From positions 496,001 through 560,000 of the forward strand of contig CAJFCJ010000011.1 in NCBI GenBank assembly GCA_904063045.1: a stretch of 64,000 nucleotides of DNA. Reading direction: 5' to 3'. Both the position numbers and the translations under genes were made by a program. This document shows positions 1 to 64,000 of the stretch, one piece after another (position 1 is the first letter of the stretch; each line of letters starts with the position of its first letter). The notes under the pieces are model-generated. The model saw nothing but the letters and a program-made list of their open reading frames with translations, ran no database searches and had not been told where the DNA came from. The DNA comes from Dimorphilus gyrociliatus. Lineage: Eukaryota; Animalia; Annelida.

Positions 1-1220
1 TTACGTTTTAATAGTTAAGGTAGATAAAGCAAAACGTCGAATAGTCACATGATTGTTTATTATTCTCCTATTGGCTAGGTAGGTCGTAATATATGTTTAT
101 AGCTTGAATAGCGATAAAGCGGATAAGATTTATTAGAATCTTATTAAATATATTATGAGCTATTTAGAAATCAATAAGAATCAAGAGAAGACTTATAGGT
201 GGTTTTATATTAAGTATTACTAACTTAATGACCACATTGTAACAAAATATAGGTTCTAAGCTAATTGAATAATAACTTTTTATTAAATAACACTCCTTCT
301 ATCAAAAAGCTTTTATATATTTCTATAAAGTAAATACACTTTTCTACATTCTACTATTTTCTCATGAAAAAAATGTTGTCTGACAGTTTCACTCCATCAA
401 TAGTCAAACTGAAGCTATTCAATGTCAAAACTATATCTAAATTATTATTTAGTATATTTCTATATATTTTAATGTAATTAATAATTTATAAACAAATAAT
501 ACAGCTGACATTGATTACTGTTAAAGATTAATTGTTATAATAACTTAACTATTTATACTACTCTCATTCAATATTAACCATATCCTTTAAAAGAAAAATA
601 CAATATAGAATAATAGAATGTTTAGCTAAGCGTCATATATTATCTCTTCATTTTTAATATCCCCATTATGAGATTATATTAAATTTTCCCTCATCATCCT
701 CTTCGCGGACTCATATTATATTGAAATAGCGATTAAATGGAAAAGTTAATTTATACATATTTAATTTTATATTTCTATTACAATTATTTTTAATTATTTT
801 ATATAATCTAATTTACCTTTACTTCATTTATTACTATATTTAGAAAACATAAAAATGTATTAGACTCCTCCAGATTGCTCTATTTGAAATAAATTAAGTC
901 TAGAATGTTTGTAAAAAGTACAATCATTGTAAATTGCCATTTTAGATTATGTTTAAAAATATGAATTACTCTTTTAGAAGCTTTACTTGATGTCTTTTCA
1001 AGGAAAATAGGTCATGTAAACAGATATGTAAATAGAGTTAGTGCATCCAGTCTCTTAACCGACTTCTTGAAGTTAATAATATTCATTAGGTTCGTGTCGT
1101 TTCCCACATTTTACGCATCAGAACATGGTATTACATGTCACGGAGAGCATTTAATTAACCTCATTTATCTCCATCTTATGCGTCACCTGGTGCTCAGTTC
1201 TCATATTTTCTTAAAACGCA

Positions 1221-1940
1221 ATGGGAGGCTGTTCATCTATTTCCTGTATAGATAGTCTTCTATTTCAGAATAACAATTCACTGACACCTATGTCGCCAAA
1301 TAGACTGGCTAGAGCAAGAAGAAGAGCATCTCAAGCTCCTCCTTCGTTTTCATCTCTGCCTCTCAATGAGAGAGAGGTTATAAAGATGGCTCGGACGTGG
1401 AGAACAATTCAGAGGCAAATGACTAGAGCAGGAAAGCTCATGTTCATACGAATGTTTGAATCGAGTGATGCTGTTCGTTCAACTTTCGAGCAGTTTCGAT
1501 CTGTGGATCAAGTTTCTGATTTGTGGACTAGCAAATCATTAGAGAATCATGCCATGATTGTTATGAATGCCTTAGATGAGGCATTTAGTAATTTGGAGGA
1601 CGAAGAATATGTTGTCGATTTATTACTTATTAATGGTCTATCTCATAGAAGATTCGTTAGTATGACGGCAGCTGTATTTTGGGTAAGTAAAAAGATAATC
1701 CCATTCAACGTTCTTTCAAGTCTCTCTAATTAGAATTACTCTTTTCTCGTAAAAAAAAAGTCAGTTGAAGAACCTTTTCTATTAGCGATAAAAGAGATTC
1801 TCGAAGATAAGTATACCGCATCTACCGAAGCCTTATTTCGCAAGACAATAAAGTGGGTGCTTGAGATATTAATATTTGGTTTTGAAAGTTCAAATGCTGA
1901 AAGATTTGTCAATAAAAAGGATGAAATTAACTTCATGTAA
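1221..1940 (+). CDS. N-terminally acylated globin (globin X-like), 2 exons: 1221-1682, 1761-1940; 213 aa
   Basis: Globin fold motifs: A-helix WRTI, CD corner F, E7 His (LENHAMIVM), F8 His (GLSHRRF). GT donor at 1683 after FW; exon 2 reads SVEEPFLLAIKEILEDKYT, a typical G/H-helix sequence at the conserved G7.0 intron position. N-terminus MGGCSSISC. Confidence 0.92.
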
Positions 1941-2228
1941 GTTTTTACTACTCTGTATCACAAGTAAGTGAAAAATAATAATTAAATAGGGTTGTTGAAG
2001 GAGACGAAACTTGAGAGGAAGTCTGTCGATCCTGTACAAAGTTTTACTAGAACTAGAATTCTAAAATTCAGGCTGAAGATGCAGAAATTTTTTAAACTTG
2101 AGTTTATACTTAAAAAACAGAACTGCTTATTTTACAAAATTTTGCTTCATAAATAATGTTACATCCGTACAGTTTGTAAACTAAATGTGTATAAAAAGAC
2201 TACGTATCTTAAATATAAAATATGTTCT

Positions 2229-4365
2229 TTATAATTTCCTTAATCTTGCGGATTGTCGTCGTTTTCCTTTACTTTCGGCACCTTTTGGTTCAAGTTCTTT
2301 TTTATGTTGCTGCTCTTCTGAATCCTTTTCTTCATCATCTTCTTCATCAGGATCTTTCATATCCTCATCGTTACTAATTAAGTCGTTGTCTTCGCTCTTT
2401 ACATCGTCTTCTTCCTCTTCTTCTTCCTCTTCCGATGATGAGCTACCTCGCAATCCATGTAAAAATTCTTTCATATCTTCATTTACTTCTATCGGGAAAG
2501 AGTCATTGTTTACTTCGGAAATTATAACTTCAGATTGTGGAACGTTTACAATATTGACTTTTTCTACTGTTTCTTCCTCCATCTCTTCAACAAAGTCTTG
2601 GTCATTCGAGGGTTCTTCAAGCCCTTTAGTTACTGATGGATGGGTATCCGAGCCGAAGTCATTTCGTTTAATCATTACATTATCTTTAAAATACTTATCG
2701 ACGTTTTTGTCCATAAGTAATTCTTCCCATAGAATACTTGTTTTCGATTTCGTTACTTTCATGAGGTTCTTATATTTTTCGATTAATTTTATCAGCAGAT
2801 TAAAAGATAAACCCTCTCTATATCTTCCCAGCTGAGAGAGACTATGAACAACAGGTGCTGGGGAGTAAGCTTCAAGGAAATCCTCGTTAAAGATAAGATC
2901 TTGGAACTTATTAATTTCTGCTTTAGATGGATTTGGTTTCTTTAAGTCTAGTCCATGTCCTTTCATAAAATTATTCATAATATCTAGTTGTTCTTTCATT
3001 TCATTATTTTGCTCCAGTCTCTTAGCATGAAATTTAGTAAACCATTTCGGTTTTCTTTTCAGCAATTCCAATTCATATGACTCAATATCTTTTCCCGGCT
3101 CTTTGAATGGTAACTTTTCTAATTTTCTTAGCTGCTGCAAAGCTGCTAAGCTATAATATGGTTTTCCTGTCAAAGGATCAGTATATTTCGCCGGTTGACC
3201 CGTTATTACACATATTTTTGGTCTTGGTGGTGGACGAGAACGTAACCGCTTAACATCATTAGGATTATGATAAGTGACAAAATGGTCAATTTTGTTACTA
3301 AAAAAAGATACAAATTACAATACAAATTGTGGAGAATAGTGCATACTCACTTTCTATTGACAACAAGTGTAGATACAATAGGCTGATTTTGCTTTTTAAG
3401 CATTCTCTTTGCTCTGTGTATTTCAGCTTCATTTATTCGGTAAGCATCTAAACGAAGAAAGAATTCTAGACATAGTTAGCAAAAGACAACTGAGAGGCCT
3501 ACTTAAACTTTTCCTATTTAAATATTCGTTGAGCTTGGCCTCTTCCATTTTAGTATGTTGGAGTGCAATAAATTTTTCTGGATCTATGTCTTGCATTTCT
3601 TGCTTTTTCTTTTCGCGTTCTAACCTTTGAGCTTCTATCAATTTCATAGCAATACCTGGCATAATATAAATTTAGAAAACACATTGGTTTTTATAAAGAA
3701 ATGTTTAAATCTATTTATACTTGATGCTCCAGATAAGATTGTTCTTCCTCCACTTGCAACAGCTTCTTCAATTTGCTCCAAATCAAGCTGTTCATTTTCT
3801 GGAATTTTTGAGATCATTTTTATATTTTCTAGCTTTTTTATTTCTATAGGTATGGTATGGTATCTCTTAATTTCTTCCTGAGTCCATTCACTCATTGGTT
3901 TATTTAGAGAATTTTTGTATTCAAGTTGAGCTTTTTCTATCAAAACTTTAGTATCCTGTTGTAAAAATTGCATGTTAAGTTTGTATTAAAAATAAAATTA
4001 CCGTACCTTTATAATATCACGCTTTTTCTTCTTTTTATCACCCTTCTCAGGTTTATCGGCTTCCTCCTCCTCGCTTCTAATCTCATCAGTCTCATCTATA
4101 TCAAAATCGGAATCCACAGAATCATCAGAATCTTGATCAGCATCAGAGTCTGATGAATAGTTGATATCTTCTGTTTCCTGTTAGAATTAGACTATTGTTA
4201 TTACAACAATATAACTATTTGAAATTGAACAAGTACTTCAGCGAAACCGCCATAAGCGGTCTGATAAAATTCATCTTTATGTTTTTCTGGATCTTCATTT
4301 TCTAGTAATTTATTCAAACGATTACCGGCTGTAGATCGCTTAGCCCTATTTCTGGCTAAAGACAT
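2229..4365 (-). CDS. VPS72: Vacuolar protein sorting 72 / YL1 (H2A.Z chaperone, SRCAP/TIP60 subunit) with long C-terminal extension; multi-exon
   Basis: N-terminus MSLARNRAKRSTAGNRLNKLL..EFYQTAYGGFAE, acidic DSDFDIDE segment and YL1_C motif CVITGQPAKYTDPLTGKPY match remembered YL1 sequence; exons joined by short GT-AG introns. Confidence 0.9.
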
Positions 4366-4504
4366 ATTTAGTTTATTATCGCTCACTAAGTAAGGATGCC
4401 TAAAATTTTTCAAGCTCAGTCTGTTCTGAAAGCCGACAATTTTTTGCCATTCACCGGTTAGTTGTGGTAGTTAACCAATGATTACGCTCTAAGCGTCTGG
4501 TTAC

Positions 4505-4512
4505 AACCGGTT
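4505..4512. promoter_or_regulatory. Grainyhead/CP2-type palindrome AACCGGTT upstream of VPS72
   Basis: Exact AACCGGTT about 140 bp upstream of the VPS72 ATG; the ACCGGT core recurs near 4453 and twice at 6241-6261. Motif match only. Confidence 0.3.
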
Positions 4513-4519
4513 TGTTCAG

Positions 4520-4534
4520 CAGCGCCATCTGTGG
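4520..4534 (-). promoter_or_regulatory. CTCF-like motif (CCACAGATGGCGCTG on minus strand)
   Basis: Matches the AGRTGGCGC core of the invertebrate CTCF consensus; AGCGCCATC recurs at 27777 and 30861. Confidence 0.4.
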
Positions 4535-4754
4535 TGTTCTTAAAGCTCTGCGTTATATACTATCAAAAACATTTTTGCGCTTATTTTCTTCAAGCGAAAA
4601 ATGATCACAGCTTCACAATTTTATTATATAGATAGTCTCCCAAGGTCTTAAAACATGAAAAGAATAAGACTTCAAAATTTTTTATTGTATTGAAATTAGT
4701 AAATTTCCTATTTAAAGAATTAACAAAAACATTTTCCAAATAAGGATATATGTT

Positions 4755-4776
4755 TATATATATATATATATATATA
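4755..4776. repeat. (TA)11 microsatellite
   Basis: Direct reading of the sequence. Confidence 0.95.
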
Positions 4777-4838
4777 AGCGTTGTAACTTAGCAAGTAAAC
4801 AATTACTATACAAACAAATGAATTTGAGTTCATCTTAA

Positions 4839-6169
4839 CTACCAACTAGAGGCCTTGGTGAATCTTTTCTCCAAATATTCAGGACTATGCATATCCGATA
4901 ATATTTGAGACTCAATTTTATCTAGTGCACCCAAAGTAAGAACAAGCGTTTCATGTTTCAATATACTATGAACATTGAGTCCGTAAACGGGCATTACGCT
5001 ATATTGTTTATATTCACTAATAGCATCAGCGAAATATTGGTCCTCCAAAACGTCTTTTCTGAAAGTAAAATTTTATAAGTAATATAAAGCAAACAAGTTA
5101 CAACTTACTCATTTACAAAAAGAACAGATAATCCCCAGCCACGACTTTCTATTAGCTCTTCCAAATAACCTGGTTCATCAGTCGGCAGGCAGAGGTCGTT
5201 GACTATGTGCAAATTATCCTAAAGGCAAACAAGCATTTATATCATTGATGTTATGAGAAAAAATTATACAAACTTGAGCGAATTTACAAGATAAAGCTGT
5301 TCGTAATCCCAATACTCTCATTTTTTTGCCTAACATAAAAAAGTATCCTCTGGGACCCCTAGGTCCAAATGTTTTACCGCCTTTAAATAACAGTAATTAG
5401 CATGAGACATAATCTTGTCATTTAGTCAAAACTTACCTCCAATCCACAAAGGAGATCGAATACTGCCATGTCTGGCTCTACCAGTTCCTTTTTGAGGCCA
5501 AGGTTTACGGCCTCCTCCAGGTAATTCAGCACGATTACGTACAAATTCATAATTCTAGTGCACATTTATTCAATAATGTAATTAAAACATTCAAACAATA
5601 CTATTTTTATACTTACCACTTTCTTATATCTAGATTGCCAATGGGTATTCCACCAAAGGACATCGATTCTGTTGATAACTCTTCGTTATGAAAAAATTAT
5701 GAAAACTAAAGCGTGTAATAATACCGAGGAAAGGTGGCAAATATGTCGGGATGCAGGTCAACTATTCCCAACTTCTTATCATTAATGATTGATAAAGTTT
5801 CCAACCAAGCCTGTTTTGCTTGCTGATGTTTTGGGACTCTATATAACTCTCTTGAAGTCATTAAGGGTAAAGGTCTCGATAGAACCGATTCAGAATCTAT
5901 GAAAGGCACTTAAAGTTTATTTGAATTTATATTTCAATAAAAACTAAATATACCTAGAGATGATGCTGCTTTCACATCACTGCACATATTAGCAAAAAGG
6001 TTTGGTCGTATCTGAAGAGTGAAAATATTGCTCAAGGATGAAAGTTTACAAGGATTTGATTAAATATAAATTAAAAAATTAACAGTTTGTTATTAGGTTA
6101 TGAAAAAAAAAGTACCTTCATACTTCCAGTGAGAAATAAACGCCCGTTCAGAATAAGTCTACAATTCAT
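4839..6169 (-). CDS. MRPL4: Mitochondrial ribosomal protein L4 (uL4m); multi-exon
   Basis: [65 protein letters not shown] and [16 protein letters not shown] match uL4m. Exon 1 (6169-6116, [18 protein letters not shown]) looks like a mitochondrial presequence. Confidence 0.93.
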
Positions 6170-6251
6170 GATTTTTCTCCGGCACACTCCGTCAATGTGA
6201 TAACTTAGATCACAACCTTGACATTCAGGCACATGTCCCTACCGGTTTTTC

Positions 6252-6261
6252 AAACCGGTTT
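6252..6261. promoter_or_regulatory. Grainyhead-type palindrome AAACCGGTTT in the MRPL4/GOLGA4 divergent promoter
   Basis: 10-bp palindrome plus an adjacent ACCGGTT at 6241, within the 520-bp head-to-head gap. Confidence 0.3.
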
Positions 6262-6691
6262 TGACTTATTCTCTTCAGTGTTATATTCAATATATATCAT
6301 TCACAATGGTCTAATAAAGTTCATTACTTAACTTTAAACTCAAATAAAACATCACACTATGACTTCTACTTATATTTATATTTCAGAAAAGTTGAAAAAT
6401 GTCAAATAAGATTGCACAAATAAGAACTTTGCTTTAATTTAATTTACTAGGAGAAATCAAATAGAGTAATATCGTGTCATACTTAAAAACCTTGAATAGG
6501 CAGTTAATGCTACGATAACTGTTTATGGTCAAAACACGTGAAGTTTTAAAACTTGTTTAAAAAATAAAACTCTATAAACGAATGGTATTCTATGTTGTGA
6601 GGTGTCCAATATTCTCCATTTTTGTCAGATGTGGTAGGAAATTTGCAGATTGTTTCTGATTTATGACATCTCTTCTTGATAAAAAGGCATA

Positions 6692-9600
6692 ATGTTTAAA
6701 AAATTAAAGCAAAAAGTGCAGGAAGGAGTGAATACTGGTAGTCAGATTCTCCAACAAAGTAAAAATAACATTTTAAACAGGGTAAGAGCTTTATCGTCTG
6801 CTAATTCAACTTGTTTCGCTCAGTTCTAAAAGTATCAATAATTTTCTCTAGGATATTTCTGCCAGTCAGGAAAAGGTTTGTATTAAGTTTAAAATATTTT
6901 CTCATACATAATGGAAGATTATAGATCTCTGAAAGACAATATGATCAAGTTTCAAAAGAACAAAGTAGCACCCATGGCCCTTTAATCAACATAGGGGTAT
7001 GTTGCTGAATACTTTTAAAGTAATAATTGACAAATCTATAATTTTAGGATACATCTCAGCATTCTGTAGATTCTAACCCAGCAATACCCCAGCAAAATCA
7101 TCCTGATGGGGATCTTGTTGAATTGAATGTAAGAGCTAAGTGCTTTCCTTGGAATAAACTAATTATATATCCTACAGGAACCACCAGCAACTTTGGATTT
7201 GAGTGGACAGAATTATTTTGCAGATAGTGATGTGAGTTTTCTAACGACTGACGAAAAAAAGGCGCAAATACCTCGTTCAAGAACCGATTCAATTTCGTCG
7301 CAAGCTTCTGACCAATTTTTCGGTATTCCTATTTCTCCGTTCACCCATACACACATGCCTTTAGCCAGTGATGTTGAAAGCACCGCAAGTGAGGTTAGTG
7401 CTATTTTTAGCTTCAGATCAATTTAATTAATATTTGAACGTTTTTATTTGCCATATGTGAAATATTAAAATTATCTTTGTTGTTTAATTTAATATTATTT
7501 TTTTGTCTAAAATTTCAGATTGATGATTCTTCTGTGAAGAGTTTCGGAACGTTAAGTAAAGAACAAATATTGAATAATTATGCGAAAATTGTAAAGAGAT
7601 GCGAAAAATATAAAATAAGATTTAAACGAGTAAATTTCTGTTTTTGACTATTTAAAATTGAGGTGATTAATTGTAATTTTTTGCTATAGCTAGCTGAAGC
7701 TTATCGAGAAACAGAAAAGGAACGGGAAAAATTACAAAATGTACTCACTGCTTCACAAGATAAGGCAATCAGAAAAATATCAGAATTTAAAGAACAAGCA
7801 AAACTAGACGCTCTAGCCAAACGAGATATACAACAAAATTATGAACTACTGTTAGAAGAAAAAGATGAATATATCTTTGTTTTAAAAACTCAGATTGGAC
7901 TATTAAAGGAAGGACAATCAATTCCTGATGATTTGCAAGCTAAAACTGAGTCAGTTGAGAAGTCGACGGCAGTGAAAGAAGAAAAAGCTAAATCTCTTAT
8001 GAGTGGGTCAGAACAAGCAGCTGATGTATCCTTGAAAGAATATTCTGATAGAGTGAAAAAATTGGAGAATTTATTGGGAAAATGTAAAGAAACCATACAG
8101 CAAAAACGAGTGGAATGCGCTCGGTTAAATCAAGATAAAGAAGATATTGAAAATAAACTACGAACTCTTCAAGAAGAAAATGAACAATTAAGAGTTTGTG
8201 AAGTTGACACGAAGAAAAAAGTTCAAAAGCAGTTATTAGATGCTCGTCAGATAATGGAAGAATTGGAAAGTAGTAAGGCAATGGCAGTTGCTGAAGTAAA
8301 AGCCGAATTACACTCTCAACTACAGATCACTGATGAAGAATTATCGAAAACAAGGGAAACTTTTAAAATTGCACAAAAAGAAATTGAGAATTTACAGGAA
8401 GCGAACTCCAAATTAAAGCAGTCATTCACAGAACAGTTGGAAAAAGCAAAATCTATAATATCTCGACTAAAGAATGAAAAAGCTCAGTTGAAGGAGGATT
8501 TGCAGACAAGACTTGAGACATCTGAACACTCTTTAGACGAAGAAAAAGAAACTGTAGTACATGAACTGAAAAGAGCGAAAACACAAGCTTTGGAAGTGAT
8601 GCAAAGTGAACATGATGAACAAATAAAAATAATGAAAGATTGCCATAATAAGGAACTGAATGAATTAAGAGAAAAATTGACTGAAGAATTTAATGAAAGA
8701 GATATATTAAATCAAAAGCAGTTGGAGGAAGCAAAGCTTCAAATTGAAAAAGCCATTCAAAACAAACAGGATGAACTTAGTAAATTGTTAATTGAGAAGG
8801 ACGAAGAATGTAGAAGAATGTTACTTGAAAAAAATGATGAAATGAGGCTAGCACTTGAAGAGAGGGAATTGCGAAAAATGGCTGTTGTATCCAAACAAGA
8901 TGAAGAAAACGATGTTCTGAGTGCAAAAATAGCTCATTTAGAAACGACTAACTTACAGCTAGAACAAGATATGAATGATTTGAAAGAAAAGCATAAACTC
9001 GAAATTGAAAAATTTGTTTTCAAAATTGAAGAAAATGCTACACGAAAAGCGGAAGATTTATTAGAAGTAAACAGAAAGCATGAAGAGGAACTAGAAAATT
9101 CTAAGAGGTCGATCGAAGAGAGTTTTGAACTGAAATTTATGGAAATGGGACAGAGTAGAAAAGATGAAATAGACACTTTAGTGGCAAAATACGAAGAATT
9201 ACTCAGAAATAATTCATCTGAATTGGATAATGACTATGGAAAGCAGATGGAGATACTGAAAACTCAAAATAATCAAGCACTTGGCGAACTGCAATCATCT
9301 CTCAATCAATCTTCACGAAGAGTGAATGAATTAATCAGTGAAAACGAAGAACTAAAGGAGAAAATAAAAACAAATGAGCATGACTTAGAAGAGACAGTGG
9401 AAAAACATTCAAGTGTCTTATCCAGTTTGAACGAAAAACTTCGAAGTAGCTCGGAAGATTATGAAAAGTTAATGAAAGAATATAATAATTTACAATCTCA
9501 GCACAAAGAAAAATTAGATGAATTAAATTCCAATATACAAGAGCATGTTACGACTAATGAAAAGTTAAGAAACACTGTTTCAGAGTTGGAAAATAATTGC

Positions 9601-12600
9601 AAAGATTTGCTAACATCTTTAGAAGATAAATCTAAACAATTCGAAGCAAAATTAAATAATGCTAATGAACAATGGGAAAAGAAGTTGGAAAATGAACTAC
9701 AAATTCTGCAGAATGAGTGCAGAAGAAAAGTAGATGCTTTAGAAATACAACAGCGCGAAAGCGAAGAAAACGTAAATAATGAATTAAGTAATAAGCTTTC
9801 TGAAGCTAATGCAACTATTAGTGGCCTAGAAAAAGATGTTTTATCGGAGAAGGAGAATAGTGAGGTCTTAAGATGTGAGATCGAAAATTTCAAACAAGCT
9901 GAAAATTCCCACAAAGAAATCATCAATGATTTAAAGCTTCGACTTCAAGATTATGATGACAACTTAGAAAGTGAAAGAAAAAAACTGGCTGAAATGTTAG
10001 AAGAATTAGCAGCTATGTCCGATAATGAAAATTTACTGAAACAAAAACTAGAGTCTAATGAAGAGGAATATAAGCAAAAATTAAATGAAATTGAAATGCA
10101 AAGGTCTAAAGAAGTAGAAAATCTGAATAATTGTATATCTGAAAACCAGAAAGCCCTACATGATGTACTTGAAGAACTGAATGATAGTAAAAGTCGCCTA
10201 GAAAGCTTTGAAATTAAAATTAATGAATTAGCAACCGAAAATGAGAAATTAGTCGATCATGCCCAGGTTAAAGACAAAGAAATTGAAAAAAATAGTGCAG
10301 AAATCTCTGAAAAGGTTCGACTACTGGAATCAACTTTGGAAACTAGAGAGGAAGAAGTTTTAAGATATCAGAAAGAAAAGGAGGATCAAACTAAGACTCT
10401 TGAATCTGCCAATGATCGCTTAAAAACTCTTGAAGAAAGTTTGACTAGTTGGAAGACGGCTGCTGAACAAAAGGAAGGAGAACAAGGTTCTCTCTTAGAA
10501 AGGCTATCAGAGCTCGAGCAATATCAAGCAGATTCTAAAGAAGATTTTGAAATAAAACTGGCAGAGATCCAGTCCGAAAAAGAAGCAAAGGAAGTTCTCC
10601 TTAAAGACTTGTATGTGCAATTAAACGACTCAAATAAAGAAATGTTGGAAAAGAACACTAAGATTGACCAACTTGAAAGTAAAGTTAGAGATTTTGGTTC
10701 ACATTTGGAACTGCAAGCATCTCAGCAAAAAGAGAGAATAGTTGAAGTAGAAAAGGTTATAACAGAGCGCAATGAAACAGTGAAATGTTTAGAAAATGAG
10801 TTAAAAAAAAAGCAAGAGGAAATCACCAATTTGCTATCAATGATTCAGACTTATGAAGAAAATATCAAAGAAGTTGAAAGCCTTAAAAATGATACAGAAA
10901 AAGAAAGAGAAGATATTATTAAAGAATATCAAAATCATATTGAAAATTTACAAGTAAAATTACAACAAGAGGAACATAATATGATTCAGTTTAAGGATAG
11001 TGTTAAAAAACAGTTTGAACAAAATCAAACACGTGTAAAAGAAACCATTGCAAAGATGAAGAAAAAGTCTGACGAAGAAATAGCTGATAGGGACGAAATT
11101 CATCAAAGGAAAATTGAGCGTTTCAACAAAGAAAAACAAAAAGAGATTGACGAAGCAGTTCGAACAGTAAAGAAATCCGTTGAAGATGAATTAAATTTTC
11201 TAAAAGCAGATTTAGAATCATCTAGAATTAAGAGTAGTGAATTGTCTGCCCAATGGCAATCTGAGAAACAGGCCCTTTTAAGTTGCTCAGATAGTGTTCG
11301 AGGCGAAATTGCTATACTGACGGAAGAGAAGAAGCAATTAGAAAAGGAAATCGATGATTTAAATAAAACGATAAAGGATTTTGACTCATCAGAGTCAAAT
11401 TACAAAACGACAATTGATGATCTTAACAACCAAATCGAAGTGCTTAAAAATGATTTTACGGACAAACTGGATAAAGTTAAAGAGAAGCAATCGAAAGACT
11501 TGGAGGAATTGACAAAGTCCCATTCTTTAGAACTGGAGGAAATACGAAAAGAACAAGATAAAGCCGTAGAGTCATCATCCAATGCTGAAGTAAAATTTCA
11601 AAAGCAATTCCAAGAGTTGAAGGAAAAAGCCAAATCGAAGTTATTAGATATGAAAAGAAGCCAAGAGGCTAAAGAAGCTGACTACAATATAAAATTATCG
11701 GAACTTGAATCGAAATTACAAGAACAAAAAACGAACTCAGCTGATCTTGAAAATAAACTAGAAAAAACGAGCCATGAGTTTAAGGAAGTTACTGTTAAGT
11801 ATGAAGAAACTGAAACACGGTTGAGAGAAATGACAGAAAATGATTCTACTTTGCAAAATCGATTGTCGGAATTGAAAGATAAGCTGCAAATTGTAACAGA
11901 GAAATTAGAAATTGTTACTGAAAATGAAAAGCAATTCAAAATGAGAGAAAACGAATTAGAATTGGCCTTGCAAGATAAAAAGAGAGAAATTGAACTTATT
12001 TCTGAAACTTTAAACACTAGGCAATCTGAAGAAAACGAATATGAAAAATTAAGAGGCGAAATTGAACAAAAAAATGTTAGTTTACAAGATCTACAAATTG
12101 AGATAGAAAATCTAAAAAAATCATTGTTAGAAGCAAATACTCACAACAATGAACTGGTTAATGCCGAAAAAGCCAAATTATCATCTATCAAAGATTCGAC
12201 TCAGGAAAAAATTAAGAAACTTCAAAAGAATTTGTCAGAAAAGGACGATCGTTTAGAAGAATTTAAGGAAACCTTATCGCAAATGAGGCTTCAATTTGAC
12301 AGAGAAAGAGAATTGAATGAAAAATTAAAAGCAAATTATGAAAATGAAAAACAAGAGTATCTCAATAAACTAGAAATTTTTAACAATGAAGCTGAAAAAG
12401 TATTGTCAGAAAAAGAACAAATGTGCGTGGAGCTAAAACAAGTAACTGATCGTGCGGAAGCTCTAGATGAAAAAGTCAAAGAATACGAAGAACATATAAA
12501 GGAGACCAATGAAAAATTATTGTCAATGGAGTCCGAATTATCAGAGCATAAAACAGCAGGATCAGAAGCAGCAGAAGCGTCTCAACATACTGTCGTAAAA

Positions 12601-13704
12601 CTAAAGTCATTAGTTAAACAGTTAAAATCTGAGAATGAAAGAACAGAGAAACAAGTAGAAATTTTGAAGAAAGAACATGAATCAGCCATCCAAAAACTCA
12701 TGCGAGAAAATGAAGAACAAGTAGAAGATATGAAGAACGAGTGTAGCAGCCAATTAAAAATGATTTTGAAAGAATACAATTCACAATTGGATCAAAAGGA
12801 GAACGAATTCCAAGAAAATTATGGAAAAACTATAGAAAACTCACAGTTAGAGCAAGAAAAATTGCAGAGAGAGCATTTACAAGAAGTCGATGATTTACAC
12901 AAGGAGCTTAATGAAAAAGATAAAAGAATGGAAGAAATGTTTAATGAACATGAGCTGCAATTACAAATGAGAGATGATGAATTTGAAGAAAAGATGCAAG
13001 GAACCGAAAAACGTATTTCAGATTTAGAAAATGCTATCGGAGTTAAAGAACAGGAAATAAATTTGTTAAAACTATCTAATATGAAGGTACCAAACTAAAT
13101 GATATATTTGTAATCATAAATTTAGATGTTTACCTTCTAGGCTCTATCAGAGAAAGATCAAGAAGTTACAGACATAAGAAATCAACTAGAAATTATTAAA
13201 ATGCGCCTAGAAGGATCGGAAACAGAAAGTTCTCTATTAGAAAATCCAGAGGGAACCCCAGAACACAACTTAGAAGTCGAAAATATGAATTTACACGCAA
13301 AAGTTAGACATTATCAAGGTGAACTTGCTCAATTAAAACTAAAAGAAAAAGGCATAATTCAACAAGTAAGAGAACAAACATGTAAAAATTTCCCCACTAA
13401 TATTCCTTTTAATAGGGTAGCGATTTGCCCTCTGCTCTAAATCATCAAGCTTATTTTTCGAATGAGCCAGTCCTTACTGAACAAACAAAGATGGAATATA
13501 TGCGCAATGTTTTGTATGAATATATGATGGGATCTCACACCAAAGTAATAGGAATTTATGAAAACTATAAATGTTAATTTCTTATTCAAATATGTATTTT
13601 CACAGACCCTATCAAAAGTTCTTTGTGAGTTATTGCATTTCTCCAAAGAGCAAACAAGAAAAGTTGTAGAGAAAGAAGAGTCTCGATCAATAGTAAGTCA
13701 TTAA
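6692..13704 (+). CDS. GOLGA4: Golgin-245 / GOLGA4, GRIP-domain coiled-coil golgin; includes one exon of about 5.4 kb (about 7691-13087)
   Basis: Starts MFKKLKQKV. SQDKAIRKISEFKEQ..LEEKDEYIFVLKTQIGLLK matches the GOLGA4 N-terminus, followed by about 1700 aa of coiled coil and a C-terminal GRIP domain (MEYMRNVLYEYMMG..TLSKVLCELLHFSKEQ). The last codons are ambiguous (stop at 13704, or a tiny terminal exon near 13790). Confidence 0.92.
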
Positions 13705-15633
13705 GTTTTTACATATTCCGCAAGGTTAAGCTAATTGTCAAACAAACAAAACAAAAATATTTTAAAAAATCTGTAATTATTTTACTAGACCTAAAATGTT
13801 TTGACTGGATCGATTTAGGACATTGGTGAGTTAATTGGGTCGGGATTACACGAATAAATGATTGATTAAAGATTGCATAGAACACATTTTATAATTTATT
13901 TGGTAGTGGGTTCTAATGGCAATTTATTAGGATATTAGTTGCGATTTTTTCTATAAAAATACTTTGAAAGCGTAAAAAAAACCGCTACTGTTGTGTTGTT
14001 CCACTCGTACTACTCCTTCAGAGCATCTTCGCGCCTTTCGGCTTTGGATCAACACCAGTGTTGTCACCTCAGCCGTCATCATTGTCGTCATCCTCGCACA
14101 CCGCTAGTCCTCCATCTTCGCCGATACGGCGAAAGGAAAGAAAAAACGTCAACCCTGTTTTCGTGTAGTCTTTCCTGGTGAGGTTGCTGGTTTGATATAC
14201 CATTATATTATCCATTTTCCCAACATACTATCTGTTGAGTAAATATTATTTCTATTGTTAAGAAAAAAACACTAGAACTATTACAAAAATGTCTAATATA
14301 ATACATACAAAAACCATCTTTGATAGTGTTAGGAATCCTCAATATATTTTTGATCGAAAAAGGAAATTACCCACCTCAAATAATTCAATCATAAACAAAT
14401 ATGGAAATTCAATTAAATTCAAATTTTTAATCCATCAGGGATTATTGTTTACATATTATTTCAAGATGATTTAAGATCGTAAATAAAAAGAAACATAGCA
14501 GCATGCATCTTCTGTTTGGTTAAGCAATAATTTAGAAAGGTGCAAATCGTTTTGTTGCTGTATATTGAAAACAGACACTAACACATAAAATATCTATCAT
14601 TTGAATCTGGTTTATTCTAGCCAGATGAAATAGAATAAGTTTTAATTGTGTATTATATTAGCACATAACTATCTAAATCATATTTATACATAGATTTTAT
14701 GTATGTATAAATAAGAACTTGAGACTTTTCCGTTTTTCTACTCTTCTTATACTTTTTCACCTGCTTGATATCGTTTATATCTTTTATTTTCACATTGCTG
14801 TATTATTCAATACCTGCACTCACCTACCCCCACCCCCCTTTCCGCTCCATCTCGAATTAAACAAACTAGGTAACCGTGTTTTTTTCATTATGCTTGTTTT
14901 TTTACAACCTTCAAACATATTTCGGATAATCTATATAAACTTGAATAACATAACTTAGATAAATTTTCTCTTTGAACAGGTTTGGGGAATGACTAGTAGC
15001 CCTTTGAAATTTTCAACACAATCCTCTAATAGATGATGGTTGGCTTAGATGTTGGCGAACGATGGATATCTTGTTTACTTTTCTTTTTTGCGGTGCTTGT
15101 TCAACATTCCGTTTATTTAAAATAATTTAACATTTGCATTATTTATAAAATTAAATTTAGCAATTTACAATTATTCACATCCAATGAAACTACAACTGAT
15201 TGAGTAACATACTGCCTAATAATAAATACAAAATCTAATATATATATACAGTATATATATATATATTTGTATATAGTAAAATTGAATAAACATACTAAAT
15301 ATATATATTTGAATTGATATATAGATATATACAGTATATAGGATTTTCTAACTATTATAACTGAAAACATATATACTTTGATTATGAAATATTTTCTCGT
15401 GCTTTGTTTTATTATTTGATAAGACTAATACAAAATATTAATTTGTAATGTTTATTAAAAGGGATTAAAAGAGAAAGGCCTAAGGCGTCGAGTTAGTTAC
15501 GTATAAAACAGGTCAATAAAGTGTTTTATATATCCATACATGAAGGTAAACTTCGACTGTATCGATTCCCAACTATGTCAAATTAGTATTATTTCTTTAT
15601 CCACTTCGGTCTTTCTTCGGTTTTAGAAGAACA

Positions 15634-16090
15634 ATGTCGAATTGGAATCTTGTTTGGCTTCAACAAAAACAAACACCGTCATACTCTAGACACGACGTCT
15701 TTCCGCCTGATTTCGTCCTTAATTCTTCAAACTGGAGCAGGATTAACGATAACAGTAAGATTTTTAGAGCTTTCAAGCAAGCATATTCTCATCTTTTAAA
15801 AGTTACTTCTAAAAAGATGATAATCTAAAACTTTCTAAATAAAGTTTTATTATTAATTAGAAACGTCAAAACTCCCGGTCACTAATGATCGTGTAGCGAA
15901 TATAGCGAAGCATACTGTATCGAGTTCAGCTAAGCGGGAGACGATCGACCTAAAACGGCACCACGTTCCGAATTACATGGAGATGAATAAATATTGCTGG
16001 AACAGAATGGATTTTATGAGAGATTCTACAAAGCGATTATGGACTGCTGGAGGGGCCGTTAATAGAGGAGGAACATCCCATTCCAAATAG
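15634..16090 (+). CDS. Hypothetical 116-aa protein, 2 exons: 15634-15754, 15861-16090
   Basis: ATG, phase-1 GTAAG donor and TAG acceptor give an open spliced frame (MSNWNLVWLQQKQTP..KTSKLPVTNDRVANIAKH..GGTSHSK*); the exons are more GC-rich than their flanks. I recognise no homologue. Confidence 0.55.
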
Positions 16091-17223
16091 TAAATCTAAC
16101 CTTTGACTACACTCTACTTGCCGCCTACTTTTCCCATAATTTTGACTAATAAGAAAATTATACGGTTGAGATTCTGTCCAATCAACTTGATTTTGCAAGC
16201 GTCTTGCATACGAATTTGCTTTAATAAATTATTGATAGAGAAGGGTAGAAGGGATTAGAGTTAGGTCGCCTATAAACCTTACATATTTCTACCCTAAAGC
16301 ATACAGAGTATGTTAAATGTAAAATAAAAATACACGGTACTATAAAATCCACCGTATATATTAGTATGTTATATGCAATATATAAATATAGGGAATAAAG
16401 CATTAGCCCACCATACAAACTAACAGGTATTTTCAATTACAGGCCTAGTGTAGACGGGTCAGGCAAAAAAACATACTGATTCAGTCTAATCTTTTGCCTT
16501 CTGTCATTCAAAAACGTTTTGATAAGCCGCGGGATGACCGAAAACATATACATGATGCTGCTCAAAGCTAACCTTGGCCATTTCCCTCGAATTTTCGTCT
16601 ACATATCCTCCCTCAGGCTTTTTTTTTTCTTCTTACCTTCACAAATTTCATCTTTTTTTCCATCCCTCGATCTCTATCATGGTCTCCTTTTTAATCATTT
16701 CGGCCTAATTCTGATCTTCTTAAGTGCTTTTCGTCACTCTTCAGAATTGTCGCCAGGACTCGCCTAAACGTTCTTCTTCGTTTCTTCTTTCGACAAAAGA
16801 CGAATGATCGCTGGTGTTTTATCAGACATTTCGTTTATATACGGCCTGATAGGCGTCAGAAGGGTTAAAAGTTATCAAAAACAGGGTTTTTGCGAAGGAA
16901 GGAGAGGCTTGGTCATAAACGCTGTTATAACCTCGTTGTAACAAAATAGAATGAGGAAAAATTGCACTATTTGCTATTGAAGAAAAAACGTTAACTAGCA
17001 ATAGATATGAGTGTTATAGTTGTTGTGTAAATACAACAATTATTACCCATTAAAAAGGAGAAGCGGTCATATGTTAAAGAAAAAGAGAATAATTTAGCTA
17101 TAAAGGGGGAAAATAAAGAAAGAAATTGTATCTATGGTGCGCTTCGATAATTATTATACGACCGTCTTGCGCAGTAGTCGACTGGCCGCTGCGCTATTGC
17201 AGCTTTGCAGTCGTGAGCCGAAG

Positions 17224-19250
17224 ATGTTGTCGAAAAGTATCTATTTCAGAAACTTGTTTTGGATAACTATACATATATTATTCTTAGGTAAGATTAATCA
17301 AAAGAAGACATTCCTACGATATTTACCTTTATTCTATCTTTCGTGCTTCTTTTCTTTAGCTGTTGTCACTTTTTAATTCAGGTACTAAAGCTATTAGAGA
17401 GGAGCTACAACTACTGAAGGACTTATTGAAGGATTATGATACGGCTGCCAGACCAGTTTTAAATCAATCACAGGTCGTTCAAGTAAAAATGGGCGTAGCC
17501 CTCTTTCAAATTAGAGATCTAGATGAAAAAAACCAATTCCTTCAAGTAAATGCATGGTTTCAATTCGTGAGTTCATCTCTTATCTTCATCTACTGCAACG
17601 TGCCTATTCCCCCTGAATTCCTTTTTTATGTCTCGTTTTATAGCATTGGTATGATCCTCATCTAACATGGAACGAATCGGACTACGGGAATTTAACGAAT
17701 CTGCGTATCCCATCGACACGCGTTTGGATTCCAGATGTTGTTTTATACAACAGGTATATGATTTCAATCGTTTAGAACGTCTTTTACAGAGATTCTGCTC
17801 CTTTTCTTTCTCGTTCGTACCCTAAGTTTTACTTATGTTTGATTTTTCTGCCTTTCATAAAAAAAAAAGTGTGGATGAAACAAAACCCGCAACGGAAGTG
17901 TTCGCTCATACAAATGCCATTGTGAAATCGGACGGAAAGATTTTATGGGTGGTACCGGCAATGATTAAGTCTTCATGTAAAATAGACGTTCGATATTTTC
18001 CCTTCGATGAGCAGAATTGTAGTTTAAAATTTGGTAGTTGGACATACGATGGTTTCCAATTGGATTTAACTAATTTAAGAGATACGGGAGATTTAAATAA
18101 GTATATAGAGAGTGGTGAATGGCATTTAGCTGGAATGCCAGCAAAAAGTAAGTTACATGAATTGTACTTTTACGGTATAAACTCAAAATCTTGATCAAAA
18201 ACTTTTATGTAATACCCAATTCCTCTAAAATTTTAAGCCTAATCCACATTTCCTTCTTTTAGGAAATGTCGAATATTATTCATGCTGTGTCGAGCCTTTT
18301 GTCGACGTTACTTATAGTATCATTTTGAGGAGAAAACCAATGTTCTACACCTATAATTTAGTGTTTCCGTGTGTACTTCTTATGGCTATAGGTGTTCTAG
18401 TATTTTGTCTTCCCCCCGAATCAGGAGAAAAAGTTTCTCTAGGAATAACCGTCCTTCTAGCCATGACTGTATATCAGCTACTTATTGCTGAAGCTATACC
18501 TCCAACGTCTGAGGTTGTCCCCTTAATTGGGCAATTTTTTGGGGCAACCATTTTTCTATTGTCACTATCATCTGCAATGACAGTAGTAATTATGAAGCTC
18601 CATTTTAATGGTGAACATGGTAATAGGCTACCAAATTGGATGCGTAAATTAGTACTTCACTGGATAGCACGAATGCTCCGCATGAGACAGGCTACAGTCG
18701 AAATACGTAAAGTAGGTGACGCCTATTTATCTAAGCACCAGAATTCTTTTTTCATTATTTCCTCTATATATTTCAACAATAATCCATTCCATCCATTCAG
18801 CCTTTGAGGGATTACGACAGAGAATTGCGAGCGGACTGCGATATATCTCTCGGCCTATTAGGCAATCATCGTGTGTCCGTCAAACAACCACCGGTTGCTT
18901 ACTGCAGGAAGCATCTTCATCATCATCAGCAACAAAATCAACATCAACATCAACAGCAGCAAAACAGAAGAAATATAGAGGAGAAGAGAAACGACCCTTT
19001 CTCATCTTCTGCTTTCGATAACTATGTGCCTTCCACAACTGGAGAAGCTCTACCAGAAATACTAAACCACGTTAGGCAAGTAAATGAGGAATTACATCAA
19101 AGGTACCTAACGAAGGAAATGGATGAACACTATAAGGGTGAATGGCGTATGGTAGCATTGGTGCTCGATAGATTATTACTCATTACCTTCTTCGTTATGA
19201 CAGTTTTAACTGGAGTAGTTATCTTTACTGACGTTCCGTATTATGACTAA
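17224..19250 (+). CDS. Nicotinic acetylcholine receptor alpha subunit, alpha9/alpha10-like; 6 exons
   Basis: Signal peptide, Cys-loop [15 protein letters not shown], loop B FGSWTYDG, vicinal Cys [11 protein letters not shown]2 [20 protein letters not shown] (Glu at -1', cation-selective type), M4 [13 protein letters not shown]. An in-frame upstream ATG at 17134 is also possible. Confidence 0.93.
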
Positions 19251-19675
19251 TGCTTTTCACCACGATCAATTGTTTATTAAAATTCAATTCTCCAATTGTG
19301 TTATTACTCATAATGCTAACTTTTAATACCGTTTTTTTGGTAGACATTCTTATTGAGTAACGTTAAATTGAAGCTATTTAAAAAAAGAAGATAATAATTG
19401 ATTTTAATTGACTTTAAAAATTTATTTATTATCAATATTGAACTTTCTTCGCAAATATTAGGAATTATAAGTGATACATAAAGCAACTCAAAAGTTCAAT
19501 AACATAATGATGAACGCGTTCGGTGATTGGATATATAAAACATATTGGCCAATCAACGATACTCTTACACTTAGAGCAGATGACTAAGTTCCCGTATGTA
19601 AACACACATTTGGCAATTTTCAAGAACAATTTGCTTAATTTTGTCTCATTTTCACATCTCGTATGACGATCAGAT

Positions 19676-20473
19676 ATGAACAATATGGTTGATCCATTTT
19701 TTCATTACCAGTTCAGATTAATTTTAATTGGTGACAGCTCTGTTGGAAAGAGCAGCTTGTTAAAATACTTTACGGACGGACAATTCCAGGATGTTTGTGA
19801 TCCAACCGTAGGAGTTGATTTTTTTGCGAGACTTATTGAAGTAGCACCAGGTGTGTAGAACCGTCTCACCGGACGAATTATATGCTTTATACATGAAATT
19901 TATGTAAAAATTTTTAGGAGTCAGAGTCAAACTGCAACTGTGGGATACAGCGGGACAAGAACGCTTCCGGTATGATATCGATATATTTTTTACTTTATTG
20001 AACATCAATAATAATAATGTCTTTTTCTTGAAACGATAAACAGCTCTATAACCAGATCGTACTACCGTAACTCGGTAGGAGTAATGATATTATTTGACGT
20101 AACGAAGCGATTAACGTTTGAAAATTTGGAGAATTGGTTAGAAGAATCTAAATTGCATTTAGAACAAGACAAAGTGTGCTATTTATTAATAGGCCATAAA
20201 TGTGATTTGGACTCTGAAAGAGTAGTTTCAGCCAGAGAGGCCAAGCAATACGCAGAATTTCATGATTTAAATTATATTGAAACTTCTGCAAAAACTGGCA
20301 AAAATGTGGAGGAAGCCTTCTCAACACTGGCAAAAGATATATACGATATGTTGCTAAGTGGTAAAGTTAAAGTACATCCTGAATGGGATGGTATTAAAGA
20401 AGGTTATAATAGAACACAAAGACCTCGAGAGGAATCTCCTCAAAGAACAGTCCAAAGTGGCGGGTGCTGTTAA
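19676..20473 (+). CDS. RAB39: Ras-related protein Rab39; 3 exons
   Basis: [56 protein letters not shown], C-terminal GGCC geranylgeranylation motif. Confidence 0.93.
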
Positions 20474-20997
20474 AAAAAAAAAAAAGAAAAGAAAAAAAAA
20501 ACGGAAAATATTAATACTTTATAGAGTTTACTGATTTATAAAGAATTTTCCTGTTAATCTCTTTTTTTTCTAGTTTAGAACTGTACATGTTTCGTTAAAG
20601 TTTATTTTTGCTCAAAAATCTACAGTGCAGTATAAGTGGCCTATTCATTTTCACGTGGCGAAAAGAAAAGCAAAATGAAAGAGAGAGAAAAAAAAAGCAT
20701 AAATATCATACATAATCCTCTTGATTATTAATCTATTTATCTTTCAAATTTCTTTTACCCCTCTAATTAAATACGGGTTTGTTTTATTACGTATTAGTAC
20801 AAAAATTTCGTCAATCGCGAATGGCTACCTATTTTCTTGACAAACATATTACTTGCAAATAAAAAAGGGCTATTTTCAATGAATAATGAATCATTATAGG
20901 AATTGTGGAAATATTAGGAATATATTTATATTGTTATTTTTTTTAATTTTCTTTAATAATATGTACAAAAAAATTGGAATATAATTGTATTTTTTGC

Positions 20998-21581
20998 CTA
21001 CATTTTCAGTTTGAAACGCAATCCTAAAGCAGCTTTATATTGAAAGTTCCCTTCCCAAATTTGATTTTCAGTATCTGTGAACTCTCCTTCACCAAGTAGT
21101 TTGTTGTTTTGAAATTGGCCTTCGTAAAAACAGCCGTTTGGCCATGTGTATTTACCAAATCCATGAAATTCGTTATCAACAAAATCCCCTTCGTATGTAG
21201 CTTTGTGGGGAAATGAAAGTTTTCCTAGACCATTCATTTTATCCCTTGCCCACTGACCTTCGTAAAGTGTACCATCTTTACTTAGGTGTTTTCCTATTTT
21301 AGAGTTTTGGGAGTTGTGAGTTAAGTTTTGAATATTACATACATTCATTCTCACCTCTTCCTTTACGTTCTTTATGACCACCATCTGTCTGAATATATTC
21401 ACCTTCGTATTTATCTCCGTTTGGAAACATAAAAACGCCATCATAGATTGTTGGCTCACTGTTATCGTCTTTTTTCGCCTTATCTTTCTTACCTAATTCA
21501 TTCCAATTTTGCATAATATAAATGGTTAATGTTAAAATTATTAAAATAATGATGTAAAATGTAATATACGCATTTACCCAT
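20998..21581 (-). CDS. MORN2: MORN repeat-containing protein 2; 3 exons (4-nt first coding exon ATGG, 21492-about 21353, then to 20998)
   Basis: MORN repeats (YEGQW, YEGDF, YEGQF); C-terminus GEGEFTD..WEGNFQYKAALGLRFKLKM resembles human MORN2 (..WSGNFHFTAAPDLKLKLHM). The start is inferred from splice phases; an alternative ATG lies at 21514. Confidence 0.85.
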
Positions 21582-21640
21582 TTCTATAGAGTTTTATCCA
21601 AAGGATGAAATTAAAATTGTCGCTGGCTCATAAAATCGAT

Positions 21641-21656
21641 TGTTTACATTAGCAAC
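21641..21656 (-). promoter_or_regulatory. Adjacent RFX half X-box (GTTGCTA) and forkhead (GTAAACA) sites upstream of MORN2
   Basis: Plus-strand TGTTTACATTAGCAAC, 60 bp upstream of the inferred ATG. Motif match only. Confidence 0.35.
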
Positions 21657-21840
21657 CGTAAAATACAAAATGAAAACTGGTAGATATTTTGTCAGCGCTC
21701 TTTTAAGAGTTATTTATTGTCAAAGTTTTAATATAAGATTAAACAATAATTTAATTTATTTAATTAAAAAAAAACTCCAAAATAACAACATTAAATAGAA
21801 CTGAAAACGACATAAAAATTATTTTAATTTTAAATACTTT

Positions 21841-23875
21841 TTATTTTTTTAACTCTTCACGACTCTTCTTCCTGCCTAACTTTCGTCGCATTCTCATTCT
21901 CTCTCGTCTTAGTCTTCTCATATTTCTATCTCTCCTGCCCATTGGCATTCTGCCTCTCATTCTTCTATTCATCATTCTCTTTCGGTCTCCTCTAGGTCTT
22001 CTTATCTGACGTCGTCTTCTACCATGCCGTCTCCTTTCTTCCTCTTCTTCCTCTGGTGGAAGATTTTCTGCATCATTTTCTGGTTCCTCTGACTCATCAG
22101 CAACTTCTGACTCTTTATCAGCTTCCTCATTTTCCATCTCGTCCGAAATTTTTCCTTTTTTGGATAACTTTCTCTTCTTTTCCTTCTTCTGTCCAATACC
22201 CTTTCCATCAGATTCTTCATCCTCGGCATTTTCATTATCTTCATCAGCAACAATCTCTTCTACTTCTTCATCTTCCTCCTCTTTTGAAGGTAACTTTCTC
22301 TTCCATTTATCTTTTTCATCTTCATCAGTGTGCGATTCTTCCTCATCATCATAATTAGCATCACCTTGTTCGTAATCGTCGTCATAGTCATCGTAATTTT
22401 CGTCATATTCTGAATCTTCTGGTGGCTCTTCTGGTTCTTCCTCTTGTTCTTCTTCAGCTTTACTGGCTTCTTCAGCCTCTTTCTTTTGCTACAGTTTTAT
22501 ACAATAATTAAAAATACAGTAAACGCTTCGCTCGCAAATTGTAGGTCTGGTTATCTACTAACCTTCATTTCATCTTCGCCTTCAGACATTGGTTTCCAGT
22601 TAGCTTCCCCATGCTCTTCGGCATATTGTTCGTCATTTGTTAATAATATGTTATCGAAAACGGATCCTCCCTTTACTTGCCACAGTTCAAATCCAATTCC
22701 TCCAATTTCTTCAAAATTCAGTAATTGAGGATCTGGGGCGTAAAGCGGATTTGGTACAGTGGGTCTCTTCCACTTTCCTTTAAAGTTAGGGTTTTTCATA
22801 TCTCTTGGTTTCCAGATGCCTTTATAATTTGGATTTTCTTGCATAGGTGGCTCCCACTCTCCATCCATTTCTGTATCCCAATCTTTTGGTTTTTCAGCCT
22901 CTGGATCAGGAATTAACTGATTCTCATCCCAATCCGAGGGTTTCGTGTCATTGGGATCTGTTATGTATTCTCTTTCATCCCAGTAGGAAGGCTTAGTAGC
23001 ATTTTCATCCTATATAAATAAGAGTAAATATCTTACTCTTTAGGAGAATCATACTCTTCTAAAACAAAAAAGTTTACCGGTAAAGTTCTAGGAAGCAAAA
23101 ATGCATAATGATCTTCTAAGATTCCTTCGTGCTTCACTTGATTGTCAATTTTCACTTTATAGGTCTTATTCGCATACATAACCATTGTATATAAGTGTGT
23201 TTTTCCATCATTCTGACAAAGCATAGAATCGTGAAGATATTAAATTTAATAAATATACGATGACGCTATACCTCACAGCTAATATTGTACTTATTTGCGT
23301 GATATTTTTCCTTATAATGGAAAATAAGTTGAACTTTTTTTGTTTCCTGACCACATATATCTGGACCAAACATGATAAAATAAGGAGAGGAGCCGTTAAG
23401 GGCTCTGTGATCTAAGGTAGCTGGAAATAGCTACAGAAAATAATAAGAAATATAATATATATTCTAACATAATAGTTTTATTAAACACCTTAATGTATCC
23501 CCCACCACACTCGATATCTTCGACAAACTTTACTTGATACTGAATAACTAACGTTTCATTTAAATTGGAAAAGGGCGTAAAATGTGTTGATATTGCATGA
23601 AATTTGTTATCATCTATCATTTTTAAGCCTCGATCTCTGTCTTGATCTCCATAATACTCTGGAGTTCCAAGCTCAAAACCTCCGGCTGCTTCTCCAAGAG
23701 CGTCTGATTTAATCCATGTTCTTTCCCAAGAATCATCTAAAAATATAATTTTTTAAATAGAAATTGCAATTTCAAAATACAGTTATTTTTTACTTTTGAA
23801 CTCCTCTAAGAACCATATTTTTCTTTCTGAACAAACTGTCGTGAAAAGGATGCTAAATAATAGTAGCATATTCAT
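21841..23875 (-). CDS. CALR-like: Divergent calreticulin paralogue with extended acidic plus basic C-terminal domain; multi-exon, last exon 22488-21841
   Basis: Signal peptide MNMLLLFSILFTTVCS; IECGGGYIK, YFIMFGPDICG; three KPxxWD and three GxW P-domain repeats; GFELWQVKGGSVFDNILL. No transmembrane segment, so not calnexin. Confidence 0.92.
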
Positions 23876-24905
23876 CGTTTAAAGTTTGAACGTCTACTAG
23901 AAAGCAACGTATCTCTTTAGAAACATTTTACCCATGACACTTGCAAACAGCTTATTGGTTTGAAATTTCAAGTTGTCTTAAAACTATTGGTTGGGAATAA
24001 TCGTGACAGTTATCTCATTTATATATAATAATTTTCATGCACAGTTTATTCAATTCCCTTTTTGCAGAACGCCATCTGTAAGTCAAATAAACTGCTATAT
24101 TGATCTGCAAAATGGCGTAATGCAGGTATATATTTTTTACGTATTTTTATATAACGTTTACAAAAAACGTTATATAATCTATTATAAAGTATATTTTCAG
24201 CAAGTTGTTAGTAATAAGAGCTTTTAAAGTAGAAACGTTGTATGTTATTAACATATCTATCATTGATAGTATGAATGGACAATCATAGATTAGAATTATC
24301 CTTTCGTAAGCACAAACACCTAATTAGCTGTTTATTGTCGCTGAGTTGTTATTGTTAGGAATTAGCATATACTTAAGAAATAGTTGATTTTTGACTTTAT
24401 AATACGAATTTATCGAACAATTGATATATTTCGGAAATTGTTGGCTTTACAGACAAAATAACTTTATTACAGCTTTGATTAAGATTTATAATATTAATAT
24501 AATAAAATGTAAAAAAATGGAATAACTACTACAATTTCTCTTTTCTACTTTTCTTTACTTGTTGTTACAACAATCGTTTATTTGACAATTTTCAATGATA
24601 CAATTTTCTATTTTTACTGTAATGTTTACGTTCTATATTAAGCTTTCACGCTGAAAAGAGCAACGAAAAGCCTAATTAACAATAAAAAATTCATTAAGTA
24701 CTCTTTCTTATTAATAGTAACAAAAGAATAGGATAGGCCTGAACCTTTATATTTATATAAATATATCGCGAATACTATGTGATAATAATAGACTCAATGC
24801 ATTGTTAAGCAAGAAAAGCTTTACCAATACTCTTCTCGTATTGAAATGTTCTCCAGTCTATTCTTTTCAAACCTGCAGCAACCGCCCTTAAGAGAATAGC
24901 TGAAA

Positions 24906-27482
24906 ATGCCTGTTTTCGAAAATTTGATGAAGAAAATTCGCTCGAAAAAGAAAAAGGAAGAGGCTCCAAGAGAACTTCAGTGTTATTCAAAAGTAGTTAG
25001 ATCTATTACAAACGAAGCTGTTTATGTTTCGCCAAGCCGATATTCAATAGAGGAAGCTTTAAGAAGTTCTACACCGTCCAGTCACGTTTATGAAGAAATA
25101 CCAGAAGATAAATTAGATCCAACAATTACCGAAATTTGGAGTAAAAGTTCAACAAGAACAAATGTCAGTAGTCCTGTAGAAGTTGTTAAAGAGAAGTTAA
25201 ATAAAGAAAATGCGGAATACTTAGATTTATCTTCAAGACAGCAAGTATCAGAAAGGTATATTATTAATTATTAAATTTATAAATTGTTGTAAATTATACT
25301 TTTACCACTGACCTAAATCTCATTCAGTTTTTATTTAAATATTCAATTATTATCAATTGAAAAATTTAGGATAAAAAAATTGTATTGTATGTTTTATACA
25401 TATACCTTTACTTTCTTAGTAACAATTATCTAACACAACAGTATACACTATAAAGTATACACTTTTCAAAGTCATTTATATTATACTAACATATATACAG
25501 TATATACAGTATATACAGTATACTGTATATATTTATAAGGTCGATATATTAGTAATTTATCCTATACAAAAATTTGATATACATTCTTTTCTTATATAAA
25601 AAGTTATTATAAAATATTTTTTCCTCTAACTATATTTTTGCACCTATTTATAAGAAATTTAAAATGTTTCTTACGTACTTAACTGACCTAGTTTCTTTAT
25701 TAAAAATAAAGTTATTCAAGCTTTTTTACAAGTTTTTAAAAGAGATTATTTAAGTAAATAAGGTCGGAAAATAAAGTAAAATTAAGTATTTTATTAATAA
25801 AAACAATAACCTTAGGGGGATTTTTTGTATTATTATCATTGGTATTACTATATATAGTTCAAATCTCTATAAGAAAAAAGTAAATGAAATCGTAAATCTT
25901 CTATTTTAAGAGTTATTTACGAACTCTGCTCCTAAGGTCTATAGAGTTCAGCTTTTCTCTCAAGATCCTTAGTCAAAACATCTAAAAGAGTGTTACGTAA
26001 TAATTCAATATAGCCTAAAGGTGTAGAATGCTCTGAATTTTTTAGGTGTAAATCTATCAAAGATCAACTATACGAGTGTGATTGATGAGTAAAGAGAGAG
26101 AAACTTACTTTAAGTTTGTTTATTTATAAAAGGTAACGTGGCAGGTATTTTGTCGGGTTTTCTCTTCTTTTTGATTCGACTATTGTAAAAAGCGAAACTA
26201 TAAATAAAAATAGAATGTAAAGAAAATAAGTGAAAAGAGATTCGCTAAAGGCAATAAGATATTTGAAAAATTTCCGTCCTTTGTCCATGTTCCGACCAAG
26301 CTGTTAGAAAGGGTATTGAGATAAGTGTTCTCATTATTAGACGTTCATTCTATATTTGAGTGAGGAAAAAACATCTAGCACTTTTAGGGCTTTATTATGA
26401 TATTACTACGAAGAATGGAAAATTGACTAACTACTAATAAATAGTTCAACTCTTTGAAAGAGAAAACATAAAAAGTAAATTTTGCAAGTATTAATGTATT
26501 GTCAGCGCAAGATAAAGCATTTAAAAATCTTAAGAATGTTTATACATTCCTCTATCTGTCAATAATTTATCAGTATGAACTAATGTACTCTATTTTTAGT
26601 AACTTTTTCATTATTGTATCAATATTTTGTTAAGATATTTTAAATGACAAAATATAATTTATCATCTGCGAATTGTTATGAAGATAGGAAAGGAATGAGG
26701 GTCTCTTCATTTAAGGGGGAAATTTTTTATAAACTTCAGTTAAACTTATGCCTAAGTTGAGCTAAAATTAATATTGACATGACCGATTTGTATACGTAGG
26801 TATTTAAAGTAGACCAAGCTAAAAAATATCATTTGAATTTGAATTTTTTATTTAATATTATTTGTTAAAGTATTTTATCTTGATGAGTCTATCCAGGGGA
26901 GGCGGGGGAGGGAAAAGAAAAGAAAGAGTAGTTTATAAGATTTTAGGCTGAATTGATAGATTTCTCGCAGTGCTTACAACCCGTTTAATTAGATACTTAT
27001 AATATTTCTTATCATTTTTCAGTTGCAATAAATTCTACGAAACATCTACCGATGATACATATTCGGAATATGACTTACCCAAAAAGGATTTAGAATACGA
27101 ATACATGAGAGAAAGAGTTAGGGAAAATAGATTAAGAACTGAAAATGTTTATAAAAAAATGTTAAGTGAGAGCGGGAGCGACAGTGGATGCGAACAAGTA
27201 AAGTTTACTAAAAAATTACATAAGAAGAATAGAATTTTAAAACCTGCCGAATATGTGTTACCTGATTGGAATCAGATATACGAACCCTATTTAAACAAGA
27301 ATAGTAGTGAAAATCGGAAAAAAACAGTTGAATACGATCCGAGATTATCTTGCAGAGTGACTGATTATTCCTTACCAAAATCTGCTGAGAATCAACGACA
27401 ACGATCATCCACAGCTTCTAATGTATTCCTCGATGATTTAGTTTGGGCTAATCATAATCGTGTATTAATGTTAGATTTATGA
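24906..27482 (+). CDS. Hypothetical 269-aa disordered, tyrosine-motif-rich protein; 2 exons: 24906-25255, 27023-27482
   Basis: Two protein-like ORFs are joined in frame by a phase-2 AG|GTATAT donor and TTTTTCAG acceptor (1.77-kb intron). I recognise no homologue. Confidence 0.65.
25492..25531. repeat. (TATATACAG)3 ending in a 22-bp perfect palindrome (25510-25531)
   Basis: Direct reading: TATATACAGTATACTGTATATA is self-complementary. Confidence 0.85.
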
Positions 27483-27775
27483 TTGTACATTATTTATTTT
27501 TGAGTTGTTAAGATATAGTTAAAATGTTTCAATTTGTTTTTGTTTTACCTTAAATACTAACTCTTTGACGAATATTTGCAAAGAAATATCTTTTCTTATT
27601 TTACAACCTTTCTCTATTCCATCTTGTAGCATCTTTTCAAAAATCAATCAAGTGGGTACGGATATTGTCTTTAACAGATTATCACTGTTACATACCCCCT
27701 TCCTATATTAACATTTATACATAATTAGGTCCAGATATCAGTATTGAAGACCTAAACTTCAACAATTTTTTTAGT

Positions 27776-27791
27776 CAGCGCCATCTATAGG
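27776..27791 (-). promoter_or_regulatory. CTCF-like motif (CCTATAGATGGCGCTG on minus strand)
   Basis: Best of the three matches to the CCxxYAGRKGGCRS CTCF consensus spacing. Confidence 0.5.
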
Positions 27792-28501
27792 TATATCTGT
27801 AACCACAATACATATTTCACGTATCAGATTGATTATTGCAATATCATTTTATGTTTTATGTATTGTTTTATTAAGCTTTTTGCTCATATCCCTACAGTAG
27901 GCGTGCAAAATAAGGTATAAGAGCATTATTAAGGATTTCGAAATGCATACATTTATACCATCAAAAATAGAATTTTATGCAGAACATATGTGTTAATAGC
28001 CAGAAATTTTTAATCTATATAGTCTAATCTATACTTTCAGTTTGAATTTTATGTGTAAAGAAAATGTTAAAACAATTTAAAAATTGGAATTTTCAACTTA
28101 GTTAGTGGTCTTGTTTCTTCAATAGCCTGTTAAATTTTTATGAATGTCTGGAAGGTCGGCGATGACAAAGCCTAGAGCTGTAGTTTTTATTTATTGTTCG
28201 TGCATTAAATTGTTATTAGACCTATACAACTTGGGTATTGTTCACGATCCCGGAATGTGAACAATTTCAAGGTTAATTATATACTGTGTTGTTAAAACGA
28301 AACTCATTCGAACAAGTGTCGGCTTTGCTTGAAAAAAAACTAGACATTAATTATCCCTTTCAGTTATTATAATTGCCACTTAGAGAAAAACTGTTAAAAG
28401 TTCAAAAGTATTTTTATTGAAATAAAGATATAATTTTGACAAGAGCCAAAAAAAAGCAAAGATTTGGTTTGTAAAATCTATTAACTTAGCAGTAGGCGTA
28501 A

Positions 28502-28574
28502 GCCCGGTTAGCTCAGTCGGTAGAGCATGAGACTCTTAATCTCAGGGTCGTGGGTTCGAGCCCCACATTGGGCG
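28502..28574 (+). tRNA. tRNA-Lys-CTT: tRNA-Lys (anticodon CTT)
   Basis: 73 nt, near-identical to canonical metazoan tRNA-Lys(CTT): A box TAGCTCAGTCGG, anticodon loop CTCTTAA, B box GGTTCGAGCC; compensatory T7-A66 pair in the acceptor stem. Confidence 0.98.
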
Positions 28575-28579
28575 AATGA

Positions 28580-28588
28580 TTTTTTTTT
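28580..28588 (+). terminator. Pol III oligo-dT terminator (T9) of tRNA-Lys
   Basis: Run of nine T five bases after the tRNA 3' end. Confidence 0.85.
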
Positions 28589-29326
28589 AGTTATCGATTG
28601 TTGCTTACATTTGAACGTGTTCGTAAAATATTCAATAATTAACTCACTATAGATCAATTTCTTTTTTTGGATTCACAGAGTGAAAAACAAAATCTTGTAC
28701 TTTTCTATTAAGAAAAAAAGAGACATACTATTACTTGCAAATGTTTGGTTATAAGGTGAATATTAATTGGTGATACCTTGACCTGATTACAGGACCTAAG
28801 CTTAAAAGCAACGGTATTATTTTCAAACCAGTTGCGCATAGATCGGAGCCCCTGCTGTTGCACCGCATTTGTTTTTTATCTAACGTTGTAGACCTATAAT
28901 AAAAAGTACTAACTAAATTTCTATGTTGTTTTTAGACTAAGAATTAGTTGGCCTACGACACAATCCAGTCTGAATCTGTTACATTAACTTTCAGCAGGCT
29001 AAAATTAAGCATTCAAATACATACAATTTATATTTTAAGGAAAAAACAAAGCAGCTAAACAAATAGCAAAATCGCTCAATTGAATAATAATAATCATAAT
29101 ACTAGTGAGGGAGTAAGAAGGATTTATTGACAAACTATTAATGTAAGGTGTATATATATATAGAAATTTATGCATATATTTAGAAACATAAATGTATATT
29201 TATAGCTATATATTTGTTTTCCTATACAGTATATACTTTAGAAGCATATAATACCAGCGTCAATTATGCTTTGATCATAGTTTGTCAGGGAGAAGAAAAA
29301 ATTGTATATAATTATAAGCAAATTTA

Positions 29327-29951
29327 TCACTGAAGAGAGCAGCATTTCCCTTTTGGGGGTAAACGTTCCGCAGATTGCGGTCCGTCGTTGCTCTCAATTT
29401 TTAAGAGTTTTACTTCAACTTGCTGGGGGGATGCTTTTGGAGCCGATTGTTGAACAAGGTGTTGAGCGGCTTGTAAAGCAGGTTCTTCAACTGAAGTTGC
29501 AGGAATCTCACTCACCCTACTCTCATCCGGATCTGCTATGTTAACGCTTGTTCGACATATCGTCGAATGTTCCATAATATAATCAGCTATTTTCGATAAT
29601 TCTCCGTCGCTCTTGAATGGGTTTTCGATGCTTTCTTCTACTCTGAAAAAGATATGCATGTTAGTTGTGTACCGGAGTAGAGTGTTTCATATTAACTGAT
29701 TAATAGTTTCCTTTTGTTCATTTTGTATTGTACTACTATTTTCAGCACTGTCTTTCGATTTAGATGAATTCGGCAAAGTTCTGTCCCACGATTCATGAAA
29801 GCTAAGGCTTTGAGCCGGCTTTCTACTACAATTATGACGTTCACAATTCTCCATTGTTCTGTCAATAATCGTTACTTGTTTAAAGTGCTTCTCACCCCTC
29901 CAACTGCCATTTTTTTCACCTCCTTCAGCATATTGAATACCGGAAGAAGAT
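29327..29951 (-). CDS. Hypothetical low-complexity protein ending in a CaaX box (KGKCCSLQ*); exons 29951-29697 and 29642-29327, 5' end uncertain
   Basis: Two ORFs are joined by a 54-nt phase-2 intron with an ACTAAC branch point and TTTTTCAG acceptor. The start is either the internal ATG at 29854 or an upstream exon. Confidence 0.55.
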
Positions 29952-30859
29952 CTTTTTAAAGAAAAAAAATACACGTTGAAAATTCACATTTAAGTAAACA
30001 AACGATTTTTAACATCAACAGCCTATAATTTATAGAAGAGACTCTTTAGATTCCAACGACTCGTACAGAATTAGGTATACAATTGAAAACCTTGCAACAA
30101 AATTTACTAAATAATGTAAGCCTACAAACGGAATGTATATATTTTTGGTGTTCAAAAGCGAGGATCGAATATGTTATAAGCTTTTTAAAACGTGTCGACG
30201 AAACAAGCCGAGCTCGTTTTTTTTACTCTGATGAATTAGGCCTACATTCTGACGCAAAATTTTTTTTTGTAAGGAGAATTAAACGTAAGAATTTTTTTCT
30301 CCCCTCCCCTTTTCTTAAAAATTCATTATTTTCTTTAACTACTCCCTATTTTAAAGTTTATCTATAGTATTGAAAGGGATAACGACGGTAATAATAAACC
30401 GTTTTTCTAATGACGACAAATAAACAGCCATAACAACAATATGTCTATATAATTCACAGTCTGCCCTTTTCTCTCCTTGTCTGTCCTCCTATTTTTTTAT
30501 GTCTAGGTTTTATAGTTACAAATTTTCCTTAACTGTATTAAAACGATTAATATCCTTCATATATTCACCGTTCCGAAACGGAACGATCGATTTTTTTCCT
30601 TCTAAAGTACATTTTAACGTAACGACTAGACGCCTGTCCGGCGTTACTTTATCGCTCGATACGCTTTCAACATTATTCAATTTAATCAAAAAAGATACTT
30701 ACTTCACCATTGTAAAATTTTTGTTATATCGAAGACGACCTATCAAATTGGCCGCCCTCTCACAATATTACATATTATTACGCAATTGTGGTTACAGATA
30801 TTCCATTCCATGAAAATTTTCCACTGCAAAATGCCGGGGAATTGATCTTTCGTATACGG

Positions 30860-30875
30860 TAGCGCCATCACTTGG
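30860..30875 (-). promoter_or_regulatory. CTCF-like motif (CCAAGTGATGGCGCTA on minus strand)
   Basis: Third copy of the AGCGCCATC core, with CTCF-like CC spacing. Confidence 0.35.
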
Positions 30876-31298
30876 CCGATTATTTATCGCCCTAGGCCTA
30901 CGCGCCAACTATAAAAAGAATAAAAAAAGAGAAAATAAACGCCCTTCATTATTATCTTTTTCTCAAAAGACTATTGAACTTGAAAGAACAGTCCTAACTT
31001 TAATTATTCCATTTTGATTATTTATGCAATGGAAAAAAGTTTCTCTTTGCCAAAGGCCAGAAATTTATTGTTTATCTCAAAACTTGTCGCCTTTTTATAT
31101 AGGAAAAATCACCGAGTCCAGCCTCGGGAATGTAAATATCAGACACTCGTCTGACTTTGTTTACACAACTGCGTTCCGTCTTTAAAGCGAATTGTCGTTT
31201 AGGAAATAATTCCAATTACTCTTAGACCTTTTGACATTTATTAAGGCCCTTAACTTAAACAATGATCCTTCTTAAAATAAATATACAAACAAATTTAT

Positions 31299-31304
<6 letters not shown>

Positions 31305-31340
<36 letters not shown>
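31305..31340. repeat. (TA)18 microsatellite
   Basis: Direct reading of the sequence. Confidence 0.95.
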
Positions 31341-31343
<3 letters not shown>

Positions 31344-34300
31344 TTATATATATATTGGAATATATTGTATACTGTATAACAATAGTTGAATACAATTGTC
31401 AGCCAATTGTATATATTGTTATAAACTCCTGAAAAAGGTAGGATATATATTTTAACTAATTAAATCAATAGAAAAAACTCTTTCAGAATGAAAACATTAG
31501 TTTAGTATTAATTTCTTCCTAACCGCATTTATTGGTACCATTTTAGGAAATGCCAATATTTGTTCAAGAAGAAAGTATACTTTGAACTGCCTCTGATTTA
31601 TAGGCGTTTTTTTTATAAATTATATTGTATTTGTATATTGTTTACTATGTATTTATAATAAAAGATTGACTTGAAATAAATGAAAAATATTCATATTAGC
31701 TGAACTATCATCTAAGAATATCTTGATAATATAAAATGCTAAGAGGATTATAAAAATCATTTAATTAAATTGGAATACAAATGTTTTTTCTTCACTTGAG
31801 AAACTAATCCCTTAAAAAGACAAAATAACGTCCAAGTAAAACAACTACGACAAATAATTTCCGTATAAGGAGATACGAGTGCTATCACTCATAATTAATA
31901 TCAAATATCGTAAATTTATACATATTTGAATAGATACGAAAATAACAGTATTTACAAGATTTGTAAAACGAACGTTTTTTGAAATTATATTCTCATTTTT
32001 TGTCAATATCCTCGGTTGAACTACGAATTCGAAAAAAAACAATTCTAGGCCTAAGGCATGGTGAAATTCAACAGTATATCGACAATTGAGGCTATATATC
32101 ACTGACAAATCGCGGTTAAAGCTTGTTAAGAGATATAAACGTTATACGTAATAAATTATTTAATGGTAACAATAAGACACAGTTATTTACTCATAGAATA
32201 GTAATTTCAACTGCCCTAGTTGGTATAAATTAAAAATAAAATTAGAATTCGCTTCAACTTAACAATACATGTTGAATTCTTTAAAGTAATACGTTATTAT
32301 GTCTTTTTATCTGAAGGGTTTAATCCTGATTATAAATTCTAACTCCCTTTAATTGTATTATTCAATTAATAACAGTTAAAATAAAGTTATTGCTCGTTAA
32401 TAAATTTTTTATTTATTTATTGACACGGTGCTGACATCTTAGGGGTTGAAATTTAACAAAATTGTGAATAAAAAGTTCTTGGAAGTTACGTGCCGAGAAA
32501 ATTAAATACCATATCATTAACAATTATACCTTTAACATTAGAATCTCTTTTTTTATCTTCTTCCTTTCAATAAACATCCGTAATCATGATCTATTGCATA
32601 ATTATTCAAAAAGGAGAAAAGCTTAATTACAGTATAAAACTAGGATTTCCTTTTAACCCATGATCTTGATAACACCAATATAAAATATACAAATGTATAC
32701 ATAGTAGATATCTACGAATTTTGACATAGTTCTTTGCCAAAGATGTTGATAACAGGATAATCTGTAACAAATAAACGGTTTTGTTTGAGGAATGGGCGTA
32801 TCATTATCAATTCACGTCTATAGTTATATTTGCTTTTTGAGTAGTATTGCCGTAGCCAATCTACGTTGAATTGGGAGGATAATGTGAGAAAATAACAGAC
32901 TTGATCAATCATCCTTCAGTTGACTTTGCTATTTTTTGTTTTCCTCAACTTTTCCAAATCTACAATGAGAGCAGTTTTGAGATTTCCTTCTATTATGCTA
33001 TGCTTTTAAAGGCTAGCTAAGCCTGATGAGGTTTCGTTATGACTGCTTTATCGAGCCTAAATATCAACCAGCACTTAACAATATTTACCTACATAGCTCT
33101 CAGAAAACAGAAATTGCCCGAAGTTAGACGGCAAGTTAGAAGTCTAAGTCAATGAAATTTTTTACTAAATTACACAATTACAATAGAAAACAGTTGTTTT
33201 TGTTTGAAAATTCAATAGTTAGATTTTTCTGCACGATTGTAATTACCCTTTTTAACCTTAAATAAAAGTATTTAAGGAAAGTCAATTAAGCATTTTTGCC
33301 TTCTATGAAATTTTTCTTTACATAACTCATTCTAATACAAATTCTTCTTCGTTTATTCTAATTATTACATTGAGAATATAAGAGTCAAAATATATATAGC
33401 GAGAATTTCATCCTATTTACAGAAGACTTGTAAAAATCCAATCGACAATAATTAGATAGGATATTACAAGTCATCATTTAACATTCTTATAGTCAGAGAA
33501 CCGAAAACTATTTGTTATAATTGAATATTGGAACGATATTTTGGGGCCATAGAATAATTTATAGTACCCAGTATCCTGAATAGTTTGGGATATAAAAGAA
33601 TAGTATAAGAATGAATTGCTAATTTTATTAGCGCGATTTAACTACAAACTGAAAGTAAGAGTAGAATTCTTTTATTCCGCAGTAATACAATCTAATCTAG
33701 TATCTAAAAAAACCTTAGGGGTAGCTAAGTGGAATACTTTCACTCCACTTGCCTTGATAATCCCAAAAGTACCATACATGGGAAATGCTTTACAAAGTTA
33801 TTGTCTTTTTTTTACCGACAAAGCTTTTATACAAGACTTTTGTAAGTCTCTTACTTATATATATTACTAATCGAATTGATACAATTGTACAGTTTTTTCT
33901 CATCTACATTAATTCCTTCTATTCTTATAGTTATATACTTCTTCGATAATGCTTCAAAGTGGTTTATATTTAGAGTAGAATGTGTAATTAGATAGATCTA
34001 CATATCCTGTCTATACTTGTTTATTAAAATAGCAGTTATTCAAATTCTTTCCATGGACCTTATTTAGGTTTTTCACTTGTATAATTCAGACAACCGTTTG
34101 TTTACTTCATGCTAAATCACTTTCGAGAGTTAAAACGTGACCTAGTGGGAGAATATGAAATCTTCCAAATTCCTTAGGTGTATAAAACAACAGTTGAGAG
34201 AATCTCAGAGGCATAAGGGCAACGAAACCAAAATTCGGTTGAGTCAGAGAACCATATTTTGTATTTTAGTTGAAAAGTTGAGTCATTGGTAGTAATAGCC

Positions 34301-35439
34301 TTTTGCTAAAGAAAAGTTTATAATTACACTGTTAGTATAGCCTATCTGCCAAAAATAACATCCAAACTCAATGAAAAGCTGTGACTTCATTATAGAATCT
34401 TTAGATAGAATTATTATGGTAATTACGAAAGCTCTTGTGTACATGTCTGTGATTTAATTGTGATATTTGTATCATTCGTTTCATCTAAATGTTGTTTAAA
34501 GAAAGAGCTGCGAAAAAGATCCTTATCAGTTCAGAGCATAAGAAAGACGTTTATCATTTATTCATCGAAACGAGGCAATCGATTCCTAATGTCCCAGAAA
34601 ACGACTTTTCCCAGATTACGGTTACGCTTCATTAGTTTCATCCTGAAATCTTTAGGTCAAAAATTCCCCCTCTTCACACTATATGAATAGCATCACTCAG
34701 TTAAATAAATTTTAATCAACTATCTAGTTTCTTCAGCTGTTTATCTAAAATAAATTTTCTCTCTGTACAAGACATTGAATCAGATAAGGCGGTAGTTCTT
34801 AATCACTACACTCCGAAATGATATCACACTCACTGGGTATCTTAGATCACAAGATATTGAACTAGTTTCTTTCAAAGGTGGGCAAATGAAAGTAATTATC
34901 TGTATTACCTGGCAACCTAAAATAACCCATTTGATCTATAAAATGTGATTATCAAAGGCCTAAAACGAAAGGAAAATGTTTACGGAAATAGGTCGAAAGT
35001 TCCTATTAGGCTTTATGGTTAAAAATAATTAACAATAAATATAAAATGAAATAATTGTAATTGAGCTTATTTTTTACAAAACGAATTACTTAAAACAATT
35101 CAGTAATTTTATTACAGGAAAAATTAACATCCATATTACATATCAACATTCATCAGTTTTAAACTGCAAGTCTGCTAGAGCGTGTAAATCAAACTAGGAG
35201 CGAATTCGCAACACGAAGTAGATATTTATATAATAAGTATGCGCTGAATTCAGTTCTGTAGGTGAGTAGCTACAAATTCGTAAGATTAAGGTCTTGTCAT
35301 TGTCTTACAGATTGGGTATGAAAAGTCTCTCAAAAAAAGGATTTAAATGTTATAAAAACAATTGATTACGTGATACATATCCATTAAAGTAAACATTATA
35401 TAATGGATAGAGTTAAAAAAAATCACAACCGTCGACTGA

Positions 35440-38400
35440 TTAGCGTTGTATAACCCTGAAAGCTAGAACAACCATACTGAAAATCGCCCCGATGTTTGGA
35501 AGAAAGCAAAAACCTCCACATTGTTGAATGTCCCGCTGAAATAAATAAAATATTTTCGAATGGTATATAAATCTAGATAGATTGAAAGTTATAAACTTAC
35601 GCTCATACTGTTGTCAAAACAAAATTCAGGCCGTCTCCGAAATCTTTTTTCCACGTCACATTTTTCATCTATAAAATTCGGATCATCAGGTAAGATTGAG
35701 TTAAGGAAAAAATGGCTTTTAAAATAAGAATTTGATATCACTACAACTTTGAAACTATTTAAAAAAAGGATATTTTCTACTGGTTTATGATGGAGAAATT
35801 CATCATAACACGATGGCTCGCATTTCGTAGCTGCATCTTTAAATACGACTAAATACAAATTTGTTTCCTTTATTTCATAACCCTGAACACTTCTGAAAAA
35901 GTTACTTTTCATATTAGCAAAATGTTTATAATAAGAATGTAACACTACGTTACCCTCTCGTACATCCGTTACATCCGGAGAGTGTTCGTGTAAAATGAGG
36001 ATCAGATGATCTTTGCAATAAATATAGAGATTCTTTTTTAATACAACTTCTGTTTTGAGTGATAGGAGAACCAATGGCATCTACCGTGTTTGACACTGTA
36101 AATTTGATTGTTAGTAGAATACGTGTGTTATGATTTAAAGAATATTTACCAGATGAAGATGTAAGTAGTGCCCAAAATCTATAAAAGAAAATGGCATAAA
36201 AAATTAGATTTATAAAGATTCATCTATGAAGCTTACAAATTAAAATATCCAATTATAGTTGATATTTTCAAATTCCACCATTTAAAAGTCAAAAGTTCAT
36301 AGAAAAAAGGCTACAATGTAAATTTAAATTAAAACAATTGTTTAAAGCAATTGAATAATAATATACCAAATTTGCGGTTTTTCCAACGCCACTGACTGTG
36401 CGTTGAACAATACTGCAAGACGCTTGATAGTCGTAAACTTTTGTTCTGGATGATAAAATTTATTGACAAGATAATATAAAAGACTGATGATGGAAATTTA
36501 CTCATTAAATCTATTTTCCTTTATCAGTAATGCCATAATCTGCACAAACAATTGTTGATCAGTGATACTTCCCAAGAAAGAACCAATCTGTGTAAATAAG
36601 TTGCTTATATTAATTTAAATATGATAAACTTAATCTTGCGAACTTACATATTTATCGTCGTTTTCATTTGATGAAACTACCAAAAAGCCTCCATCATCTA
36701 ACAATAGACAGAAGTTTTTATCCGTACATCTATTTATATTACTTCTTAAAATATCTCTTAATGACTTTGGAGGTATTTTAACACCAATGACTGAAAAATA
36801 TAGGTATGCTTTGAACTATTTTCTTTTTTAATGAACGTTATCTTCATACCTGCGTCTTTCACAGTGCCGGAAAATGTTCCCACTGATTTTCCTGCAATTA
36901 TTGATGCTGTGCAATTTTCATCCATACATTCTATGAGAAAGCAGTGTAAATTAAGTATGTGGAATATTTTGTTTTTGAAATATTTGATACCGCTTGCGTC
37001 AGATGTAGAAAAAAACCATTTATCCAAGTCCAATGCTCTTTTGAAAAAAGTTGACTCCCAAACGTCAGCACTACTAAGATAAGTATCTCGAGATCTAAAA
37101 TAGCCATAGCCTATTAGACATATTCTAAAATATTTAATTAGCTTAAAAAACTAACGATTCTGGGTAAAATCTTGTCATTCCACTACCCGATGCAAAAAAG
37201 AACGACAGAATCGGTTGCCTTGGATTAGCTTCCTGCCAAATATTCGGCAAAGAACTAGTAGAAATTATATCAAATAACAAATGATCCAATAACTTATGGT
37301 CACCTTTGTATTAGAAAGTAATATTTATACGTAATTAGGTCGAAAATTAAGTTTTTATTACTTACAAGTTAAACTAGGAAGATCAATGTTTAATAAGTCT
37401 GGAATTGAAGTAATATTTTCGCACCATTCCCTGTAGAAATCAACAAGCCATTATTTTGACTTTACATCAAATTAAGCCTAATCTTACCAAGGAGAAATGA
37501 CCATCATTTCATCTTTCAACATGTGTTTTGCTTCTCTATAAAATCGATCTTTGTCTTTATTAACCTTGTCAAACATGTGCTTGCGATACGGTGGTAATAC
37601 AATAGCGATACTATATATGAAAGTCATTTAGAGAAATACCAAAGAAAATAGTAATTTTAAACAAGATACCTAAAAGTTGTATTTTCAATTCCAATATAGT
37701 GATACGTTCTTGTATTATGTAATATATGACCGTCACTAGTAACTCTAGTTAAACCTTTTACAGTCATAGTTGACTCAGTTTTATTAATCATCTCTTCTCG
37801 AACCTAGAGCGAATTAAAAATAGTTATTTACAGAAAATAGAATACCAGTCACAAACCAATTTTAGATCATCGCTTTCTATTTGAATTTCTAATAAATCTA
37901 CTGTAGGAGGATCCGATAACCATCCGTGTTGAGCTTTGAGATCAGGATGAAAAAGAATATAACCATTATTATTTATTGCAAACGCGTAACCGTTTGGCCC
38001 AAGCTGTGTTAAATTAAGAAGTTAAAAAGTAGTAATTTTATTATATATGGTGAAAAAATTACTTTCTTCCAAGGTATATGTCTCTTCAGTTCATCAATTG
38101 TCACATCAGTTCCCATTACTCCCAACAATGTGTCATTTTTCTGAAATATTTTAAACCTTAGAGATAAATATATGTAACAATTCTACTCTATTTACATCTA
38201 AGTCTCGCGTTCTGTTGTAAACAGGCAATGTTACAGTTGTCATAATACCCAATCTCTGTAATAAATATAAAAAAATATTCATTAAATTCGATTCTCCACA
38301 CAGAATAAAATTATATCAATATTGTCTAAAGCGTGCTAATGCGTAAATAATTATAGCATTCAACAAAGCTATAATAATAAAAGTAATAATAAAAAATATC

Positions 38401-41400
38401 AGATAAAATAGAAAAATCACAAACTTGGTGAAATCTGTTAGTCCAAACAAGTTGTCTCGCCTCATATGCAAGTTTTCCAAGGTAAATCTATTAGTAGGGT
38501 GAGGGCAAATGTGTTTTTGTATTAGTATTAAAACATATCAACAAGTTAATAAGTAATTAGAGGTAAAATAGAATGATTAAAAGAAGTTAGCATGAGAATT
38601 GTTATTTTTTGCAATTTTGTAGTAGTCTAGTTTGCAATGTCACTCTCAAAATAATTTTTACCATATAATCCAAATAAGTTTTGGACCATGTACGGTGAAT
38701 GGACCAAGTTTTAGGGTATTCTTTACTGATACCGTGTAAGTAGCTCTATCAGAATGTATTTTGCTTATTATATCAAATACTTTTATTTCTTATTTTACAA
38801 GTCATTATTTCTAGTCAATTATTAGTGAAAATTACCTGTACTGTAGATCGAATGTCACCCATTGCTGGTACGCGAGAATAATAGCCTATACAAAGAACAA
38901 AACAAGCATATTCAATTAAGATCATTCATCAAAATATCAACTAACCTCTATTAGCGCAAGCAATCCATCTAACTGCGGCGTAAGGATTTGGTTGAGGACC
39001 AACCATATAAGTAAATATTCTAACTTTCTTTTCTGGCCAATTATAGTTTTCGAAAACCTCTTCTGCAGTATCCGTTCCTCCGTCAGTAAGAAACATAATT
39101 ACTTTGTTGCAATTAGCTCCTTCTAAATCCCCCTCATCCATTGACTTGTTGAACTAAAGTATAATAATACTAGGAAGACTATCTTTAAATAATTGTTAAC
39201 ACAAACTTCCTTTATCCTTTCAAATGCAAATTTAAAAGCATTGTTGTATTTTGCCATTCCCTTAGCTTGTAAATCGTCTATAGCTTTCAAAAGAACCTGT
39301 AATCAAATATTTTTTTCAAATTTTACGAGAGAATAATTAACTTGTAAATTTAGATTGATTAAACTTACTTGTTTATTCCTTGGGTTTGCTTGAACAAATT
39401 TTCGGAAACATCCTACATAATCCGCTTGATCTGAAAACTAGTATAAAAATTCTTCTTAAAAAAGAAATTTCGTACATTGACTTTCTCATGCGTACGTCAA
39501 GGTGTTTTCTACTAAGTGAGCATGCATCCTTCAACAGAAGGAAAAAATTGTATTTTTTTAAAGGGTCAGGCGAGGATACAAACTTTAATTAATCAAAAAT
39601 TTTATTTACATACTTAATTATGTACAGATAATGATAAACAAGGCACATACTCAATCTATTAATTCTGTATAAGACATTAATTTAAGGAATATACTATTTA
39701 AACTTATTTCTTATTACATATACTGTATATAAGAAAATATTTTTCAACATAAATAAATTTACAACTTGAACTTAAATATAATTATGATTCATTAAGGTCA
39801 TTACTATATAATAAGTGATGGATAATTTGACTTTTGTGACGTTTACTATAGAAAATTATGTATAATATAACATGCGCCAGTTACATATTTTATAAAAATT
39901 TATCTAAAAACTGAAAAAATTAAATAACGTAAAAATAATCTACTTTTGTGCGCCATATAAAAATGCACTGCTAGACGGATATTTATGGAAAGGGATTCAA
40001 CTTTTCGTTGTCCAGGAAAATATCCAATAAACTACATAGTTTTAAGATATAAAAATATTTTTTTTTAAATAAGAACGCTTCCATTGGACACACAAAAAAT
40101 GAATCATAAGTATTTAGAGAAGGTTATGGAGGTGTTTTCTTTTTCCATATTTTCTACATCTTCATAACATATTTATACTTTTACAGCCTTACGTTTGCTA
40201 CAGCGACATAATCATTTTGTCCAAGCGTGCTAATTAGAGATTTAGCAGTCTCTTTTATTAAAGATAAGGCTTGTCCATATGTACTTCCACTCCTTTGAAA
40301 GCCGCATAGGTAAATATAATTATAATATTTAATTTCATCAATTTGGTATAAGTCTCACATGCAAAAACACTTGGTGAAAATTTGCACTCAATAGAAAAAT
40401 CTTACGCTCAAGACAGAAACAAAATCATCTTCACTGAGTAAATCTAAAAATGACTTTGCAGTTTCCTTTATAAGTAATAAATTTTGACCCTGAGTGCTTC
40501 CACTCCTGATGAAAGATAAATGGTAATAATAAAATTTCTAAGTTTCTTTTTATAGAAATTTAAAAACATGGCATATTATACATTTCATTTAAAAAAGATG
40601 TATTGTAAATGTTCTCTCAAGAGATCTCTGATTTAATATGTACTCTATTATTAATCTCTTTGTAACGAGCAATAATGATGATAAATCCATTATTGTTTGA
40701 AATAGACGCTTCGACGTCACAGATTAAGTTCAAATTCCTTAGGCAAAATATTTCTACTTACGTATCTATAAGTATTAGCATGTCTTTTGGAGAACTGGCT
40801 CCCTGTGTGTACCAAGGACGTCTACGGACATCATATAAATCTGGTTCAATGTTAGACCATTTTATTCCTGAGGGGAGAAATTTTATTTTATAAGTTTTTT
40901 TTTAAATTCAATTATTTACCGGGAAAAACCCGCAGAACTCCAGTTTGACTTCCAAAATACTGCAATAGCATATTGTCATAGTTTTTAGAATTATTATACC
41001 ATACTTCATCCAACTTGTTCGTCCATTTTAAGTCATTCAATATGTGTAAATCTAAAATTATTTAACCTTTTAGAAAAAGCTCTAAGACATTTTTAATTGT
41101 TTAATACAAACCACCCTCATAAATTTCTACTGGAATATGAACGCTTGAAGAATTATATGAAACATTTCGCATAAGACGTTCCTCGTAAACGAAGCCTTCT
41201 TCATTCTCCCTAATATTCCGAGCATTCTTATACGAAACATCTTCAAGCTGAAAACATTCATATATTTAATGTGTAATAAAAATATAATTTATTAGCTCCT
41301 TGTGTAAGTTTGAATTTACCTTTAGGTTAGGATCGTAACCATGCTGACCAGCGTATTTTTCGGCCTCGTTAACGGCATTCTGTTCGAAGAATAAATGCAC

Positions 41401-41925
41401 TTTACGTAAGAAGAGAGATAAAAAAAAACATGCCTCTAAAGACTCGATTTTTTCTTGCAGTATTTTATGTAATTTGTTAGCCAGTTTTCGAACTAAATGA
41501 CTGCCGTCTATATCCAAAGTAGTCGCATCAAATTCGTTGACTTTTTCGTTGTAATTTTTTACAATTTTTTCTATTAGTGTGTTACTTTTCAAAAAATCCA
41601 ATAGTGTCTTTTGGAATTTTGCAAAAAGAGTTGCAAGTCTGTAATATGAAAGATGCATATACATAAAAATTGTAAGATTATTATTTGTAATGGTTGAAAA
41701 ATCTAAAAATAGCGGCACACGTTCTTTGATCATCATCGAGTTTATCATAAATAAATATATGTAGAGTAGTTTTGAATAGTAATTATTATACTTTCAAGAT
41801 TACACTAGCAAAGGAAATGTAATATATTATGAGTAAAAATGCACTTACGGATCGACACCCTGCACTCTCTCTTGGATAAGACTTACACAAAAAAACATAA
41901 TTAAAATCTTCGGTGTTAGATGCAT
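35440..41925 (-). CDS. CACNA2D: Voltage-gated calcium channel auxiliary subunit alpha2-delta; more than 20 exons
   Basis: Signal peptide [23 protein letters not shown]; [29 protein letters not shown] (MIDAS); [13 protein letters not shown]; [20 protein letters not shown]; LLDDGGFLV; [10 protein letters not shown]; GPI-type tail [22 protein letters not shown]. Confidence 0.95.
38425..38487 (-). CDS. CACNA2D: alpha2-delta alternative exon Y ([21 protein letters not shown]), duplicate of exon X
   Basis: CTAATAG acceptor, GTTTGT donor, phase 0-0; aligns to the same human segment (EYLDVL..KQVQWTNVYLD) as exon X. Confidence 0.7.
38662..38745 (-). CDS. CACNA2D: alpha2-delta exon X ([28 protein letters not shown])
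   Basis: Phase 0-0, canonical splice sites; retains the YLD of the dCache1 pocket. Confidence 0.85.
40193..40292 (-). CDS. CACNA2D: alpha2-delta VWA exon B ([33 protein letters not shown])
   Basis: 100 nt, phase 2-0, AAG acceptor and GTAAGG donor. Confidence 0.88.
40406..40505 (-). CDS. CACNA2D: alpha2-delta VWA exon A ([33 protein letters not shown]), duplicate of exon B
   Basis: 100 nt, phase 2-0, CAG acceptor and GTAAGA donor; same length and phase as exon B and clearly homologous to it. Confidence 0.88.
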
Positions 41926-42271
41926 TTTGAAAATTAAATCTGCTAATGTCCTAGTACAGATGTTGTCGCCATTTAGAGATAGAAATGAATAGCATCTAAT
42001 GGAACAAAATGTGAGTAAGTAACGGTAGCACTAGAAAAAGTGTGGCGAAGGCTACAACACGGTGCAGCATCTCGTTTTTCTACAAGTTTATAATTTATTA
42101 ATATTTTTTATATCAACTTGTTCATTTATAAGTAATAAAAAAAATTCTTATCCGTTATTATTAAGAATAGTAATTGTGGTTACATTCTATTATTCTGTAG
42201 CAACTTTGCAAATACAAAAACAATAAATTCTCGTAACCATTCTTAGTACTACCATTTTCTTATACTATATA

Positions 42272-42286
42272 ACGTCATTTCCGGAA
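42272..42286 (-). promoter_or_regulatory. Overlapping ETS-CRE composite (CCGGAAATGACGT) in the CACNA2D/ANKS6 divergent promoter
   Basis: One mismatch to the CCGGAAGTGACGT ETS-CRE overlap known from vertebrate proximal promoters; 145 bp upstream of the ANKS6 ATG. Confidence 0.35.
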
Positions 42287-42429
42287 AAATTGCTAGTTCT
42301 TAATGGAATATATGTATTTAAATAACTTAACAGAAACTATGATTTAACTTCAAAAACATTTAGGCTCAATCTGTTTATAATGTCGGAAAAGCGGTCATTT
42401 TTATTAATTTGCTTTAAAAATGCTACTTT

Positions 42430-44409
42430 ATGGCACATATTCAGCAATTATTAGATGCCTGTCGTTTGGGCGAAGTGAACGCTGTTCTGGCCCTACTGAA
42501 TCATGTTGACGTTAATGCTTCAGATCATCAGGGGGTTACAGCTTTACAAATGGCTTCAGCATGTGGTCGTATAGTAATTGTTAGGGAACTTTTAGCAAGG
42601 GGAGCGGCACTGGAGCAGGCAAACAACCTTGGATGGACGCCACTATTACACGCATGTAGAAGAGGTAGACTAGACGTAGCCGACATTCTCATTGCTAACA
42701 AGAGCAACGTCAATGCTAGAACAAAACACGGAACATCAGCATTAGTTTTGGCTGCACGGGGCGGCCATTCACTGGTAGTTAAATCCCTTTTAGACGCTGG
42801 AGTCGAAACATGGCCTCAAACTGCGGTGGACGTAACAGTGTGTGAAATTTCTGCACTAATGGCTGCCTCCCAAAAGGGACATCACTCAGTAGTTCGTCTT
42901 TTGTTAGACAAAGGTGCCGATGTAAATGCTCGAGCTCCGTCAACAGGCGTGTCCGCTTTAAGTTTTGCAGCTCTTTCCTCGAATGTTAGTTGTTGCGAAA
43001 TTTTAGTTCAGAGAGGAGCTGATCCTGACCAATATGACGTAAATGGAAGAACACCATATTACTTAGCTAGACACAAATCGGTCAAAGATTACCTTAGGCA
43101 AAGAACTGATGGAGCATCAATTGTTGATGACCAGATTAAAAGATCAGAACAAACCCTTTTTCTGCAAGCTCTTTTAGAAGGTGATACTCTAAAAGTAAAA
43201 TCATTTTTAGAACGAAACCCCTCCCTAGTAGACATTACTTTGACACAGCATGATGGAGCAACTCCTTTAATGCTAGCTGCTGTTAGGAATCAAACTGGAG
43301 TGGCTAAACTATTAATTGAGTATGGTTGCAATATAGATTCTCAGGACTCAAAAAATGGCTGGACAGCTTTGATGCAAGCTACCTATCACAAGTATGTATA
43401 TAGCTCTTTTTCTAAATAAATAATGCAAAAAGATTTGTTACAGTAACGAAGATATGGTTAGATTGCTTTTAGAATCTAACGCCAACCCTAGAATTGTGAA
43501 TCATGTGGACTTTACTGCTTTCGAACTTGCTACAATGAACATGGGAAATACTGAAATTTATCGATCGTTAGCCAAGGCTACTGACCCTAATTCTGGAGTT
43601 AGAGATGAGGCCAAGAAGAGATCTTGGAAGAAATTTCTTAGTAGAGTATCCTCTCGCTTTGGATCGACTCTACGTCCTTCATCTAGTCGCTTGTCATTAA
43701 ATTCTACTCAAACTATTGTTGAAGCAGATCGAACAATGTCTAAAAAAGAGTTTGATCGCGTTATGAAGGATAGTGAGAGACAAAGAAGAATGGCTGAGAA
43801 AATGGAGAGAAGAAAAATCGTTTCTGCTAAGTCAATGCTCGATTTAAGTGCAACACCTTCACCAGCAAGTCTTGCAATGAAAACCTGGGTAAGATTTATT
43901 TTCATATTGTGCAATTAGTCATGTTTTAAGGAAATTCGATATTCTTCTAGGCACCTGCTAAAAACCTAGGCTATAAAAGAAATTCTCAATCAACTTGTAA
44001 TTTAACTTCTATTGGAATGCGCAATCCAAACTGTAGTCCAGGATCATCTGCAACAGCTGTTGCTTTGTCTGGAACATCTAGTGGATCAAGCACGTTAACC
44101 AATGATCGGAATAAGCGAAAGCCATTGATTCATAGTCCACCATCGACAAGATCTCAGAGCTCTTTACCACTAAGTGAAGCTGTAGAGCATCTTGAAGATG
44201 AGGAAGATGTTGCTGGTGTTTTACGCCAATTATCTCTGCAGTCATATACTCCTGTTTTCGAAGAAAATGAAGTTGATATGGAGGCCTTTCTTACATTAAA
44301 TGACAAAGATTTATGCGAGCTTGGTATAAATGAATCATTAGCGAGAAACGATATACTAAGCGCCATAACCAGAATCTCAACTAGGAATCGAATATCTTCG
44401 CCTTGTTAA
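42430..44409 (+). CDS. ANKS6: Ankyrin repeat and SAM domain protein 6; 3 exons
   Basis: About 10 ankyrin repeats including DGATPLMLAA..GWTALMQATYH; C-terminal SAM domain FEENEVDMEAFLTLNDKDLCELGI..ILSAI matches ANKS6 rather than ANKS3. Confidence 0.88.
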
Positions 44410-44570
44410 TGCTTTTCTTAATCTACTTCTCTATTATTCATGTGATGTTAAAGAATCTGTGATACAATCAGGTTTATTTTTAAGCATTTATCTATATTTT
44501 TCAGATTAATTTTTGAATCAAAATACAGTGCAATCTATCGTTGAAAATATTTTAGCCTGATGAGATATTA

Positions 44571-45384
44571 TTAGGAAAATTGTAAACTTTCCTCATTTAG
44601 ATAATAACTTATTAGTCTAGTTTTTCTTCTAAAAGTTGAAGTGTTCGATTTGCGGTAAAGAGTATCAGTTGGCCTCTGTAAAGATTTCTTTGTTAATTCA
44701 CTGTTTGAAGTCGGTAAATTCCATAGACACAAAATGGAGGCCACTAAAACTAAAGTTGTGCAAAAGCCTAAAAATAAACAATATATATTCAAACTAATCA
44801 GCCGAAGAAGCAACTTACCAATTAATGATGCTGTTTTAACGGATAATTTTTCATCCGAAGTAGTTTTACCGTTATGCAATTTTTGAATGCTTAAACAATC
44901 TTCAAAAATATCTTTATGTTCAAGAATACACGATTGCCTTTCATCTCCTATTCCATGAGCCTTACAATAAAATATTCTTGTTTTATTCACATTTTGACAT
45001 TCTATACTATAACTTAAACGAAATTTTCGGATTTCTGCTAAAAAGAAACCAAAAAAGAATATTTTTAATTGATAAAGCCAACAAACCAAGATTCGATAAA
45101 ACTTTTGTCCTTTTCTTATGGTACAGATTATATAATTTAGTTTCTTCTTTAAGTAGAAAATTGACTTCAACAGATGAATTAGAAATAAAAATATCCACTT
45201 CACACTGAATTTTAGCATTAAATATTGGATGATAATTTTCATTATATCCTCCCTCTGTAATATTTGTAGTTAACCTAAGTTTACCCAGTGTAAAATTTGA
45301 ACAAAGACAGGAAATGTTATCGAAGTTTATTAACAATATGAAAAATTGTTTTTGCAATATTTTAAAGCGAAAATAACTTTTCAT
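44571..45384 (-). CDS. Hypothetical single-pass type I membrane glycoprotein, about 254 aa; exons 45384-45087, 45037-44571
   Basis: A 49-nt phase-1 GT-AG intron joins two ORFs; N-terminal hydrophobic stretch, five N-x-S/T sequons, several Cys, TM segment LISLNIYCLFLGFCTTLVLVASILCLW, short basic tail. Confidence 0.55.
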
Positions 45385-45549
45385 AATCAATAATTCTATA
45401 ATCTTTTTACTCTTATAGCCGATAATATTTTTATTCAATCAGTTGATTCAACTGGTACGATTTTAAAAAATTTTTTCGCTATATTAAATTATTATTAATT
45501 AGATTATTCATTATTAAATATTTGAAGCAAAAATAGTAGAGTAAACTCC

Positions 45550-46369
45550 ATGTATCAGGTTATTGTACTTCGCAACGGAAGCTGTAAAGGTATTTTAAAA
45601 AAATTTTAAATATAAAAATTTTTAATTTTCTTTTAATATCGCTCAGATGAACACAATGGATATATAGTTTATTGTACTATAACTCTTATTAAAGGAGAGT
45701 TTAATGTTTTGGTAGATCCTGGTGGATACTGGGATCAAGAAGTTCTAGTTAAAGGTAATATCATTCTGGGTCAAAATTCAAATGACTTCTAAACAGAACA
45801 GAAATCATTAGGGTTAAAAGAAAATGACTTGGATCCAGCAGATATTGACTATGTTATTTGCTCTCATGGCCACTCCGATCACATAGGAAACTTGCATTTA
45901 TTCCCAAAAGCCATTAAAATTATTTCCAATGACGTATCAAGAGGAAATGTTTACTTTAAAGATAATCCCCTTAAAAAGGTACATTTTAAAGAATTAAATG
46001 AAATCCTTTAGTTTGACATAATGACAGGGTGAAGATTATGTTGTAGATGAAAATTTACGTATTATATCAACTCCTGGGCACACTTGCAACGATATTAGTG
46101 TTCTAGTAGAAACTAAAGAGTATGGAAAAGTTATTGTGGCTGGTGAATATAACTTTTTAAGTTTTATTGAATATTGTTTGTCATTAATCAGTTATTAATC
46201 AAAAGGCGACATTTTCGAATGTGAAGAAGATATCGAAAATCCTTCATTATGGATGGAAAATTGTGAGATGCCCTCTACTGATAAGCAGGAAGAATCTAGG
46301 CGAGCTATTACAAAGATGGCAAATTACATTGTTCCAGGTCATGGAGCTATGTTTCAAGTTAAAAAATAA
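45550..46369 (+). CDS. MBLAC1: Metallo-beta-lactamase domain-containing protein 1; multi-exon
   Basis: VLVDPG, SHGHSDHIGNL (HxHxDH), TPGHT, VAGDIFE, IVPGHG motifs in MBLAC1 order. Confidence 0.88.
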
Positions 46370-46548
46370 ACTAATATATACTACAATGAAATTTAATATT
46401 TATTGAAAATCTTTAAGACAAAGCATTTAAATTTGCAAGTTTTAAAGATTTGAGAAGCAGAGCATTTCTTTGAGATGATTGCGCCTCTCTATAATGGAAA
46501 TTTTGGAATTAATAAATATCAAACAGTCTATTTTTTCTCAAAATTTAG

Positions 46549-49500
46549 CTAGTCAGTATAAGATAATAGATAAATATTTCCTCGCTTGTCTCCTGCAATA
46601 ATTTTTCTTTCATTTGAATTGTCGAAAGATGCCAATTTGGTAACTGGTGCTGAACATAAAAACTCTCCTTTTAGTTCACTTTTGTTTGTTTGAAATCCCC
46701 AAGCTCTTATTAAACCATCACTAGAGGAAGTAAAGTATGTTTCTCCGATTTGTACAATAGAAGTAATTGAATCATCATGAAGCTTTAAAAAAATAAATTC
46801 AATAGTTAAAATTTTAAATCATTTTCTTTTCTGTATTTTGTTTATTTCTTACTTTATACTTCTCCTCGGATGATTTTCTTGAAATAAATAGATTTCCGGT
46901 AGAGTCGGTTGCCATTAGGGAATCAGAAGCGTCATTTTCTATGCATAGTCTCAAAGGATTTAACCATAAATTGGGGGTTTCGAAGCTTTTAATTTTTTTA
47001 TACAATTCAAAATCCTGCTTATCCTGAAAAAACAAAGCACATAACTTTTAGTAATGATCTATAATAACAATTAATTTTGTCTTACATTGTCTCCTAAAAC
47101 TTTATAAATTCGAACTACTCCCTTAGTGTTCGATATGCCAACTAATAATGAACCATCGGATTTATAGTTGGAAATCTGAGCTCCGATTACGTCCGAAGTT
47201 TTACTAGTTAAAAAAGTTTTTGTTGAAAAGATATGAAAAGCATTAATGCTAAATTTCTTACCATTGGCCCATTATTATGTTATGTAAAAATTCACCATTA
47301 GGTCTAAAACTTAATTTGCATAATTGTCCTTTGGCTGTCATCAGAATGGTGTTGTGCTTTTCAGGATTGTAAGTCACTTGAATTATGCGAGATTTTTTCC
47401 CAAGGCTTGAAATTTCATAATAACTACTTTGTCTATAACGTTAATCATTATGAATAAGATGTATTGAACAATACAATTTGTAACTTACTGTACGCAGATG
47501 TTATCTGCTTGAATGGTTAATATGTATGTTCTAAACTCAGCTGTTTCATAATTGACTATTAGTATCCATCTATCTGAGCTTATTCTCCAAGAATGCAAAT
47601 CTATGATGGGACCTTCAAAAGACGTCTTGAAAAAGAAAAAAGTATATAGTTTACCCGATTACAATAATTAGTCAATAAAACATACTTCAAGACCTTTACT
47701 TAATTCACTAAGAAGTGACAAATCATTATTCTCCAGTCTCCAAATTTTGCAGGCACCGTCTAAACTACCTGTTATAACTAACTTTTTACGCTCGTCGACA
47801 AATATTGCTGATATTTCAGAGCTATGTTGTAGTTTTAAAGACTGAACTTTATCTGGAACAGTCCAAATTCTTACTGACCCATCTCTTGAAGATGTTGCCA
47901 CGCGATTTCCTAAATTTTCAAGAGCATTTACTGGATAGGAATGTCCTTCAAGATCATCAATGTGTTCGCTCTAAAAAGTTTAAATATGCCAATTAATATT
48001 AAGAGAGACTTAACCTTATGTATCATACTATAATTGGCTTGAAAATAGATATTTTTCCATCATCCGAGGCAGTTACAACCATAACGTCTTTAACTTTTTC
48101 TGTATTTCTACTTAATTTGTTCTGGTCATGCTTTTCTTTCCATTCTTCCTTCGCAACTATTTTACTCCAGTCTTTTGATAGTATATCATCTACAACACTT
48201 TCTTCGGGTTTTCTTTCGTTCGTAACTAATATATCTATATCATTTAGTCTACTAGTGTCAGCTTGAATAGTTGTAAGTTCCGCTCCTCTTTTACTCCAAA
48301 TTTTTAATTGTCCATCGCTTGAGACACTTCCAATACATTTTTTCTGGAAGTATAAATTTTGTTTTTGGTTTTCCTTTCGATTAATTAACTAACCTTATGC
48401 AAAACACGATTTACTGCAGCTTCATGGCCTTTAAAGCTTGTTTCTATATCGCTGTCACCATTGATATTCAACATTTTCATAGTGAAATCATTACTACTAG
48501 TTAATAAATATCTAGATTCTCCGTCAATTAAGCATATAGAATTAATCCAATCAGGATGAACATTGGTATATGTTTTATTAATATTCAAAACACCTTTTTC
48601 TGATACTGTCCAATTCTTAATTGACATATCTCTACTGCATGTCCAGATTGTGTTATCGACAAATTCGATACCTTTAAACATATAAAAATTATATTGTAAT
48701 GTAATTGTAAAGCATATAATTTAGTGCAAACCTGTAACAGCTGATGTATGACAATTTTTGTTACTTAATATATAGAGCTTTTTCATGACTTTGTTGTATT
48801 TTACACAAATTATTTCGTTGTCAAAAGTTCCAACAAAAATTAAATCTCTACCATCAAGGCACAAGCTTGAAATTGAGGAACTGGTAACAGAAATCCGTGC
48901 GTCAATCACAATTGTATCTTTACATGATCTTAAAATGAATAGTTCTCCCGAGGTGGTCGTGCATGCTATAGTAATATCATCAGTATTTTGAAATACTTGT
49001 AAGCAAGTGATAGATTGTTGAGATATTCTGTTGAAAAATTAAAATTAACTTCAAGACTATTTATGTTTTCTTATTTTCATACTTTTTTGTTAAAATGCAA
49101 GTTTTTGTAAATATATCGTATATTCTAACATATCCATCGTGAAAAGCAGCTATAATTTCATTTTTTACTGGACTAAATATAACTCTGGTTACGCTACTAT
49201 CTTCGACAAATTCGCCAAATTTGATTCCAAGTTTTCCTGACCATACTTTGCCTAGACAATCATCTGCCACAGTGATTAGTTTTGATCCATTTTCATTGAA
49301 AACTAGGTCGTTTACAGGGGATATATGACCTTCGAAGCGCCCCAGCTTGGATCCTATTTCTCCAGACCACAGTGCTACTTCTCCATCTAATGCTGCAGAT
49401 GCTATATAAACACCAGATGGCGAATAAGAAACAGCACGTACAGCCGAATTGTGACCCCTTAGAATCTATAAAAAAAAGTATTTGATTTAAGTAGGAAAAG

Positions 49501-52500
49501 ATAAGTGCATCTAAATGACTTACAGCTATCCTTTTTCTACCAAATGCGCTATATATTCTTAAGATACTGCTCCAGTCTCCTATAACGACTTTTTCTCCTC
49601 TTGGATGATAGCAGACACAATTTATTGGTTTCCTATAGAAAAGGCGATATTTATTTCAAAATTTTATTCTAATTACTTTCTTACGAACTTTAAAGTTGTC
49701 GTCCATGTTAAATCTCCATCGCTACTCCAAAATTTCATTTGCGAATCCCATCCGACACTAACAAATTGTTTTCCATCAGGTTGAACTGCAATTGCTGAAA
49801 CATGGCGCCTATGACCAGTACAGACTTTTAATCTCTGAGTTGAATTAGCATCCCAAATGCAAATTGTATTATCATCTGCTGCCGTGCAAAGTCTGTTAGA
49901 TGATAGGAATTTTACGGCAGTTACTGAATCCTTATGGCCAATGAAAGTTTTTATTTCTTTACCAGAGGCCACATCAAAAAGGCGACAAATTCCGTCTGAA
50001 GAACCACAAATAATAGTCAATTTATCTCTTGAGGTTGATAGACAAGTAACGTTCTTCGAAATATTCGCTATCGTCATTTGGCAGTTTTTCGCTTCCTCCC
50101 TTTTATTAAACCACTCAAAAATATGCTCTTTAGCTTTATTTTCATTCTTCATAATAATTCTTGCATGCTTACAAGGAATTGATGTTTCGACACTATTCAA
50201 AGCTTGTTGATAAACAAGCTTAGGTTGTCTATGAAAAAGGAGAATTAACTCTATATTGAGCAAAATATATTTCGGTTTACCTGTGTAATAGTGTAGCATT
50301 ACTTCTAACAAAAAAGCTATAATCTTTAATTTCCTGTGTCTTGAGAAATTTCTTGGCAACCATACCCGATTCCTTCTTGCCGAATTCATAGCTAGTTAAC
50401 AATTTCACAGCAAGATTGTTTTCAAACATTTTTTCAATATAACTTAGATCAGTTAATAGCATAGATAAATATTCATATTGTTCGGAATGTATCTAAAAAA
50501 GTTATCATTCAATTAATTAGCAAACCAAATCCTCTTCGATTACTATGTCAAAATACGTACCAAGTGGGCGGCAACCTTGGAAAGATGATAATTACTACAC
50601 TCAGTTTTCCCCTTGATTAAACCGGATTTAACTATGCAGTAACCAGACAAAACAGTATGGAATATTTTTTCTGTTTGTCTATCTGTGTATCTTGAGGAAA
50701 TCGCTTTCAATATTTCTTGTTGGCCCAGTGATATATTGCCACTATTAAAGAAAGAAATATTGGTGTACATTTCCTTTCTATTATATTAAAATTCAATTAT
50801 TTTTCTTACGTATTGCTCTCTGAAGCCCTGATGAAACCTTTAATATTTCTTAGTAGAGGAGCTAATTTACCGTATGGTAACTTTTTGTATGATCCGCTGA
50901 AGTAATCTATAACGCGACTTAGATTTTTCAAATCAACCTTTTTGTCTTCGAAAATAGGCAGAATATTTTGAATATCAGTCTCTTTCATACCTAAGAATTA
51001 ACAATTAGTAAGAGCGATCATAATAATTGAGAGAGACAATTATTTACCGCCTAAAGAAAATGCTAAAAGAGACATGGAGCACTTTACTTCATTTTCGCCG
51101 AACTCATTTTCTAATCTCTCCAGAATTTGTGTGAGCAATGAAGGTAGAGTTGATGCCAAAGATTTTAGTTTCGTAGTTAACTGCAAAGATGTATAAATTT
51201 ATATATATATATATATATTTAAAAACATAGATAGACAAATTTTCTTGGAGGACTTTAACAATTATTAGAAGATCAATACGAACTTGTTCAAATACGCCAA
51301 ATATTTTCAGTTCCTCACAGGCTATTTTTAGATAAAGAGGATTATTAGAATCCTTTTTATTTGTTATTTGAGATATTTGATTATTGAATCCCTTTTCATT
51401 GAGAGATTTGCCGTATTTTTCCAAATTTTTTCTTACGACGACTGACTTGTCAAAGACATCTAAATTTCCGACTTGAAAGGTTACAGGCCTTAAACGCTGT
51501 AGACATTTGGCTGAAGGACTGAAATCAAGAACCGTAAAGATGATAAGCACATTTTGAGGAATGCTTGAGGGTAGCCAATTAAGAGATTTTTCGTGTCCTT
51601 TATTGTCAGTTTTGTCGAAATCGTCAAATACTATTGCTACTGGACTGCAATTGATATTTGATATTTCGTTTAGAATTGCTCCAAAAGTTTCTACCAAACT
51701 TCTGTAATATCAAAGTCTTATAAGTACTTTAGCACTCTAAAACTACATAAACTTACTCATAATTTTCAGGAATAATCAAATCTATTCTAAAAAAGCGTAC
51801 TAATTCTGTGCATATTCTGTACAAGCATGATGGAATACTCTCTGACCCTTCGAAAAGGCCGAAGCTGTGAACTAGGACAGTCGAAAATTTTTTCCTTAGA
51901 TTGAGCAGTACATTTGCCGCTAAACTGCTCTTTCCAGTTGCAACTTTACCACATATAGTAACGATCGCACCATTCCTAGATAAATCACCAAATTTGGAAC
52001 TTAAGTTATTCACCAATTTCTTCCTGCCGGCAAATTCCTCTCCTAAATTTTTGAAATAGAAGTTAAATCTCTCTGTCTCATGAGATATAGCATCCAAATG
52101 GATCAAATTGTCACTCTTCTTTAATTTATCCATATGGCGAGTAAGTTGATTTAAAACATTAAACCCTAAATCTTGTAAATTTGTTACTATTGGCTTTCCA
52201 TCATAAATTCCACCCCAGTCACAGTCATACCTTAAATTATATAAGTTTTAGTTAGATATTTTGGCATCTGTTAACATTTTATACATACTCAATACAGTTG
52301 GATCCAGATGTCTTTACCAGCTGTTTTAAATTATTCATTTTTTCTTTGCTATCCTCGCTTTCAGCTTGAAATTTATTGCGAAGGTCGGTGGGAACTTGCC
52401 TGTTTTATAAGATTCTCAATAAAAAGCAAAATTCATATATTAGATTCTTACGATAAGAAGTTTTTCTTTCGTAAATAAAAAAAGCATGTTTTTTTATTTT

Positions 52501-55500
52501 CTAACGCTAAACGCATCTCGATTTCAGTGATACTCTTTTTCTTATATTCATCAGACAAATTTATATCCTTGAAATCTGCTTCTTGTGGTAAAAACCCATA
52601 CCTTTCACCTAAAAGACCGATAACTACATCAGCCTTAGTAACTTCATTTAGACAAAGAGAGACTAATTTTTCTGTTTCGCTTTCCGTTATACCCCAGCGT
52701 AAATCAACGTCGATAATGTCATAGAAGAGATTAGCAGCTTTTGAACGAATTTCAGGGATAATAAATCGAGTTAGTAGATCTCGTTCTCCATGCATATCAG
52801 TAAACGTTGATGAGATAAACACTCTTATTTCTTTCCATCTAAAATTTATCGAAGTGAGGGTAAATTAAAACCAAATATATGGAAAATACCTTGGTACGCT
52901 TATCTGAATTGGTAATGGCCGCTCAATTTTTGAAAAATCTTTCTTTTGTTTAAGTTCAGGCAAATTGTATTTTTTGTCGAGCTTGTTGATATAATTTAGC
53001 AGTCCTTTATTACCTCTTTCAGTCACAAATCTGTAATATTACAACAAGTTAAAAAGTATTTATAGCTCATTAACTTTATCGGTACCGTAATAATTGATCA
53101 CTGTAACCGGATAGGAAAATGTCATTTTCGTGGACCTTTTCGCTTTCTCTATTCACACCGACGGAAGTCCCTGACAAGTTAACATGTACATACATCAGAT
53201 CCGGATTTACCAAATGACGAAATGCGTTTAGGAAGCAGTTTAGAATTTTAAGCTCATCTTTGTCAGGAGCGTTTGATGATAGCATAACAATATTATCAAT
53301 CTAAATAGAATATAGAAAATTTTTATAAACCTAATAATAATATTGTATAATTTATATACAGACCTTCTTTCTATTGACTAAGAACTCATCTAAATAATGC
53401 AGGAAAGTCTTGTTCATGTCAGATACATTTATATCCTGAAAAATTATGTATACAGTACTAACGATGATATTTAAACATAAAACATACGAAATTCTTAGCC
53501 TGTTGTTGAATACTAGACATATTTTCTAGAATAGTTCCTTTTTCTAATTCAATCTCTTCATAGTTGCTGTTGCTGTAAAGTAGATACTGGCACTCTTCAC
53601 AGACGTATTTAAACATGAGACCTAAAAGGGCCCCAACGTCTAACTTTGTTTTCTAAAAGACATTAGGTTTAGCAAGTGACGAGTAAATCAATTTAAAATC
53701 TTACAGCTTGAGTGAGGCCGCTCGACGTCTGACATGGTCTAAGCATCAATTGGCTGACCTCCAATAGGATAATGGTATGACCCTTAATAGGCGCAACATT
53801 ATGAATGGTAGCTAACGATACAGCCTGATCCAAAGCGTTTTTATATTTGCTAATGATAGTTGGATCGTATTTCATCTTGATTCTAAAATACAAATAGTTG
53901 CATTCTTATTGAATTTAGTTTTTATTCCTACTAATACACACTTTTTTACATATGTTGCCGGATTATTACGATTCCCGCCCCTTACATTTCTTCTACCATA
54001 TCCACGAGCAGGGACTGATACCGGTTTTTTTGGATTCAGTTTTTCTTCCAACCATTCATTATATTGTTTCTCCAGTGTTGTAAGCACATCATATGCTGAA
54101 AAGAATCTAAACGGAAACTGTTTCGAATTAACTATGCTCTTTTCATCAGTCAATCTTCCTAAAATCATATTATGATGACTCTCCGATATACCAGCTTTAA
54201 TTAGGTTTCTTAGATTACGCAACATTGCCATGAAGGGTAATTTCTTATGATCAATTAAACCTTCCCATACGAAAGATTTGTTTCCCTTCATAGAAATTTG
54301 AGTTTCCCATGTCTCTGGTGTAGGTAGTTTCATTCTCTTTCCACATTTAGATTGATCGAATGTTCCATCCAATCCTAATTTATAAAATTCTTCAAGATTT
54401 TCAGGATATCTATAAACATCGTGCTCTGTTACAGTTTCGTAACAATAAGGTTTATAAAAATATTTTTCTAACAAACCTTTTTCCTAAGAGGCAAAGAACG
54501 TTGTTTACTGGCGTACGTATATGCAGTTTGCGAATTAACTGCTTTAAAGTGAATGATTTGCTAGAGCGCTCTTGTAATTTTGTCAATGCTTCTTCCTATA
54601 CATACAGAAATCTTAAGAATTAGTTAAAAAGACACTAATTTAAATAATTACGAATGATTCCTTCGGCGGAGCCGATCGTGTCCCTCTTCTAAAATTTCCC
54701 CTACCTCTTGTAGAACCTCTCGAAGCAAAATTATTTGTTCTCAAGGCTTTTCGCTTTAGCCTCTTTTTTTTTGATTTAACCTTATCTTTATCATATTTAG
54801 CCAATTGAAAAGCATTAAAACTGGCAAACTTTTTTGTCATTACTCTTCTTAAAGAAGCTGGTAGGGATGAGAAATTATTCTTCTTTCCCTCTTTCAAAGT
54901 TAAGGAAATTTCAGCAACACTTATCCAATCTGACGGCAATACAATAGTGTTGTCGAAATATTTCTTGAGAAATGGACGGCATTGGGGACTGTTTAAAGTT
55001 TTAAATGTATTTATTTATAATAAAAAACTATAAATAAAATTAAACCTACTTATTAGAGGAATAAGCCAATAAAAAGTTACTTGTCGAACGAATGTTTAAT
55101 TCTAATCTGGTATAAAGAGCTACCTGAGAAAGCAATTGAATTTGAAATTAGCTAGAATGTAAAGTATATTTACTAATATAAATTCACCTTTAGAACAAAT
55201 TCTGGATCATCCATTGAAATTTTATTACAAACAGATATCAAATCTCCTCTTACTGGATCATCTTCAGCTTGAAAATTGGGTGACCTAATCAAACTTCCAC
55301 TTACCAGATGGATGAATCGTCTCTGTTAAGAAAGGCAACACTTTAAATATTTGCATTTACGAAGAATCTTTCTAATCTAGTAACCTTTAGATCTTCAATA
55401 GTCTCTTCTTTCTCACTACCCCCTATTTCATTTGCAACTACTTTTCTATGGACATCTATCTTCTCAATATCCTCTGCTATCAATTCATAGCTGGGAGCTT

Positions 55501-56239
55501 TACAGTCATCTTCATATTTGATAAGATCTTCTTTTATGAGTTCAGTCGTTTTTTTAATTTGACTTTTCTTATTCTTCAGAGCATTCTTTGTATTAAGTAT
55601 TTGTGTGGGAAGTGTTTGATTGCTTGTCAAACTTAACAATCCATCTTTCATAAAAGAAGGTACTTTTGAGAAAGTGCATTGCTGGTTGAAAATACTGCTC
55701 CTCTCGCTTATTGAATGTATAGCCGACCCGCTTGATAGACTAAATAGTTTTTCATTGAGCTGGGCTTTCGGCTGAACTAATGAAGATTTTTTGTTACTAA
55801 ATGAAATTGAAGGATTTAAAAAGCCTGATCCAGTTAAAAGAGTAGAAGGGCCATTAAGAGATGAACATTTAAAACCGGAAGAACAGCCTGCAAAATGAAG
55901 GTTTGTTAGGCCTGATAATAAAATGGTGATTGAGCAAGAACAACATAATCTTGCCACCTAATTACGTATGCTTTTAACAAAGATAAATCTAAATATCTAA
56001 ACAGTCATATCTCTAGAATAATCGTCGAGATAAAGACGTAGGCAGCGTATTCTTCTAAATATCGAAATAGTTCCGGTATTTGATGGGACAACATTTAATT
56101 ATTTTTTACCATTAAAAACATTAAAAACGTATAAACGCTTTTAAACACCTCTATGTAATAGAATAGGTAGAATGACAACTTTGAACAAACCTGTCAAATC
56201 CTTAGATGGTCTTAAGCAGCTACTTAAATTAACACTCAT
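46549..56239 (-). CDS. TEP1: Telomerase protein component 1 (vault/telomerase-associated; TROVE, DUF4062, NACHT, WD40); many exons
   Basis: TROVE signature LPTPETWETQIS..LPFMAMLRNLRNL..QFPFRFFSAY; FISSTFTDMHGERDLL; Walker A GKVATGKSS; GNPLYL-like NNPLYLKIACEEL; many WD40 repeats up to the stop at 46549. The start is inferred from splice phase. Confidence 0.92.
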
Positions 56240-57926
56240 TGCTTAAACTTAAATTACTATATTGAATATAAATAGACACTGTTGACTCGTAACTCAACAA
56301 AATTATGTTTGATTTCCGGCGTCAACGTGCCAAATGAAAAAGAACTAGAGAGGATAATGAAATTTTTGCAAAATTTTCACAATCTTGTATTGCACAACAA
56401 TCGATAAAAAAGTGCAAATTCTTGAAGTTTTCGCTTATAAATCACTTGATAACGAAATGGGTTCGATAGCGACAAACGGTGTCCAATAGTGTTAAAAGAG
56501 TTATAATATTTTGCAATATTTACAAAGACTTAATATTTTAGCAACTTATAGTTCTTTGCACCAAATGAATCTATCTTTTAAAACATTGAGAGAAAATAAA
56601 TTAAGAAACCTTCTTATGAAAGAAATAAAAGTTATCGACCATTTAATTAAACAAAAATTCATTGTGTAATTGTATATAATCGTTACATATGCAAATGTCA
56701 TTAGCAATGCTATCTGCATTTTCAATCAACATAACTTAATACGATTTCTGATTTGTAGCCATTCATCCTATCCAAAATCACAACATTGAATTTTTTTGTG
56801 ATATTTATCATCGGATAAACTATTGCCAAAAGTTTATATCTTTTATATAAAATAATAGTACAATTAATGACCTTAGAAAGAATATTACTCATAAGCTTGA
56901 GATGCTTAAAAAAGGATATATCTAATAATAAAAAAATGATCTATTTGCAATCGTCTTTCCTTGCAGCAGTATATTTATGTTTTTGTTGTATATAATACAT
57001 AAAATTTGATAAAGTGGATAAGATTGAGGTGTTTTCTCTAACATATAACAATGAAAAAAAAGCATAAAATTGACTAAATATCATAAATTTTTTAAATTAC
57101 ACGACATATTCAAACATTTATAATTTCTCGTGACAAAAGACTACTAAATCTTCTCTTCATATAATATTCATGCTCATTTGCCGTTTCACTATTCTGTCTA
57201 TATGATTTATTAACAATTCAAACCTTTTGATACTGTATTGTATTTTATAGGAGCAAACGAATCTATTGCAATTAAAACTAAAAGATGTTGTCTTCAAAGT
57301 CAAGTCTTTCTGTGATGTATTGGCTGCAAGCATCCGGAAATGAAAACTCGCTTCTACTAGGTTGAAAAAAAGATGAAAACCGAATAGAGGGAATTTAATC
57401 TCTTTTTAAATCAAATATCATACAACAATCCCTGTTACGGCCTCACAATAAGATATTTATTATAATTAATACTTCAGTAACAGCATGTGCCGGATGATAA
57501 TGTCTACTTTCAATTCAACTTAGTCGGACACGCCTGTCAACTAAATGCTGTCACTTTTTAAAACAAAGAACATAGTATATTTTAAAATAAACAATGTAAA
57601 TTGCACCATACATTCTGCATTCATTCCTTAAAATGAAACCTCAAGCACTGTCCTTAAATATAGATGAAACAGTCATTCAATAAAATTGGACTAAAGAGAG
57701 TACTCAAAATAAACTTTTTCTTAAATGAATGGGAAAGATATAAACGATCTACTTTGTAAATTACACTTTTCTTTGAATTTGTACTTGATGGTGAATTTGA
57801 AAGCAAAACAAATAAAGTACTAAGTTATAGTTTATTGAATTGTCTAATAAGAAGGTATTGATTATTATTATTATTATCATTCTTTTGATCATGTCTTTGT
57901 ACTTATATAGTAATATATTTTTTTGT

Positions 57927-58625
57927 CTAGCATATTGGACAAATAGAGTTAGATGTTTCTGAGCAATAGTAGCAAGCCGAGTGTTTGCACGGTAATAATC
58001 GTATATCGAAAGGCAAATCATTACAGTACACACATTTGCCTTCTAAATCTTTTGAAGAAGAAATAAAACGGAAAAGACGCGATCGTACGGAAGAAGCATT
58101 AATTAGTGGTAATATAAAAAATAGTAGCTCTGAAAAAGCGTGCCATAGCATTTCTCTATCCATAAATTCAAAACTGACCATATCCTTCAGTCTTTGAGGA
58201 GAGGAAAATCTGCTGTTTATACCTAAAACTCTTTCCGTTATTGTCAAAAATTTTCCTTGAATTAAAAATACTATAAAGTTGATTAACTTTGCAAGCTCCC
58301 ATACGTCAGAGAATTTTGTAACAGAAAACTTTTGTCCAATGTATGGAATTACATACGATAAAATAAAATAGTTTCTTCGTTGAGCATTGGATGAAGGATA
58401 GCTAATATCAAGCAGTTTTTGTCCAACTGTTGATCCACATTTCCTTACAGTACTCCTCCAGATTATGAACTGTAGTCCTAATTCGATTTCAGAATCAAAT
58501 CGTGATAAAATTGACGTCTTTATATATTTTACGCTTTCAAGCAAGTATTCCTTTATAATATTAGTAACTTCACTATCTAATGCAGATGCATCCAGTTGGC
58601 TGACCCTCAAAGCAGGTTGTGCCAT
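57927..58625 (-). CDS. PEX2: Peroxisome biogenesis factor 2 (RING E3), intronless CDS, 232 aa
   Basis: LRVSQLDASALDSE, TVGQKLL, FEFMDREMLWHAFSELLFFILPLIN and C3HC4 RING CVYC..CKH..CYYC..CPIC. Confidence 0.92.
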   Translation of the reverse strand: MAQPALRVSQLDASALDSEVTNIIKEYLLESVKYIKTSILSRFDSEIELGLQFIIWRSTVRKCGSTVGQKLLDISYPSSNAQRRNYFILSYVIPYIGQKFSVTKFSDVWELAKLINFIVFLIQGKFLTITERVLGINSRFSSPQRLKDMVSFEFMDREMLWHAFSELLFFILPLINASSVRSRLFRFISSSKDLEGKCVYCNDLPFDIRLLPCKHSACYYCSETSNSICPIC

Positions 58626-58910
58626 AATAAACAATATCGGGCGATAATGTAGTTAATTATACCGAAACCCAGAGAAAACTGGTAGTTTTTCGCAACCATT
58701 ATCCGAAATTGGTCGCTTCCGTAGAGTAGTATGCTTGTTGTTGATATAGCCTGACATGAATTACAAGGCAGTGTATATATACGATTTGTTATAAAGCACT
58801 GATCAACATTGCAAATAGTAATAAATATGTTGAATCCAGCCACATTATAATTAACTGGTAAGTACAAGGCCTCAAGGGATGATGATGGCCGCAGAAGGGC
58901 AGTAACCACT

Positions 58911-58918
58911 TGACGTCA
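58911..58918. promoter_or_regulatory. Full CRE (TGACGTCA) in the PEX2/ZSWIM8 bidirectional promoter
   Basis: Exact palindrome, next to a CGACCGGTCG palindrome at 58925-58934. Confidence 0.45.
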
Positions 58919-59023
58919 CAGAGCCGACCGGTCGACGGCCTTTGTCGTTATGGAAAGAGTCTTTCTTATCCCTATTTCCTTCGCTCACACCTTAAACTGA
59001 GCGCTCTGTTTTGCTTTTTAGTA

Positions 59024-62000
59024 ATGGATCAAAGCTTTCTTTTCGAATGGGACACGTCAACGGCGCCCGATCGAGGTTCATTCGATGATAGTGATCGATT
59101 TGAAGAGGAAGATTCGATTTGCTCTTGGATATCCGAACCAGATAGCTTGGTAAATAATTGGCGTGGTTGGAAAAAACAGCTTACCGCTGGATGTCAGAAC
59201 TCCAACAAGACTTACTCGGGTTTGTATAATTTTCAAATCAATATCTCTATGATATAGCAGCAGGTAGCAAGCTCGCTTATTGTATTTATGGGCTTATTAA
59301 TTATTTCTATTCATTAAGCGCTTACACGCCAGTTATCGAATGTACGACTTTTTATTCGCATTCGGAGTCTGTTAAAAGAAAAAAAGTACATAGCTAACAC
59401 ATGTAAAGAGGATAAACGATTCTTTGTTTTAACTCATAGAGCAGGCTTACAAATATGTTTCTGTTAAACGCCTGCACGTCGAGGCACGATTGATAAAATT
59501 TTTAGATAAGTAATATGTATTCATTTTCATATTTGATTAAATTTAATCGTGAATAACACATCACTTAAAAGAAATGCTCTATCATGCATTTTTTTTATAT
59601 CGATTTTGGCATTATCCCTTATTATTAGATATCATAAAAGTATGATGTATAAATGTAATTATTGAAAAATTTTTGCAAATCTAAATCTTTTACCGAAAGT
59701 TGAAAAAGTTTTATTCGCAATTTTAACCAATCTCAGAAACGGTTAATATTTTGACGTCCTATATTACGAGCTGTTTCGTAATGATTTTCGACATTTAATA
59801 AAACCCTCATGCATTATGATAAAGATTCAAAAGCAAATTTTATTAGAAACAATATTTTATTTCAAAAAACTTTTTAACAATCCATTGTTATTGTATACTT
59901 AAAAGAATAAAAAAACATACACATATATACATAAAAACCACGTGCTATCGTAGTCAAAAACGAAATACCTACCTAATAATTTTCGTGAATGACCTGAACC
60001 TCAGCAAGGGAAAAGTATTTTACACTTTCATTAATAAAAACAAAATTATAAATGATTCGATCAAGGCGTTTTCTAATTTCAGTACAGCATTGGTCGAGAA
60101 TTCGTAGTTATATGTATTGCAGTGCGTGTACAAATATATATCGATATATTTTTGCAATCAGCGTAATACCAACAAGATACTTTTGTTTCGAGGACTGCTA
60201 CCCAAAAAATCTATAAGTAGCAACTCGATAGGTTGTTGTCATTGCTTGTAAATAATCGTTTAATTCTCCGAGCGGGTAAAGAGGGTAACATAGTATTGTG
60301 TTCTAGTTGTTTTTAAGCCTATATGACGAAGATTAGGCACTCTAATATATTGAGCATCTCCTTGACTTCCTTAGTTAATTGATATTTTTCATATTGGACA
60401 TCAATTTGGGTTAAACCCACTTAAAAGCAACGCGCCATTGAGAATCTGTATATATATACTAGTACATATAGTCCTGGCTAATCCGTATGAAGGCGTAAAG
60501 CCAAAAACCTTACCAGAATAAGATAACCGCGAATGCCTGCAGAATAAACTATCTTTTTTAGATTGTCATTCCTGACGACAATAAATATATCTTATAGATA
60601 TTGGAAAAAGATGATATATTCTCTTGATCTTGCCCTTTTTAAGTAGTGTTTTTGATACAGTATAAAAAGAAATTGAGAATCTAGAATTTTATACAACGAA
60701 GTAGCACACACAGTTTGGAAATGAAACATGCAAAATATACAAAAGATGTACGAAATAAAATTGTAAAAAAACAAAATATTTCAGTCATATCGAATAGATA
60801 TAGATTTTTCTATCGAGTTTTGCTCAACATGTCAATCATGAAAATACATTTTTATTCCTATTTATTTGCAACCTTTTCCTGGTAAGATAAAAAAAAGTGT
60901 TTATTCTTTTGCCGTAAACAAATCCTTTACATTACAAACTCATGCATAAAAAACATAATACTATTTTCATCATCGCGAGAGAATAACTAACCCAAAAATT
61001 TTATAGCGAATAAAGAGTCTAATAAAAAAAATTGATATTTTTTAAAACTATAAAAAGGAATGGTGAATAGTAGTTCACTATATTTTGGGAACAAAGAATA
61101 GTTTCTACATCTATTTTCTCACAGTATATCTGCATATAACCCTGGTAGTGTATAATTTGCCTATTTTTTTCCCCTGTCTTAGGGAATCGGTTTGCAACAT
61201 CTATTTATATCATTATGTAAATTTTTTACGAGTAAAACTATTGTATTTTTCTCTGTTTACAATTAAACCTTTATTGATTAAACATTATTGGAGGTGTGCC
61301 TGGCTATGACGCGCTATGACGTCATATAGGCTCCTATCGATTTAATCGCTAGTTATTAACGAGAATTAACATGTACGTTATCAGATTTTGATATTTAAAC
61401 TGATGCTAAACTATTTTTATTATTTATCAAAGCTTTTGTAAATAAATTACTTGTTCATTTCAGGTAAAAATACGCATAGAAATGGAATTACTAGTTTAGT
61501 GGAACTGTCAGCTCAAGCGGTCGCCTTCTATATTCCTTTCGAAGTCGTTGAGCAATTTTACCCTACCATACCCGAACAGCTACAGCTTCGCATAGCTTTC
61601 TGGAGTTTCCCCGAAAATGAAGAAGATATTCGCTTATACTCTTGTCTAGCAAACGGAAGTGCTGATGAGTTTAATAAAGGTGAAACGCTTTTCAAAGCAC
61701 GAAGCGTTAAAGATTCGATACAGATTGGCTTCCATCTCTCAGCAAGTGTTCTGATTGGGCAACCAAAAAGTGCGTATAGCAGTGTTGCTATTGTCTTTGA
61801 TAGGAAAAGGATAACGCAATGTACTTGTACATGTAATTCATCGGCTAGTTGGTGTGCTCACATAGTAGCATTGTGTCTACATCGAATACACTTGGCAGAT
61901 AAGGTGCGGTTGAGGGCACCAGTTTCTGAATCATTGTCAAGATTGCATAGAGATCAGCTACAAAAGTTTGCTCAGTATTTAATTAGCGAATTACCTCAAC

Positions 62001-64000
62001 AAATTCTTCCTACTGCTCAACGATTGTTAGACGAATTACTCTCCTGTCAAAATACAGCTATTAATACTGTTAGAGGGGCCCCGGATCCAACAGCTGGACC
62101 TTCTGCAGCGGAACATACGACCTGGTGCCTGGATGAGAACACCTTGTATGATAATATTAGAAAGACTTTAGGAAAATTTTGTGTAGCCTCTCCAGTGGTA
62201 TTTAGTGATGTTAACTACTTGTCCAGTTCCGCTCCCCCAGCAGCAACAGAATGGCAAAGTTTACTTCGTCCACTTCGAGGACGAGAACCGGAAGGCATGT
62301 GGAACTTGCTGTCCATTATTAGGGAAATGTACAAAAGGAATGATAATAATGCTGTTCCTTTGTTGGAGATTGTTACAGAAGCGGTTCTTAAAACCGACCA
62401 ACTTCTCATATGGTGGTTTACTACCAAAGTTTCGTCCAGCTATTGTGCTCAAGGGGTAACCAACACTAGCAATGGCCGAAATGGAGGCTCTAGCCCTAAT
62501 AGCCCATATGCAGGATCGTCATTATGTGATGAAGTTGTGCAGTTATGGCGAATAGCTGCTCTTAAGCCAGGACTGGATGCGAACCACCGTCGTGAATTAG
62601 CAACCCAACTTCGCTCGTGGCATATGTCTTGCATAGAAATAGTTAAAAAGGGAAAGACATCACCTTCTGGCAGCATTAGAAAAGCTGATATAGAATTATT
62701 TCCAGGTTTCAAACCAGCTATAGAAGCAACTCAGCTAGATTGGAAAAACTTTGTGTTACCAGGATCAAATCAGGTTGCTTCTTGCACCAGACCATGGCGG
62801 CTAAGGAAGAGAGAATCCCACAGTCCTATGCAGAAGGTGAGACATAAATCTTTGGCTGATTCCGCTAGCTCTAGCTCCGAAGGATTTTGCGACAATGCCT
62901 TGCCCAATTTGGATTCTGATGATGATGATTTAGACAGGATTTACGTTTATGATCCTCACTTGCTGCGTCATAAAATGGCTGCTGCAGAAAATGAAAGTCG
63001 CAAAGATGACACGAATTATTTTGCTGGAATTAGGAAAATTGATAGTGAACAAGATATTCTCTATGCCAGAGCTGAGGCTCTGTATGCTCATGGCTTCTCT
63101 TCGGAGGCTTGTACCGTTGCAAGGCAATTGGCCGAGAGTATGTTAGCTGATACACCGAATACCCAGGATATTCAAGAAGAAGCAAAGAAAAAACGATTAG
63201 TCAACCAGGCTGCAACGTTTAACATGTGCTCATTTTCGACAACAACTCTAGCAAAAGCATGGTTCTTATGCAGTGTTCTGGCAGAGGATGTACATAGCTA
63301 TCATCTATGTTTTGATTTAGGTCTATTTGCCTTGGAGATGCCCCGTTCTCCGGGATGTAACAAGGCTTTGGAAGTAAAGTTGGCTCACCAGGAAGCCGAA
63401 TTAGCTAGTTTGTTAAAAAAGATTCCCTTACAAGCATCTGAACATCAGAAGATTCGACAAAGAGCTGAACAGCTAAGGTCAGGAAAACTAAAGTCAAGAG
63501 GGGAGTCAATGCTCCCATTATCATTAGCTGCTTTTGTCTTTGATTCTCTTTGCCTTTCAAAAACGGCATCTGCTTGCTCTCGATCTAAAGAGGACGAAGA
63601 ATTAGGGTTTGATGCGGCAGTTGCTGCTCTTGGATTAAAAGCTAACGTCAGCGAAGCGGAACACCCACTCCTTTGTGAAGGTACAAGAAGACAGAGAGGA
63701 GATTTAGCAGTAACCATGCTATTACACTACAAGGATGATCAATCAAAGTTAGACCGAATTTTGGAAAGGCTGCTAGACAGAGAAGTACATCCGGCCTTTA
63801 AAGTACCTTCTTTTTCTGCTTACACATCTATGGGAACGAAAACTTTCAATCCTTCAGCATTTTCTGTTTCTGTGCAACAACAGCAACAATATAAATCCTT
63901 GGCTGCTACTAGAGAAGAAAAAGTTGAAGATTATTTAGAAAGAAGACTAAGTGAGCTTTCTACAACTGAGGATGAAGAGCAAGACAGTAAGGAGAGATGG
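59024..64000 (+). CDS. ZSWIM8: ZSWIM8 / EBAX-1 / Dora Cullin-RING substrate adaptor; exon 1 59024-59219, exon 2 from 61464, truncated by window end
   Basis: SFDDSDRFEEEDSICSWISEPDSLVNNWRGW; PEQLQLRIAFWSFPENEEDIRLYSCLANG; SWIM finger CTC..WCAH; LRPLRGREPEG; EAEHPLLCEGTRR. Exon 2 was open wherever I spot-checked it, including the last codons of the window. Confidence 0.95.
61307..61326. promoter_or_regulatory. CRE half-site plus full CRE within the 12-bp palindrome TATGACGTCATA, ZSWIM8 intron 1
   Basis: Sequence GCTATGACGCGCTATGACGTCATA, a tandem GCTATGACG duplication. Confidence 0.35.

What the first reader, a model, noticed from the sequence alone, without database searches (positions are those of the whole stretch)
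38425..38745. Duplicated alternative exons that rewrite the alpha2-delta amino-acid/gabapentinoid pocket
Seen: between ..IRSTVQ and [11 protein letters not shown] lie two phase 0-0 exons, X (28 aa, ..[11 protein letters not shown]) and Y (21 aa, [17 protein letters not shown]). Each aligns to the single human segment EYLDVL..KQVQWTNVYLDAL. The remaining pocket residues (YDVRRRPW, the Thr in IMTT, the Asp in GTDV) lie in constitutive exons. Known: the Tyr and Asp of VYLD (about Y450/D452 in human alpha2-delta-1, numbering from memory) line the dCache1 pocket that binds L-leucine and gabapentin. Inference: X keeps Y-x-D while Y changes it to F-x-Q and shortens the loop, giving a splice-controlled switch of ligand sensing. 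I do not know of such a switch in vertebrate CACNA2D genes.
Basis: partly seen in the sequence, partly recalled or inferred. Interest (0 to 1): 0.8.

Follow-up and report, generated by a model that had tools for sequence, protein, structure and literature searches.

The report
Swappable pocket exon in alpha2-delta
The calcium-channel helper gene (alpha2-delta) of a tiny marine worm has two alternative copies of one small exon, both kept by selection and used one at a time, and the swap replaces residues that in the human protein line the leucine/gabapentin pocket; related exon sets exist in other annelids, molluscs and a ribbon worm, but any effect on ligand binding is untested.

Summary
Exons X (38745-38662, 28 aa) and Y (38487-38425, 21 aa) lie on the minus strand. 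They have AG/GT borders and phase 0-0, and sit between constitutive exons of an alpha2-delta gene of Dimorphilus gyrociliatus.

The public annotation already holds both products: DgyrCDS8435 (Y) and DgyrCDS8436 (X). They differ only in this exon. A transcriptome contig joins the upstream exon straight to Y and skips X, so Y is the major form there. I saw no RNA read carrying X. Its use rests on the PASA-derived isoform and on purifying selection against a related genome (omega 0.08 for X, 0.04 for Y, synonymous sites near saturation).

The pair is the local form of an old tandem exon set:
- at least four copies in Capitella;
- two or three in Owenia;
- three in Lymnaea and Lineus;
- isoform pairs differing only here in Haliotis, Lineus and a cephalopod-like transcriptome.

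By alignment, X keeps human Y452 and D454, and so the full amino-acid-binding motif. Y has Phe, lacks the Asp and is shorter. A change in ligand binding is inferred, not shown.

I found no paper describing this. I rate it a new member of a known kind (mutually exclusive duplicated exons).

The parts
35443..41925 (-). Coding span of the alpha2-delta gene (29 coding exons; public products DgyrCDS8435, 1058 aa, and DgyrCDS8436, 1065 aa)
   Evidence: Both proteins map residue for residue onto the window. Pfam finds VWA_N, VWA, dCache_1 and VGCC_alpha2. The model of residues 100-643 matches human alpha2-delta-1 in 8fd7_D with TM 0.87.
38836..38885 (-). Constitutive upstream exon (..[17 protein letters not shown]), ends in phase 0
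   Evidence: Sequence. Lies in the RNA contig: bin depth 26.4 equals 19 nt at depth 273.5. Mapping.
38662..38745 (-). Exon X, 28 aa, used in DgyrCDS8436. Carries the equivalents of human Y452, D454, A455, L456 (Y435, D437, Y438, M439; codons 38676-38662).
   Evidence: Conserved with intact splice sites in a related genome, omega 0.08. No contig cover in run X1.
38488..38661 (-). 174-nt intron between X and Y. Not alignable to the related genome by blastn.
   Evidence: No conserved pairing elements found.
38425..38487 (-). Exon Y, 21 aa, used in DgyrCDS8435 and in the main RNA contig. Has Phe in place of Y452, no acidic residue in place of D454, and is 7 residues shorter.
   Evidence: Joint 38255->38425 is listed and record arithmetic gives 38487->38836.. 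Omega 0.04.
38196..38255 (-). Constitutive downstream exon ([20 protein letters not shown]) with the T463 equivalent (T446, 38237-38235)
40812..40859 (-). Constitutive codons for the W225, Y238, R243 and W245 equivalents (W207, Y215, R220, W222; motif [10 protein letters not shown])
38105..38107 (-). Constitutive codon for the D493 equivalent (D471 in GVMGTDV)

Best explanation
X and Y are two alternative, mutually exclusive versions of coding exon 12 of the Dimorphilus gyrociliatus alpha2-delta gene on contig C11. One pre-mRNA gives two proteins that are identical except for 28 versus 21 residues.

The stretch encodes the end of a helix, a loop, and the strand of the first dCache_1 module. 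In human alpha2-delta-1 this strand supplies Y452, D454, A455 and L456 to the leucine/gabapentin pocket.

- X keeps Tyr and Asp. [quoted passage not shown]
- Y replaces the Tyr by Phe, has no acidic residue there and has a shorter loop.

Y is the major form in whole-animal RNA and X is a minor or restricted form.

The pair is a reduced version of a tandem exon set that predates the split of annelids, molluscs and nemerteans.

Shown: exon structure, Y inclusion, two annotated products, purifying selection on both exons, and the presence of the set in other phyla. Inferred: that X is spliced in vivo in particular cells, and that the swap changes ligand affinity or selectivity. How joint inclusion or joint skipping is avoided is unknown, since both would stay in frame.
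For: Sequence and splice sites.

RNA: a 2581-nt contig of depth 273 has all CT..AC joints. It shows joint 38255->38425. Record positions 1814-2213 are exactly filled by the exons 150+78+60+63+49 nt without X.

Annotation: P0152 and P0184 differ only in this exon and map at 100% on the window. Alternative variants in that annotation were generated by PASA from transcript alignments.

Selection: against the related genomic contig L016, X is 87% and Y 82.5% identical in DNA, with AG/GT kept, while the X-Y and Y-downstream introns are not aligned. X has 7 synonymous and 4 non-synonymous changes (omega 0.08, dS 0.72). Y has omega 0.04.

Other taxa:
- tandem copies with AG/GT and phase 0-0 in Capitella, Owenia, Lymnaea and Lineus;
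- isoform pairs that differ only here in Haliotis, Lineus and a cephalopod-like RNA cluster.

Pocket: residue list from the gabapentin structure paper, motif definition, mapping by alignment.
Against: - No RNA read or contig with X was seen here. X has zero contig cover in the only run found, and two word searches for X-bearing fragments were blank.
- X and Y are not significantly alike pairwise or against a generic exon profile.
- Three other pocket positions differ from human in both isoforms, so even the X form may not bind leucine-like ligands.
- Gastropods keep the exon set although the key Arg is Gln, so the conserved role of the set need not be ligand binding.
- AlphaFold2 gave low confidence over X (pLDDT 32-35) and over the RRR loop in the X model, so the models do not test the pocket.
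- In gastropod annotations one extra copy occurs together with the canonical one.
Confidence: 0.7

Rival explanations
1. The swap is real, but its purpose is not ligand sensing. The exchanged helix-loop-strand changes folding, trafficking, or contacts of the dCache_1 module with the channel alpha1 subunit or other partners. The loss of Tyr and Asp would then be incidental.
For: Most of the difference between copies lies in the first two thirds of the exon (helix and loop), not only in the pocket strand. Gastropods and the D. gyrociliatus C6 paralogue have Gln for the key Arg, yet keep the exon set or the Y-type exon. Three other pocket residues already differ from human in both isoforms.
Against: In annelids, bivalves, cephalopods and the nemertean the rest of the motif (RRR, W, D) is intact, and at least one copy per set keeps Y-x-D while others lose it. 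This pattern is expected if the pocket is the target.
Confidence: 0.25
2. X is an unused relic of an ancestral exon and only Y is functional. The X isoform in the annotation would be an artefact or splicing noise.
For: No contig of run X1 covers X. X has a weak, A-rich tract before its acceptor. The C6 paralogue has lost any X-type exon.
Against: The open frame, both splice sites and 24 of 28 residues are kept across a divergence where synonymous sites are near saturation (omega 0.08), while the neighbouring introns are unalignable. An X-only product is in the PASA-based annotation.
Confidence: 0.04
3. X and Y are independent cassette exons rather than an exclusive pair. X+Y or neither can also be made, because all combinations stay in frame.
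For: Both exons are multiples of 3 in phase 0-0. Haliotis isoform X2 and several mollusc models carry two copies in a row. No exclusivity mechanism was found.
Against: The two annotated D. gyrociliatus products are X-only and Y-only and the RNA contig is Y-only. A doubled strand would not fit the dCache fold. Several two- and three-copy models come from ab initio predictions that also misjoin neighbouring exons, for example Capitella.
Confidence: 0.08

Closest known systems
Vertebrate alpha2-delta-1 splice regions A, B and C (Angelotti and Hofmann 1996; Lana et al. 2014, as reviewed in PMC9901441)
   Same: Alternative splicing inside the cache domains of an alpha2-delta subunit. One variant (lacking C) has lower gabapentin affinity.
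   Different: A and C are cassette inserts and B is an alternative acceptor. [quoted passage not shown] They do not replace pocket residues. Here a whole exon carrying Y452/D454/A455/L456 is exchanged for a diverged duplicate.
Mutually exclusive tandem-duplicated exons in ion-channel genes (e.g. CaV1.2 exons 21/22, CaV2.2 e37a/e37b)
   Same: Adjacent homologous exons of similar size, one chosen per transcript, changing a functional surface (papers listed).
   Different: Those are in the pore-forming alpha1 subunits. No such pair in an alpha2-delta gene turned up in four literature searches. Here all combinations stay in frame, so frame incompatibility cannot enforce exclusivity.
dCache_1AA universal amino-acid-binding motif (Gumerov et al. 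2022, PMC8915833)
   Same: The X isoform has every motif residue by alignment: Y215, R220, W222, Y435, D471.
   Different: The Y isoform has Phe at the third Tyr. In bacteria and vertebrates the motif is fixed in the gene. Here one motif residue is supplied by an exchangeable exon.
Database isoforms of mollusc and nemertean alpha2-delta-2-like genes (RefSeq, e.g. Haliotis cracherodii X4/X5, Lineus longissimus X2/X3)
   Same: Same exon position, and isoforms that differ only in this 27-29-residue stretch. One copy has Y-x-D and others lack it.
   Different: Those sets have three copies (order B, C, A in gastropods). D. gyrociliatus has two, with the canonical type first. Its Y type ends in FHQ like the last Capitella copy.

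Membership tests
Voltage-gated calcium channel alpha2-delta subunit | Domain set VWA_N + VWA + dCache_1 + VGCC_alpha2 | tested here: met
   Pfam hits in both isoforms. VWA_N (91 bits), VWA (51) and VGCC_alpha2 (144) are over their cut-offs. dCache_1 scores 44 against a cut-off of 45, just under.
Voltage-gated calcium channel alpha2-delta subunit | Fold like solved alpha2-delta-1 | tested here: met
   The model of residues 100-643 (mean pLDDT 80) matches 8fd7_D and 7vfs_B with TM 0.87-0.88 and 35-36% identity. Cachd1 matches only at 0.59-0.62.
Voltage-gated calcium channel alpha2-delta subunit | VWA MIDAS motif DxSxS | tested here: met
   ILIDTSGS is present. The SGS part is itself on a duplicated exon.
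dCache_1AA amino-acid-binding domain (YxxxxRxW ... Y ... D) | N-terminal part Y, R, W | tested here: met
   [10 protein letters not shown]: Y215, R220, W222 in a constitutive exon.
dCache_1AA amino-acid-binding domain (YxxxxRxW ... Y ... D) | Third Tyr (human Y452) | tested here: inconclusive
   The two isoforms differ at this residue. X isoform: Tyr435, met. Y isoform: Phe, not met.
dCache_1AA amino-acid-binding domain (YxxxxRxW ... Y ... D) | Final Asp (human D493) | tested here: met
   D471 in GVMGTDV, a constitutive exon.
dCache_1AA amino-acid-binding domain (YxxxxRxW ... Y ... D) | Actual binding of an amino acid or gabapentinoid | not testable with these tools
   Needs binding assays. 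The AlphaFold2 models were of low confidence at the pocket.
Mutually exclusive tandem-duplicated exons | Adjacent exons of the same phase and similar size at one position | tested here: met
   84 and 63 nt, both phase 0-0, 174 nt apart.
Mutually exclusive tandem-duplicated exons | Sequence homology between the copies | tested here: inconclusive
   Pairwise score is not above shuffles and a generic profile is blind to both. Shared Tyr at position 2, Trp and a late aromatic residue appear in the family alignment. Y ends like Capitella copy 4, and X ends like the mollusc canonical copy.
Mutually exclusive tandem-duplicated exons | Transcripts carry one copy, never both or none | tested here: inconclusive
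   Y-only RNA contig plus X-only and Y-only annotated products. No raw reads were available to count X+Y or skip-both forms.

The most novel reading that the evidence does not exclude
An exon set more than 500 million years old lets lophotrochozoan neurons or muscles choose, from one alpha2-delta gene, between two subunits. One has a complete amino-acid/gabapentinoid pocket. The other has the motif tyrosine removed. Sensitivity of calcium-channel trafficking to free amino acids would then be set by splicing. In D. gyrociliatus the motif-less form is the default and the complete form is restricted.
Probability: 0.35. Interest if true: 0.7.

Novelty: new member of a known kind. Interest (0 to 1): 0.5.

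Why it matters
The natural role of the leucine/gabapentin pocket of alpha2-delta is still unclear. Here, in several phyla, evolution has kept for a very long time alternative exons that differ at a motif residue of that pocket. This offers a ready-made pair of natural variants for asking what ligand occupancy does to channel trafficking and function.

It also has a practical use for annotation. Several public gene models (Capitella, Lymnaea, Biomphalaria, Elysia, siboglinids) string the alternative copies together and so describe proteins that probably do not exist.

Tried and rejected
- PDB sequence searches with X and Y alone gave nothing at E up to 10; the queries are too short.
- The direct X-Y alignment is not above shuffles.
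- A profile of this exon built from 40 non-Dimorphilus proteins finds the Lineus and Capitella copies but not X or Y.
- Two word searches meant to catch short or long RNA-derived proteins carrying X returned no candidates, not even the query's own cluster. They say nothing either way.
- Only one sequencing run held the locus. It is kept as contigs, so junction counts and rare forms could not be read.
- Inverted-repeat scans of the X/Y introns gave only A/T-rich pairs that differ between the window and the related genome. I therefore propose no docking/selector structure.
- A U2/U12 switch is rejected, since all four sites are ordinary GT-AG. Frame incompatibility is rejected because both lengths are multiples of 3.
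- AlphaFold2 models of both natural isoform fragments were made. Confidence at the pocket segments is too low to compare geometries: X 32-35, Y 57-67, RRR loop 46-49 versus 73-76.
- Locus look-ups for Haliotis X2, Lineus X2 and Elysia failed because only the longest product is indexed.
- No hand-joined spliced model was built or searched. The public proteins P0152 and P0184 were used instead.

Full report
**What is there.** Read on the minus strand, the window shows five features in order.
- An exon ending ..GDIRSTVQ at 38836.
- Exon X at 38745-38662: 84 nt, [28 protein letters not shown], acceptor ctgatag|, donor |gtaaaa.
- A 174-nt intron.
- Exon Y at 38487-38425: 63 nt, [21 protein letters not shown], acceptor ctaatag|, donor |gtttgt.
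- The exon [20 protein letters not shown] from 38255.

Both X and Y are in phase 0-0.

**The gene and the organism.**
- The genome has 77.9 Mb in 349 contigs, and the window is C11:496001-560000.
- A search with the neighbouring 70-aa exon, followed by a word search, returned two Dimorphilus gyrociliatus proteins. They are DgyrCDS8435 (P0152, 1058 aa) and DgyrCDS8436 (P0184, 1065 aa).
- Every residue of both maps onto the window in 29 coding blocks from 41925 to 35443.
- The two proteins differ only at residues 412-432/439, which is Y in P0152 and X in P0184.
- Pfam finds VWA_N, VWA, dCache_1 and VGCC_alpha2 in both.
- An AlphaFold2 model of residues 100-643 matches human alpha2-delta-1 in the gabapentin complex 8fd7_D with TM 0.87.

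So this is an alpha2-delta subunit gene, and the public annotation already lists an X-only and a Y-only product. The genome paper states that alternative variants were generated by PASA from transcript alignments. The X isoform therefore probably rests on a transcript, but I could not see that transcript.

**RNA seen here.** Only one public run held the locus. It is stored as contigs. Laid on 35900-41800, it gives a 2581-nt contig of depth 273 whose joints all have CT..AC ends, that is, minus-strand GT..AG introns.
- Joint 38255->38425 is listed, so Y is joined to the downstream exon.
- Record positions 1814-2213 (400 nt) lie between the pieces ending at 37800 and starting at 38945. They are filled exactly by exons of 150, 78, 60, 63 (Y) and 49 nt.
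- The bin 38658-38854 has depth 26.4, which equals 19 nt of the upstream exon at 273.5.
- X therefore has no contig cover at all.

Y is thus the major form in that sample. Contigs drop rare variants, so this does not show that X is silent.

**Selection on both exons.**
- The 70-aa fragment P0001 (97% identical) led to genomic Logan contigs from five runs of one series, SRR233722xx.
- L016, part of a 22-kb contig, is collinear with the whole gene at about 72-88% DNA identity.
- In a MAFFT alignment both exons are conserved islands with AG and GT kept. The blastn match ends 7 nt after the X donor, and the X-Y and Y-downstream introns are not aligned.

| Exon | Synonymous / non-synonymous changes | dS | dN | omega |
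|---|---|---|---|---|
| X | 7 / 4 | 0.72 | 0.06 | 0.08 |
| Y | 8 / 3 | 1.44 | 0.06 | 0.04 |
| Flanking constitutive exons | | 1.1-2.3 | | 0-0.14 |

The last 13 residues of X ([13 protein letters not shown]) are unchanged. A dead exon would not keep its frame, its splice sites and 24 of 28 residues at this distance. I take X as a working coding exon.

**Paralogue.** The genome has four loci with a VWA_N domain. The closest paralogue lies on C6 (P0002 = DgyrCDS4704). It has only a Y-type exon (IYLEHLAHSAKEFVWTTSYHK) after a 64-nt intron, with no room for an X. It also has RRQ instead of RRR.

**The same position in other animals.** Proteins returned show several kinds of sequence between ..IR..VQ and GLGMMTT.
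- A canonical kind, for example EYIPVLSRP..W.NIY.D...
- Kinds that lack the Y-x-D, for example ..WTSSHK.., ..DPR and ..WTNIKLAAN.

Genomic loci show separate exons with AG/GT and phase 0-0.
- *Capitella teleta:* at least four copies (3589-3672, 4022-4105, 4316-4399, 4533-4622 of L021). The last ends ..WTNIQAPFHQ, like Y.
- *Owenia fusiformis:* two clear copies and a possible third.
- *Lymnaea stagnalis:* three copies (B, C, A).
- *Lineus longissimus:* three copies.

Isoform pairs that differ only in this exon exist in three further cases.
- Haliotis cracherodii X4/X5.
- Lineus X2/X3.
- Two 1065-aa proteins from RNA-length Logan contigs of a cephalopod-like animal (P0174/P0185).

Haliotis X2 carries the B copy together with the canonical one. 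Several non-RefSeq models string two or three copies together. For Capitella this is clearly a misjoined model, because the true downstream exon is missed.

The set is therefore old, reaching at least the common ancestor of annelids, molluscs and nemerteans. D. gyrociliatus keeps a two-copy version. Copy order differs between annelids (canonical first) and gastropods (canonical last). One-to-one orthology of copies across phyla is not established.

**Relation to the pocket.** The gabapentin-bound structure paper lists the pocket residues W207, V209, Y219, W225, Y238, R243, W245, Y452, D454, A455, L456, T463 and D493. It names Y238, R243, W245, Y452 and D493 as the conserved amino-acid-binding motif (motif defined). 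I mapped these through a 50-sequence alignment. It included a vertebrate alpha2-delta-1-like protein whose residues match the human letters at 12 of the 13 positions. D493 was mapped by the GVMGxDV motif instead.

| Human residue | D. gyrociliatus equivalent | Location |
|---|---|---|
| W225, Y238, R243, W245 | W207, Y215, R220, W222 | constitutive |
| T463 | T446 | constitutive |
| D493 | D471 | constitutive |
| W207, V209, Y219 | L189, Y191, V201 | constitutive, differ from human in both isoforms |
| Y452, D454, A455, L456 | X: Y435, D437, Y438, M439 | exon X |
| Y452, D454, A455, L456 | Y: Phe at the Tyr; no acidic residue and two residues fewer at D454-L456 | exon Y |

The loop before the strand is also five residues shorter in Y. 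In the related genome Y ends FHE rather than FHQ.

Whether they change ligand binding is inference. Two things caution against a simple reading: the three constitutive differences from human, and the fact that gastropods keep the exon set with Gln at the key Arg.

**Structure models.** Both natural isoform fragments were folded with the same 49 homologues.
- *Y model:* mean pLDDT 80.3. It forms a strand over ..VWTNRFH.. followed by the RLGIMTT strand, at pLDDT about 57-67.
- *X model:* mean pLDDT 78.9. It has pLDDT 32-35 over the last two thirds of X and 46-49 over the RRR loop.

They may reflect the alignment more than biology, and I draw no functional conclusion from them.

**How exclusivity is achieved.** This is not resolved.
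- All sites are ordinary GT-AG and the X-Y intron is long enough to be spliced.
- Every combination stays in frame.
- Inverted repeats in the introns are A/T-rich and not shared with the related genome.
- X has the weaker acceptor tract. This fits an exon that needs an activator, and so restricted use, but that is a guess.

**Literature.**
- The known alpha2-delta-1 splice regions A, B and C lie elsewhere in the cache domains. They are inserts, not replacements.
- Searches combining alpha2-delta or CACNA2D with mutually exclusive exons, Lymnaea, molluscs or invertebrate splice variants found nothing on this exon set.
- The library lacks most subscription journals, so this is weak evidence of absence.

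**Verdict.** The finding is real and well delimited. It is a conserved alternative-exon pair, already present as two database products but apparently undescribed. It exchanges part of the alpha2-delta ligand pocket. The functional claim remains a hypothesis. As a kind of mechanism it is familiar. As a handle on the natural role of the alpha2-delta pocket it is of moderate interest.

Noticed in passing
window 40193-40504 (-): A second duplicated exon pair encodes the SGS of the VWA MIDAS motif. M2 (40291-40193) is in both annotated isoforms. M1 (40504-40406) is in neither and has no contig cover in run X1. Yet M1 is 32/33 residues identical in the related genome L016 and has AG/GT borders, so it is probably a further, unannotated alternative exon. 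The same stretch is noted in scan finding s1-081408.
   Followed up: partly
window 39438-40192 (-): A 755-nt intron, against the usual 53-62 nt in this gene. It is covered by two unspliced RNA contigs (39408-39744 and 39795-40222) at depth about 19 versus 273 for the exons. The RNA assembly of the gene breaks here. This could be intron retention or a separate transcript.
   Followed up: no
G000:C6:2205702-2214122 (L007-L014): The closest paralogue, DgyrCDS4704, has only a Y-type exon at this position. It has Gln instead of the third Arg of the RRR motif, so it probably lacks the canonical carboxylate contact.
   Followed up: partly
L021 (Capitella teleta KB293488.1) 3281-5560: Public model ELU15918.1 strings three alternative copies together. 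It omits a fourth (4022-4105, HHVEVVARPLCLSIAHDPVWSEIYLDAF) and misses the true downstream exon ([16 protein letters not shown], about 5498). Similar concatenations occur in models from Lymnaea, Biomphalaria, Elysia, Lamellibrachia, Ridgeia and Paralvinella.
   Followed up: partly
Proteins P0153-P0155, P0173 (gastropods): Gastropod alpha2-delta-2-like proteins have RRQ in place of RRR. Bivalves, cephalopods, annelids and the nemertean keep RRR.
   Followed up: no
L016-L020 (Logan contigs of SRR23372228, -216, -229, -232, -231): Genomic contigs of an unnamed close relative of D. gyrociliatus. They are collinear with this gene, with exons about 82-88% identical and synonymous sites near saturation. 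They are useful for testing other exon pairs in this genome.
   Followed up: partly
window 46552-55957 (-), 21844-23752 (-), 57930-58652 (-): Open frames of the neighbouring genes look like a TEP1-like protein (NACHT and WD40-like repeats), a calreticulin/calnexin-type protein with a long acidic then basic tail, and a RING-finger peroxin-like protein. This is from reading translations only.
   Followed up: no

Follow-up and report, generated by a model that had tools for sequence, protein, structure and literature searches.

The alpha2-delta calcium-channel subunit gene of the annelid Dimorphilus gyrociliatus in all likelihood contains a tandemly duplicated pair of mutually exclusive exons, here called A and B, of which a single one would enter each mature mRNA. 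Exclusivity would be enforced by the reading frame, and the pair would have originated within the dinophilid lineage. Exon B is part of both annotated isoforms and exon A of no annotated model; judged by the way its sequence has changed, exon A is nevertheless very probably a working coding exon that is translated, and the worm very probably makes two versions of the alpha2-delta protein. The pair lies on the minus strand of the window (the whole 64,000-nt stretch of DNA analysed here), and its parts are given below in the order of transcription.

40762..40867, minus strand: upstream constitutive exon, 106 nt, with VWA strand beta1, the MIDAS Asp and the first two bases of a Thr codon
40506..40761, minus strand: intron 5' of exon A, 256 nt, poorly conserved
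40406..40505, minus strand: exon A, 100 nt, unannotated alternative, with the MIDAS Ser-Gly-Ser, helix alpha1 and strand beta2
40293..40405, minus strand: A-B intron, 113 nt, with TGCATG at 40363-40358 and a stretch complementary to exon A at 40403-40372
40193..40292, minus strand: exon B, 100 nt, annotated form of the 33-residue segment
39438..40192, minus strand: intron 3' of exon B, 755 nt, with GAAGGATGCATGC at 39532-39520 and GCATGAGA at 39491-39484
39366..39437, minus strand: downstream constitutive exon, 72 nt, phase 0-0, which joins either A or B

The gene is annotated as DgyrCDS8435 (protein P0152, 1058 aa) and DgyrCDS8436 (P0344, 1065 aa), whose exons all match the window at 100%, and it is the alpha2-delta-1/2-type calcium-channel subunit of this species. 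Subunits of this family, which are the targets of gabapentinoids, use the MIDAS of their VWA domain to control how CaV1 and CaV2 channels are trafficked and gated. Searching P0152 against Pfam returned VWA_N (91 bits), VWA (51 bits) and VGCC_alpha2 (144 bits), all over their cut-offs, together with dCache_1 at 43.9 bits, slightly below its cut-off of 45. The protein matches structurally solved alpha2-delta-1 with E=1.6e-144 (8if3_A) and can be aligned with 7mix_D and 5gjv_F over residues 32-952, whereas its match to CACHD1 reaches only E=5e-15; its nearest named relatives carry the labels alpha-2/delta-2-like or -1-like. At the C-terminus the last ~20 residues are hydrophobic, with a modelled helix at 1042-1057, in keeping with a C-terminal hydrophobic segment or GPI signal. 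The DxSxS part of the MIDAS is present, with D238 encoded by the constitutive exon and the S-G-S by exon A and exon B alike. This S-G-S is invariant across 30 homologues, as is T348-D349-G350 in the alignment (A5), and the latter residues probably include the distal MIDAS Asp.

In total the gene measures 6.5 kb; P0152 is made from 29 coding exons, to which A and X are to be added, and the introns are mostly 52-75 nt. The D. gyrociliatus genome itself comprises 77.9 Mb. P0152 and P0344 differ solely in a second exon pair, X/Y (38425-38745), of which P0344 carries X and P0152 carries Y, and the 90% cluster of the P0152 protein consists of these two annotated isoforms and nothing else. Four A/B by X/Y combinations are possible from this one gene, and those annotated are B+X and B+Y only.

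The first-pass annotation of this DNA had described two homologous exons of equal length and phase, 113 nt apart and each followed by a GTAAG donor, and the minus-strand sequence confirmed all of these features. The upstream exon, a 100% match to P0152 residues 205-239 and identical at 33/35 residues in the relative described below, ends in ...CTT ATA GAT AC at 40762 and is followed by gtaagt. Exon A is preceded by ...tcatcag and followed by the donor gtaaga, and exon B is preceded by ...ttcaaag and followed by gtaagg. Base 1 of either exon completes the Thr codon and the other 99 nt encode 33 residues, so that D-T-S-G-S is read either way; the earlier statement that both exons complete this motif thus agrees with the MIDAS serines in the two translations. 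The exon A and exon B peptides are identical at 19/31 aligned residues (61%; BLASTP E=7e-13) and the DNA at 60/100 positions.

Because each exon is 100 nt long, a transcript with both or with neither would be unproductive. This frameshift had been foreseen, and an early stop can be read from the sequence in each case. In the frame left by exon A, exon B runs into a stop after 16 codons, likewise in the relative, and skipping of both A and B shifts the frame of the exon that follows (39437-39366), in which a stop is then reached within 9 codons. Such transcripts would presumably be cleared by nonsense-mediated decay, and it is in this way that the reading frame would impose the use of one exon at a time.

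A relative of D. gyrociliatus offers an independent view of the locus. Synteny with the window was found in the longest Logan contig (L011, run SRR23372228), on which WD40, SAM/ankyrin and alpha2-delta genes follow one another as they do here, at 69-79% DNA identity; the Logan assemblies of several sequencing runs contain a copy of a neighbouring 66-residue exon that is 97% identical. The relative keeps both exon A (L011 8731-8830) and exon B (8949-9048), each of 100 nt, preceded by AG and followed by GTAAG. These data bear on the idea that an artefact of assembly or haplotype produced the pair by writing one exon twice, a reading for which the tandem arrangement speaks and nothing beyond it. 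The two copies are only 60% identical in DNA, and the same arrangement recurs in independent Logan assemblies from several sequencing runs of another species. The first-pass annotation had considered such a duplication unlikely; with the assemblies of the relative refuting it, we regard its probability as negligible.

Selection on the two exons was assessed by the NG86 method over aligned codons, against this one relative. Exon A showed 8 synonymous changes and 1 non-synonymous change (dS 0.57, dN 0.013, omega 0.023, binomial P=2.6e-5). When the last codon, which the local alignment had dropped, is included, the whole exon holds 9 synonymous changes and 1 replacement, from Ser to Asn, and its protein is identical at 32/33 residues. 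Exon B showed 11 synonymous and 5 non-synonymous changes (omega 0.089, P=1.4e-4), and the remaining gene gave dS 1.30 and omega 0.066. In DNA, exon A agrees with the relative at 90/100 positions and exon B at 83/100. In the A-B intron, 67/120 aligned columns were identical (56%), with 9 gap columns, and the intron 5' of exon A yielded short scattered matches only, the splice-site regions excepted. The dN/dS of each exon had been proposed as a check on the pair, and its outcome, purifying selection on both, supports the pair in that it fits the prediction for mutually exclusive exons. Since change in exon A is almost confined to third positions while the neighbouring introns are barely alignable, exon A appears to be translated in that frame; and since this frame is open only in the absence of exon B, exon A would be a working coding exon that replaces B.

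The same substitutions weigh on the possibility that exon A is a 'poison' exon or RNA element, spliced together with B to create a premature stop, lower alpha2-delta levels and be conserved for that purpose rather than as protein. Such a role would agree with the stop produced by A+B in both species, with the absence of A from every annotated isoform, and with the 5' half of exon A, which is calm at synonymous sites (only P about 0.02) and able to pair with the intron. However, of the 10 substitutions in exon A, 9 fall at third positions and are synonymous, and its residues have stayed almost entirely the same against a dS of 1.3 in the rest of the gene. Its frame, moreover, is readable only if B is skipped, and a role as a poison exon would not call for MIDAS serines or for the hydrophobic pattern typical of the VWA helix and strand. 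We therefore consider the poison-exon reading unlikely, and a mutually exclusive coding pair remains our preferred interpretation.

We next consider how the pair is distributed among species. In the Ridgeia, Owenia and Lamellibrachia loci, a 100-nt exon with exactly the same boundaries is present in single copy, and it occurs once in the D. gyrociliatus paralogue DgyrCDS4704 (contig C6). In nine mollusc genera and the ribbon worm Lineus, each listed isoform has a single, B-like 33-residue segment. Judged by these exact boundaries, the 100-nt exon is an old unit. The A/B pair was found only in Dimorphilus and its relative; the single copies in the other annelids, molluscs, Lineus and the paralogue speak against an ancient origin, and the duplication thus appears to be lineage-specific, having arisen in the dinophilid lineage. 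Environmental contigs with related exons (L017, L020 and L021) end short of the A/B part of the gene.

The paralogue also informs on whether exon A could be a dead duplicate, that is, a pseudo-exon never spliced in next to a constitutive exon B. That B alone is annotated would suit this reading, as would the outcome of a word search of a public collection of protein fragments with the 49-residue open frame containing exon A, which returned no match. Neutral decay of one exon had been named in the first-pass annotation as evidence against a functional pair, and it was not seen in exon A: omega is 0.02, and splice sites and length have been kept where the neighbouring intron is barely alignable. 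In the flanking introns of DgyrCDS4704, we found no relic of a second copy, with Smith-Waterman scores at the level of shuffled sequence; the lack of a recognisable relic beside this single exon suggests that a copy without use would not persist here. The two exons are, moreover, about equally distant from the outgroup consensus (18/33 for A and 20/33 for B), which argues that A is not a decaying copy. A dead duplicate is, on this evidence, very improbable, and less probable than a poison exon.

Phylogenetic analysis of the 33-residue segment placed the five dinophilid sequences in one group (support 89/91). A long stem of 0.48 changes/site leads to exon A and its orthologue, with hardly any change after it, and exon B groups with the paralogue (support 86/77). 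A history in which exon A diverged fast and was then frozen by strong purifying selection would account for this shape. At sites 25 (E/Q) and 28 (F/Y), the outgroup state has been kept by A, and these sites favour an exon duplication older than the split of the paralogue; the AU test permits A and B as sisters, an A+B clade not being rejected (p=0.198).

Exon A aligns to residues 261-292 of human alpha2-delta-1, from the MIDAS Ser-Gly-Ser onward. For its structural context, we used an AlphaFold model of the annotated B isoform (P0152), with a mean pLDDT of 73.6 and values of 64-79 over the exon segment. In this model, residues 240-245 of the segment close the MIDAS loop, 246-261 form helix alpha1 and 267-273 form strand beta2, with a loop at 262-266 between helix and strand. 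A and B differ at 14/33 residues. Three of the differences fall near the MIDAS end, namely Q/Y at position 5, N/A at position 8 and L/S at position 10; the swaps at positions 5 and 8 adjoin the MIDAS and both are uncharged. The remaining eleven are spread over the last turn of helix alpha1, the alpha1-beta2 loop and beta2. Whichever exon is used, the translation predicts that the VWA domain is intact and its MIDAS Ser-Gly-Ser unchanged.

Exon A had been described as the more acidic of the two, and its net charge is indeed -3 against 0 for B, in both species. The further proposal that this charge difference sits at or near the channel-binding surface does not agree with the model, in which it maps to the C-terminus of helix alpha1 and to the loop leading into beta2, well away from the MIDAS. 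D21, E25 and D26, which make A the more acidic exon, are about 16-21 residues from the MIDAS loop, and this spacing, taken with the topology of the VWA domain, would put the acidic patch on the far face and not on the channel-facing one. A contact between the MIDAS face and a loop of domain I of CaV alpha1, which had also been cited, agrees with the literature: Ser261, Gly262 and Ser263 lie against an Asp of the repeat I S1-S2 loop in CaV1.1 and CaV1.2 (PMC5655503; bioRxiv 10.1101/2025.10.07.680875; PMC10761187). The equivalents of these three residues are identical in A and B, and a tuning of CaV1 versus CaV2 by the choice of exon is pure conjecture. The 14 variable positions, conserved per isoform across two species, are candidates for tuning an interaction with the channel or another partner.

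Calcium-channel alpha1 subunits offer well-known examples of mutually exclusive exons created by tandem duplication (PMC8205089, PMC11828482). The CaV1.2 exons 8/8a, the CaV2 exons 37a/37b and the pairs of Drosophila cacophony are likewise tandem, of equal length and used one per transcript, and in these as in A/B a structural element is swapped and the fold is kept. Finding mutually exclusive exons born of exon duplication is in this sense unsurprising, as they are common in channel genes. Unlike the alpha1 pairs, A/B belongs to the auxiliary alpha2-delta subunit, lies in the VWA domain at the MIDAS and is confined to a small annelid lineage. In the open-access literature we found no mutually exclusive pair in an alpha2-delta gene, and the case seems not to have been described before, although its kind is familiar. 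The splice variation of vertebrate CACNA2D genes concerns the same family and also changes extracellular parts of alpha2. The known variants of vertebrate alpha2-delta-1 are short cassette insertions (regions A, B and C) outside the MIDAS segment. A/B, unlike these cassettes, swaps a whole helix-strand unit of the VWA domain. Each CACNA2D gene has multiple splice variants (PMC12303104). If both exons are used as proposed, the unit of MIDAS loop, helix alpha1 and beta2 can exist as two functional versions within one gene, and the D. gyrociliatus gene model gains an unannotated coding exon.

As to how one exon might be chosen over the other, exclusion by steric hindrance can be set aside. The A-B intron of 113 nt is well above the size at which introns are spliced here, given the 52-75 nt of most introns in this gene and a species median of 66 bp (PMC7854359), and steric exclusion therefore does not apply. 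The intron 3' of exon B, at 755 nt, is 11 times that median. Counting sense-strand intronic GCATG motifs, and setting aside one GCATG that forms a GC donor, we found four in the gene, all of them in the two introns that flank B. Three of the four are kept in place in the relative, where those three are the sole such motifs in the gene. GCAUG is the recognition element of RBFOX proteins. In the A-B intron, the TGCATG/GCATG lies about 43-44 nt downstream of the exon A donor, compared with +42 in the relative, and the pair in the downstream intron lies about 90 and 55 nt 5' of the next exon. The first of this pair (~90 nt) is held by GAAGGATGCATGC, the longest conserved block inside the downstream intron, and the second conserved GCATG block of that intron is GCATGAGA. 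In DgyrCDS4704, the single-exon paralogue, TGCATG occurs twice in the corresponding section of the long intron, which argues that the downstream motifs have no specific tie to the choice between A and B. Searching the genome for the Fox-1_C family gave no match, and the controls were equally without a match.

A duplex can form between the A-B intron and the 5' end of exon A. It has a predicted energy of -19.4 kcal/mol, and of -24.2 in the relative, and it beats those formed with shuffled introns in both species (P=0.026 in D. gyrociliatus and 0.008 in the relative). Folding of the 340-nt region compared with shuffles gave z=-2.6 and -3.2, and in the relative the 3' arm of the hairpin runs into the GCAUG motif. 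A search for docking/selector pairings in the flanking introns had also been proposed. Among the inverted repeats, which are abundant in this AT-rich DNA at the expected level and of which none is convincingly common to both species, only the local hairpin around exon A stands out; such repeats are too common here to be informative on long-range docking/selector pairing of the Dscam type. The polypyrimidine tract is stronger at exon A, yet the annotated form is B.

The conserved GCAUG motifs, together with the hairpin at exon A, suggest a regulated choice. In the model that we would derive from them, exon A is masked by default in a hairpin formed by its own 5' end and the downstream intron, and a GCAUG-binding factor of the RBFOX type, whose site would abut or overlap the 3' arm of that hairpin, releases or activates exon A in some cells. 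The model is a weak one. That it amounts to a lineage-specific switch, in which the hairpin masks A despite its stronger 3' splice site and the GCAUG factor unmasks it in, for example, neurons or muscle, is a tentative proposal that we consider rather improbable. If the switch were true, the Q/Y and N/A swaps and the acidic patch would constitute a natural experiment on partner choice by alpha2-delta.

Exons 5A and 5B of C. elegans egl-15 are mutually exclusive exons controlled by RBFOX/ASD-1. The A/B locus resembles egl-15 in having a conserved (U)GCAUG in the intron between or beside the two exons, and departs from it in that two of the three A/B motifs also occur in a paralogue that has no exon pair. 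Within the gene itself, the closest parallel to A/B is the X/Y pair, which also consists of duplicated alternative exons and of which, unlike A, both members are annotated. With A/B and X/Y together in one compact gene, the locus would make a convenient minigene-sized system for the study of coordinated exon choice.

The sequence of contig L011, which comes from the Logan assembly of run SRR23372228, was found to be identical in runs SRR23372216, SRR23372229, SRR23372231 and SRR23372232. These contigs represent a relative of D. gyrociliatus that has a compact genome. Their gene order matches that at 35-50 kb of the window, and dS between the two species is ~1.3 for the alpha2-delta gene. A neighbouring gene shares 79% DNA identity with the relative, far above the alpha2-delta gene overall.

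Window 42430-44409, plus strand (opposite to the alpha2-delta gene): neighbouring gene with ankyrin repeats and a SAM domain

The relative's contigs provide a useful comparison species for all findings in the D. gyrociliatus genome.

Two further features of the window alpha2-delta gene concern its splicing.

Window 41380-41433, minus strand: annotated intron between residues 94 and 95 of the isoform protein P0152, 54 nt, in frame
Window 38425-38745, minus strand: X/Y exon pair, annotated alternative exons, confirmed

The 54-nt intron has a GC donor (GAG|GCATGT...) and ends in ...AACAG; the matching junction in the relative reads GAG|GCATGG (L011 7778 onward). It is a GC-AG intron, conserved in the relative, and its retention would leave the reading frame intact. 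Exon X (84 nt) is used in P0344 and exon Y (63 nt) in P0152; in contrast to the A/B exons of the same gene, X and Y are therefore unequal in length.

In the paralogue DgyrCDS4704 (D. gyrociliatus contig C6), a single MIDAS exon is followed by a long intron of 931 nt. This intron carries two TGCATG motifs, 20 nt apart and ~77-97 nt upstream of the next exon (L006 2434-2459), mirroring the conserved pair of GCATG motifs downstream of exon B in the window gene. The MIDAS exon is likewise present once in a third alpha2-delta-like gene.

D. gyrociliatus contig C20, 1147302-1147397 (locus L008): MIDAS exon, reading SGSMTGLRMAIAK...

This exon is similar to SGSM-type sequences that occur among more distant matches, and the gene is probably of the alpha2-delta-3/4 type.
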